Source: Eledone cirrhosa
Taxonomy: Eukaryota
DNA: 64,000 nucleotides
Reading direction: 5' to 3'
Assembly: GCA_964016885.1 (NCBI GenBank)
Contig: OZ024745.1
Location: 88,226,001 to 88,290,000, forward strand
Below, piece after piece: positions 1 through 64,000 of the stretch (positions within the stretch are counted from its first letter, which is position 1; each line of letters opens with the position of its first letter). The notes under the pieces were generated by a model. The model made no database searches and had not been told where the DNA came from. It saw only the letters and a list, made by a program, of their open reading frames with translations. The translations under genes and the position numbers were made by a program.

Positions 1-1080
1 TTGGTAGCTACTGTTATCCTAAGTCCTAACTTATTAAAGGTAGAAGTTAGGTCTGTTTTCAACCGGTCGAGGTTGTGACCACTTTTATGGCTCGATAAGG
101 TCAGGCCCTCGTCGCGGTATGTTCCCGTGTGGAAGTCCGGGAATCTAACACGTAATATGTCTAAAGTCGCATACGTCAGCACTGTCAAACGACCCCATGG
201 AAACGTCGAATGTTCTGAAGTGGTTGACTTCTTTGCCCAGGCTACTCCGTTGTTGAAGAGGAGGGTTTTCCGGCAGTGAGTGATGATCTCCCTGTCTAAA
301 CATAGTCAGTAGTGTAAGTGGTAGCAAATATTAACAGGGTCTCTGAGATCCACGGATAAAAATCTACAATTTCGAATTGAGTGAACTTCGCTTTTTGGGG
401 ATTTGAAGGAGCTAAACCACTTAATGACGGAGTCGTTGTTCTCCCACTGGGACAGGTTAGACTTGGTCCTAATGGTCTTAACTATGTTTTTAAGTATAGC
501 CTTACTGAATAGTCCAATATCCGTGCATGCCGGGTTTAGTAGGACTAGAAGTAAAGTCTACCTTGTGATTTTCAGGGTCAGGAACGCCTCCCGCTTAGCT
601 AAGCTTTGTAGCTTCTCTATCTAGCTTAAGGGCGGCGGCAACGTCTTTGGCTTCTGTATTGATATCGTGGTAGGCCATAGAATTAGCCTTCTTATATTTA
701 GAGGTAATAGCGTTATGGGCCAAGTGGCTGTGAGTAGTGCTGTCGACTTCGTAAACATTATTGGTTTTGTCAGAAAGAACGAAAGTGTTATTGGAAGACC
801 TAAATTTCTTAATATCATTTCTAAGTTTAGTTTGAAAAGTGTTAGGGTGTTTGCGAAAGGAAATGTTAGCGACTAACTCAAGAAGGCCCGCTTCAGATGG
901 AGCGATTTCAGTTACCTTAGAGGGTAGGCTCTCTATTTCAGGTTGAAGCTGTTACTGGTGCCTGTAATTTTGCCGTCAGAAGCTAGGGCTCGCCATCTTA
1001 AGCGTCAGACGACATCTTCCGCTTTTTGTAGGAGAAGCTTTTGGTAAATATGGTTGGAGGGAGTTGGAATATCCATTATA
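1..1080 (-). mobile_element. Penelope-like retroelement (Naiad-type), N-terminal and RT fragment, pseudogenised, runs off window start
   Basis: Minus-strand translation gives EDVV*RLRWRALA, FDVSMGSFDSADVC and YRDEGL (PLE RT motifs), broken by stops and frameshifts. Its 5' part is duplicated as an inversion (957-1068 vs 1108-1220). Confidence 0.85.
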
Positions 1081-1220
1081 CGAACTAGATTACTCCCTGA
1101 AGAATAATCCCACTCCCCCAACCATGTTTACCAAAAGATAATCCTACAAAAATAGGAGGATGTTGTCAGACGCTTAAGATGTCGAGCCCTAGCTTTTGAC
1201 GGCAAAATTACATGCACCAG

Positions 1221-1486
1221 TATGTGTGTGTGTGTGTGTAGGAAGATGATTCTATTAGTAGAAATGGGGGCGGGAGTTTAGTGTGTATCGGTGTGTGGGA
1301 GAATGGTTAGCATTTTAAGATGGAGAGAATATATTTGTGTGTGTGTGTGTAGAAAAATGATTCCGTTAGTAGAAATGGGGAGTAGTTATGTGTGGGTGGG
1401 GGGCATGGTTAGCATGTTAAGGTGTTAGAATATTAACGTATTAAGGTTTATTTAGCTCTGGTCTTTATTTTCGAATATAGGTGTTA

Positions 1487-1517
<31 letters not shown>

Positions 1518-2130
1518 CTGTTTGGATGGTTGGCATATTATGGTTTATATTAAACTATATTTAATGCTGGTCTATATTTTTGAATAAACATACTTTCCTT
1601 ATTTATTCGTATTTGTTCTGTTGTATTGTCAGCGCAAAGATAAAATGGGAAGACTTGGAATTTGGGTGTCTTATCACTTGCGCATATGTCTAGATGTGCA
1701 CTGAGTGATATATGTCTTGTGGTAGGGTCTGTCTTGTCATTCTGTTTCTGAGTGTGAGTTTAGTTTGTCCTATATAATCTTCATTGCATCCTTTACATTT
1801 AATGGCATAAAATCAATTAGGTTCCACAATTAGAGCGACCATATTTTTTGACAGTTGGTTGTGTGTTTGTGGTAGGCAATTTGGCATTGGTGACTAATGT
1901 TTTTAGTGATTTCGGTTGTCTTTTGCTTTTGATTATTTTGTGTGTTTCAAGGGCTTTTTTCATTCTTGGGTCTTGTTTCAATAGTGGGATGTTCTTGTGA
2001 ATAATGTTGTAAGCTTCCGCATTTCTTGAGTTTTGCGTTGAGATATATGATAGAATATTGGACGTACCTTGAAGTTGTTTGTTTTCGTAATTCATCAATG
2101 CCTATTGCGTTAGTCCTTTCTATTCCTTTA
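1221..2130 (-). mobile_element. PLE (non-Naiad, Neptune/Nematis-like) C-terminal GIY-YIG fragment plus 3' UTR
   Basis: ORF 1817-2098 (KSKRQPKSLKTLV...KYGRSNCGT), then YIGQT and terminal KESMFIQKYRPALNI*. The UTR repeats (gtaggaagatgattctattagtagaaatg) recur inverted at 8420-8730. Confidence 0.7.
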
Positions 2131-2154
2131 TTTACATATATTTCTATCTATCTG

Positions 2155-2229
<75 letters not shown>

Positions 2230-2742
2230 ATCTATCTATCTATCTATCTCTATATATATAGTGGAAGAAATGATAGCCATCTTTAATTATGAATATTTAA
2301 TTGTGTACTCAATGTTTATCCTTGAAGCTAATTAAGTTTCCGCTATGCAAAACTGAAGCAGATAATAAACGAAGCTATCCATAGCATGAAAAATCTGTTC
2401 GCAAATATGCACAAAATACACGTAAAGCAAATAAAAGAACTCTTGTCAACTGTAGATTTCATAATCATAAAAGGGAAATGTTAATATCTGTCATAGTTAA
2501 GACACTTTGTAAGGTTCTAGATTTAATTTAGCAACCATCTAATCATAGTCTATATGCAACATCACTGTATTTCCTTGATCAAAAACTGTAAAACTGTAAC
2601 AAAGGTGAAATGAGTGCGAAAGGAAGATCTCAGATTAACTAAAGGTAAATACAGTTAGCTCTAATATTTTGATATATTTATGTGATAAAGTATGTTACGG
2701 GGTTGATGTAAGAATAAGTGAGAGTGAGAGAGGGGGGGCGGG

Positions 2743-2803
<61 letters not shown>

Positions 2804-3838
2804 AGGAAGTATTTATTGGATGGGCAGTAGTAACAGTGAGATACAGAAAAATGCGAATGATTTTTATTGAGGTTAAGTTACAAGGTTTAGTAGAAGAGGC
2901 GATAGAGAGTATTTTCGGAGGAGATAGGGTATGAATGAAATGCGGTAAAAGGGAATACTATTTACCGACAGTATAATACACGGCCAAAAAAGTGAGAACA
3001 CTTTCTTGAACGGAGGAAAAATGTTAATGAGGAGGCGCTGAAGAAAGAGAAGTCCATTTACTGACGTATACTCACAGGCGCACACATACACACAGATAAG
3101 TACATTATCTGTTACAGAACTGATGTTATCATTAGCGATATTGGTTAATGGAGGTGGCTATGGTGGTTTTCACTGCGGCAAGCAGAGAAAGGAGAGGAAA
3201 GTAATTTTTTACAAAACATTTTTTTAATCTTGAAATATTTAACTTTTAGAAAGAACCATGTTTTGAAATAGATGAACATATCCAATGAGAATTAATAAAG
3301 CACAGGTTCAAACGCATAGTATTTACCATGGCTTGAAATAATAACATTTTAAACTGAACTAAGGCAATGGCAATCACTAAAGCAAAACATGTTGAGATGT
3401 AAAGCTTTATCAACATGGGCACGAGAGAGGACATATAAGACATAGTCAGTGTCAGTAAAAATCAAACAAGAATCATTACTCAACCTTGCACTCTCTCAAC
3501 ATCTTCCCGAACCGTAAACATCGCTATCGTTTCAAATATTATTCTTTATAATCTTGGAAAAAAAAATTTTAAGTGAGGTTTAAGAGTTAGACATTTACTG
3601 CATGGGATGAACATTCATAATTTAGATCAAAATTCCCCACTAAAGCCAATGAATCTCATGTGTGCTACAAATGTTTGAGATAATTTAATCATGTACATTG
3701 CATTATCAGACTCGATTTCTTCTTTGTGTTCAACTTTTGAAACTGAAGTTGGATCTATTCAGCTATTTTTATGGAGAAAACGAAACATCAGAATAGCATC
3801 CATTTCCGCCAGGCACACACGCATGCGCACAAACATAT

Positions 3839-3896
<58 letters not shown>

Positions 3897-3901
<5 letters not shown>

Positions 3902-4292
3902 TAAACGGAATAGAAAATGCTGACAAATTGTTCACAGATGAAAAATGGTTTAATTAGGAATAAAAGAGTATTAGTGATTGTATGGGTTAGTATTCAGTTG
4001 TGGTTTTAAGTTTTTAAGTTTTTAGCGGTTGCGCATTTCTAAATGCTTTTCAAAAATAATTTTGAGATAGAGTGTCCGTGTTGTTTGCTCTGATCTCACA
4101 GCAAACAACACGGACACTCTATCTAAAAATTATTTTTGAAAAGCATTTAGAAATGCGCAACCGGCAAAAACTTAAAAACTTAAAACCACAACTGAATACT
4201 AACCCATACAATCACTAATACTCTTTTATTCCTAATTAAACAATTTTTCAACTGTGAACAATTTGTCAGCATTTTCTATTCCGTTTACCAAT
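3897..4292. repeat. Fold-back module: about 193-bp inverted repeat with 10-nt loop, between (TA)n tracts
   Basis: 3897-4089 is the near-perfect reverse complement of 4100-4292. The same family recurs at 19947-20136 and 21515-21552. Confidence 0.95.
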
Positions 4293-4326
4293 ATATAATA
4301 ACTTGTGTGTTACACCTCTATTCTTT

Positions 4327-4392
<66 letters not shown>

Positions 4393-4399
4393 GGTGGGT

Positions 4400-4590
4400 G
4401 TATGACCCCAACGGCAGAGCTCAAGCCGTTTCGACGGCTATTTCTGGACTGTCCAGAAATAGCCGTCGAAACGGCTTGAGCTCTGCCGTCGGGGTCATAC
4501 ATTACCTATTACCCACTCTGCTACCCTAAGTATTGAGTACTCTGGTGCGTTATGGTCCATCTGGTTCATTACCCCATTTCCTTCGTTATA
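4400..4590. repeat. Short fold-back module (about 50-bp arms plus unique tail) in (TA)n, dispersed family
   Basis: 4400-4449 and 4453-4500 are inverted. The same sequence (ggggtcatac...ttacccactct...gtattgagta...gtgcgttatggtcca) recurs at 51940-52110 and 52855-52980. Confidence 0.9.
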
Positions 4591-4625
4591 TATATATATA
4601 TATATATTATATAATAACAGGGGGC

Positions 4626-4681
4626 TATGAACATTTCAATGACCGGGTTCATACTGAACCCGGTCATTGAGATGTTCATAG
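4626..4681. repeat. Short palindrome at the head of another TA-embedded module
   Basis: ctatgaacatttcaatgaccgggttca-tac-tgaacccggtcattgagatgttcatag. Confidence 0.85.
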
Positions 4682-4889
4682 TATAATAAACATTTCAAGG
4701 AATTACACCAGTCCAGCCTCCTGTTATTATATAATAATTAACTCCGTACTCGCACCACCAACTACACAAACGAAGACGGGTGAGTTGCATTACGTTGGGT
4801 GCTCTCCATAATATTACATCGAGGTTTACCATACGGAATGTCCAGTTCTATCCAATGGTGAACCAACAAACCTAAATATATATATATAT

Positions 4890-6212
4890 ATCAACTAGAA
4901 ATTGATTGACATATCACATGAAACAATCACAGGGGATAATTTGTAAAGTGTGTAATCACACATAGCTAGGTAGATAACTAATTAAAGTTTAACTAGAGCT
5001 TAAAATATTACCTTTTAAAAAATCATTAATCTTCCTTGTATATATTTGATTAAAGAAATATATTTCACCATTAATCCGTAAAGTCACAGCAGCCAAAATT
5101 TCGGATCTTCAGCAAGGGAGAAGATTTAACTATCTGTGTTTACACATCTAATGCAAATCTGCGAGTGACCCATCGCACGTGTTGCAATTCTAAAACTACT
5201 AACAACCTGCTAGCGTCATCTCAGTGGCGTGAATACGGTGTTTGACAGCTATAAATAGCAGCCGAGTCCTTTCAACTGAGTTAACTCTACAATTAAGGAC
5301 CCGTGTATATATCCAAAATTAATTTAATTAAATTAAATTAAGTGAGTCATGTCCGAGACATACGCCATATCCACCGTAGAATAAGCTCAAAGATTCCAAT
5401 GAATAGATCCGAGCATTTTATATCAACTAGAAATTAATTTACATATATATATATTTAAAATAAACACGTGAAACAATCACAGTAAAGTGTATAATCACAC
5501 ATAGCTAGGTAGGTAACTAATTTAACTAGAGCTTCAAATATTACCTTTTAAAAATCAATTACTAGTTGATATTAAATGCTCGGATCTATTCATTGGAATT
5601 TTTGAGCTTATTCTACGGTGGATATGGCGCATACCCCGGACATGACTCCCTTAATTTAATTAAATTAATTTTGGATATATACACGGCTCCTTAATTGTAG
5701 AGCTAACTCAGTTGAAAGGACTCGGCTGCTATTTATAGCTGTCGATCACCCTATTCACGCCACTGAGATGACGCTAGCATGTTGTTAGTAGTTTTAGAAT
5801 TGCAACACGTGCGATGGGGCACTCGCAGAATATGCATTAGATGTGTAAACACAGATAGTTAAATCTTCTCCCTTGCTGAAGATACGGAATTCGGCTGCTG
5901 TGACTTTACGGATTAATGGTGAAATATATTTCTTTAATGAAATACATACAAGGAATATTAATCAATTTTCAAAAGGTAATATTTTAAGCTCTAGTTAAAC
6001 TTTAATTAGTTACCTACCTAGCTATGTGTGATTACACACTTTACAAATTATCTCCTGTCAATGTTTCATGTGTTTATTTTAAATATATATATATGTAAAT
6101 CAACTGCTCGGATCTATTCATTGGAATCTTTGAGCTTATTCTACGGTGGATATGGTGCATGTCTCGAACATGACTGCCTTAATTTAATTTAATTTAATTA
6201 ATTTTGGATATA
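4890..6212. repeat. About 530-bp unit arranged as tandem plus inverted copies (PLE-pLTR-like architecture)
   Basis: Unit 4891-5421 restarts at 5422 (tcaactagaaatt). 5561-6100 is its reverse complement, with a further partial copy at 6106-6210. Flanked by (TA)n. Confidence 0.9.
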
Positions 6213-6412
6213 TATATATATATAATTTAATATCATAAAGCGACTTAGGTCTCTTATGATTTGAACACATATGTATATATCTGTGTTTATCTCTCTTATA
6301 TTAAATTATATTATACGGCTCGGAAATTCTTTTCCTTGAGCTATTATAAATGTAAGGGACTATTCTTAGATTCTAACTCAATATATACTTTTGATATATA
6401 TATATATATATA

Positions 6413-8051
6413 CTAGCAGTTTAGCCCGGCGTTGCTCGAGTTTGTTCATTTGCTATGAAAAGTTACATAGAGGTAAACGTGGCTTCAAAGCGAATAAGCT
6501 TATCAATTAAGTGCATAAAGCAGTTGAACCGGTTATTAAAAGTTACGAACCAATTAGCATTTTGGACAATCAATGACGGGTTAATAATCTTCCAATACCG
6601 AATTTAGCAGACCAAAGTTGCAAGATGGTGGCCCTGATGCCGCTGGGTGTCAGATCTGTCCGCCATGGGTGACCCTACCAGGAAATAGTTTTCCAGAGGG
6701 CATAGTTCCAACACCTCCAACACCTGCACCAACATCTATAGCACCTCTTTGTAGACGATATTGCGTGTCATCCCTTGAGGAGTGTAAGCAAAAATCCATT
6801 CCTGCTCCCTACGTGGGAACAGGCAACATAAAGTTGGCCATGGGAGAAGCATGGCTTCGCCAAATGGATGCCTGCCACCGACAATGTTTTCCCTTGTGAC
6901 CTGTTAATGGACATGGCAAAACATGGTCTCACCGGGAATTTGGGATCGCCGGAAATCGAACGGGATATCTGACGCCGAGTGGAATAGGTTCATCCTTGGC
7001 AGTGTATTCGGCAGAATTTCCAGAAGTACAACACTATGGCTGTTGTCATATTAATATTTAACCATTTAAAGTCGTAAAAATAAATAATTTAAACATTCCG
7101 ATTCATATGTCTATAGCATTCATCTGTTATATGAAGTGTTATTTTGCGGGTTGTTATTTGCAATAAACCGATTTAAAATGCCCCAGAAAAGTCGTATGTC
7201 AATACGGAACTCCAATCACTCCCCCAGCTGTTAAATTATAGAGAGGGGGAATAATCTATTATAGAGAGAGGGAAGAACGACGGGGAGAGTAAAGCTAAGA
7301 AACTATAGGGAGGTGTGTAAAACAGTATTGTCATATAGAGAGTGAAGAGCGACAGAGAGAGTAAACCAGTTAGATTATAGAGAGGGGGAATGATCTATTA
7401 TAGAGAGAGGGAAGAGCGACGGAGAGAGTAAAGCTAAGAAACAATAGGGAGGTGTGTTAAACCTCAAAGCACGAAGAGAGTTAAGCAGTTAAATTATAGA
7501 GAGTGGGTATGCTCTATTATAGAGAGAGGGAAGAGCGACGGCGAGAGTACAGCTATGTTTGTTGTTGTATAAATTGATGTGTTGCTTTGTTTTCAACGTT
7601 TATGTCGCGTTCCTGAAGGAAGTTTTGTCGTTGTTGTAAACTGTTATGGTGATAGGGTAGTAGAGGGAGGCATTAACCTTTTAAAGAGAGTTGCAGAGGA
7701 GATTGAGAGGGGAGTAGATGGAGGGATGAACCTTTTAAAGAGAGTTGCAGAGGCGATTGAGAGGGGAGTAGAGTGAGGGATGAACCTTTTAAAGAGAGTT
7801 GCAACATCTATGTAGTTTCATAGATTGTTGAGGGTAGTAGAGAGAGAGTGATGAAGTGTGTAAGAGAGAGGGTTACAGCATGTATTTAGTTTTATCGATT
7901 TTTTCATAGAAGCAGGACATTTTTGGCAAAGTTTATTACGCCTTGACCATCGTTCGTAAATTTGGACCACATTGGAAAAAAATCATCAAAATCGGTAGAG
8001 AAATGTGGAAATGCATAATAATCATACACGCACACAGACATACATCTTCCG

Positions 8052-8057
<6 letters not shown>
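6413..8057 (-). mobile_element. Non-autonomous Helitron retaining the Pif1-helicase C-terminus
   Basis: Minus-strand 3' end CTAG (6413-6416) preceded by a GC hairpin (gcccggcgttgctcga on +). Minus 6736-6945 reads FPVRPCFAMSINRSQGKTLSVAGIHLAKPCFSHGQLYVACS...TRNIVYKEVL*. Internal minisatellites at 7230-7800. Inserted in (TA)n. Confidence 0.9.
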
Positions 8058-8090
<33 letters not shown>

Positions 8091-8379
8091 CATATATATA
8101 TATATATGTATGCGTGTGTGTGGGTGGGTGTTTTAATATATGAATTCTATTCAACTAACATGAATTTGTTCAGTCACAGGTTTTATTGGTGTAATGTATT
8201 GTCATTTTGTTTTTGTCTAAGAATATAACTAACGTAACTACTCATGTGACTCCATATTTGAAACATAAGTCTTACATGAGAATGGGGGAAAATGAGACTA
8301 ACGTCGAACTTCGTTTAGAACATAAGACGTGGATAAAGAAAGGCAATAAGGTACGGTTTAGGACACTCATTAGTTCCTA

Positions 8380-8727
8380 CTAATGAGAGATTTCTGTATA
8401 TATATGTTCATTCAAAAATATTCCTACTAACGGAAACATTTTCCTACACACACACACAGAGAATATATATATTCTCTTCATCTTAACATGCTAACCATAC
8501 TCCCACTCACACATTACACCCATACACACCCATACCACCCCCCCTACACACACACAATTCCTTCCCCCGTTTCTACTAATAGAATCACTTTCCTACACAC
8601 ATATACACACACACAAAATATATATATTCTCTCCATCTTAACATACTCCCACACACACACATAACACCCACATACACACACACACACATAACTCCCTCCC
8701 GCATTTCTACTAATAGAATCATCTTCC

Positions 8728-8812
<85 letters not shown>

Positions 8813-9390
8813 GCACACAATTAAACATACACATCTTTACTTTCTTTATTTCAATAGAAAATCTGAATTCTGACAACCCAGCCAACCAACCATATTCACT
8901 GAACCAGAACAATTCTCCCATCCCATTTCTCTTGACCATTCTCTTTTGCTTGTCATAAAATTCTCTAAAAGGCTACAAAATAAATTCCCAAATACGGGCG
9001 CGAGATTTAATGAACTTGTTCACGTGACAGCCATAATTGCATTTATAACCAATCAAATTACATTTATAAAAAAAACCTTCGTGAGCCCCCTTTTTTAAGT
9101 AAAAAGAAATTCAAACACTGATATATGAAAAAAACAACCTGAGCCCTCACCCCACCTTGTTTGAAGAACTTTGTAACGCGAACTGTCGCGAAATTTATTA
9201 TACCTATTGGCCAACCAATCAAATTACTTCTCTAAAAACCTGACGCTTCGAGCCACTTTTTTCCATATAAAACAAGTAACATTCAAAGACCAACCACATA
9301 TGAGAAAAACCACAGAACCTCCAACTCAACTCTACTCTTGAAAAGCAGAATAACTGCGAAACCGGTAGAGGAACCAAATAAATATATATA
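8380..9390 (+). mobile_element. PLE 3' UTR/pLTR remnant ending in a hammerhead motif and AATAAA
   Basis: Shares UTR repeats with 1221-1420 in inverted orientation. Its end matches 13000-13068 on the minus strand. Confidence 0.65.
9335..9370 (+). ncRNA. Minimal type I hammerhead ribozyme, U3:A8 core variant
   Basis: ctc-TTGAAAA-gcag(aataa)ctgc-GAA-ACCGGT-A^gag: stems I and II pair and helix III is palindromic. Confidence 0.7.
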
Positions 9391-9483
9391 TATTCTTAAA
9401 AATACTTTTCTTTATATAAGACTTTTCTTTATATATATATACACACACACACATATATATATTTCTATATGTGTGTGTTTATT

Positions 9484-9523
<40 letters not shown>

Positions 9524-9677
9524 CACACACACACATGTATACATATATATATATATATATATACATATATACACACACATACATATATATATATATTTAT
9601 ATATGTGTGTGTTTAATCTTTATACTTACACACCCACACACATATATATATATATAAATGCATGTATATACATACAT

Positions 9678-9737
<60 letters not shown>

Positions 9738-9767
9738 CGACAAGCAGAGTTTCAAGTCTCTATGAAA

Positions 9768-9940
9768 TAATTGTTTCTACTTTTGGCACAAGCCAGTGTA
9801 CTACTGGTACTTTATTTTAGCGACCCCGTAGGGATGAAAGGCAAAGTTAACGTCGCCGGGATTTGAATTCAGTATGGCAAGGGCCGTAACTCTATGCGTC
9901 AAAGCATGGCGTCCGACCCTCTACCGATACCGCCAATCCA
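9768..9940 (-). mobile_element. tRNA-derived SINE (MetaSINE-like core)
   Basis: A/B-box-like head, core gcctttcatcc...ggggtcg.taaaataagtaccag and tail gtagaaacaattatt. Multi-copy in the window. Confidence 0.85.
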
Positions 9941-10337
9941 TGTGCTTTAGATAGTCTGTATATTGCACATACTTTAAGACATGGCATCTTATTCATGGAA
10001 TATAAGAATTGGAGAAGATGTAAGCTATAGCAGCAGTATAAATTGTAGAAGTCATCCTCTTTAATTGTTCATCTATTATTTAGTCAAACCACAAAGAAGC
10101 AGGTGTTTTTCGCTTTCATCATCATCACCACCATCATCATATATATCACAACTATCATAATCACTAGATGTTCTCTTTATTATATCATTCCCGATATTCT
10201 TGTCTTCCTTTCGTAACTATTCTCCATTCATATCACAGCATTTTCCTTTTATATATTCCATGTGTTCATTCAAAAGTACCAACATATTTCAACATATTGG
10301 GCAAATTATCTCGTTAGTCATTCCATCTCATTGTCCC

Positions 10338-10452
<115 letters not shown>

Positions 10453-10647
10453 CATATATACCTACCTCTCCCTCTCTTTCTGTCTCCGTATATATCTACC
10501 TATATACCTACCTCTCTACTTACGTATGTATTCTTTTATCTGTCTCCATTTATATGTTCTGAGTCATTAATAATCTATACAACAAGATATACGCACAGAC
10601 ACAGCACAGACACACGCGCACGCACTTTTGTATCTCTCTCTCTCTCA

Positions 10648-10709
<62 letters not shown>

Positions 10710-11625
10710 GCACCAATCTATGTATCTACTTGCTTGCCTACATACCTATCTATCCTGTTCTCTCCTCACTACTTTTCTCTCAGCCATTGTCTAGTTTCTC
10801 AACTGAATCTATATATAGTAGACACTGTTCATGATATAGGAGACTTTGTTTTTACTAAGTTTAGAAGTGACAAGATTTGAATATATATCGAAAACAATAG
10901 CATAAAACCTTATGTCGTTTTACTCTCATGAATCTCGTGAGAGCAACAACAAATAGCAGTCAGAAGAACTAAGCGCAATGAATTTAGAGATTTCGTTGTT
11001 TACCTCATCTGTCTAATACTAAAAATATATAAATACTAAATCGAATGATATTTTAAATTTCCTTTAGAATCTAATACGTGTTGCTTCTACGTATTGTCGG
11101 AAACTTTAGCTTTAATCGAATTTGTATGAAAAGAAGTTCATATTTTCGAATTTCTATTGACATGCAGAAAAGAAATATGACTTTTTTTAAAACCTAAACT
11201 AGAATAATAAAAAAACACAGAAAGTATTAAATCGAATCGATACATTCCTTAAAGAAGTATGGAACATATTCTAATTTATATCAAAACTAAAATATAGGAA
11301 TCATTGGAGCTATGGGAAATAAAATTTGAATTTATGGATATTTAAATTATAAAATTTATATTAATGAAACGATTTTATTTGGCACAAGATAAATGAACCA
11401 CCGCTCGACGACGTCTCCATTCCTTCTCCATCCGCTGAAAGGAGTGTTTCAGGAATCTGCCCCAAAGGCCTCCTCAGAAATAAGTGGGCTAAGAAGAAGA
11501 TTTTATCTTGCAAAACATAGCGAGATGTATTGACTAAGTTGAAACTTCGACGTCACTGCCAAATTACTACGCAGATGGCGTGTTTGAGTACTCTGCTACA
11601 ACGACTATTTCAGGAATAAGTAGTT

Positions 11626-11698
11626 GAAGAAGAAGAAGAAGAAGAAGAAGAAGAAGAAGAAGAAGAAGAAGAAGAAGAAGAAGAAGAAGAAGAAGAAG
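11626..11698 (+). repeat. (GAA)n microsatellite
   Basis: Perfect trinucleotide run. Confidence 0.98.
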
Positions 11699-12681
11699 AT
11701 GCTTCTATTTAAGGGATAAAGTGGTATTTTGTGGATTTTATTATTGGTATGAGTTTATGTAAAGACATGAAACATTTTCAACAGGAAGCATTGTGGGCTC
11801 TGGCCTTCGAATATTTAGATTCATTACATAGCTTTTTATTTCAGCATGCTTAGTAGAGTTAAACATATTATTTCCTATAAACTATTTTACAGAATCAAAT
11901 ATGGCCGTCAGTATATAAATTCGAAAGATATGTATGTGAGATTTAGCAGGTGTTTCTTGAGTGAAGTTTATCTAGGTTAAACGTTATATGTGAGATCATT
12001 TAACAAGAAATGTGAACAGACAGTAGGCTATTTAATAGTTGGAAAGAAATTTATGTTGTAGAAAAGTATAGATAACAAAAGGTGTTATGAAAGTAGCTGT
12101 TGCTATTGATGTTGAGTTGGATGTTTTGTTGCTTAAACTCGCGTCAACCTTGATTGAACAGACCATTGATGAAAGGTTTTTCTAGCAAAGATTACCCAGT
12201 ATGTTTTTCGGAAATATGAGAATTCAAGACTAGATTTTTTACATCCCAATTTAAGTGGATAGAGAGCGAATTGAATCAGATTTAGCTCGTGCTATAAACA
12301 AGTGTGTTAAAAGTAGTGCGATTTTAATTGTTGGCTAAAATATATTTGAGAAATAAATATGAACGCTTGAGGGTTAAACATCTCTTTTAGAATCTCTTAA
12401 AATTTCAAATAAATATTTTATTTTAAATGAATTGAAAGGTGGACATATATCTCTGACAGTTTACTACAACATTTCATTATGTACAGAAACGAATCCACTC
12501 AGCTGTATAATTTAATTTAGGATATATGTCATTATACACTATCTCCCCTTCTCATTCATTCTTAACCACCCAATCACTCTCACTCTCTTTCACAATATGT
12601 CTCTGTATACGCACTCTCTCACACGAATACACATATGTTTGGGAGAGTATATATATAAATAAATATATATAAATATATGTA

Positions 12682-12800
<119 letters not shown>

Positions 12801-12904
12801 GTGTTTGTATAAAACTAATCGAACGTAATCTACTAAGTAATCGTTGGTTTTTATTTGATTCCCTTTCTCTCATGCTTTCTCTCTCTATCCTTCTCTTTTA
12901 TATA

Positions 12905-12941
<37 letters not shown>

Positions 12942-12942
12942 G

Positions 12943-13108
12943 GAAAAAAAGATGAAATCGAAAATGCAACTGGAGTCTTATTTTTTTTTAAAATATATAT
13001 ATTTATTTGGTGCCTTTACCGGTTTCGCAGTTCTTCTGCTTTTCAAAAGTAGAGTTGAGATGGAGGGAAATAAGACTCCAGTTGCATTTTCGATTTCATC
13101 TTTTTTTC
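12943..13108. repeat. 41-bp inverted repeat enclosing a minus-strand U3:A8 hammerhead (13014-13049)
   Basis: 12943-12983 vs 13068-13108. The enclosed reverse complement TTGAAAA-gcag(aagaa)ctgc-GAAACCGGTA matches 9338-9367. Confidence 0.85.
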
Positions 13109-13293
13109 TTTCTACTTTCATTTCACTCGTGTAGGACACCTCGGTTATTTTTCATTTTGTAAAAAAAAACCTCACTTTCTAATATATATATAATGAAGCT
13201 CTAGATAGAAGTGGCCACAAAAATAGATTAGAGTATATACCTTCTACTAAAAATACTGAAAGCATACAGCATAATATTACCAACAAACACCAA

Positions 13294-14265
13294 ATGAAAA
13301 GTACACACCTAAATGCCACCCATAATATACCCCAAAATACTAAATCTTCTAATATAAAGTATAGTAACCCTCAAAAAACTACTCATCATACAACTATAAT
13401 AAATATTAATAATAAAACTCCTAATAAAAAAGATAAAACACCTAAATCTACAAATATAACTAAAAATAGTTGTGGTGAGATCATTAACATTAATCCTCCT
13501 AGTAAAAATCATGATACAACATATAAAAATAATAAAAATAATAAACAACATAGAAACCGTAATAGACGAGTTACTTGGTATAATGCTCCTTTTAATTTAC
13601 AAGTTAAGGATAATATTGCTAAAAAAATTTTTTATATCCTTGAGAAAAACTTCCCGCCAAACCACAAATACCATCAAATCTTAAATAGGTCTACAGTTAA
13701 ATTCTCATACTCTACAACAAATAACATAAAACAAAATATAAGTGCATATAATGCATATAAATGTAAGAAAACCATAAGTATACCACCAGTACATCAAATT
13801 AACAATAATATCTCCTCAAATACAGAATTAACGAAAGGATGTAACTGTAGAAACAAAACAAACTGCCCATTAAAAGGGAATTGTCTTGTTAACAACATAG
13901 TCTATAAATGTAATGTTAAAACTAAAGATTCTATTTGCTCATATATAGGAGCTACCTCTAACAATTTTAAGACAAGGTATAATACCCACAAACATAGCTT
14001 TAAAAATGCCGCACTGGCTAATACAACATCTCTAGCAGAAAAAATCAATAGTTATAAAAATAAAAATATAAAATATGATTTGACCTGGAGTGTGCTCAAA
14101 AGAGCCACCCCTTATCAAAATAATAGAAAGGAATGTAGATTATGTTCCCAAGAACTATTTGAAATAATGAAGTCTAGGGATATCTTATTAAATAAACGAC
14201 AGGAATTAATTATATCGTGTAATCATAAACTAAAAAAAACATTTAAATATTATAAACCTAATTAA
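13294..14265 (+). pseudogene. PLE C-terminal GIY-YIG endonuclease (truncated ORF)
   Basis: WYNAPF, HQILNRSTVKFSYS, CNCRNKTNCPLKGNCL, IVYKC...YIG, FKTRYNTHKHSF, CRLC, LNKRQEL..SCNH. Confidence 0.9.
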
Positions 14266-15449
14266 TAACATTATTCTAGAATTTAATTTAATTTAAATGT
14301 TAGTTAACCTATAAATTTAATTTAATTAATATTTTATTACAGATGAGAAAATATTATGTAATCATAAATTTTGAAAAACCTTTAAATATTACTAATATAT
14401 ACTCAGTAATTTAATTTATAGATTAATTTTAATTTATTTAAACCTTTTTATTATAATTCTTTTACAGATAAAATATAACAAAATAATATCATGTATCCAA
14501 TGACGGAGAAAGAATTTTTAGTATTATAGACCTAATTAATATACATTTTGGAAATATATTTATTATTTGGTTTTAGTTTTAATCAACCTAAAATTTTAAT
14601 TTTAATTTGCTTAAAATTAGTATCCTTGTACAGACGAATTGCAGAATGTCATGTAATCATAGAATGGGATGTGTTTTGGATATATACCTAGTTAATATAT
14701 TCTGTGCAATTTTTTGAAAAAGATATGTATATGTATATGTATATGTATATGTGTGTGTTGTGTATGTGTATCTGTATGTATGTTTATGTGAGTATATATG
14801 TATATATGTGTATATATATGTATATATATATATATATGTGTGTATATGTATATATATGTGTATGTGTATGTATATGTATATGTATGCGTATTAATTTTGA
14901 TTTTTATTTGCATATAATTATATTATGCTATTGATGAAATACAATATCTGCTTTATGTATTGTATACCTAATTAACATATACTAATTAACGTATACTATT
15001 GAAATAAATATATAATTTTTAATTTAGTTAACATATAATTTATATGCTACTACTGATGTAATACTTTATTTTATTTTTATTTGGGTTTCTTTTCCCTATT
15101 ACTAAATTCATCTCCTAATATTGATACCATAACGTTATTAACTTTAATTTAGTTATAATGTAATTAATAATCTACTACTGTTTGACTTCATAATTCTGCT
15201 TCAAATATTATAAACCTAACTAATTTACACCTTAGAAATCAATATGTTGACTATCTTTGGTTTAGTTAACATATGATTAATGGTATACTTTTTTGTTTTG
15301 AGATGCATAGATTTCGTATTTCCTAGCACTGAAAATATGTAAGAACATACATTGAATTAAGATACGGAAAATATTATATGTTTCTTGAAACATATATTTA
15401 CTTTGATCCCCTTCTCCAAACCCCCCCTTTCCCCCATACTATTATCATC

Positions 15450-16042
15450 TGTATTTGTAAGCGTATATGTATGAATATATATGTAGGTGGGTGTCTATAT
15501 AGGTTTTGGTATTTATTTCTAAATATAAAAATACATATATGAGCATGTAAATATGAATGTAAGATTGAGTGTGTATATATGATTGTACATACATATGTAT
15601 GTATATATATGTATATATATGTATTATATATGTATGTGTATGTGAATGTGTGGTATGTATATGTGTATATATATGTATATATGTGTATGTATGTGTATGC
15701 TTGTATATAGGAATATATATGTGTGTATATATGTATGTATATGTATATGCGTGTTTGTATGTATGTGTATATGTGTTGTGTATATATTTGTATGTCTCTC
15801 TATTTATATGTTTATCTTCGTATCTATGTGATATATGTGTGTGTGTGTGCACGTATGCATATGTATGTGTTTGTGTGTGTTTGTATGTGTGTGTGTATAT
15901 ATGTGTATGTGCGCACACTCACATACACATATATATATATATATATATGTGAGTGTGTATGTGTGTCTGTGTGTGTGTGTGTGTGTGTATGTGTGTATAT
16001 ATATGTATATATATGTATGTATGTATATATATATATATATAG

Positions 16043-16077
<35 letters not shown>

Positions 16078-16187
16078 GGTGTCTATGTGTGAATATATGT
16101 CTTTATTCGTATGTGTGTATTTATGTATGTATATATTTATGTGTATGTATGTATGTGTATATATGTATGTATATATATATATATATG

Positions 16188-16226
<39 letters not shown>

Positions 16227-16552
16227 TATTCTTTATTATTATTGTAATATAACTTATGTGTATATGTGTATAAGTGAGGTTGTGTATGTATATATACTAT
16301 GTGTATATATAAGAGTAATGAAATATATATATATATATATATATGTGCATGTCTGTTTTTTACGTGTGTGTATATATATATATGTATGTGTATATATATA
16401 TATATATATATGTGTACGTGTGTGTATGTGGATATATATATATATATATATATACATGTGGGTGTTTGTATGTGTATTTATGGTGGTATGAGTGTGTGGA
16501 TATATATGTTTATATATATATATGTATATGTATATATATATATGAGTCTATA

Positions 16553-16611
<59 letters not shown>

Positions 16612-16958
16612 GTATGTGTATGTATGTGTATGTGTATGTATATATATGTGTGTGTATGTACGTGTGTGTATATATATATATCTCTATTAATGCGTGTGTG
16701 TATGTATATACATATGCGTTTTTTTATTATTATTTTCATTTGTATGTCTGGGTTTGGTGAGGTGGTATTGTTTTTTATGTGTATACACATATATGGAAGC
16801 GTATGTATTTATTTATATGAGTATAAGTAGGTGCATATGTATGTATGATTATATATCTAATTCTATGTATGAAGGTACATCTATATATATATATATATAT
16901 ATGTATATGCGTGTGTATGTAAGTTGTGTGTGTATGTATCTTTATGTCTATGTGAGTG

Positions 16959-16989
<31 letters not shown>

Positions 16990-17104
16990 ATATATGTATG
17001 TATATATATGTATATCGATGTGCGTATATGTATGTACATGTATGTACATGTATGTGTGTATGTATGTGTATGTATATTTAGATGTATGGGTATGTATGTG
17101 TATA

Positions 17105-17159
<55 letters not shown>

Positions 17160-17400
17160 ATATATATATATATGGATATATATCTTTATTATCTATTTTT
17201 TATATATATGTGTATGTGTGTATGTGTTGCGCGTGTGTGTGTGTGTATATATATCTTTTTATATGTGTATGTGTATGTTCGTGTAAATGTATGTGTGTGT
17301 ATGACTGTATAGGTATGTGTGTATGTGTGTATGTGTAAATATCTCTATGTGCGCGTACATGTATGTATGTGTATGTATATCTGTATGTGTATGTACATTA
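15450..17400. repeat. About 2-kb compound (TA)/(TG)/(TATG) low-complexity tract
   Basis: Almost uninterrupted alternating purine-pyrimidine sequence. Confidence 0.95.
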
Positions 17401-17980
17401 TATTATATTTATTATATTTTATTGTTTTTATTTTTTTATTTTTCTTAATTTATAGATACATTTATATTAGGCAGTCTGGTCTGACAATCTAATACTGACC
17501 CCTTCCCCCCCCTCCCACCTAATTTCTGTATCTTGATCTTGAAATGTGTGTGCCAGTGTTTTATGTGAGTGACTTAATTTCTATTTGCTTATGATTTTAT
17601 ATCCACATATATAAATGTGAGTGGGGGAGTGTGTGTGTTTGTATGTTCGTGGTTATGTGTATATTTATGCATATACGCGCATGTATGTGTGATTATACTG
17701 ATATGTGTGAGTATGAAAAAAATATATTTATATGCTTGACTCCATAAGTATCATTGCGCATCTTATCAGCGCATTAAGCTTACAGAGATATTAACCTTGA
17801 AATTTTGTGTTTGCATCCATCTTTTTAGTATACACATACAAATTATACACACATTATTGTAAAATATGTGTAAGGTTTTTACATGTATATACACACACCA
17901 AACTGCTTTTAACCCTTTGTGTTTTCATTGGTCAATTTTGAACTGATATTTTGAATTGTTGTTATTATCAATAAATATAC

Positions 17981-18135
17981 TTCATTATTTCTGAAGACGG
18001 CGTATATATGAGTTAGGTATGTATATTTAATCTTGATAATTTGTATAATTTTGTATAATTTTGTACATAGATCTGTTGAATATGCATACCAATTATAACA
18101 CATATATACCCTAGAAACGATCGTTAAATAGTGAA
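17981..18135 (+). ncRNA. Type I hammerhead ribozyme with greatly extended stem II
   Basis: ttcattattt-CTGAAGA-[116 nt]-GAA-ACGATCGT-T^aaatagtgaa: 10-bp stem I and palindromic helix III. The insert self-pairs (gtatatatg/catatatac and ggtatgtatatt/aatatgcatacc). Confidence 0.75.
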
Positions 18136-18320
18136 CTTTTTTTGTTTAATATAAGGAATTGTTTGTTCATTATTTGTTTAATATTTTATCTTGACTCTGT
18201 ATACCGTTTATCTTTCACCGAAAGTGGATTTTCATTACATCTCTTCTTTCCATGATATCCGGAATACATTGAGTTCTTCATACGGATTGGACACTACCGT
18301 AAACTCTTGGTAGATTTATC

Positions 18321-18378
<58 letters not shown>

Positions 18379-18380
<2 letters not shown>

Positions 18381-18470
18381 TGATTGTTTCTACTTTTGGC
18401 AAAAGGCCAGCAATTATCCAGTACATTACTGGTACTTTATTTTATCGACTCCGTAAGGATGAAAGGCAAA
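18379..18470 (-). mobile_element. SINE 3' half
   Basis: Matches 19235-19325 as reverse complement. Confidence 0.85.
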
Positions 18471-19131
18471 TAATAATAATAATATATATATATAGTGGTA
18501 AACGACAGGGAGGTTATATCCGTAGTAAGCAGATCACTCCGTATGGCTCCTTGAAAATCCCTTCGGTGAAACGCACATCCTCGAGTATGGTTTGCTAATT
18601 TGTTGAGGAACTATCTCTCTCTTTCTTCTCTCTCTCTCTTCTCTCTCTATCTCTTCTCTCTCTCTCTCACTCTCTCTCTCAATATATATATTTATATATA
18701 TATATATATATATATTGTTATACTTGGGGAGGGTCATATTTGTGTAATAATATTGCCAGAATTAATAACAGAACACACTCACTGTTTGCTTGGTTTTCGC
18801 TTCTGTATCTTTTATATCGGTTAATTTAATTTATTCGGTCCTCAATGTTAACATTGACCGACCAACAGTCAAAAATACAGATATAATATAGACACAAACA
18901 CTTATATATAGTCTACCAAGGTTCTTTCGTTGCACATCTGCAACATTGTCAGTGGTGCTATTATGTTTCCTCCTGTTGTATTGTATGCCTACGCCATCTT
19001 TATTTAATCATTCTAATATGTTTATAAATATTTTGTATATATATATATATGTATGTATTAGCAGGAGAAGTCAGTCAGATGCAACCAATGGTGCCCTCTC
19101 ATAGTTGCATGGCATTATTAGTAAAGGATAT

Positions 19132-19325
19132 AGGCGGTGGATTGGGAGTATTGGTAGAGGGTCGGACGCCATGATTTGACGCATAGAGTTACGGCCCTTG
19201 CAATTCTGAGTTCAAATCCCGCCGAGGTTAACTTTGCCTTTCATCCTTAAGGGGTCGATAAAATAAAGTACCAGTAATACACTGGGTATTTGCTGGCCTT
19301 GTGCCTAACGTAGAAACAATTATTA
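19132..19325 (+). mobile_element. Full-length tRNA-derived SINE (MetaSINE-like)
   Basis: ggcggtggattgggagtattggtagag head, B box gagttcaaatccc, core gcctttcatccttaaggggtcgataaaataaagtaccag, (TTA) tail. Confidence 0.9.
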
Positions 19326-19396
19326 GTAAAGGATATGTAGTCTCACCAATAGTTAGTAGCATTGCCAACAACTATAGTCTATACATAATGTTAAAT

Positions 19397-19487
<91 letters not shown>

Positions 19488-19500
19488 CTATATATATATG

Positions 19501-19549
<49 letters not shown>

Positions 19550-19884
19550 GATAACAGAAGAAATATAATAATAGACTAGGAAAAGAGGCAAGGAACGGAA
19601 AATATATTTTTGCAGTGAAATCACGTCAGCCATTTTGGGTTTTACATATGTACATATATATATATATAATTACATAAACGGAGAAAGTAAATAGCGATAC
19701 TCCGACCAATTTCCAGCTCACCCAACAAGCATTAGGAAATACCGGAGTATATTCCCAACTGAACGTTTGGAGTGCTAACTATATTGTTTCGTGTGGATAA
19801 TTGGTTGTATTATTTTATATGAGATATATTAAAGAGGCATATGTATACATGTATATGTATATGTATATATATATATATATTATA

Positions 19885-19945
<61 letters not shown>

Positions 19946-20169
19946 TAGTAAAAAGGAAAAGAAAATGCTGACAAATTTTTTCCCAGTGAAAAATAGTTTA
20001 ATTAGGAATAAGTATAAATTAATAATAACATTGGTTAGTATTCAGTTTTAGTTTTAAGTTCTTACCGGTTGCACATTTCTAATGCTTTTCAAAAGTAATT
20101 TTGAGATAGAGCGCTCGTGATGTTTGCTCTAATCTGATATATATATATATATATATACATAAATATTTG

Positions 20170-20253
<84 letters not shown>

Positions 20254-20363
20254 GTAATAAAATGAAAACGAAATTTCATTTCTCACTCTTAGTACGGCAC
20301 TTACTTAAATGTAAGTATGTATGTATACGTACATACATATATGTACACAGACGTACAGTAGCA

Positions 20364-20435
<72 letters not shown>

Positions 20436-20684
20436 TACAGGTACACATACATATATGTACGCATCAGTTTAGCGGACGCTTATTATAGCGCCCGCTTTGT
20501 TCGTTTGTAAACAAACTGAACAGCCTGAATTTATGAAATTTCGTTTTCATTTTATTATAACTCATCGTTTTCGGTGCGCCTGACCGATTTAACTCACTCG
20601 ATATGCAAATTAGGCTGCTCAGCCGTTAATTTTCATAAGGAAAGTATATACTTTCGAACGTTCAACTATCTGGCAGATGGGTAT

Positions 20685-20727
20685 ACGGTGCTGATGATAG
20701 CTAACAAGCTTGAAACTAGTACATCGT
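20685..20727 (+). ncRNA. Canonical minimal type I hammerhead ribozyme
   Basis: acggtg-CTGATGA-t-agc(taacaa)gct-t-GAA-ACTAGT-A^catcgt. Confidence 0.85.
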
Positions 20728-20880
20728 TCCTGTGTCAGTGTTGAACAAATAGGTGACGTGGTTGCCTTAACACCGTGCGGCATAAATTCAGGCTGTTCAG
20801 TTTGTTTACAAACGAACAAAGCGGGCGCTATAATAAGCGTCCGCTAAACTGATGCGTACATATATGTATGTGTACCTGTA

Positions 20881-20914
<34 letters not shown>

Positions 20915-21150
20915 TGCTACTGTACGTCTGTATACATATATGTATGTACGTATACATACATACTTACATTTAAGTAAGTGCCGTACTAAGAGTGAGAAAT
21001 GATATTTCGTTTTCATTTTATTACAACTCATCGTTTTCGGTGCACCTGACCGATTTAACTCACTCGATATGCAAATTAGGCTGCTCAGCCGTTAATTTTC
21101 ATAAGGAAAGTATATACTTTCGAACGTTCAACTATCTGGCAGATGGGTAT

Positions 21151-21193
21151 ACGGTGCTGATGATAGCTAACAAGCTTGAAACTAGTACATCGT
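21151..21193 (+). ncRNA. Canonical minimal type I hammerhead ribozyme (second tandem copy)
   Basis: Identical to 20685-20727 and 466 bp downstream. Confidence 0.85.
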
Positions 21194-21432
21194 TCCTGTG
21201 TCAGTGTTGAACAAAAAGGTGACGTGGTTGCCTTAACACCGTGCGGCATAAATTCAGGCTGTTCAGTTTGTTTACAAACGAACAAAGCGGGCGCTATAAT
21301 AAGCGTCCGCTAAACTGATGCGTACATATATGTATGTATACCTGTATGCATATATATATATATATATACATATGCATGCTACTGTACGTCTGTATACATA
21401 TATGTATGTACGTATACATACATACTTACATT

Positions 21433-21519
<87 letters not shown>

Positions 21520-21725
21520 TTAGAGCAAACATCACGAGCGCTCTATCTCAAAATCATAACATATGTAGTTACAGAAGAGATGGAATAGTTTCGGAACACT
21601 GTGATTATAATACGTTCTGGGTTTAAGAATTATACGAATAAAAAGGAGAATTAGACGAAAGTTCTTATATATATACATATATATATACATGTGTATATAT
21701 ATATACATATATATATATATCATTA

Positions 21726-22726
21726 TCTATAAAAGGCTGATTGTTGTTGTTGTGTGTGTGTGTGTGTGCATGTTCCATGTTTATACATCGGCACAATTTC
21801 AATCCGCTCCGACTCAACATCTGTAAGAATGTTGTAAATGATCCAACTTAGTTAGCCGACTATTTACTTCATTCTCACTCACCCACAATTATGGAAATAA
21901 TCGATAAAACTAAATACATGACGCTTTAACCCTCTAATAGAATCTGATTACCTCTCTCTACTCCCCTTAAACTTAACCTCTCTCTACTCCCCTTAAACTT
22001 AAGCGAGAGAGAGAGAGAGCGAGTGAGAGGGAGAGAGAGAGAGAAAGTTTGTTTTTTAGTGTGGAACGGTGAAATATTTATTTACTTCAATGACAAAGAG
22101 AACTTATTACATTTCATTAGAAACAACATTTATTCAAAAGCAACAGATACATTTATTCAACAACAAAAAATAGCGATAAATCTTTTTTAAAACATCTATC
22201 AACGAACGTGGAAGAAAGAAGTATCAGTTCATTTACTATACACAATAATATCCTCTATGTGGTCACTAAACCTGCTAGACACACAGCTAACTCTACCCCA
22301 TATCACACCACTCCTTACTGTCTTAAATTTAGAAAACATATCCTCTATGAGGTCACTAAACCTGCTAGAAACAGCAGCTAACTCTCCCCCATATCACAAC
22401 CCTCCTCACTGTCTTAAATTTAGAAAACACACATTAGACAACCATGCAGAACAACTCCATCGCAGCCCTGTTGTTCGGCTGGCATCGTCTACACGCGTGT
22501 TGCGCAAGTACTGTGAAACAATCAATTTCAACACTTCTTTGCACAGAGATAATATCCATAGGCGAAACTACAATTGTCACTGCTTGCGCAGCTCCTGCTT
22601 CGGCGTTCCAGGTGTGCAATTCATTCACCCAGTGCCTGGCAGACAAAAAAGTGGTGCCATAAAATGGGTGGTGCAACCTAACTTTCGTAACTTATTGACC
22701 CCGAGCGACGCCGGGCTTTAATGGTA

Positions 22727-22727
<1 letters not shown>
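21726..22727 (+). mobile_element. Non-autonomous Helitron
   Basis: Starts TCTAT with a (TG)n tract. Ends with hairpin cccgagcgacgccggg (22700-22715) and GTAG-t (CTAG variant). Flanked by (TA)n. The termini resemble those of 6413-8057. Confidence 0.75.
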
Positions 22728-22765
<38 letters not shown>

Positions 22766-22800
22766 CTATATATATATATACACATACATATATATATATG

Positions 22801-22915
<115 letters not shown>

Positions 22916-23818
22916 ATATATATATACATGTGTGTGTATATATATATAAGAACTTTCGTCTTATTCTCCTTTTTATTCGTATAATTCTTAAACCAAGAAC
23001 GTATTATAATCAGTGTTCCGAAACCATTCTATCTCTTCTGTAACTACATATGTTATAAGTTTGTTAGTTGCTAATCCCCCATTTTATCATAGATATATTT
23101 ATTACTGATAAATGCTTCCATAAATTTGTTATGTTTCATTAGTATATTCTATTAATATTAATTGTATAACTTCAGTTACATAATTCATAATTTCTATTTC
23201 TATACCCCCAGCACTATTTAGTCAATAGTATATTTTGAACCAAGGTATTTATTTATTCGTAATTTATCGATTCTGAGGGTTTATTCTTACAGGAATGGAA
23301 TGTTATTATTAGTATAAGGAAATAGTCGTAAATCTATTAAATATTTTAATTAAAATCCTTGTTAATCTTTTGTTATATATATAAATTTCCAATCACTCAA
23401 CCGTGATTGGAAATTTATCCATTGGATTAACTCTGAACTGTGTATTACCTATCTTACTGGAGACTATAAAAGCACATTAAGATGTGTGTGTATGTGTATA
23501 TATATATATATTTGTGTATATGTATGAGTGTATATGTATGTGTATATAACTGTGTGTATGCGTACGTGTGCATGCAAAACAGCTATTATAGGAAACGAAA
23601 CGTGAGAAAAATACGGTACAATGATGATATATATTGGTTTAATACTTGATATAGTAGGAAAGTCTTATTCTTCTCCGGAAGACTGAATGAGTTATAGAAA
23701 TAAAATAGGAGGAAAGACGAGCGTAGAAGACGAAGGACTGGAAAAATATTTAATTTTACCCGAGCGAAGCATATGTGTATTGTGTATATATAAATCTGTT
23801 ATTATATATATATATATA

Positions 23819-23937
<119 letters not shown>

Positions 23938-24031
23938 TATGTATATTTGTATATATATATATATGTATATATGTATATATATATATATACTGCATAATCA
24001 AGAATCTCTCCGGAAGTAACCCCATTACAAT

Positions 24032-25069
24032 GTGGCATATTGGATAAGTTGGTCTAAAGCCCAACGAAACTCTAATCACCCCAGATCTGTTAAAAATACT
24101 ATAGTGAACGCTGTTCAAGAACGAATTTCAAGAATTTCATCTAATAAAAATATATTTGATGAAAAAGCGCAGTATTACAACGAAGCATTAGCTAGAGCTG
24201 GATATAGAAATAAAATTAAATACATCGATAATAATAATTGTTTCTACTTTAGGCACAAGGCCAGCAATTACCCAAATAATAATAATAATAGGCAAACTAA
24301 CCAAAATAATAACAATTTCAATTTCAACTTTAACAACTATAATAGAAATCATTACAATAATTCCAAAAGCCGAAAAAGAAATAGAACTAGAAATATATTA
24401 ATGTTTGCTCCCCCTTTCTCACTAAATATTAAAACCCCTATTGCTAAACTATTCTTTAAAGCTCTTGACACACGCTTCCCTAGAACACATAAATATCACT
24501 CAATTTTTAATAGACACACCACAAAATTAACTTACTCGTCCACCAAAAACTTAGCACAACATATTAATAGAATTAATAATAGGAATTTAAAACCTAACCA
24601 AAATACCAATAATAACCCAAACAATATTCAATTAAATAACTGTAACTGTAGAAATAAATCTAACTGTCCGTTAAGTAACAACTGCTTAGCTAAAAATGTA
24701 GTGTACAATTGTAATGTTAAAACTAATTTAAATTCATTTAACTATGTTGGTTCCACCTCTACAGAATTTAAATTTCGCTTCAATAATCATAAGAATTCTT
24801 TCACAGATCCAAACAAAAAATCTTCAACTTCGCTATCTAGCCTACTATGGGACCTAAAACGAGATAATATTAAATATTCGATGAATTGGAATATTATCTC
24901 ACAGGGTACTCCTTTTAATTCCTCTTCAGAAAATTGTGATCTTTGTATTGAAGAAATATTCTTTATATTAAAGTCCAAAAATTCCCTTAATCTGAGGAAC
25001 AATTTATTCAGTTGCTGCAGACATAGATTGAACTCAACGTTTAAATATAAATATAAATTTAAAATGTAG
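24032..25069 (+). pseudogene. PLE RT thumb plus GIY-YIG endonuclease (truncated ORF)
   Basis: SNHPRS, RISRISS, YNEAL..AGY, CNCRNKSNCPL..NCL, VVYNC...YVG, FKFRFNNHK.SF, CDLC, CRH. Confidence 0.92.
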
Positions 25070-26544
25070 TATAATTAATTAAGTAATTTTAGTTAATATA
25101 TAGAACCTGTCGATAATCCATTAGATTCCTTCACCTTTTTCTTTTTAAACTTTCTTCCTAAATATAAACATGGATATAATAAACTACTCTAAAATGTCTA
25201 TACTTCCAATGTATTAAATAAAATCATTGGGTTTTTAAAATTTTTTACATCTTTTAAATTATTTTTATTTGTTTTGATTATGATAGCTTCTCATAACTTT
25301 CACAAGTCTACCCTCTCAATATTTTGATTGAGATATACGCAGGATAAATTTCTATACTAAATATATAAAACATATTATTTTAACTTAAGATACTCTATAG
25401 TGTTTTAATGATATTTAATGCTTTGATATTTCTAGATTTCTTTCGACTATATAGTTGCATTTTAAATGTTTATTGTTATGGTTATATTTACAAATTATAA
25501 CCCTTTGGTAATTTATTGATATTGGATTATCTCTATACAAATGCATATGTGTGTATTAACATGCATAGAAAGTGTTATAGATGTTTTGTGTTTGTATATG
25601 TGTCTGTATATATACATGAGTGATGCATGAGGACGCACGCAAATATTTATTATACCTATGTTATATATGTGTGTGTATATATCTATGTGGTTAAGAGGTA
25701 TGTTGCAGATGTGCATAATATTAAACACATGAATGTTAATCGTATATATGAGGACATGATTGTTAATCGTATATATTTGTATATATAAACTGTGGAATTT
25801 TTATAACACAATGACTGTATAACAGTGATTAAGAGAAATCATTTACGTTTTGTATGGCTATATTTTCAGGACGTGCGTATCTATATGTATGTATATATAT
25901 ATATGTATTTTTATGTCTTTGCATAAAATACTAATCTCTATACTAAGGGTACATTTTGAACTCAGATTTTGGTATATTGATCTCAAGTCTCTAAACTAAA
26001 CATATGGTCATTATTGAACAATGTTTAATTTCTCAAATTATATATCTATGTCCTATTCATGAATATTGATACTTATATTTATATTTTTATTATTCATTTC
26101 ATATAAATTGTTAACTTAACTTAATATGACATGACGTAAAGTTGTCACTGTCCCCCTCTCTCTATATAGTATTTCTCTCTCTTGAGTTTCTCTTTCTGTA
26201 TGATGACTTGATATCTCTCTTTTGCTTTCCTTTGTTTTTCTTATTCCTTTGTTTTTCTTATTCCTTCCTTTTCTTTCTTTTTTATTTCCTCCTATCTTTA
26301 TCTATCTCTTTCTTTTCTCAATACTTTTCTCTCTCTCTCCGATATTTCTCCAGGTTTTCTTTCTCTTTTCTTTCTTTCTCTCTCTCTGTCTTTGTTCTTT
26401 TCTCTTTCTTTCTCTCCGTCTTTTTCTAATTGTGCTTAACACTATGACTTATTATATGAACAAATCACTATCCAGACAGCCTCCAAAACTAATGGTTGTA
26501 TTTTAAAGGGTACGTCAAACCTATTTGTAAAACTGTTATATATT

Positions 26545-26610
26545 GTATTTTGTCTGATGAAGGCATACCATAATTTAATGTGGTATCCTTGAAATATGTA
26601 TAATGAAATA
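26545..26610 (+). ncRNA. Hammerhead-like motif in PLE pLTR
   Basis: CTGATGA-agg(c)atacca...tggtatcct-t-GAAATATGTA. Stem II is clear and stem I is imperfect. Confidence 0.7.
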
Positions 26611-26938
26611 AATATGGTTTTATAAATATCGTTTCCATTTATTAATATCGTATATCTACTCCAAAAATTTGTCGAGTTATAAAAATTTGTCGAGTTATAA
26701 AAATATTTACTTGTTGTATCCCAACAATTTTAAATAGAACTTTTGCATATATATATATATATATCAGAAATTGGGAATATAAAACGTATTCTTTTCGGAA
26801 TCTGAATTCTGTGTAGGGGGAAAGAAAGTTTATATAGGGGGGAAGCCAAAGTAGTTTTTCAATGAATTATGTCGTGAAAAAAGTAAGATACCAATGTTAT
26901 ATATTACTTTCTGTCAAGTTAATAAAATACGTATAGCA

Positions 26939-27023
<85 letters not shown>

Positions 27024-27074
27024 AATTACACAATTATACAAGTTATGTTCAAATCATTTTATTGCTGACTCGTT

Positions 27075-29680
27075 AGTTTTTAGTAAATAATTAGCGTTAA
27101 ATATAAATAGGACCGAGCAGGAACTGATAGATAAAGTAGAAGAGGCAATTAGAAGTGGCAACGTAGCCAGCGTGCTAGCAACGAGAACGGCCTTGGACCA
27201 GTTCTTCGACGCAAAGCACGAAGGCTGCGTTGTCAGAAGCAAAATACATGCTCTGGGTAACGAGGGAGCCAAACTGTTAGCTGGGCCCGGGTGATGGAGG
27301 CAAAAAGTGGCAACAAGTCCACGATTCGAACTTTGAAGGACCACGTCGGACGCGTGAGACGTGAACCGAAGCAGATGTGCGCTGCCTTTCAGCGGCATTT
27401 TGCTCAGCTGTTCGGGCAAGGCGGCGCACCGGGACGGACTATGGATTTCGGTCCATACCTCGACGGCCTACCGCGACTCTTGGACAGTGAGGCGAAGTTC
27501 TGCGAAAAACCGATTTCAGCCGCTGAGATAGGGGACGCGCTGAGCCAATGCGGCAAACGCAAATCTCCTGGTCTTGACGGTCTACCCTACGAATTCTACG
27601 TAGCAATGCCGGACTTGTTCTCCAGTCTCCTGGAAGCGGTCTACTGCAACTGGCAGCAGAACGGGAGAATTCCAAGTTCTGTGACCAGGGGCGTAGTCAC
27701 ACTAGCCATGAAGGACGAGAATAAGCGGGATGACATAGGCAACTTCCGGAGTTACAGATTTTGGCCAAGGTGTTGGCAAAGAGGCTGGCGCTTGTCGTCG
27801 AAAACCTGGTGGGAGAAGCGCAGACATGCGCAATCCCCACCAGTCCATACACGACATCCTCCACCTCATGCAATACATCATTGAGAGGGTAGGGTGTAAA
27901 CCCGGCTTCGGTGGCCCTGATCAACTTGGATCAGTCTAAGGCTTTCGATAGGGTTGACCATCATTACCTGGATGCGGTGCTCGAGGCGCAGGCTTCCGAC
28001 AGTTGTTCAGGGGCTGGATTGCTGCAATTCACAACAACAACATCTGCTCAAGGGTCAAGGTGAACGGCTACCTCTCGGAGCCGTTCCATATCATGCGATC
28101 CATTCGACAGAGATGCCCTCCTTCCTCCCTTCTGTACGTACTGACTCTCGAGCCACTACTGCGGAAGTTGGAGCTATTGCAGGGCATCCCTCTGGAACCG
28201 GGACTGCGGAAAGCGGCGTCGGGCTGCACCGACGACGTGACATTAATGGTGCCTAGCACCTCGCAAATCGAGGAAGTTGGCATCTTACTGAAGGAATACG
28301 AAAGGTTCACAGGAGCGAAGCTGAACCGGGACAAGTCCATCGGTTTGCAACTCGGATCGTGGAGAGGCAAACCGATGTCTTCCGATGGCATCGTCGGACG
28401 CTAGACGGAAGGACTGGTAAAGCTGCTCGGGGTCTGGTTTGGTCCGGACCTCCAGGTGGAGAAGAACTGGAACGAGGTGACGGTCAAGGTGTTTGCACTC
28501 ACCCAGAAGTGGGCCGAGGGAAAACTTTCCTTGAAAGGTCTAGCGGAGGTGGCGAACACTTTTATAGCGTCCATCATCTACTACCGCTTGACCGTCGTGC
28601 CTTGTCCAGCCAAAATGCTCACCAAAATGGAGCGCGCGCTCTCCCCATTCCTTTGGAATAAGTGGGCTCCTTTGGTGAGAAAATCCATCTGCTGCCAACA
28701 CCCTTCCAACGGAGGGATGGGGTTGCCGTGGATGACGATGCGCAAACACGCGCTCAGGCTGCGGCATCTCTCCGTATTCCTCACCCACAACCTGTGTGGG
28801 TCCCGTTCATGAGGCGAGCATCCCTCGACTCGTCTCGCTGACCGAGCTGCAGTCCTGGGTCAAGCAAAGACCGAGAAAAATGGGCTACTGGCACATCGAA
28901 TGTGCTCAGTCGCAAACAGCTCTCTGGCAGGCGGACCCGGCGATCAGTGGAGACTCCACTTCGTCATTCTATAGACGGTTGGTCCGCAGCAAGTGCGACG
29001 ACGCGCTCGGAGAAACTCTAGGCGTAGTGGAAGACGAACTGGCTAGTCTGTTCGGTAGGACCTTCCGCCCGGGACCGATGGACAACTTCCAAAATCCCTA
29101 GCCTGGCAGTGCTACCGAGGAGCTCTACCAGTTCGAGACAAGCTCTACAGACATGGGCGCCCGGGCAGAGACCCTTCGAAAAGATCTGTCCGAGATACGT
29201 GCGAGACGAAGAAACCGTCGCGCAGGCTTTCATACACTGCCCGTGCGTTACAAACCTGTGGGGCTATGTAGAACTACTATTGTCGCGGGTGGGACCAATC
29301 CGGTTGACTACCGAGTCCATTGTCATGATCAAACCGCCACCCTCCTTCAAAAACGAAAGAGAGGCAGTTTTCCTTTGTGTGATAGCTATGGCGAAAGAGG
29401 GTTGTATGGTGGACGAGGTTAAAAAGGCTGAGATCCGACACCTTTCTCTCCGGACAACAACTGATTCTTTTTTTCAAATACAACTTTGGAAGAAGAATCG
29501 GGATGGGGAGAGAGGTGCTGTACCCCAGCAAGTTTTATGAAAGGTGGGTGAAAGTAACGAGAATGGCCCGAGTGAATGGGCCTTCTCTCTATATCAGCCT
29601 GTAGTTTGAGGAGTACGAAAAATGTGTACAACGCTTCGTACTCCTAGAGATGAGGGTTGCACATTTTTTCGGGGTTATGT
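27075..29680 (+). mobile_element. Tx1/L1-clade LINE, 5'-truncated, frameshifted ORF2
   Basis: KSPGLDGLPYEFY, INLDQSKAFDRVDH, SIRQRCP.S.LLYVL, TDD, KLLGVWFG. Homologous to 56013-58600 and 61400-64000. Confidence 0.92.
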
Positions 29681-29727
29681 GTTTATATTAAATAAATGGA
29701 AACTATATTTATAAAACCATATTTATT

Positions 29728-29786
29728 CTATTATATATATTTCCAGGGTACCAAAAATATGTTACGCTATCATCAGATAAAATACA
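29728..29786 (-). ncRNA. Hammerhead-like motif in 3' pLTR
   Basis: Reverse complement: CTGATGA-tagcgtaac...ggtaccctg-GAAATATATA with an imperfect stem II. Confidence 0.6.
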
Positions 29787-32700
29787 AAATGTTTTATATA
29801 CATTTGACATGACCAAGGATGATATACCTTAACGGTTCAAGTTATCCCTGGAAAGTGAAGGGAAGAGAGAAGAAAAGTCAGATATTTAAAATTATTAATA
29901 TGAGTATGCAAATGATATGTATATTAAAGGGCTGAAAAAACGTTATTTTAGACGATATGGAAAAGATAAATATTTATGATAAGGAAAGAAGAGAAAGAGA
30001 AAAGAATAACGTTAAAATGGGGGAAAAGAGTTTTGTTACCTATATTATGAGTTATAAAATGATATGAAGAATTATGGTTGTAAGTATTTATATCTTATTA
30101 CATTAGGATAGGTTATATGTATATAAATATCTCTCTATATATTAATAAGTTGCGTATGCATTGATAGTTTATATAAACAAATATGAGTTGTGAAAGATGT
30201 TGAACATTTTATTTTCAAGTTGTGAGATTAGAATAATTTGTGGATTGAAACATTTTCAATATTGAGAATGTTTTTAGAATATTGTTAATTTAACGAAGCT
30301 ATATCAATTATCAAACTAAAATTGTTAAAGAAGAAGGAAAAGGAAGACCACTTGAACGTTTATTTAGGGAGAATATATTCAGACATTTATCTATATTTAT
30401 ATGGAGAATTATTTATCTTATTATAATAATATATAAATATGTATATATATATTTTAATAATAGCATATGTGTTTTTTTTAAAGAATAGTTTGTTTATAAT
30501 ATGAGTTACGAGGGGTGTTGATTTATAAATAAATAAAATAAATAGGTGTTTGTTCCTAATATAAGTTACTAGGGATGTTGATTTTATGCAAATAAATAGG
30601 TAGTTACAATTTATAAGATTAAATTAACGGAGTTATGTATTAAACAGTTTTTATGATTGAAAGAAGGAAAAATAACTCCAATTCTTTTATTAATCGCTAG
30701 TGTGGGATTAATTATTTATTCTAAAGAAATATGAATAATTAAACACCATCCTGAATAGGATATATTTTACCTAAAACCGTTAATGGTTATTAATATACAT
30801 TTAAAAATTAGCTTTAGAGGGTGTCATTAGAAAAATAAAGCTTTAGGTGTCATTAGAAAAATAAAAAATTAAGAAAAAAGAATTAAAGAATTTAAAAGAA
30901 TTAAAATTAAAATTAAAATTAGAATTATATAGAAGTACATAATGTAGAAGTACATAAATATCTATACATACACACGTATATATATATTATAAGACATTTT
31001 AAAGATATTATGATTTAGAGATATTAATATATTAAAGTATTAAAAATATAAAATGTTAGAACAGATAAGATCATTTTGGAGATTAATAGGAATATTATAA
31101 GTATATTATAAGTTACATATAGTTCTGAATGTAGAATTTTGGCGATGTTTGCGACAACTAAATATTTCTGTTCTAAGATTAATAGAGTTTTTACAATTAA
31201 TTATATAAAAAATTTCTTTAATACATAATTTACAGAATCTTGATTAGGCCGCGTTTCGGTAAGCAGGTGCTTTTATCTAAAACCTTATTTTTAAAGGGCA
31301 GTTTGATTTAATTCTAAAGTTACATTTTACGGAGTTGTTGTTGCTCAGAACGGTACTATTATTCTGGATATGGCTAGAAATATTATTATTACTATTATGG
31401 TTATTTTGGTTAGGGTTTAAATTTAAGTTTCTATTATTAATTCTGTTTATATTTTGTGCAATGTTCATAGTAGTAGAGTAGGATAGTTTTATAGTATGTC
31501 TGTTAAGGATTGAGTGGTATCTGTGGGTTTTAGGAAAACATTTGTCTAGTGCTTTAAAGAATAGCTTTGCTAAAGGTGTTTTAACGCTTACTGAGAATGG
31601 GGGTGAGTACCAAATAATATTTCTAGTTCTTTTGTTTGTTTTAGAGTTTAAGTTAAATTGTTTATTATAATTAATAGTAGGGTGATTTGCCTTATTATTG
31701 TTTTTAATGTATTTAATTTTATTCGTATACCCTGTTCTATTTAAAGCTTCATTATAATATTCAGCCTTATCTTCAAACATATTTTTATTAGCAGAGATGC
31801 GTGAAATTCGTTGCTGGACAGAATTGACGATAGTGTTCTTAATAGAACTAGGATGATTAGAGTTAAAACTACGTAATTTAGATTCTCATTGATTTTATAG
31901 AATGGATAGTAGAGCCCTGTGCTAAAGTTTAATGTTACGTCTAAAAAGTTAACGATTTTATAGTCATTCTCTATTTCTAACTTAAGGTTATAAATTATTG
32001 GAGAATTGTATTATGGATTTTCTTTTCCTATTAATTTGACAATTATTATGGTTTTCAATTAAAAGAAACATATCACCACGATATAAACCACCGGTCATCT
32101 CTGGCATTTTTCTATGCAGCGTATTATTAATAAATAAGCCCACACGATCCGTTATTTGCGGCGAGTCGGATGATCCCATGGTGATATCAAAATTATTTTT
32201 CCTATCGGCTCTTGTCCAGAGATGATTGTTGAATTCAATTAAAGTTTTCCGTGCAATTAAAATGATATGCATTTCTTCACTAGATAAAACTGTATGTTTA
32301 GATGCATAGATAAGAGCCCTATTAAGTAAACTAGGAGTAATAGAGGAGTAGTAATTTGCAATATCAATTTAAATGATCTTTTTGTTATGTTTAAATTGTA
32401 TGTTATTGAACCAATCTATAACCTCATTAGTACCGTTCAATAGTTTTAGGTGTGATTTTTTTTAAAGTTGTGGTATGATTCTATCTAATATATGTTTACT
32501 AATTATCCCTAAGTCTGATTTAGATGGTGCTATAAGTTTGACCGGTAGTTCTATTTCAAAGTTTCTTTTGTGGTCTTTCAGGTTAATTTTCAGTCTTCTA
32601 GGTATAAAGGGTTCATCCTATTTTGGATGCCTAATTTATGAATAATTTCTGAATTCTCTCTATTTAACGTTGCAAGATCTTCATTAGTTGTTATTCTGTA

Positions 32701-33330
32701 ATTTTTTCTGAGTTCCTTCAATATATGATAATTGTATTCGTCCCTTTGCATTTCGTATAGATTGTTCGTTTTATCAGATTTAATTAGGATCTTCTCAGTT
32801 TTTTCAAGATTGTCTATATTATTCTTGAGGCCATTACGGAATTCCTGGCCTACAAATTGTTTTTTCTTGAATTTGATGTTTTGTATAATCGACATTACAT
32901 CCTTTTCAAATTCCATTAATAGTTTGTTGCTAGGAAGATTCTTTTTAGATTTGAAGATAATATCGAAGTTGTAACTGGATTTATTTATTTTTTCCGATTT
33001 TCTATCGAAATGGAAGGAACGCCATCTAAGTCTTCGTATAAAGGAGTCAGATTTCTCAATGAGTTGTTTTAGATACTCATTGTTCTTAGGTAAAGGGACA
33101 TATTTTAGAGATGAAGAAATTCTAATGAATTCCATTATTTATCAATCAGTTATAATTTAAAATGCTCAACATTAAAGGAGCTATTTATATGTAGAAGAAA
33201 TATTTAATTTGTTGGAAATCCAACAAATATAGATGTTTACAACTGATTCAAAGCACTCGACAAATTTCTGGAGTAAGTATTCAATTGATATTAAATAAAT
33301 GGAAACTATATTTATAAAACCATATTTATT

Positions 33331-33390
33331 CTATTATATATATTTCCAGGGTACCAAGAATTTTGCTACGCTATCATCAGATAAAATACA
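33331..33390 (-). ncRNA. Hammerhead-like motif in 5' pLTR
   Basis: Reverse complement: CTGATGA-tagcgtagc...ggtaccctg-GAAATATATA. Confidence 0.6.
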
Positions 33391-33905
33391 AAATGTTTTA
33401 TAATTAGTTGACATGACTAAGGATGATATACCTGAAAGGTTCAAGTTATCCCTGGAAAGTGAAGGGAAGAGAGAAGAAAAGTCAGATATATAAAATTATT
33501 AATATGAGTATGCAAATGATGTGTATATTAAAGGGCTGAAAAAACGTTATTTTAGACGCTATGGAAAATGTAAATATTTATGATAAGGAAAGAAGAGAAA
33601 CAGAAAAGAATACCGTTACTTTGGGGGAAAAGATTTTTGTAACTATAAAATGAGTTATAAAATGATGCGAAGAATTATGGCTGTAAGTATTTTTATCTTA
33701 TTAAATTAAGATAGGTTATATGTATATAAATATCTCTATATATATTAATAAGTTGCGTATGCATTGATAGTTTATATAAACAAATATGAGTTACGAAGGA
33801 TGTTGAACATTTTATTTTCAAGTTGTGAGATTAGAATAATTTGTGGATTAAAAAATGTTCAACATTTAATATCAATTGTATATATATATATATATAAATA
33901 TAAAT

Positions 33906-33988
<83 letters not shown>

Positions 33989-33989
33989 C

Positions 33990-36900
33990 TAGGGCGGCTA
34001 AAATTCCCGGGATCCATGGACGGGTTCTCTCCAGCGGTCTCTGTCCCCCATTAACGCTGCCATGTCCTGCGTCTCCAACAGACCAGTGTCTGTCCTTAGG
34101 GCATCAACATACGTTAACCTTGGTCTTCCTGCTCCAGTGCTCCCACAGGAGCACTGAGTGCAATGTCAACTCTGGATGTCGGTGAGCATGTCCAGCTAAC
34201 CGCAATCTCCTCTGTGTCACTTTTGAGCTCACTTATGGGAGGCTGCCATACATGTCTGAGTTTTTCATCCTCAGTGTATACTGATTAATGTTCAGAGCCA
34301 TCCTCACCATTCTCGTGTAGCACCCATCCACAATCTGAGTTAGTTTCTAGGTCAGTGTCCAAGTCTCAGACCCGTACAGCAGCACAGACTCCACTACAGC
34401 AATGAAGAGGCGGATTTTCAGGTCTTTACGAAGCTCCGACTTCCACACCGATTTCAAGCGGTAGCACGCCGCCCAGGCTATGCTCTTCCTATCAACCACA
34501 TCATCTTCCGTATTCCCAATCTTTGCTCTCAAATACAGGAAGTCCTCAACCAATTCTAGCGCCCCCCTACATTAGTGATCCCCTCTGGCTTTTCAACATT
34601 CTCTACCAGATATTTTGTTTTAGTCTCATTCATTCTCAGCCCCACACTCATCGACACAGTCTCAACCTCCTGCATCACATCCTCTGCCTCCTTCATTATG
34701 TCGTCGGCAAATTCAGCATCTGATATCTTTTTCGCCTTAACTCTCCTGCTCTGAGCCGGTGCTACAGTAATGCCAGAGTCCTGGTGTTTCTCCAGTGCAA
34801 GGCGCATACACTGGTCCACTACGATGATAAAAAGGTAGGGAGCCAATGCATCTCCCTGGAACACTCCAGCTAGTATCTCAAAGAACTCTGTCATCCCATC
34901 AGGTGTAATGCCTTTGGCTTTGGTGTTGGTGTAGAGCAACTATCTTCTTGGGGATTGCATAAGCCTGTAAGATCTTCATCAGGCAGTGACGGTCGATAGA
35001 ATCGAAACCATCCTAAAGTCAATGAAAACCATGACCGCATAAGGCACTTTTATCTAGCCCCCTCTAATATACTCCTCAGCATCAGGATGTGACTGATAGT
35101 TGATATTCCCCCTCTGAAGCCGTTCTGGTTGTCCCTGAGCTTCTACTCCTTCTCAGGCTGGATCCTGTTAAGAATCATCCTGTTGAGGGTCTTTGTCAGA
35201 GGTGACGTCAGTGAGATCCTCCTGAAGTTGTTGGTATTAGAGAGATCTCCCTTCTTTGGCACTGGGACGATGTTACTGATCCCCCACTGATTCGGAGCAA
35301 CTCCTTTCTTCAGTGCCCCGTTACAGAACCCCAGGATGATATCATCAAAATCACACCTCTTCATCACCTCTGATGCCAGTCCATCTACTCCATGAGCCTT
35401 TCACTCCTTGATCTTCTTCTTGGCTCCCTGAAGCCCCTCTCTGGTGAAGGGCGCTCTGTCTCAATATCCAGTTCTTCAAACACCCACCTGATCTCCCCAG
35501 TGCTCTAGGCTGTGGAGGCGGCTCTCCTAGTCGGGTCCTAAAATGGTCTAGCCATTTCCTCTTCCTTTCCTCGGGCCCTGTTCCCTGTATCTGACTCGAA
35601 CACCTTCTCTTCCTTCCTGTGATCTCGTTGATGATCATCCAGCTCTCCTTACATCCAGATCTGTCAACCGCTCTCTCCACACTTCTGATCTTCTCTATCA
35701 GTGCCTCCTCTGTGGCCTCAGTGTAAGCAGTACAGAGTTCTTCACTCATCACCTCCACAGTCTCCATCCTCTCCTCCGTAGGATAAGCATAGATTTGGTC
35801 CTTGGCAGCTTTCAGGTGTTCTATGGCTGCACACACTTTTGGGTTTGCAGGGCTGACGTGCTTCCGTTTATTCTTTTTCCTCGGCACCAGGGTCTCACTT
35901 GCTTCCGCCACTGCATTGGTGAAGTGCCCGTACCTCCTCGTCATACTCTACTCAGTCCATCCAATCTCTCTCTCCTCTGTCTCTCCATACAGACCACTGA
36001 ACCTGTTCCTCACTTCCACTGTGAACCTCTCCTGTCGCTTATCATCTTCCTTGAAATATCCCAAGTCATAGAGTGCTCTCCGGTGCTGAGCACTGCTCTT
36101 TTTTAAGCTCACCCGGACCTCACTCATAACAAGCCCGTGGTCACTACCAAGTGAAGTGAAATAGTTGTATGGTTATGTGTTCAGAACACTATTCCGCCAC
36201 TTTTTCTTTACCAGAATGAAATCAATCTGGGACTTGGACAGGTGCATATCTGAGATGTAGGTCCACCTCTTCCCCGGATACTTCCTAAACCTTAGGTTGG
36301 TCGCTATCAAGTTCGCCTCCAGCAGGGTGTCTCCCAGTAGTCTTCCATTTCAGGTGGTGTTGTTATGGAAGGACCAGCAAGGATCTTCACTGCCCTCCTC
36401 ACTCCTCACTCAGATGTGCATTGAAGTCCCCCAAAACAAGCAGGATCTTGTGTGCTTGTGTGGTGTTGACAGCTCAACACACCTTCTCATGGAACTCTTC
36501 CGCACTCACATCACTGTCTCCCTCGGTTGGACTATAGGCTGAGATAACTGTCAGTCTTGGGTTTCCATTGAATGTTACCCTCAACACTCGCGGTGAGACA
36601 GGCATTATTTCCCTCACCAATAGACTGGTTTTTGTGCTGAAAACAAAACCCACTCCTCCCACTGCAACATTGGTCATGTTCCTTACTGCCGATGTGGTGA
36701 TGAGCTGGTTCCTCTTCCCAATCATCACACTCCTCACGGGCTCATCGTGTAGGATCCTGTGTTCTTGGATCGCAAGTATCTGTATACCACTCTCCTCGAA
36801 CATATGTCCCAAACTCCTCTCGTTTCTCAGCGTCCGAATAGTCCTCACATTCAAAGTGCCCATTTTGATGGCTCTTCTGCAGGACAAAACTGCATTCTTT

Positions 36901-37250
36901 ATATTTGTCTCAGAAACAACTGATCCATCATCCACTGGCCCTCCGTGTGGCTCTAATCCAGCAGAGTCATAACGTCCAGACTGCTCCTTGACAGTGTAAT
37001 TAGGGGCTCTAACTCTAGTGCTGTTAGATTGACTCTCCATATTTCTTTTCAAAGGCTGACAATACCTTTCCGGCGCCACTCGAACAAGGTAGTTATTTAA
37101 CCGATAAATGGGGCCCTAACAGGTACTACTACTCCGGGCCGAGCAGACCTGAGAGTTATGACAACTAAGGGGCAACTCTACATTCCCCACAGCTCCTGAA
37201 CTCCCGAACTGGAGCCTTGCCACTGGATGTAATTAAATGTCATACCCATA
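33990..37250 (-). mobile_element. RTE-clade LINE (APE endonuclease plus RT), near full length, pseudogenised
   Basis: MGTLNVRT, AIQEHR, GGVGF, ISAYSPT, VPKKGDLS..NNFR.ISL, GVFQGDALAPYLFIIVVD, FADD, SVLLYGSETWTLT. Confidence 0.92.
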
Positions 37251-37272
37251 TATATATATATTTAATTTCACT

Positions 37273-37320
<48 letters not shown>

Positions 37321-37799
37321 TTTCAAGAACGTCAGTATTCCGTGTGTCATAATTCTCGATTATCATTGGTTCATAGGTTTCAAACGACTCCGCCCACCTC
37401 AATGACACCAAACTAAAATACATACGCATAATGCCAATGAGGGAGTCAGAGGGGAGAGTAAGAAACAGAGAGGCAAAATGAACGTTGTAACTATTACCAT
37501 GTGGGCGTGTGTATGTACGTGCGCGTATGATTATGCGTGTGTTTGCTTGCGAGTGCGCGTTTCCATGCGTGTATGTTTTTGTACGTGGGGCGTTCCACAA
37601 TCGCCACGCAGTTTATCTGTCTGTCAGTCTAACATACACAAAATTGTGAAGGGCGTAAATAGGGACCCTTTTTACATTGACGGACATCTTTTATATTTAT
37701 TATTGTTTTATTTTTTGACAATTGCTCCAAATGAATACTGATAATAAAAGCAATTCTACTTTATCAAAACAGTGAACTACAGCGGCGACGGCGTGCAGC

Positions 37800-40700
37800 C
37801 AGGAATGAAGAAAAACGGGCCGAACAGCGGCATTGGAACGCCGAATTTCAGAGGCGAAGACGTGCCGCCATGAATGAAGAGGAGCTGGCTGAACAACGCC
37901 AACGAAACACTGGAGCCAAGCAGCGACGGCTTGCTGCGATGGTTGAAGGCGAACTGACTGAGCATCATCAACAGATGGCCAGAATTCAGCAACAACGGCG
38001 TGCTGCGATGGATGAAGAGGAGCTGGCTGAACAGCGCCAGCGCAATACAGAAGTTCAGAGAATGTGTTGCCAAAGTGCTCCTCATTTCAGTAAAGAGGCT
38101 AGAAGGCGAACGAATGCTATTAAAAATGGATCATGGCAACCGTGTCATTTTCAGATTGGTGGCCGAGCAGAGTGTCCACATTGTGGAGCATTGCTTTGGA
38201 GGCACGAAAAGACGTGGACCACAATGTGCTGTCATAAAGGAGCAGTTCAACTAGAACCCTTGCGAAAGCCGGATGATGAGGAGTTACCGGAGTTTAAAAT
38301 ACTAAGTATGTGGGGTGTTCAAGGAGACCGAGGTAGATTACTGCGCAAATATTCGCGCCAAATTAACAATTCATTATCTTTAGCATCGCAGAGAGTTAGT
38401 GAGATGTTTGAGAGTGGAGCATGGCAACCGAATGTAGTCATTCAAGGCCGTCTGTATCATTGTATCGGTAATTTAGAAGTTACCACAGTAGAGAAGCCTC
38501 GATAGGCTCAAATTTACGTTAACGATCCAGATTATAGTGAATCGGAGGAGGTTATCAGGATCGGCTGGATGAAGTTGCTGGGAAATATAACTGAACTTGA
38601 ACGGCAAAGGTTAAGTGATTTGATCTGTGATTTGCAATCATGGCTTAGACAGTGTCATCCTTATGTTATGTATTCCATGTTGGTGGCTGAACTGCAAAAT
38701 GTTCAGCAGCAAACATTGGTGATTAAGGCTGACGCAGTGCCAAGGAATCAACACGACCGGTGATATAATGCCCCTGAAGGATTTCGTGAAGTTGCTGTGT
38801 TGTTGGACGATAAGCCTGGATCGAGAGAAATCGTCCTCAATCGCAGAGATGGTGGTCTCAAGACTATCAATGAGTTAAATAGGGTATACAATCCATTGCA
38901 TTATGTTCTTTTATTCCCAAAAGGTGAAAATTGATGGAACATATCTGTTCAATTAGATGATCATGAGAATCAGCATCAACAGGGAGGTGACAATAGACAC
39001 AATAATTCGATTCGCGACTTTTACGCGTTCCATTTGAACGAGAGGAATCAACAGACAAATATACTATTTCAAGCCAGCAGATTGTTCCAGGAATACTGTT
39101 GTATGGCATTCGCAAAGATCGAAAATCAAAGGCTAAATTATATAGCTACACATCAGCAATATATCAGAGCTGAATTGTATAATAATATACAGGATGCGAT
39201 ACAGCCGATGATGCCAATTACAAGCAAACTGGTCGACGCATCATTTTGCCATCGTCGTTCATCGGCGGCACAAGATATATGAACATTCGCTATCAGGATG
39301 CAATGGCTATTGTCAGAAAGTTTGGAAAGCCAGATTTGTTTTTAACGGTTACATGCACTCCTGAATGGACTGATATTAAGGATGCACTTTTGCCAGGACA
39401 ACAGCCAAAGGACCGTCCTGATATTGTGACAAGAGTATTCAAAGGATATCTGAAAAAGATAATGGATGATGTGGAAAAAGGGAATCTTTGGAGGTATAGT
39501 TGCTTTTACATACGTAATTGAATTCCAAAAAAGAGGATTGCCACATTTGCTGATCATTTTACATAGAGATTGCAAATTGAGATGTGCTGAGGATGTCGAC
39601 AGCATTGTGTGTACTGAACTGCCGGAGAATGAGGTACTACGCATCTTGGTGGCAAATTCAATGTTGCACAACCAATGCGGAATGGCAAACCGGAAAGCGG
39701 CTTGCATGAAAAATAGCCAATGCACTAAGCACTTTCCGAAATCTTTTATCACGAACAGTCCTGGAACGATGGGGATGAATGCTCATCCCTCATACAGAAG
39801 ACGGTCGCCTGCAGATGGCGGTTTGGTCGAAAATGTAAATGGTCGACAGGTTACAAATCAATGGCTTGTGCCATACAGTCCATGTTTGATTATGAAATAT
39901 CGTTGTTGTCATATTAATGTTGTCATATTAATGTGGAAATTCGTAGCTCAGTGAAAGCTTGCAAATATCTATTCAAATATGTTTACAAAGGTCATGATCG
40001 GGCAATAATCAATGTCAGAAATGAGGAAGCGAACCAAGGAGAGAAAGTTGTCAGGTTCCAGAATGTTCGCTCGATTTGATCTAGCGAAGCTTGCTGGAGA
40101 TTCTTCGATTTTGATCTCAATGAACGCAAACCAAGCATCCAGAAACTGATGGTTCACTTAGAGAATAGGCAAATGGTCTGTTTTCAGAAGTAGAAGAGGT
40201 GTCGAAAGAATTGCTAACGCACCACCTCCTAAGACGGAATTGACTGAGTAGTTCAGGCATAATAGGGAACATGCTTTGAACCCGGATCTAGCAACTCTAC
40301 TGCAATTTCCCTTCGAACTATACGTGGGATAAAAATGAAAATAAATGGAATGATAGAAAACAAAAGTTGAGATTCATGACTATCGGACGCGTTTGTAATG
40401 TCCATCCAGCATCTGGTGATTTTTCGAGAGGTAAACAGAGCTCCGCTTATTTGAAAACAATCAATGGCGTGGAATATGAAACATACCAGGCTGTGTGTCA
40501 GCATCTGGGACTCCTTCAGGATGACGCTGAATGGAATAACGTCATGGAAGCTGCAGGAACAACACAGATGCCAGCTCAAATAAGGCAGTTGTTTGTTACG
40601 ATTCTAGGCTTCTACAATCCTGCCGATCCAAGAGAGTTATTTGAACGCCATTGGGGAATTATGGCTGATGATTTTAGGCATCCACTTCAGGTCGATGATG

Positions 40701-42100
40701 AAAATTTGATGAAAGCTATTGTTTTGCTCAATATTGAGCAACTGGTTGAAGTTCATTTCAATGTTTAACAGATTTCAATTTGCCAATTCCTTATGAAGAA
40801 TTGCGGCAACGTGTCTTAGCATTGGACATGAGATTGCAGCTTAGACGGTTGCCACTCGATCGGAGGGAACTATTCCAGTTTGATCCACTGGAACAGCAAC
40901 GTATTGTGGATGAACGTATGCCAATGTTGACCCAATCTCAGAGAGAATTGGTCGATGGCGTTCTCCACTCGATTTCCACTAATGAGCAACTTTGTGCTTT
41001 CATAGATGCTCCAGGAGGCACCGGAAAGACCTTCTGTTTCAACACTATGTTATCGGCAGTCAGAGCTCAGAGGAAGATTGCCCTCCCTGTGGCCACCAGT
41101 GGGATCGCTGCCACTTTGCTGAGTGGTCGAAGGACCTTCCACTCATGCTTCAAGGCTCCATTGGCTCCGGATAAGTTGAGAGTCTGTAACATTACAGGAC
41201 AAAGTGAACTCGCGGGCCCTATACGCCATACGTCTCTGATTATTTGGGACGAGGCCCAATGGCACACAGATATTTGCTGGAGGCATTGGACAGAACTTTG
41301 AGAGATATTTGCGGTAGTGACCTGCCATTCGGTAGTAAGACTATCGTTCTTGGTGGCGATTTCAGACAGGTGCTACCAATTGTTAGGAATGCTCAAAGAG
41401 CGCAAATTGTCGATGCATGTCTGAAAAAGTCCCCGTTGTGGCGCCTTTTCAGAGTTTTGCGATTACACGATAATATGCGACTTCGTATGTTCGGGCAAAA
41501 TGAAGAGGCTGAGACATACGGCCGGTGGTTGATGCAGTTTGGAAACGATGAATTTCCAAACGTTGGTGATAATCAGACTGTAAGAATCCCAGACCATTTG
41601 GTCATGCCACTGGACCGCCAAGCATTGATTGACTGGGTCTTCCCTAATTTGAATGCTTTTTGGCAGAATATCTCCTGGATATCGGAACGCGTTATTCTAA
41701 CTCATACGAATGCAACGGTCGATGAAATAAATTCACAAGTAGCCGGAATGTTTCCTGGAGAGGAATGGTTGACCGTCAGTGCGGATGCAATGGAACCTAA
41801 TCAGAAGAACAATATGGATGTTCCGACTGAGTATCTGAATTCACTTCAAATACCTGGAATTCCCCCACATATTTTGAGGTTGAAAAATGGTATGCCGATT
41901 ATTTGGCCTTCTCCATGACTGTCAACAAGGCACAGGGACAGACTTTCAAGCGAGTCGGTGTCTGCTTGAATGATCCAGCATCCAGCCATGGCAAATGTTG
42001 CTGCATCTCGAGTCTGCTATCCTGATGGGATAACATTTGCAATTGATACCACTAACAGAGGAACAACCCTGAATATTGTCTATAATGAAGCTTTGAGCTG
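37800..42100 (+). pseudogene. Helitron Rep/Pif1-helicase with multiple stops, frameshifts and deletions
   Basis: CPHCGALLW...CC.KG zinc finger, LPSSFIGG.RYM..YQDAMAIV..GKPDLF.T.TC, VIEFQKRGLPH, KYLFKYVYKG, DAPGGTGKT, IIWDE, GGDFRQVLP. Confidence 0.95.
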
Positions 42101-42104
42101 ATGT

Positions 42105-42465
42105 ATGCATATCTTTAATGCTATCAATAAGCGACGTAAATGATTCGGACATTGGTGTCCTTTGATCAGTATTGTGAGCTTTGACAGAGTTATCATTTAT
42201 GTTCAATGTCATTTAATGTCGTTATGAGCAATAAAAACAAACAAGTATTGGTAAAAATTGCTTTCACTGCTATGTTGCGCAATAAATATCAACAAGTATT
42301 GGTAGAAATTGCTTTCACTGCTATGAATATTCGACGTAAATGATTCAGACATTTGTGTCCTTTGATCAGTATTGTGAGCTTTGACAGAGTTATCATTTCT
42401 GTTCAATGTCATTTATTGTCGATAATGAGCAATAAAAACCAACAAGTATTGGTAGAAATTGCCTT
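42105..42465 (+). repeat. About 201-bp tandem duplication in the Helitron 3' region
   Basis: cgacgtaaatgattc.gacatt.gtgtcctttgatcagtattgtgagc occurs at 42132 and 42332. Confidence 0.9.
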
Positions 42466-43513
42466 CAAATTTATCGCTTCTCATAGCGGTGGTAATAAAA
42501 CCTCATCATATGCTGACTCTGGCAAAAAGTTTGGTGCCTATGGCCGGCCAGGGCTAGAGTAATATTGAAAAATGATTCTATTTTCGAAGTAGAAGGATCC
42601 GCCATTTGGAGTTCAAACCAGGCCACCTCCCCGAGTTGAACTCTGAGCAATATTGACTGTCTATTCCTCAGTGGCTAAGAGCCTGGAAATTACTGAATAA
42701 ATGTTTCTGTCATATAATTTGTTTTATTATTATAGCTGACCACTTATAGATAAGCATGTTATCCATATCCATATTAATTTGGCATTTGTATAAACCATTT
42801 CAAGTAAATAGGGACCTTTTTTACATTGACGGACATCTTTTATATTAATTATCTGTATCTATATCTACATATAATATAAAATATTGGAACTTCCATCATC
42901 CTTTTGAGAGACGTGGAACAACCACGTCTATACAATGATACACGTTTTACAGTCAGGCAGATGATGAACCATCTCCTAGAGGTCACTATTCTAGGTGGGA
43001 GCACCTAGAATTGTTAATATACTATGTACAAACGGTACAACGAAGAATCTGGTATATCTGGTAGATTTCTTTTACTGTTTTTTGTATCACACAGACACCA
43101 CGGACTCGCCTCATACTGTAACCAGCCAAACATCCAATACAGTCATTTTTTCTTTTACTTGTCTTCTCTTATCATCTGTTTACTCGGGCGAAACTGGGTA
43201 CGTCAGCTAGTATATATATAAACATAAACTAGTTTTCCACCAATTAAGTGACATATAATCGGTATCGATCATATTGATAATTTACCGATTAGTAGGTATC
43301 GATTTTTCCCGGTAATTTGATTTGATAATGGGACATTATTTTTTGAAGCATGAAAACCATTGTCGTCAGAATAATTCGTAACTCACATTCGATTCAACAT
43401 TTAAAAATACATTAGGAACTTTCATAATGTGCTAGGACACATATTCAAAGTGGAATTATAACTCTGTTTCTAACGCTCTAACTCGCTGATCTACACGACA
43501 TAACTCTCTGGAG

Positions 43514-43971
43514 CAGAAGTTCTAAAATATTTTAGGTCACCGCCCACTCCCTCCACTCTGAACGCCCCCAACGCTATTTCCAGAGACCAGCCTACACGAA
43601 AATTGTAAATATGAAATTGTTAATTTATATATAATATTTAATATAATTGTTTCTACATTTGGCACAAGGCCAGCAATTACTCAGTAGATTATTAGTATTT
43701 TATTTTATCGAAGCCGTAAGGATGGAAGGCAAAGTTAACCTCGGCGGGATTTGAACTCAGTTCGTAAAGTGAAGTAACTTTTTGCTGCTAAGCATGGCGT
43801 CATAGATATATATATATATATTATTTTACTTTATATATAATATGTACTATTTGATATTTAATATACTATTATATCACCTCTACCACACCTTAGGCTCCAG
43901 TGTTCCTCGAGAACTTCTCAACGCCCCCTAACAGCCCTCCACCGGGAGTGAGCCGACTTTGGGAACAGCTG
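43514..43971. mobile_element. Probable hAT (Charlie-like) MITE carrying a SINE insertion
   Basis: Ends CAGaagttctaaaa and tttgggaacagCTG, with a flanking 8-bp near-duplication ctctggag/ctctggtg. Confidence 0.5.
43643..43802 (-). mobile_element. SINE copy
   Basis: Reverse-complement match to 19160-19325. Confidence 0.85.
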
Positions 43972-45201
43972 CTCTGGTGTTTAAAGACGTCATAACTCTC
44001 CGGAGTTTAAAGGGTGTCAAAGCAAGAAAACGTTCCTCATACACAAGTGAGTGGATATATCTTTAATTAATTCTGTAAAAAATAATTTCTTTCAAGATTA
44101 TAAATGATCCGATTATGTTTGTTCAAATGTATTCAAAATATTTCCAGTAATAATGATTCATCCTATTTTAACAGTCTCAAGAAAAAACTAAACATTTATT
44201 ATCAAATTTAAGAACTTTTATTGTAAAAACATCAAAATGGCTTCATCCAAGATCCCGAATGAACTCACAGCGCAAATAAGAGCAGCAACAACAAACACCC
44301 TTTTGCATCAATGGCCAACCAAGGAAATCTGGCTGCACAAAGTGTAGCGTCAATTGTGGTGCCCAGCATGGCCTCAGCCTATCGACAGGAACACGTGATA
44401 CAGTAATTATAGGAGTACAGCTTATTTCTTACAGGATACAACTATATTTTGCCTCTCACGGAAAAGAAATCAGCTTATTTCTCTCATCTTCCGCTCCCAA
44501 TTAGTAGCTATGTATAATATGTTACATATTGGGTCGTCAAGTATGACATTTGTAGAAATTTCTAGAAGCAAAATAAATTTCTACAAATTTCATTCTTGAA
44601 GACCCAATGCATTAGTTTATAATAAACATTTTCGTATCACATTACATAATTATATTAAAGATGATCAACGGCCAGTTAATGGTCATCAACCAATAAGGGA
44701 AGACGAAAAAATCGGTAATCGTCCGATTTGCTTATTTATGCCTATCTACTGAAATATCTATATACATATTTTCCCTCAGTACGCCTCCACAAAAATCTAT
44801 ATACTATCTTTCTTGAACTATGATACCTTTTTCACATAAACAGACAAACAATGAATTTGTTGTCATAATTGATAAAACAGCTATTTACTTCGACGAGAAA
44901 AAATATCAAGCTTGTTTGCATTTTGTAATATTTCCAACTAGGATGAAAAGAAGAGAACCTATAACGATATAAATGACATGGACACCTGAATAGTATTTAC
45001 CTTGATGATAGATAACAGTTTCTTTGGAAATATTGATTCATTTGCAGTAAGTGATTTCGCTTCAATTCCTCAGCAGTTAAAGTAGGATACAATGGAATGC
45101 GCACTTAACACAGAGATACAGATGAATGTCGAACTCCATGTTGGCAGCAAAACTTGTGTGTGTATATATATACCTATATGTATGTATGTATGTATGTATG
45201 T

Positions 45202-45616
45202 ATTCTAGGAGAAGGAAAACTCTGATATAACACCTGCAACTCTGATGGTATCCAATGATGTTGACTTCTTCTTTTTTGGTAAATATCATCTTGGTTAAGA
45301 GAGTGGGAATTGCTTTGTTCAGTGCCTTTACTCACTATAAAAGCTTCACGACACAGGCATTGCTTTATATCTGGAGATCTCTCTGCACTTGTCGTCACAT
45401 GGTACCATGGGCCCAGCACTATGTGTCAATAATTGTCACAAGTGTATTGTTGTACCAAAGCTTTCGAGTCGCTGGCTGGACTAAGAAGTCACACTCGTTC
45501 AGCGCATCGGTGGGGGTTCTACTACATGGATATAAAGTAGTGGCCGTACTCGAAAACGAGTTAGCAGCCACCAAATGTATGTATATATATATGTATGTAT
45601 ATATATATGTATGTAA

Positions 45617-45700
<84 letters not shown>

Positions 45701-45821
45701 GTATGTATGTGTATATATATATATATGTATGTATACGTATATATATATATGTATGTATGTGTATATATATATATGTATGTATACATATATATGTATGTAT
45801 ATGTGTATGTATATGTGTATG

Positions 45822-45895
<74 letters not shown>

Positions 45896-46952
45896 TATGT
45901 ATGTATATATGTATATATATATATGTATGTATATATATATATGTATGTATATATATATGTATGTATATATATATGTATGTATATATATATGTATGTATAT
46001 ATGTATGTATGTATGTATGTATATATGTATATATATATGTATATATATATATATATATGTATGTATATATATATATGTATGTATATATATATGTGTATAT
46101 ATATGTAAGTATGTATGTATGTATGTATGTCAGGGCACCAGTTGGTGCTACTGGTAACATGTATCCCAGTACAACCTGTCTCATGGTAGGGTCGTTGGTG
46201 ACTAAACTGGCAACCCCACCAAGGTTTCTTGGTGAGGAGGGTGACTTTGGAGATCCTGCAGGACTAAAAACAAAATCTGTCAAAGGTCAAAGCAGCTCTT
46301 AAGAGTCGATGGCCATCCAAAATCACCGGGAGAGATGACCCCTTAGCCTTTGTCAAGGCAGAATTCTAGAAGAAAACTCTGATATAACACCTGCAACTCT
46401 GATGGTATCCAATGATGTTGACTTGTTCTTCTTTTTGGTAAATATCATGTTGGTTAAGAGAGTGGGACTGACTTTGCTCATTATAAAAGCTTCACGGCAA
46501 AGGCATTGCTCTATATCTGGAGATCTCTCTGCACTTGTCGTTACATGGTACCATGGGCCCAGCACTATGTGTCAATAATTGTCACAAGTGTAGTGTTTGT
46601 ATCAGAGTTTTCAAGTCGCCGGCTGGAATAAAAAGTCACAGTCGTTCAGCGCATCGGTAGGGGTTCTCCTACATGGATATAAAGTATTGGCCGTACTCGA
46701 AAACGAGTTGGCAGCCACCATGTATATATATGTATGTAAATATATGTATGTATGTATGTATATATATGTATATATATATATATGTATGTATATATGTATG
46801 TATGTATATATATATATATATGTATGTATATATGTATGTATGCATATATGTTTGTATGTATATATGTATGTATATATATATGTATGTATATATATATGTA
46901 TGTATATATATATGTATGTATATATATATGTATCTATATATATATATGTATG

Positions 46953-47017
<65 letters not shown>

Positions 47018-47108
47018 ATATATTTGTATGTATGTCTGTATGTATGTATATATATATATATATATTTGTATGTATGTCTGTATGTATGTATATATATATA
47101 TATATGTG

Positions 47109-47151
<43 letters not shown>

Positions 47152-47791
47152 ATATGTATGTATGTATATATATATATGTCAGGTCACCAGTTGGTGCTAC
47201 TGGTAACATGTATCCCAGCACAACCTGTCTCATGGTCGGGTCGTTGGCGACTAAACTGGCAACCCCAACAAGGTTTGTTGGTGAGGAGGGTGACTTTGGA
47301 GATCCTGCAGGACTAAAAACAAAACCTGTCAAAGGGTAAAGCAGCTCTTAAGTGTCAATGGCCATCCAAAATCACCGGGAGAGATGACCCCTTAGCCTTT
47401 GTCAAGGCATAATTCTAGGAGAAGGAAAACTCTGATATAACATCTGCAACCCTGATGGTATCCAATGATGTTGACTTGTTCTTCTTTTTGGTAAATATCA
47501 TCTTGGTTAAGAGAGTGGGACTGGTTTTGTGCAGTACCTTGGCTCACTATAAAAGCTTCACGGCACAGGTATTTCTTTATATCTGGAGATCTCTGATCTC
47601 TTAGCACTTGTCGTCACATGGTCCCATGGGCCCAGCACTATGTGTCAATAAGTGTCACAATTGTAGTGTTTGTACCAGACTTTTCAAGTCGCTGGCCGGA
47701 CTAAAAAGTCACACTCGTTCAGCGCATCGGTAGGGGTTCTCCTACATGGATATAAAGTAGTGGCCGTACTCGAAAACGAATTGACAGCCAC

Positions 47792-47828
<37 letters not shown>

Positions 47829-48528
47829 ATATATGTATATATATAAATATATATATATGTATATATGTATGTATATATATATATATATGTATGTATATAT
47901 GTATGTATATATATATATGTATGTCAGGTCACCAGTTGGTGCTACTGGTAACGTGTATTCCAGTACAACGTGTCCCATGGTCGGGTCTTGCGAACTAAAC
48001 TGGCAACCCCAACAAGGTTTGTTTGTGAGGAGGGTGACTTTGGACATCCTGCAGGAGTAAAAACAAACATGTCAAAGGGCAAAGGTGCTCTTAAGAATCA
48101 ATGCCCATCCAAAATCACCGGGAGAGATGACCCCTTAGCCTTTGTCAAGGCATAATTCTAGGAGAAGGAAAACTCTGATATAACACCTGAAACTCTGATG
48201 GTATCCAATGATGTTGACTTGTTCTTCGTTTTAGTAAATATCATCTTGGTTAAGTGAGTGGGACTGGCTTTGTGCAGTGCCTTTGCTCACTATAAAAGCT
48301 TCACGGCACAGGCCTTGCTTTATATCTGGAGATCTCTCGGCACTTGTCGTCACATGGTACCATGATCCCAGCACTATGTGTCAATAATTATCACAAGTGT
48401 AGTGTTTGTACCAGAGTTTTCAAGTTGCTGGCTGGACTAAAAATTCATACTCGTTCAGCGCATCTGTAGGGGTTCTCCTACGTGGATATAAATTAGTGGC
48501 CGTACTCGAAAACGAGTTGGCAGCCACT
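45202..48528 (+). mobile_element. Head-to-tail array of four about 600-bp non-autonomous RTE-derived elements separated by (ATGT)/(AT) tails
   Basis: Units at 45202-45573 (5'-truncated), 46129-46720, 47178-47793 and 47923-48528. They carry an RTE-like 5' UTR motif ctaggagaaggaaaactctga, and the 3' part reads [23 protein letters not shown] (C2H2 end typical of RTE ORFs). Confidence 0.8.
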
Positions 48529-48783
48529 ATGTATGTATGTATGTATGTATGTATGTATGTATGTATGTATGTATGTATGTATGTATGTATGTATGTATTT
48601 TTTTATGTTCGTATATATATATATATATATTTGTAACCGCTCTGCTTATATTCTCGCCCGCTAAATATTAACGCTTCCGATATTTAACCCTGTAGGTACA
48701 AGTATTGACCACAAATGCAACAGCTTTTGTCAATTAACTATATGTATCGCTTATCCCTTTAAAACTCTTCTCGATGCGAAAAT

Positions 48784-49582
<799 letters not shown>

Positions 49583-50109
49583 TTATTAAAATAACAGATA
49601 CAAATTTAAGCAAAGAATCGCTGCTTTCACCCTTAACAGGATCTTCTGAATCTAAAACAGTCAATCTGTGGACGAAGAAGTAAATATTTCAAAAAACGTT
49701 GCAACCGAAGGAAGACAGGAAGACGATATTTTGGTTCGTGGAAACGTTCCCTGGCAAAGAACGGAAAAAACGAAGATAATACGTCATTATTTGCGGCTGT
49801 GAAAACAATTACACGCAAAGACAAAACCACGTTTATGGTATAAATGAAGCCGTAGACTAAAATTCTATTTAGGAAACCGAATGATTCTCGGCTTCAGAGG
49901 TAAGATTAAAGTAAATTAAATACAGAGGTAATTGAAATTAAATATATACATACGCGCATCCAAATACGTACAAAGACAAACATACGCGAAAACACTCGCC
50001 AGCACGTACACATAAAAACACGTATCCACATACAGAACCCACGCAACGCCATTACCCGCACACATACGAACGTATACACCAAATACACATAAAAAATATA
50101 TATAAAAAA

Positions 50110-50519
50110 TATCAAATATATATCTGGGTGTAGTTATATGACGGTTTATTTTCGAATCCTTAAGTCAATTAGAAATAGTCAATTAATCAAATATATATAT
50201 TCCAGCGCATCCGGATGACCGTTAGATTTCGAATATTTATGTTAGTTAGAAATAGTGAATTAGTCTAATAGCATAATATTTCTGATTATAAAATTTATAA
50301 GGATTTATATTATAGTATAATATCATATTTAAAGTATTTGCAAACATGAGAAAGAAGAGATTTAAGATTTTTTTCATCCCGAAGATAATCCAAATTAAAT
50401 TTTATTAAAAAATTGTTTTTATATATTAAAGAACTTAATTAACTTAATGATTCTAATTAACTTAAAGATTCGAAAATAAACCGTCATATAACTACACCCA
50501 GATATATATTTGATATTTT
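50110..50519. repeat. About 55-bp inverted repeat around an AT-rich spacer
   Basis: 50110-50165 vs 50460-50519. Confidence 0.85.
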
Positions 50520-51040
50520 GATTGATTGATTATTTCTAGATAATTTAACGACTCGAAATTATTCATTCATAAAGCTATGCCCAAATATATATTTATATAT
50601 ATATATTTGCATAATCTAATTATACGCTATTTATAAACGACAATACAAATCTCCCTCCCTTTGTTTTACACTATAAAAATTATTTTCTCCTCGTCTCTCT
50701 ATACTTAATCAATTTTCTTTTGCTTTCGTGCATAAGATAATTCTATACTTCTAGTCACTCTCTTTTTCCTCATCTGTTTCTCTATCTGTCTTTCACTTCT
50801 TCTTTCTTCAATAATTTAAATTATTTAAATTTCTAACGGTTATGTTGGTTTATATTATATTAGTAGTTGTTTATTATTATGTATCTTTATAAGCTTTCTC
50901 ACACGCACCCTCTGTATTATATGTAATTTTTTCATGTCTCAATCTTAAGGTATATAAATATTGAGCTTTGTCCTATCTTATTCACTGCCATGACTGAATT
51001 TTAACCATCTACTTAGACAAGTTATGTCATGCATCATCTT

Positions 51041-51103
51041 ATTTTATCTGATGAGGACGTACTGTTGAAGATAGCTCAGTACCTCTGAAATATGTACAAT
51101 AAA
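51041..51103 (+). ncRNA. Hammerhead-like motif in a solo Naiad pLTR (about 50540-51250)
   Basis: attttat-CTGATGA-g..gtactg...cagtac..-GAAATATGTA-caataaa, in the same context as 26554 and 33374. Confidence 0.65.
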
Positions 51104-51269
51104 TATACTTGATAACAGGAATGTCTATTTTTGTTAATATTTTGAATTAATATTAATAACTCCGGAAAACTATAAACTGTGGAGTGTTTCTAATCAATTG
51201 TAAAACTTTATTCATTGATTTATTCATTGAACGTTGTTTAACCTTTAAATATATATATATACATATATG

Positions 51270-51850
51270 TATTCAGAGTTCAATCGGGGGTAACCACTGT
51301 GAGTAAGGTACTCAATACATATAAATATTTAATATAGAAATGGCTTCTACAGGACTAGAACTCTTTCACTCGAATGAAATCGTCAGGAATCATCATCGAA
51401 TAAAACAGTTCTAGTCCCGTAGAAGCCATTTCTATATTATATATATATATACATATTATCCAGGGTTCAATCGGGGGTAACCACAGTAAGTAAGGTACTC
51501 AATACAGTGCAGAGTATTAATGTTTAATATAGATAAGCTTCTACAGGACTAGAACTGTTTCATTCCTGAGAAATCATCAAGAAACTAACTGTCCAAGTAA
51601 ATATGGTGGTATATCTTTTCTGGTGGTAGGGGTGGGTGGGGATTGGGGTGGCTGGAGGTCATTGGTTGATGGGTTTAAAGAAAAGGGAATTCTTTAAAAG
51701 CTAATTCTTTAAAACTATAATTTATATTTAGTGACAAAGGCAGAAAGAATTCTATAAACAGGTTCAGATTGGAGGGTCACTCCTTATATTTAAGTTTCTC
51801 TTAAGCTAACAATGCCTATATTTCAGGTGTCTGCAAGCACATTCACACAA

Positions 51851-51901
<51 letters not shown>

Positions 51902-52109
51902 CATATACAAACACACATATATGTATATATATATATTTATATAGGAACAAGTATGACCCCGACGACAGAGGTGAAGCCGTTTCGACGGCTATTTCTGGAC
52001 TAAATCTGCCGTCGGGGTCATACTTGTTCCTATTACCCACTCTACTATCCTAAGTATTGAGTAATTAGGTGCGTTATGGTCCATCTGGTTCCTTATCACA
52101 ATTCCTTCG

Positions 52110-52149
<40 letters not shown>

Positions 52150-52835
52150 ATAAATATTTAAAAAATCCTTTCACTCCCTCACACTCGCAAAAACCACACT
52201 CTTATGCCCATATATGTATATATATACACACACATATATATATATATATCTAGACATATATATACACGTATTAACTTATATATATATATATATAATCTGT
52301 CGACCACTCAGTCTTGAACTTAAGTTCTCTTATCGAGTGGTCTTGGATTTCCTTACCTTAAGTTGCTCGCACATTGCTCGTTCTTTTTTTTTTTCGCTGT
52401 TGGTTTACTGTTTTCTCTTTTCTTACCTTTTGCTTTCCTTCCCCCCCTCCTCATTTTCCCAATAACTTATCCAGTTATTGACGCTCTCGGCTGTAGATAA
52501 ATTGTCTTTAAAGCGGCGAAATATTCGAGACCCCCAGTAGACAACTGATGAAGGACCCCCGTCCCTCGTCCTTGCTTTCTTCGTATTCCCACTGCATTTT
52601 AAGTTAGTATAATTATATATGTACACATATTAAATTATAGCTTTAAAGAATTAGCTTTGAAAGAATTCCCTTTTCTTTAAACCCATCAACCAATTACCTC
52701 CACCTACCCCAATCCCCACCCTCCCCTACCACCAGAAAATATATAAATACCATATTTACTTGGACAATCAGCTACCTGATGATTTCTCACGAATGAAACA
52801 GTTCTAGTCCTGTAGAAGCGTTTCTATATTAAATA
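51270..52835. repeat. Nested inverted pLTR-like modules with HHR cores
   Basis: Hairpin 51331-51438, and 51520-51722 inverted at 52632-52833. Cores: CTGATGA-tttc(tcac)gaat-GAAAC at 52776-52799 (+), CTGACGA...GAAA at 51364-51386 (-), and TTGATGA...GAAAC at 51557-51580 (-). Confidence 0.8.
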
Positions 52836-53998
52836 TATATATATGGTAAAATGTTTGACCCCGACGGCTGAGCTCTGCCGCCGGAGTCAACATTTTCCTA
52901 TTAACCCACTCTAAAACCCTAAGTATTGAGTACTCTGGTGCGTTATGGTCCAACTGGTTCCTTACTACACCTCCTTTGTTATATATATATATACAAAGAG
53001 GGTATGGTAGGATACCAGTTGAACCATAATGCAGTAGTGGGCGATGTTGGTGCTTGTTGCCGTTGCCATTGTTGTTGTTACTATTTATGGTCATGGTGAT
53101 TGATACCACCAACTCTGTGTACCCACCTACCTCTAAACTCCTTTTTATTGCTTTGGCGTTATCGCTGTTTATTGTCGACAGTGTGGTACCGTCACTGCGA
53201 CGACCTCGACCTGTATACACGACGCTGGTCTGTGTTTTTCCTGTTGTTGTCGTTTGTTGCTAATGTTGTCGTTGTAAGTGTTTTACTGTAGCTGTTGCTT
53301 TAGTTGTTGTTGCGACCAGTGTGGACAACATTGGTCGGCGGTTTGATGGTGTTGTTGTTGTTGTAGTTGTCGTTATTGTTGTTGTTGTAATTGTTGTCTA
53401 TAGGTGGTTGTCAACAAAATATATACCCCACCCCCTCAGAGCTCCATTTATTGCTTCAACTGTCTACTGGGTTTTGGCTGCACGCAGTTCTTCGTTCTTT
53501 TCGTCTTTTTTCGTTGATAGCTTTTTCTAACAAAGGACGGCTGGCAAACCCTTCAAGGAACTCATATGTATGCTGGGCACACAGGCATTAGGATGTGTGT
53601 TTTCCTGCCAGCGACATATCAAATATATCTATTTTCATCTGAGGAAACCGTTCTCACAATCAACAGAAAATACATGAAGGACATCTCGATTGCATAGAGA
53701 ACCGTGGAAATAATTATTATGATTAAACGATATATGTAACCTTAGCATCTTATTTTGTTATATATATATATACGTTTATATGTATGTATATATGTATGTA
53801 TGCATGTACTAGAAAGCGAGAGGGAGAGAGATTGAGGGTGAGAGAGAGAAACATATGTGAGGTAGAGAATGCAGCTCAATGAGATACTGGTTTTGAATGG
53901 GTTTACTACTTATTTCGAGGTTCCACCACTGTTATCGTCTTTTTAAGCAGTAAATTTTGAAACGAGACACTAATAGCGGTAAAACTCCGAAACAAACA

Positions 53999-54062
<64 letters not shown>

Positions 54063-54344
54063 GATAGAGAGTTAAGCAATAACAATTTTCTAGAAGCAAG
54101 GTTTATTCGGATACACATCTAAAAAAAATGTTTAGTGGCGACAATGAGAATTGCATGTATATTTTATGTATATATTTCTTTCATATTTCGAAATAGAACC
54201 ACGGGGAATAATAAAGTTATTCATATGTTATTTTGTCCTTTCCCCTCATCTCAAATTTATATATTTCTTATCTTTGTATGTCATCTACAATATTGTTCTC
54301 CTTCTATTACATTAATGTATAATACGACATATTATGTTACTTTC

Positions 54345-54433
54345 ATGTGCTTTTCATCCTTACGGGTCGATAAAATATAGTACCAGTAATGCACTGGGTA
54401 TTGCTGGCCTTGTGCCAAAAGTAGAAACAATTA
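54345..54433 (+). mobile_element. SINE 3' half
   Basis: ttttcatccttacgggtcgataaaatatagtaccag...gtagaaacaattatt. Confidence 0.85.
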
Positions 54434-55744
54434 TTTATATTATATGTTGTATATTATTGTCTCATATATTCCATTGTATTATTTTCCTTTGGTGTAATTT
54501 TCTTTTTCCTGTGATATTCTTATATATGAAGAGTGTATTGTCTATGATGTGCACATTGTAATGAATATTGTATTCATATAAACACACATATTATTTTACT
54601 AATATATATGATATATACACTGTGCATATATTTTGTGTTGCATTTCCTGTGTTCTGTATTTAATATATTTGAAATTCTATATCTCGCTTTATGATATAAT
54701 TTATTGTAATATCAATTATTAAAATAAATATTATTATATCGTTAATTATTTGTGTACACACACAATATTTCTTTCTTAATTTGTGATGTGTAATACGTAT
54801 AAGCACAAGTAAATGTGTAATCAAGCGCGAAGATGTTCTTGTTAAATCACAGAAGACAAATAAAGTAGTGTACTTATTTCAGCTGTATCAATCAGCCAGA
54901 AAAATATAATGTCAAGCTGGTTATATTTGTGTAGCTTTTTACATTTGTCATCCTTGAAAGTTAACATTTTTAGTGGTGAAATAGAAAGAAAGTAACGCCC
55001 AAACGAATATCCTCCACTTCCAACTAACTTATCCCGGCCGACAAAATGGAGAATACAATGACCCAAGGAAGGCGATGGAAACGTACGGGAACAGTCACTT
55101 CGCGTAAAGAAACAATCTATATTCAGAACCCTAAAGTGGGGGTACGGATTTTGAATTTATGCTAATTTAAATTCTCACCGATTGATAAATCTTAAATAAC
55201 GGGAAAAATTGTCAGCCACCCTTTTGACGTTATGGTAACACAGCTGCTCAGTACACAGGAAGTGTTGTCCATTTCTTTCTGACTCCATGGACGTACAACC
55301 CCAAATTATTATATCATTTTTCATACAAAAAAAAAAAAAAAAGGACGTTGAAACTGTTAACTGTTAATTTTATGTTTGCATGAATTCAAAATTCGAAACC
55401 TGCTCTCCAGTTCTAAAATGTCGTTTACCATATACTTCCTTGAAGATCGAAATTACTCGAACGCGATCACTATCCCAAAGCGTCAATATAATTGTAGTTA
55501 TCATATAATCCTCGAGCTTGATACCAATAAAATTGAGGAGGTATATTATGCAAATCGACCTTGAAAAACAAATTGCTCTTCATCACAAGATTATCCGGCT
55601 AGGCAATCCATATATACACAGAAAAATAATGTCTGTCTTAAACTCTTAAACACTTGCTGAGACTGGCAGACATTATAAGACCCAGTAATCATAGTTACTA
55701 CGTATTAGCAACAACAACAACAAGACGAATAATAATAATAATAA

Positions 55745-58700
55745 TGATTTCATTTATTGGCCACACGGGCTGACATAGAGGGGACAATACAAAAGACTGG
55801 GACAGTGGGGTTTTACAGAAAAATCGAGTAAACAGTATGAATAGCAATAACAAAGTAACAATAGAGTAACAATAACATTACAACAAGAAAAAATTCCCCA
55901 ATAGGGGGGATGACCACCCAGGGTTCGCTCAGGTACCCCACCAGTCCTGAACGACCCGACGCTTCGAGAGCACCCTGGAATGGCACCCTCTCTCCTCCTC
56001 AAATTTACCTACCTACAGCTGCATGACCAGAGTAGGCCCACTCACACGGGCCATTCTCCCCACATTCACCCACCTTTCAGCAAATGTACTGGGGGGCAGC
56101 ACTCCTCTCTCCACCCTCACCTTCCTTTCCAAGTGAAACTTGAAAAAGTTGATGAGGGATTGGCCGAATAAAAAAGTGTCTATCTTTAGTCCTTTCAACC
56201 TCGTCCACCATACAACCTCTTTCGCTACTGCAACCAGACAGAGGAAAATTGCCTGCCCTTCCTGGCCAAAAGAAGGCGGCGGGTCGATCTTCACTATGGA
56301 CTCGGCCGATAGCCGGATCCGTTCTACACGCGACAACAGCTGTTCAACATAACTCCACAAGTCAGTAATGCACGGACACTGGACGAGTGCGTGCAGAACG
56401 GTTTCGTCGCTCTGCGCGCATCTCGGGCAGGTCCGTCTGACAGCACTTCCGTGCCTGTAGAGTTTATCTCGAACCGGCAGTACCCCCCGGTAGCACTGCC
56501 AAGCGAGGGATTTTTGGAAATTATCCATCGTCCCCGGCTCGAAATCCCCCGGTACAGACTGGTTAGTTCGACTTCGTTGACTCCCAGAGACTCTCCGAGT
56601 GCGTCGTCGCACTTGCCCACCACTAATCCTCTATAGAACTCGAGAGGGGAAGTTCCACTGATCGGATTGCCCGCCTGGTAGAGGGCAGTGAGTGCCTGGC
56701 AACATTCCAGATGCCAGTCACCCAGTCTCGGTCTCTTCTTGACCCAGGACTGCAATTCAGTCAAAGAAACGAGCTGAAGAAAAGCCCGTCCCACAAGCGG
56801 CGACCACACTTGTTCACCGTTTAGGCAGAATATCTGGATATGCAGCAGCCTCAGCGCGTGCCTGAGCATCATTAGCCATGGCATGCCCAGCCCTCCACGT
56901 AGAGGGTGCTGGCAGCAGATGGACCGCCTCACCAGCGGAACCTGACCCCTCCACAAGAATTTGAAGAGGAGCCGCTCCAAGATGGCGAGGCGCGAACGGA
57001 GGCAAGTGACGACAGTCAGACGGTAGTAGATGACGGACGCGATGTACGATTTCGCCACCTCCGCCCGACCTTTCAGTAATAGCTTCATCCCAGCCAATTT
57101 CTGGGTGAGACTGGCTACCCTGCTCGTCACCTCGTCCCAATTCTTATCAACCTGGAGGCCTGGCCCGAACCAAACCCCTAGCAACTTTACCGGTCCGTCC
57201 GTCCAGCGCCTAACGACGCTGTTGGACAGCATGTACTTGCCTCTCCAGGTGCCGAGCTGCAAGCCCACCGACTTTTCCAGGTTAAGTTTTGCTCCCGTCA
57301 ACCTTTCATATTCCTCCAATAAGTTGCCGACCACTTCGATTTCTGAGGTGTCCGACACCATCACGGTGATGTCGTCCGCACAAGCCGACACAGCCTTTCC
57401 GCGTCCCGGTTCGAGCGGGATGCCATGCAACAGCTCCAGCTTCCGCAGTAAAGGCTCGAGAGTCAATACGTACAGAAGGGAGGAGAGAGGGCACTCTTGA
57501 CGGACCGATCGGGAGACCACAAACGGTTCCGAGAGGTGGCCATTAATTTTGACCATCGAGCAGGTGCCGCTGTGCATTGCAGCGATCCAGCTTCTGAAGA
57601 CGGAGTCGAAGTCAGCCGCCTTGAGGACAGCCTCCAGGTACCGATGGTCGACCCCATCGAATGCTTTCGATTGATCTAAATTGATCAGAGCCCCACCGAA
57701 GCCAGCTTTACACCCTACCCTCTCTATGATGTATCGCATTAGGTGGAGGTTGTCGTGTATGGACCTGGTTGGGATTGCGCAAGTTTGCGCCTCCCCAACC
57801 AAATCCCCGACGACAACCGCCAACCTCTTCGCTTACACGCTGGCCAAAATCTTAAACTCTGTGTTGAGCAGAGTTATGGGCCTGAAATTGTCTAATGTGT
57901 CTCTCTTGTTCTCGTCTTTCCTTATCAGCGTCACTACGCCCCGGCTCACAGAACTGGGAATACTCCCGTTTTGCTGCCAGTTGCAGTAGAAGGCTTCGAT
58001 GAGATTGGAGAACAACTCTGGCATATTTACGTAAAGCTCGTAGGGCAGACCATCCAAACCGGGTGACATGCGCCTCTTGCAGCCGACAAGGGCATCCTGA
58101 ATCTCGGCTGAAGTAATTGGCATTTCGCAGCGCCCAGCGTCAGTCGTCGAGAGTTGCGGCAAGCTATCGAGGTAGGGATGAAGTCCGCCACCATCTCCGA
58201 CCCGCCACTTCCCCCGAACAACCGAGCAAAATGTTGGCGAAAGGTCTCACACATCCTCTCGGAATCGCTCAGCTCGTGCCCATCTCAGTCCGTCAAAGAC
58301 CGAATCGTGGTTTTATTACCACGCTGCGCCTCTGCCACGGGGGCCCATCGAACAGCTTAGGTTTCCTCGTTTCTCAGAGCACGCGCCTTAGCTATGTCAA
58401 TGTAACCTTCGTGTTTCGCATTGAAGAAATGGTCTAATGCCATTCTCGCCGCTAGCACGTCAGTTGCAATGCCACTACCAATAGCCTCGTCTACCTTATC
58501 TACCGACTCCCCCTACTTTCTATTTTTCTCTAATGCTACTTCTTTGCTAAACTCTATCGACATTACCCTAATCTCTCTTTTGAGAGCCTCCCACCATCTA
58601 TTGTTGAAGACTCCCACTGTAAACTTTTTCTTAACTAAATTGTTGACCTGGTCACTGTAAGCCTTACGTGCCGGAAATGACATGTTTAGCTTCCAGTAAC

Positions 58701-61038
58701 CAGGTCCTAACCTACGCGTCTTATCTAGGACGACCATACAGATCACAAACTTGTGATCTGAATAGGCGACCGTTTCAAAACGTGGAGAGCTTACACTATT
58801 TCTGTCTATTTTCCTAATGAATTTCCTGTCTATATACGATTTAGATGACCCTATGCGGTTAGCCCAGGTCCACACTGGCGCATTAGGGAAATCTAGTCGG
58901 TACCTCTCAGACAGTTGGAACTGACTGATCAGGTTCTTGAGGTTTTGCCCCCCCCCCCCCCCCCCCCGCTCCTATCGGATACTCCCACACAGTCCCAGCG
59001 TGCGTCTATCATGCCGTCCCAGTCCCCCGCTAACATTAAAGGGCGAGACGTACCCAGAAAGGCTTCCAGGCGTCTAAAGAAGCCCGGCCGTCCTGCCCCA
59101 GTAGGAGCATAGACGGCCACTAGTTTAAAGGCACCACCTTCGTTATTGTTCACGTCCAAGACCACCAACTTCCCGTCCGGGTCCCGGAAGATCGACCTTA
59201 CCTCGAGATCCAGGCCTTTCCTAAACAGCACTGCCACCCCGCCTCCCCTTCCCGGCCGGCTAACAGATGCAAAGATCTGATAGTCGTCGAAAATGGGGGA
59301 TAGTGCGCGCGTGTCGGAAATCCTGGTCTCGCTGACGGCAATTACATCCATTTCTATAGACCTGAAGTCGTTGAGCAGGTGACCCTGCTTCCAGGACGAT
59401 CCCAGGCCTCGAACATTTAAACATCCTACTCTTAATACGGCCATGTTGGCAGGTTAAACAGAGAGAGAGGAAGGTTTACATACTTTCCGGGCTCTTGTGA
59501 AAGTCGGGTTGTTCGACATCCATAGTTAGTGAGGTTTATTTTGGGAACCCCTTTAAAAGTCTTGAAGTGGGTTTTACGTTCGGGGTTCCCACGTCCCGAG
59601 GAAAGCTGTCTCGTATTTCTTTGAATATGTCGAGCGACATTCGCAGAAGAACCAAATCTTCCGGCACGCGAAATGTGCTCGATTTAAAAATTTCCCCCTC
59701 TTTTTTTATATTTTCACTTCGTACTACGAGGGCCATCAGTTCTTTGTTGGCCCTCCTGACGAGCACGAAGTTTTGTATGTTTTGTTGGTGTGATTTTATT
59801 TGTTTGCGTGGCTATGGTGGTGATGGTTTTGGTGGTGTTGTTTCAGTTGTATCTGTGTTTGTTGTGAGTGCGGTGTCTGTGGTTTCAGATGTTTGGGTGT
59901 ATATTTGTTCTTGCGTCTGTTTCGGTAGTTTGCGTTTGGGGCATTCTGGTGATGGTGATGGTGGTGTTGGTGTTATTGGAGAGATGTTTGCGTGGGTGGT
60001 GTCTGCGTTTTTATTGTGGGTGCTTTTGTGCTTTGTTGAGTTTTTGAAATCTTTTTGTGTTTCCTTTTTTTGTATTTTGGGGGATTTTGGTTTTGCCTTA
60101 TTTTCACTAATAGTAGATGAGGGGTCTGTGTCTGTAAGTGTGTCTGTATGTATGTTTATGATTTTATTGGTGTGAGTATTTTTTGGGGGATGGAGAATTT
60201 GACTGCTTTCCTCGTTTCCCCCCTGGGTGGTCAATGTTGGTGGTGGTCTTTCTATTGGTGCTGTTGTTGGTGATTTTGCCGGTGCTGGTGTGGGTTGTGG
60301 TCCTTCCCCCGGCGTCGGCAGCAGTGGAGTCTTTCGACCCCTTGCCTCTTTCAGCAGTTGAGGGCAGAAGGCCCGCAAATGGGTTTTTTCCCCATAAACA
60401 AAACACTGCGGCCTTTTGCCTTCGGTCATAATGTGAAGGTGTTCTTGTTTTCGTTGGGGGTGTTGTTGTCGTTGTTCTTGTTGGTGTTAGCACTGTCGCT
60501 GTTATCATTGTTGTCTTTCTTGCCACCGTTGTTCTCTGTGCAGTTGGAATTGTTGCTGTTGGTGTTGTTGCTATTTGTTTTCATGTTAGTGGTGTTGATA
60601 TTGTTGTTGCATTTATTTTTGTTTTTTTTGTTATCTGTATTTTCGTTGTTGCTGTTACTGTCATTTTTTTTAAAATTATAGTTCTCATTGGTATCATTAG
60701 TGTCTTTTTTTACCTTGTTTGTGGTGGTGTTTGTGTTATCAATTTGTGTAAATTTCGCTGTAGCGCTCCTCTCAACTTCTACGTCGTTGTCGCACGACAG
60801 CCGACATATCGCTGGGGGAGTGGCTCAGCCATGTTTTTTTTTTCTTCGTAAATTTGTTAACATGTAAAAAAAGTTCAAATATTTGGATCAAAAGGCCAAC
60901 ATATTATATTTTCCCCTTCATGGGGCAAAGTCTTAGGGCTTATATCCCTTACACAACGAGAAATATTTAACAACAAATAATTTTAACAGGCAAATAAAGC
61001 GACTTACTGTGAGCGGGCAAAATACGTCCGCTTAGACC
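55745..61038 (-). mobile_element. Tx1/L1-clade LINE, apparently full length, decayed
   Basis: ORF1 remnant with zinc knuckle CFVYGEKTHLRAFCP. ORF2 59444->56013 has RVGCLNVRGL, SDH, SPGLDG, LDQSKAFD, SVRQECPLS, ADD and CPRC..SDETVLH...C. AATAAA plus (TTA)n tail. Confidence 0.95.
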
Positions 61039-61059
61039 AATAATAATAATAATAATAAT

Positions 61060-61135
61060 AATAATTGTTTCTACGTTAGGCACAAGGCCAGCAATTAACC
61101 AGTGCATTACTGGTACTTTATTTTATCGACCCCGT
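61060..61135 (-). mobile_element. SINE 3' fragment inserted in (TAA)n
   Basis: Reverse-complement match to 19250-19325, with (TAA)n on both sides. Confidence 0.85.
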
Positions 61136-61140
61136 AATAA

Positions 61141-64000
61141 TAATAATGCTTTCTTTATTAACCACAAGGGTTTACATAAAGTAGACATTAAGGACAGTAC
61201 AGGACAATACAGGACGGTACAAATGGGCATTTCTGCGTGTAAAAAAAGCAAAAACAGAGGATGTAACAAAAAAATAACAATGAAAAATTCCCCAATAGGG
61301 GGGGGGGGGGACTTCCGAGGGAGATTTGTGGAGAAAGCCCATTAAAAGGCCACAGTGACCCTGACCACCAGGGCAAGTGCCTCTCGCAGTTTTCCACCTT
61401 TAATTTACAGACACATACTCAGAGTAGGCCCATTCACTCGGGCCATACTTGCTTCTCTCACCCATCTTTCAACAAAATGCTGGGAAGAGAGCACTTCCCT
61501 CTCTACCCTGATTTTCCTTTTCAAATGAAATTTGTAAAAGTTAATCAGGTCATCAGCGAAGAGGTAAGTGCTCGTCTTCAGCCCTTTCAAACGTGTCCAC
61601 CATACTATCTATTTCGCCATGGCCACCAGACAGATAAAAACTGCCTGCCCTTCCCGACTAAATGAAGAGGGCGGGGCAATCCTCACGATCGACTCAGCTG
61701 ATAGCTGGATCCGTCCTACACGCGACAGCAGGTGTTCGACATAAACCCACAAGTCAGCAATGATCGGACACTGGACGAGTGCGTGCAGGACGGTTTCGTC
61801 GCCCTGCGCGCATCTCGGACATGCCCGGCTGACGGCACCTCCATGCCTGTAGAGTTTATCCCGAACTGGCACAGCTCCTCGGTAGCACTGCCAGGCCAGG
61901 GATATCTGGAAGTTGTCCATAGGCCCTGGCCCGAAAGTTCTTCCGAAGAAATTGGCTAGTTGATTTTCGTCGACGCCTAGAGTTTCTCCAAGTACGTCGT
62001 CTCTCTTACCCTCCTCTAATCCTCTATAGAACGCCAAGGTGGAGTTTCCACTGATCACATTGCCCGATTGGTCGAGGGCTGTGAGCGCCTGAAGACATTA
62101 CAGTCTCCAAGCGCTCCCTCTCGGTCTTCGCTTTACCCAGGAGTGCATTCCTTCAAGGAGACGAGCTGGGGAAAGACGCGTCTAGCAAACGGCGACCACA
62201 CCTGATCACCGTCGAGGAAGAGGTGGAGATGCCGTAGCCTGAGCATCATCAGCCACGGCATGCCCAGCCCTCCACGTAGCGAGTGTTAACAGCAGATGGA
62301 CCGCCTGACCATCGGAGCGCGTCCCTTCCACAAAAAGCGAAAGAGCAAACGCTTCAGCGCAGTCAGGCGGGGCTTAGGACAAGGTACGACGGTCAGGTGT
62401 TGGTAGATGACGGACGCGATGTACGCGTTAGCCACCACCGTTCGACCTTTCAGGTATATCTTCCTCGCCGCCCATTTCTGGGTGAGAGAAGCCACCCTGT
62501 TCGTCACCTCGTCCCAGTTTTTGTCCGCCTGGTGGTCCGGACCGAACCAGACCCCTAGCAATTTAACCGGTTCGTCCGTCCACCACCCGACGATGCTGTT
62601 GGACGGCATGGACCTGCCTCTCCAGGTGCCGAGCTGCATACCCACTGACATTTCCTGGTCACTTTCCTGGACATTCCCTGTCACCGCTTCTTATTCTCTT
62701 AGTGTAGTGCCGATCGCCTCGATGTCTTTGGCGTTCGACACAACTACGGTGACATCGTCCGCATATGCTGACACGGATCTTCCGCATCCTAGTTCGCGCG
62801 GGAACCCCTGAACATCTCCAGTTTGTGCAGTAATGGCTCGAGAGACAATACGTACAAGAGGGACGAGAGGAGACATCCTTGGCGGACCGAGCGCATGATG
62901 TTGAACGGTTCCGAAAGGTGACCGTTCACTCTCATCACAGAGCAGATGTCGCTGTGCATAGCAGCGATCCAGCCTCTGAAGATGGGCCCAAAGCCAGCCG
63001 CTCTCAGGACTGCTGCTAGGTAACGATGGTCGACCCTATCGAAAGCTTTTGACTGATCTAAATTGATCAAGGAGCCACCCGTGCCAGGTTCCCCAGCTAC
63101 CCTCTCTACGATGTATCGCATGAGGTGGAAGTTGTCGTGGATGGATCTGTCGGGAATGGCGCCTCTCCCACCAGACCACAAACGACAAGCGCCAACGTCT
63201 TTGCTAGCACCTTGGCCAAAATCTTGAACTCTGTGTCTAGCAGAGATATGGGCCTGACATTATTTATGTTATCAATCTTGTTCGGATCTTTTCTCAGCAG
63301 CGCCTCAGCTCCTCAGCTTAGAGAGCTGGGAATTCTCCCGTTCTGTTGCCAGTTGCAGTGGACATCCGCCAAGAGGCCTCCGAACAAGTCTGGCATCTGT
63401 ACGTAAAGTTCAAAGGGCAGACCATCCAAACCAGGCAATTTATCTCTTGTGCAGCCAGTCATTGCCTACCGTACTTCAGCGGTTGTTATCGGCTTTTCGC
63501 AACACTCCGCCTCAGTGGCCGAGAGCCGCGGCAGTCCCTCGAGGTAGACACTAAAGTCCATCCTTCGATCCGGCCCGCCGCTTCCCCCGAACACCTGCGC
63601 GAAGTGTCGCTGAAAAGCTTCACACATTTGCCCGGGATCGAGTAGCATGCGCACCTCGTGGTACACCAAAGACCAGATCGTGGCTTTGTTGCCACGACGC
63701 GCCTCCGCCACGCGGGCCCATTGAAAGGCTTTCGTCTCCTCGTGTCTGAGAACACGCACCATAGCTCTGACAACGCAGCCTTCGTGCTTTGCATTGAAGA
63801 ATTGATCAAGGGCCAATTTCACCGCAAGTACGTTGGTCGCGATGCCTTTGCTAAGCGCCTCGTCTAATTTTCTAACTTGTTCTCCCTCTGCTCTATTTTT
63901 CTCTATTGCTAAAGCCTTACTAAGCCTAATGGACTCTATTCTAATCGCTCTTTTCAGAGCAAACCACCACTTGTTGTTGACGATGGTCCCCGTCAACGCC
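61141..64000 (-). mobile_element. Tx1/L1-clade LINE ORF2 plus 3' UTR, runs off window end
   Basis: INLDQSKAFDRVDH, SVRQGC, YADD, CPRCAQGDETVLH and a (TTA)n tail. Confidence 0.95.

What the first reader, a model, noticed from the sequence alone, without database searches (positions are those of the whole stretch)
20250..21432. 466-nt tandem unit with identical canonical hammerheads: predicted monomer or circular RNA
Two near-identical units each hold a perfect minimal HHR (cleavage after 20721 and 21187). The ACTAGT palindrome would allow a dimeric HHR fold between them. Read-through transcription should release a 466-nt non-coding monomer, as described for non-LTR retrozymes. An inverted partial copy precedes the dimer, and the high identity suggests a young insertion.
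Basis: partly seen in the sequence, partly recalled or inferred. Interest (0 to 1): 0.75.

Follow-up and report, generated by a model that had tools for sequence, protein, structure and literature searches.

The report
Hammerhead retrozyme riding Penelope-type retrotransposons
This is one young copy of a very abundant, protein-free jumping repeat that carries a predicted self-cutting RNA motif and is likely pasted into TA repeats by the enzyme of a Penelope-type retrotransposon; the kind of element is known, but its back-to-back insertions and two hybrid copies give an unusually clear record of how it likely moves.

Summary
In detail: 1.9 direct units (97.7% alike), hammerhead cores with predicted cuts after 20721 and 21187 (466 nt apart), and an inverted partial copy. 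The motif is a canonical type I hammerhead with a U·U at the base of helix II, not a 'perfect minimal' one. The locus is one of a large family: 10,391 exact cores in this 3-Gb genome, 40,598 with sister families. The inverted copy is part of the insertion. In 22 of 22 scorable back-to-back insertions one arm ends at a short site and the other about 57 nt further on; 73 of 74 ends join TA runs. This is the Penelope-like (PLE) signature. Both arms share one haplotype, and copying runs through the cut site (14,292 of 15,100), which fits a circular or uncut template. Two loci are hybrids with a young Hydra-clade PLE that follows the same end rule. No RNA data were available, so transcription, cleavage and circles are untested. 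Verdict: a new member of the animal non-LTR retrozymes. The scan had already noted this kind of element, and its two-end rule, on other DNA of this genome.

The parts
20137..20251 (.). Left target microsatellite: (TA)n, a 15-nt spacer, (TA)n, then (AG)18
20249..20535 (-). Inverted arm: 5'-truncated copy (equals 20781-21029) whose 3' end is the LONG end; no hammerhead; internal AT run 20367-20432
   Evidence: end class
20249..20305 (-). The tail of about 57 nt that separates the long end from the short end; the last 1-3 bases are shared with the (TC)n run
20533..20535 (.). Head-to-head junction of the two arms, 3 bases shared by both
20533..20998 (+). Direct unit 1 (466 nt), with internal (AT)14 at 20884-20911
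20670..20738 (+). Type I hammerhead 1: core 20691-20721; helix II 20698-20711 (U·U first pair, 6-nt loop); palindromic helix III 20715-20720; extended helix I with a 3-nt bulge; predicted cut after 20721
20722..21187 (+). Predicted 466-nt cut-to-cut monomer (linear or circular RNA; untested)
20999..21434 (+). Direct unit 2, incomplete, ending at the SHORT 3' end (equivalent to 20972)
21136..21204 (+). Type I hammerhead 2, identical to the first; core 21157-21187; predicted cut after 21187
21435..21515 (.). Right target microsatellite (TA)n

Best explanation
This is a young insertion of an abundant non-coding repeat with a conserved type I hammerhead fold, likely a non-LTR retrozyme copied into TA microsatellites by the reverse transcriptase-endonuclease of a Hydra-clade Penelope-like element. 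Steps: (1) inferred: tandem copies are read through and the hammerheads, probably folded as a dimer, cut out a monomer of about 420-570 nt (466 here); (2) inferred: the monomer is closed into a circle; (3) shown at DNA level: new copies end at two fixed sites about 250 and 305 nt past the cut site, both joined to TA runs, one of each kind per two-armed insertion; inferred: the PLE enzyme nicks both strands of a TA run and primes one cDNA at each site; (4) shown: copying passes through the cut site and all units of a locus share a haplotype; inferred: both cDNAs run round the same circle or the same pool of RNA; (5) shown: the two arms meet head to head at variable points, mostly with 0-7 shared bases; inferred: the cDNA ends are joined there. 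The best candidate driver is the young Hydra-clade family called PLE-E here (inferred from two hybrid loci).
For: Copy number 10,391 exact cores and 40,598 for the looser pattern, control 11. Covariation across sister families: 4 of 4 helix II pairs and 3 of 6 proximal helix I pairs change on both sides, core invariant, 93% of cells paired against 31-45% for slid controls. End rule: 22 of 22 scorable two-armed loci are short+long, out of 30 junctions in 49 clusters. 73 of 74 scored ends are followed by a TA run. Median divergence within an arm 0.80% (32 loci), across arms 0.75% (24 loci), between loci 4.2% (1128 pairs); 8 variants private to a locus are shared by both arms in 6 of 36 loci. Read-through: 14,292 of 15,100 copies of the 25 nt after the cut keep the 6 nt before it; of the first 100, 90 are exact, 9 are point variants and 1 is a junction; 1 of 68 mapped 5' ends lies within 5 nt of the cut, 1.7 expected. 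Hybrids: L081/L251 joins retrozyme units directly to PLE-E RT-EN sequence, with a retrozyme long end and a PLE-E short end; L078 has a PLE-E long end and a retrozyme short end. PLE-E copies are 96-99% alike, keep RT-EN frames open over 557 aa in 5 of 30 loci, and are short+long in 8 of 8 scorable two-armed loci. Tandem and inverted layout, one-sided tail and TA targeting are described for PLEs and Hydra (PMC8557442).
Against: No RNA evidence at all. U·U at the base of helix II and a 1-2 bp helix III predict weak cleavage as a monomer; in bioRxiv 10.64898/2026.07.22.740005 only 1 of 9 Xenopus dimers cleaved in vitro. No sequence similarity was found between the unit and the ends of the autonomous PLEs seen here, so descent from a pLTR is not shown. 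The tail (about 57 nt) is longer than the published 30-40 bp and shorter than that of PLE-E (about 95 nt). Long arrays also grow at DNA level: L117 holds an exact two-unit block duplication, and a 31-hammerhead array of a sister family has variants that recur in non-adjacent units. Hybrids also form with other elements (L072, L091, L013, L023), and L110 looks long+long, so the hybrids do not prove a single driver; nested insertion plus deletion could give the same picture. 83 private variants sit in one arm only, which fits later mutation but gives no support for one template. Shared haplotypes would also arise if one source locus dominated the RNA pool.
Confidence: 0.8

Rival explanations
1. 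Same non-autonomous PLE passenger, but the template is an uncut linear multimer (or precise template jumps between linear RNAs); the hammerhead cuts rarely and circles play no part in copying.
For: Read-through of the cut site fits uncut RNA as well as a circle; the hammerhead is predicted to be weak; hybrids between families show that the enzyme changes templates; block duplications occur.
Against: Arrays of 8-10 near-identical units on both arms (L113 0.28%, L068 0.30%, L115 0 of 2034) need a source at least as long, or repeated jumps within one haplotype while between-locus divergence is 4.2%. The hammerhead fold is kept by compensatory changes across families, so it is under selection. Circles are reported for coral, mussel and axolotl retrozymes (PMC7229834).
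Confidence: 0.3
2. The unit is just the terminal repeat (pLTR) of an autonomous PLE, left by 5' truncation, not an independent element.
For: Architecture is that of PLE ends; a hammerhead in the pLTR is typical (PMC4209133); the genome search scores only the best candidates, so a rare master could be missed.
Against: Head-to-tail arrays of the unit alone, up to about 10 units, with no ORF between; many haplotype lineages; in about 130 family loci checked with tblastn no PLE ORF followed the tail in register; PLE-A, -B, -C and -E have unrelated ends and other hammerheads.
Confidence: 0.07
3. A satellite or minisatellite spread by DNA recombination only; the hammerhead is a relic.
For: Block duplications and scattered shared variants in long arrays.
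Against: Dispersed copies on many chromosomes, two fixed 3' ends at TA runs, variable 5' ends and the short+long rule are marks of reverse transcription.
Confidence: 0.04
4. The duplication is an assembly artefact.
For: The locus is surrounded by long microsatellites; no long read was checked; no public contig laid spans the stretch.
Against: The units differ at five positions and in AT-run length; the same layout with the same end rule recurs at 22 other loci.
Confidence: 0.02

Closest known systems
Metazoan non-LTR retrozymes (Cervera and de la Pena 2020, PMC7229834; passages and sections 14, 15, 17 read)
   Same: Short non-coding tandem repeats, one type I hammerhead per unit, thousands of copies, highly self-paired monomer, co-existence with PLEs. 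Palindromic helix III like axolotl HHR_Amex1; U·U at the base of helix II like HHR_Amex2.
   Different: Unit of about 420-570 nt, above the 170-400 nt given for invertebrates, with a variable internal AT run; both weak features in one hammerhead; expression and circles untested here. In the parts read, the paper does not describe inverted arms, fixed ends or TA targeting (0 hits for 'inverted').
Retrozymes as non-autonomous PLE derivatives (Li, Clavereau, Pollet 2026, bioRxiv 10.64898/2026.07.22.740005; parts 1-3 of 5 read, supplements not seen)
   Same: Same definition (at least two tandem units with complete hammerheads) and same proposed driver.
   Different: Their link rests on co-occurrence and pLTR similarity in vertebrates. 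Here no pLTR similarity was found; the link rests on shared insertion geometry and hybrid loci.
Hydra-clade and other EN+ Penelope-like elements (Craig et al. 2021, PMC8557442, passages and section 11; Arkhipova et al. 2013, PMC3846280, passages)
   Same: Partial tandems, inverted 5'-truncated copy, tail at one end only, (TA)n targets, hammerhead near the 3' end.
   Different: No ORF; tail about 57 nt against 30-40 bp; the rule is strict here (22 of 22).
[quoted passage not shown]
   Same: Type I, palindromic helix III region, proposed dimer fold and circular template.
   Different: This motif has the canonical helix sizes and lacks the long helix II and the extra base before helix II of the minimal type.

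Membership tests
Non-LTR retrozyme | Tandem repeat with at least two consecutive units bearing complete type I hammerheads | tested here: met
   arrays up to about 10 units elsewhere
Non-LTR retrozyme | Non-coding, no LTR/PBS/PPT layout | tested here: met
   longest ATG frame 44 aa (+) and 67 aa (-) on the doubled monomer; no ORF or LTR pair in the loci; PBS/PPT not searched separately
Non-LTR retrozyme | Dispersed, high copy number | tested here: met
   10,391 exact cores, many chromosomes
Non-LTR retrozyme | Monomer size 170-400 nt (invertebrates) or 51-972 bp (2026 survey), stable self-paired fold | tested here: met
   466 nt: inside the wider range, above the narrower one; z = -9.1
Non-LTR retrozyme | Self-cleavage in vitro | not testable with these tools
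   only fold and covariation
Non-LTR retrozyme | Expressed as linear and circular monomers | not testable with these tools
   no run on record as RNA was listed
Canonical type I hammerhead | Core CUGANGA / GAAA / UH and helices I-III | tested here: met
   core invariant in 23 aligned copies, helices I and II covary; copies were selected on the core pattern
Canonical type I hammerhead | G10.1-C11.1 pair at the base of helix II | tested here: not met
   U·U here and unpaired in 15 of 23 rows, G-C in 7 rows of a sister family; the same departure is reported for the weakly active axolotl HHR_Amex2
Minimal PLE hammerhead (min-HHR) | Long helix II (7-8 bp), short helix I, unpaired base before helix II | tested here: not met
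   4-position helix II, extended helix I
Penelope-like insertion (non-autonomous) | 5' truncation, partial tandems, inverted 5' copy | tested here: met
Penelope-like insertion (non-autonomous) | Tail at one end only | tested here: met
   22 of 22 scorable loci; length about 57 nt rather than 30-40
Penelope-like insertion (non-autonomous) | (TA)n target (Hydra, Naiad) | tested here: met
   73 of 74 ends; at this locus the long end meets (TC)18 before the TA run
Penelope-like insertion (non-autonomous) | Sequence shared with the pLTR of an autonomous partner | tested here: inconclusive
   none with the four PLE families examined; other families not surveyed
Autonomous PLE | RT and GIY-YIG ORF | tested here: not met
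   no ORF in the unit

The most novel reading that the evidence does not exclude
The family is a rolling-circle retroparasite in which one hammerhead-made RNA circle is primed at two fixed internal sites by a paired Hydra-clade PLE enzyme, one cDNA from each strand of a nicked TA run; the strict short+long rule holds even across hybrids with the autonomous element, which would be direct genomic evidence that a named PLE mobilises an animal retrozyme and would explain the PLE tail and inverted repeats as products of asymmetric two-site priming.
Probability: 0.35. Interest if true: 0.65.

Novelty: new member of a known kind. Interest (0 to 1): 0.42.

Why it matters
How PLEs make their tandem and inverted insertions and their one-sided tail is still open (PMC8557442), and PLE-driven mobilisation of animal retrozymes is a hypothesis supported so far by co-occurrence and pLTR similarity in the papers read. 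This family offers thousands of young, short, complete insertions with two fixed ends, plus hybrids with an autonomous Hydra-clade element, so the mechanism can be tested by counting and with a 466-nt RNA in vitro. The single locus itself is an ordinary copy.

Tried and rejected
Rfam at gathering thresholds: 0 hits in the window. Pfam: 0 families for 3 PLE proteins; they were classed by motifs instead. RNA evidence: no RNA holder listed; the four runs laid were contigs of unrecorded kind and say nothing on expression; two of them (other organisms) laid 0 records at 85%. PLE-A, the very active 6.2-kb element with a copy at window 13183-18323, was my first candidate driver: no similarity to the unit, one end site in 28 of 30 loci, and my guess of a second end 56 nt upstream failed, 0 of 30; an end further upstream was not excluded (L121 hints at one). 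PLE-B and PLE-C of the window: older (91-99% and 78-91% protein identity among 150 hits each), ends unlike the unit. A linear, hammerhead-cut monomer as template: rejected, no pile-up of 5' ends at the cut. The 40-bp inverted repeat outside the locus as a terminal repeat of the element: rejected, found only at this locus of 30 and part of another repeat. A period-3 pattern suspected in array L116 did not hold when all variable sites were printed. Look-up of earlier notes by sequence: nothing. Literature: 'Penelope-like + octopus + hammerhead' gave one paper; 'retrozyme + octopus' gave two listings, one of them (PMC10886601) seen only as a listing; these searches did not show this family in print, but supplements (for example files S1/S2 of PMC8557442, all of the bioRxiv preprint) and Repbase/Dfam were not seen and may hold it.

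Full report
Observation. The window is AT-rich animal DNA full of TA microsatellites; its genome G000 has 3.0 Gb. Earlier scan notes call the genome octopus-type; I did not test that. The tandem is real: 20533-21434, period 466, 1.9 copies, 97.7% alike over 440 columns. Both units carry the same hammerhead core, at 20691 and 21157, with predicted cuts after 20721 and 21187. The stretch 20249-20535 is the reverse complement of 20781-21029 with two substitutions and a longer AT run. It shares 3 bases with the start of the direct arm. The whole lies between TA runs.

The ribozyme. The first pair of helix II is U·U. By the definitions in PMC4209133 (passages) this is a canonical metazoan type I motif, not the minimal PLE type. 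The axolotl has one family with a palindromic helix III and one with the U·U; both cleave weakly as monomers and much better as dimers (PMC7229834 section 15). A hand-built dimer of this motif scores -57.2 kcal/mol against -40.4 for two active monomers; this is a computed energy only. A looser pattern finds 40,598 sites, control 11, in at least three related families. In 23 aligned copies the core is invariant (they were selected on it), all 4 helix II pairs and 3 of 6 proximal helix I pairs change on both sides, and 93% of cells pair against 31-45% in slid controls. The rows are related, so these are few independent events. The monomer folds at z = -9.1 and has no frame over 67 codons. Rfam found nothing.

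The family. The exact 36-nt core occurs 10,391 times. I fetched 49 of the 51 clusters formed by the first 100 hits on contig C1 as an unbiased set (L065-L113; the other two were already among the top hits) and 11 further loci. Copies are 5'-truncated at variable points and end at one of two 3' sites about 57 nt apart, called short (window 20972/21434) and long (about 21029). 73 of 74 scored ends are followed by a TA run. The 49 clusters hold 30 head-to-head junctions; in 22 both outer ends could be scored and all 22 pair a short with a long end; 8 could not be scored (broken at the internal AT run, beyond the fetched stretch, or another family). The window's locus follows the rule: long end left, short end right. 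Sister families show two ends as well (seen in a few loci, not counted). Partial tandems, an inverted 5'-truncated copy, a tail at one end and TA targets are the published marks of PLE insertions, the last especially of the Hydra clade (PMC8557442; PMC3846280).

Template. All units of a locus, on both arms, share one haplotype: medians are 0.80% within an arm, 0.75% across arms and 4.2% between loci. Eight locus-private variants are shared by both arms in 6 of 36 loci; 83 lie in one arm only. Copying does not stop at the cut site: 14,292 of 15,100 genome copies of the 25 nt after it keep the 6 nt before it, and of the 10 exceptions among the first 100, 9 are point variants and 1 is a junction. 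One of 68 mapped 5' ends is within 5 nt of the cut, 1.7 expected (loci were chosen for holding a core). A linear cut monomer is therefore not the template; a circle or an uncut multimer is. Against reading every array as a rolling-circle product: L117 has an exact two-unit block duplication, and a 31-hammerhead array of a sister family has variants recurring in non-adjacent units.

Driver. The genome is rich in Hydra-type PLEs. PLE-A (copy at window 13183-18323) has 150 of 150 scored hits at 100% protein identity and many 830-codon frames, a unit of about 6.2 kb with its own long-helix-II hammerhead (read from the printed sequence) and the Hydra motifs. It shares no sequence with the unit and shows one end site in the region tested. 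A tblastn screen of the family loci led to two hybrids with another family, PLE-E. In L081/L251 an inverted retrozyme arm with the long end and 1.8 direct units run without a TA spacer into a 5'-truncated PLE-E RT-EN region that finishes at the PLE-E short end. In L078 an inverted PLE-E long end and a PLE-E piece run directly into a retrozyme unit that finishes at the short end. PLE-E is young (96-99%), keeps long open RT-EN frames in 5 of 30 loci and pairs short with long ends in 8 of 8 scorable two-armed loci, one more unscorable. Both hybrids obey the rule, which chance would give about one time in four. Two more hybrids pair a retrozyme long end with the short end of a third element (L072, L091), one looks long+long (L110), and some join sister families (L013, L023). 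So a Hydra-clade enzyme is the likely driver and PLE-E the best candidate, but not the proven one.

Mechanism. Shown: fold conservation, copy number, two fixed ends at TA runs, the short+long rule, shared haplotypes, read-through of the cut, hybrids. Inferred: transcription, dimeric cleavage, circularisation, priming by the PLE enzyme on both strands, joining of the cDNA ends. My odds: retrozyme-type PLE passenger about 0.9; hammerhead active as a dimer about 0.7; circle as template about 0.6; PLE-E as main driver about 0.4. No RNA run was listed, which is no evidence either way.

Comparison and verdict. It meets the testable criteria of a non-LTR retrozyme (PMC7229834; bioRxiv 10.64898/2026.07.22.740005, parts 1-3 of 5 read) and works like a non-autonomous PLE. 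It fails the G10.1-C11.1 criterion of the canonical hammerhead and is not a minimal one. My three searches aimed at this family or mechanism did not show it in print; supplements and repeat databases were not seen. The scan's own unchecked notes report the same kind of element and the two-end rule at eight other places in this genome; I reached my reading before that look-up and treat the notes as leads only. New member of a known kind; interest 0.42, owed to the strict end rule and the hybrid loci rather than to this copy.

Noticed in passing
window 13183-18323 (+); full units in L061-L063: 5'-truncated copy of a very active Hydra-clade PLE (PLE-A): 812-aa RT + GIY-YIG ORF, unit about 6.2 kb with a 3.5-kb microsatellite-rich 3' region, 4,659 exact copies of its end motif, and a hammerhead with about 130 nt inserted in helix II (window about 17990-18135). 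Pfam gives no hit.
   Followed up: partly
window 24020-26750 (+), 29700-33900 (-), 51048 (+): Older Hydra-type PLE copies (PLE-B, PLE-C) and a further PLE-type end, each with its own hammerhead-like core (26554, 29776, 33380, 51048); PLE-C has the core at both ends, 3.6 kb apart.
   Followed up: partly
window 19945-20136 and 21516-21554; related copy 3898-4266: The retrozyme sits in a TA run at the centre of an older back-to-back repeat; this gives the 40-bp inverted repeat around the locus.
   Followed up: partly
G000:C1:5738327-5752443 (L155, L156, L195, L196): Sister family with a 466-nt unit and no internal AT run: 31 matching hammerheads in one 14-kb arm plus an inverted arm, short end on one side and long end on the other; only 20 variable columns, several recurring in non-adjacent units.
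   Followed up: partly
window 20603-20637 and sister families (L128, L142): A hairpin whose 5' strand reads as an octamer-like motif (name recalled, not tested) is kept, with the same internal mismatch, in families only about 75% alike; it could be an RNA binding site or a DNA promoter element.
   Followed up: no
L013 (about 660-750), L023 (about 1950-2580): Hybrids between the main family and sister families, one with a same-strand switch right after a sister hammerhead.
   Followed up: partly
window 51386 (-), 52776 (+), 5112 (-), 5876 (+): Further hammerhead-like cores in other small TA-flanked repeats, some in back-to-back pairs.
   Followed up: no
L004, L013, L029, L065, L072, L091; window about 52160 and 52850: A very common TA-flanked palindromic element (called D) with two ends about 80 nt apart, one copy running into a Hydra-type ORF start (L004); probably the end of another PLE family.
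   Followed up: partly
window 38400-41900: Broken frames resembling a Helitron Rep/PIF1 helicase (motif likeness recalled, not tested).
   Followed up: no
window 27261-29540, 56013-59453, 61609-63259; 34556-37115: Broken non-LTR retrotransposon frames (RT and endonuclease-like; family names not tested).
   Followed up: no
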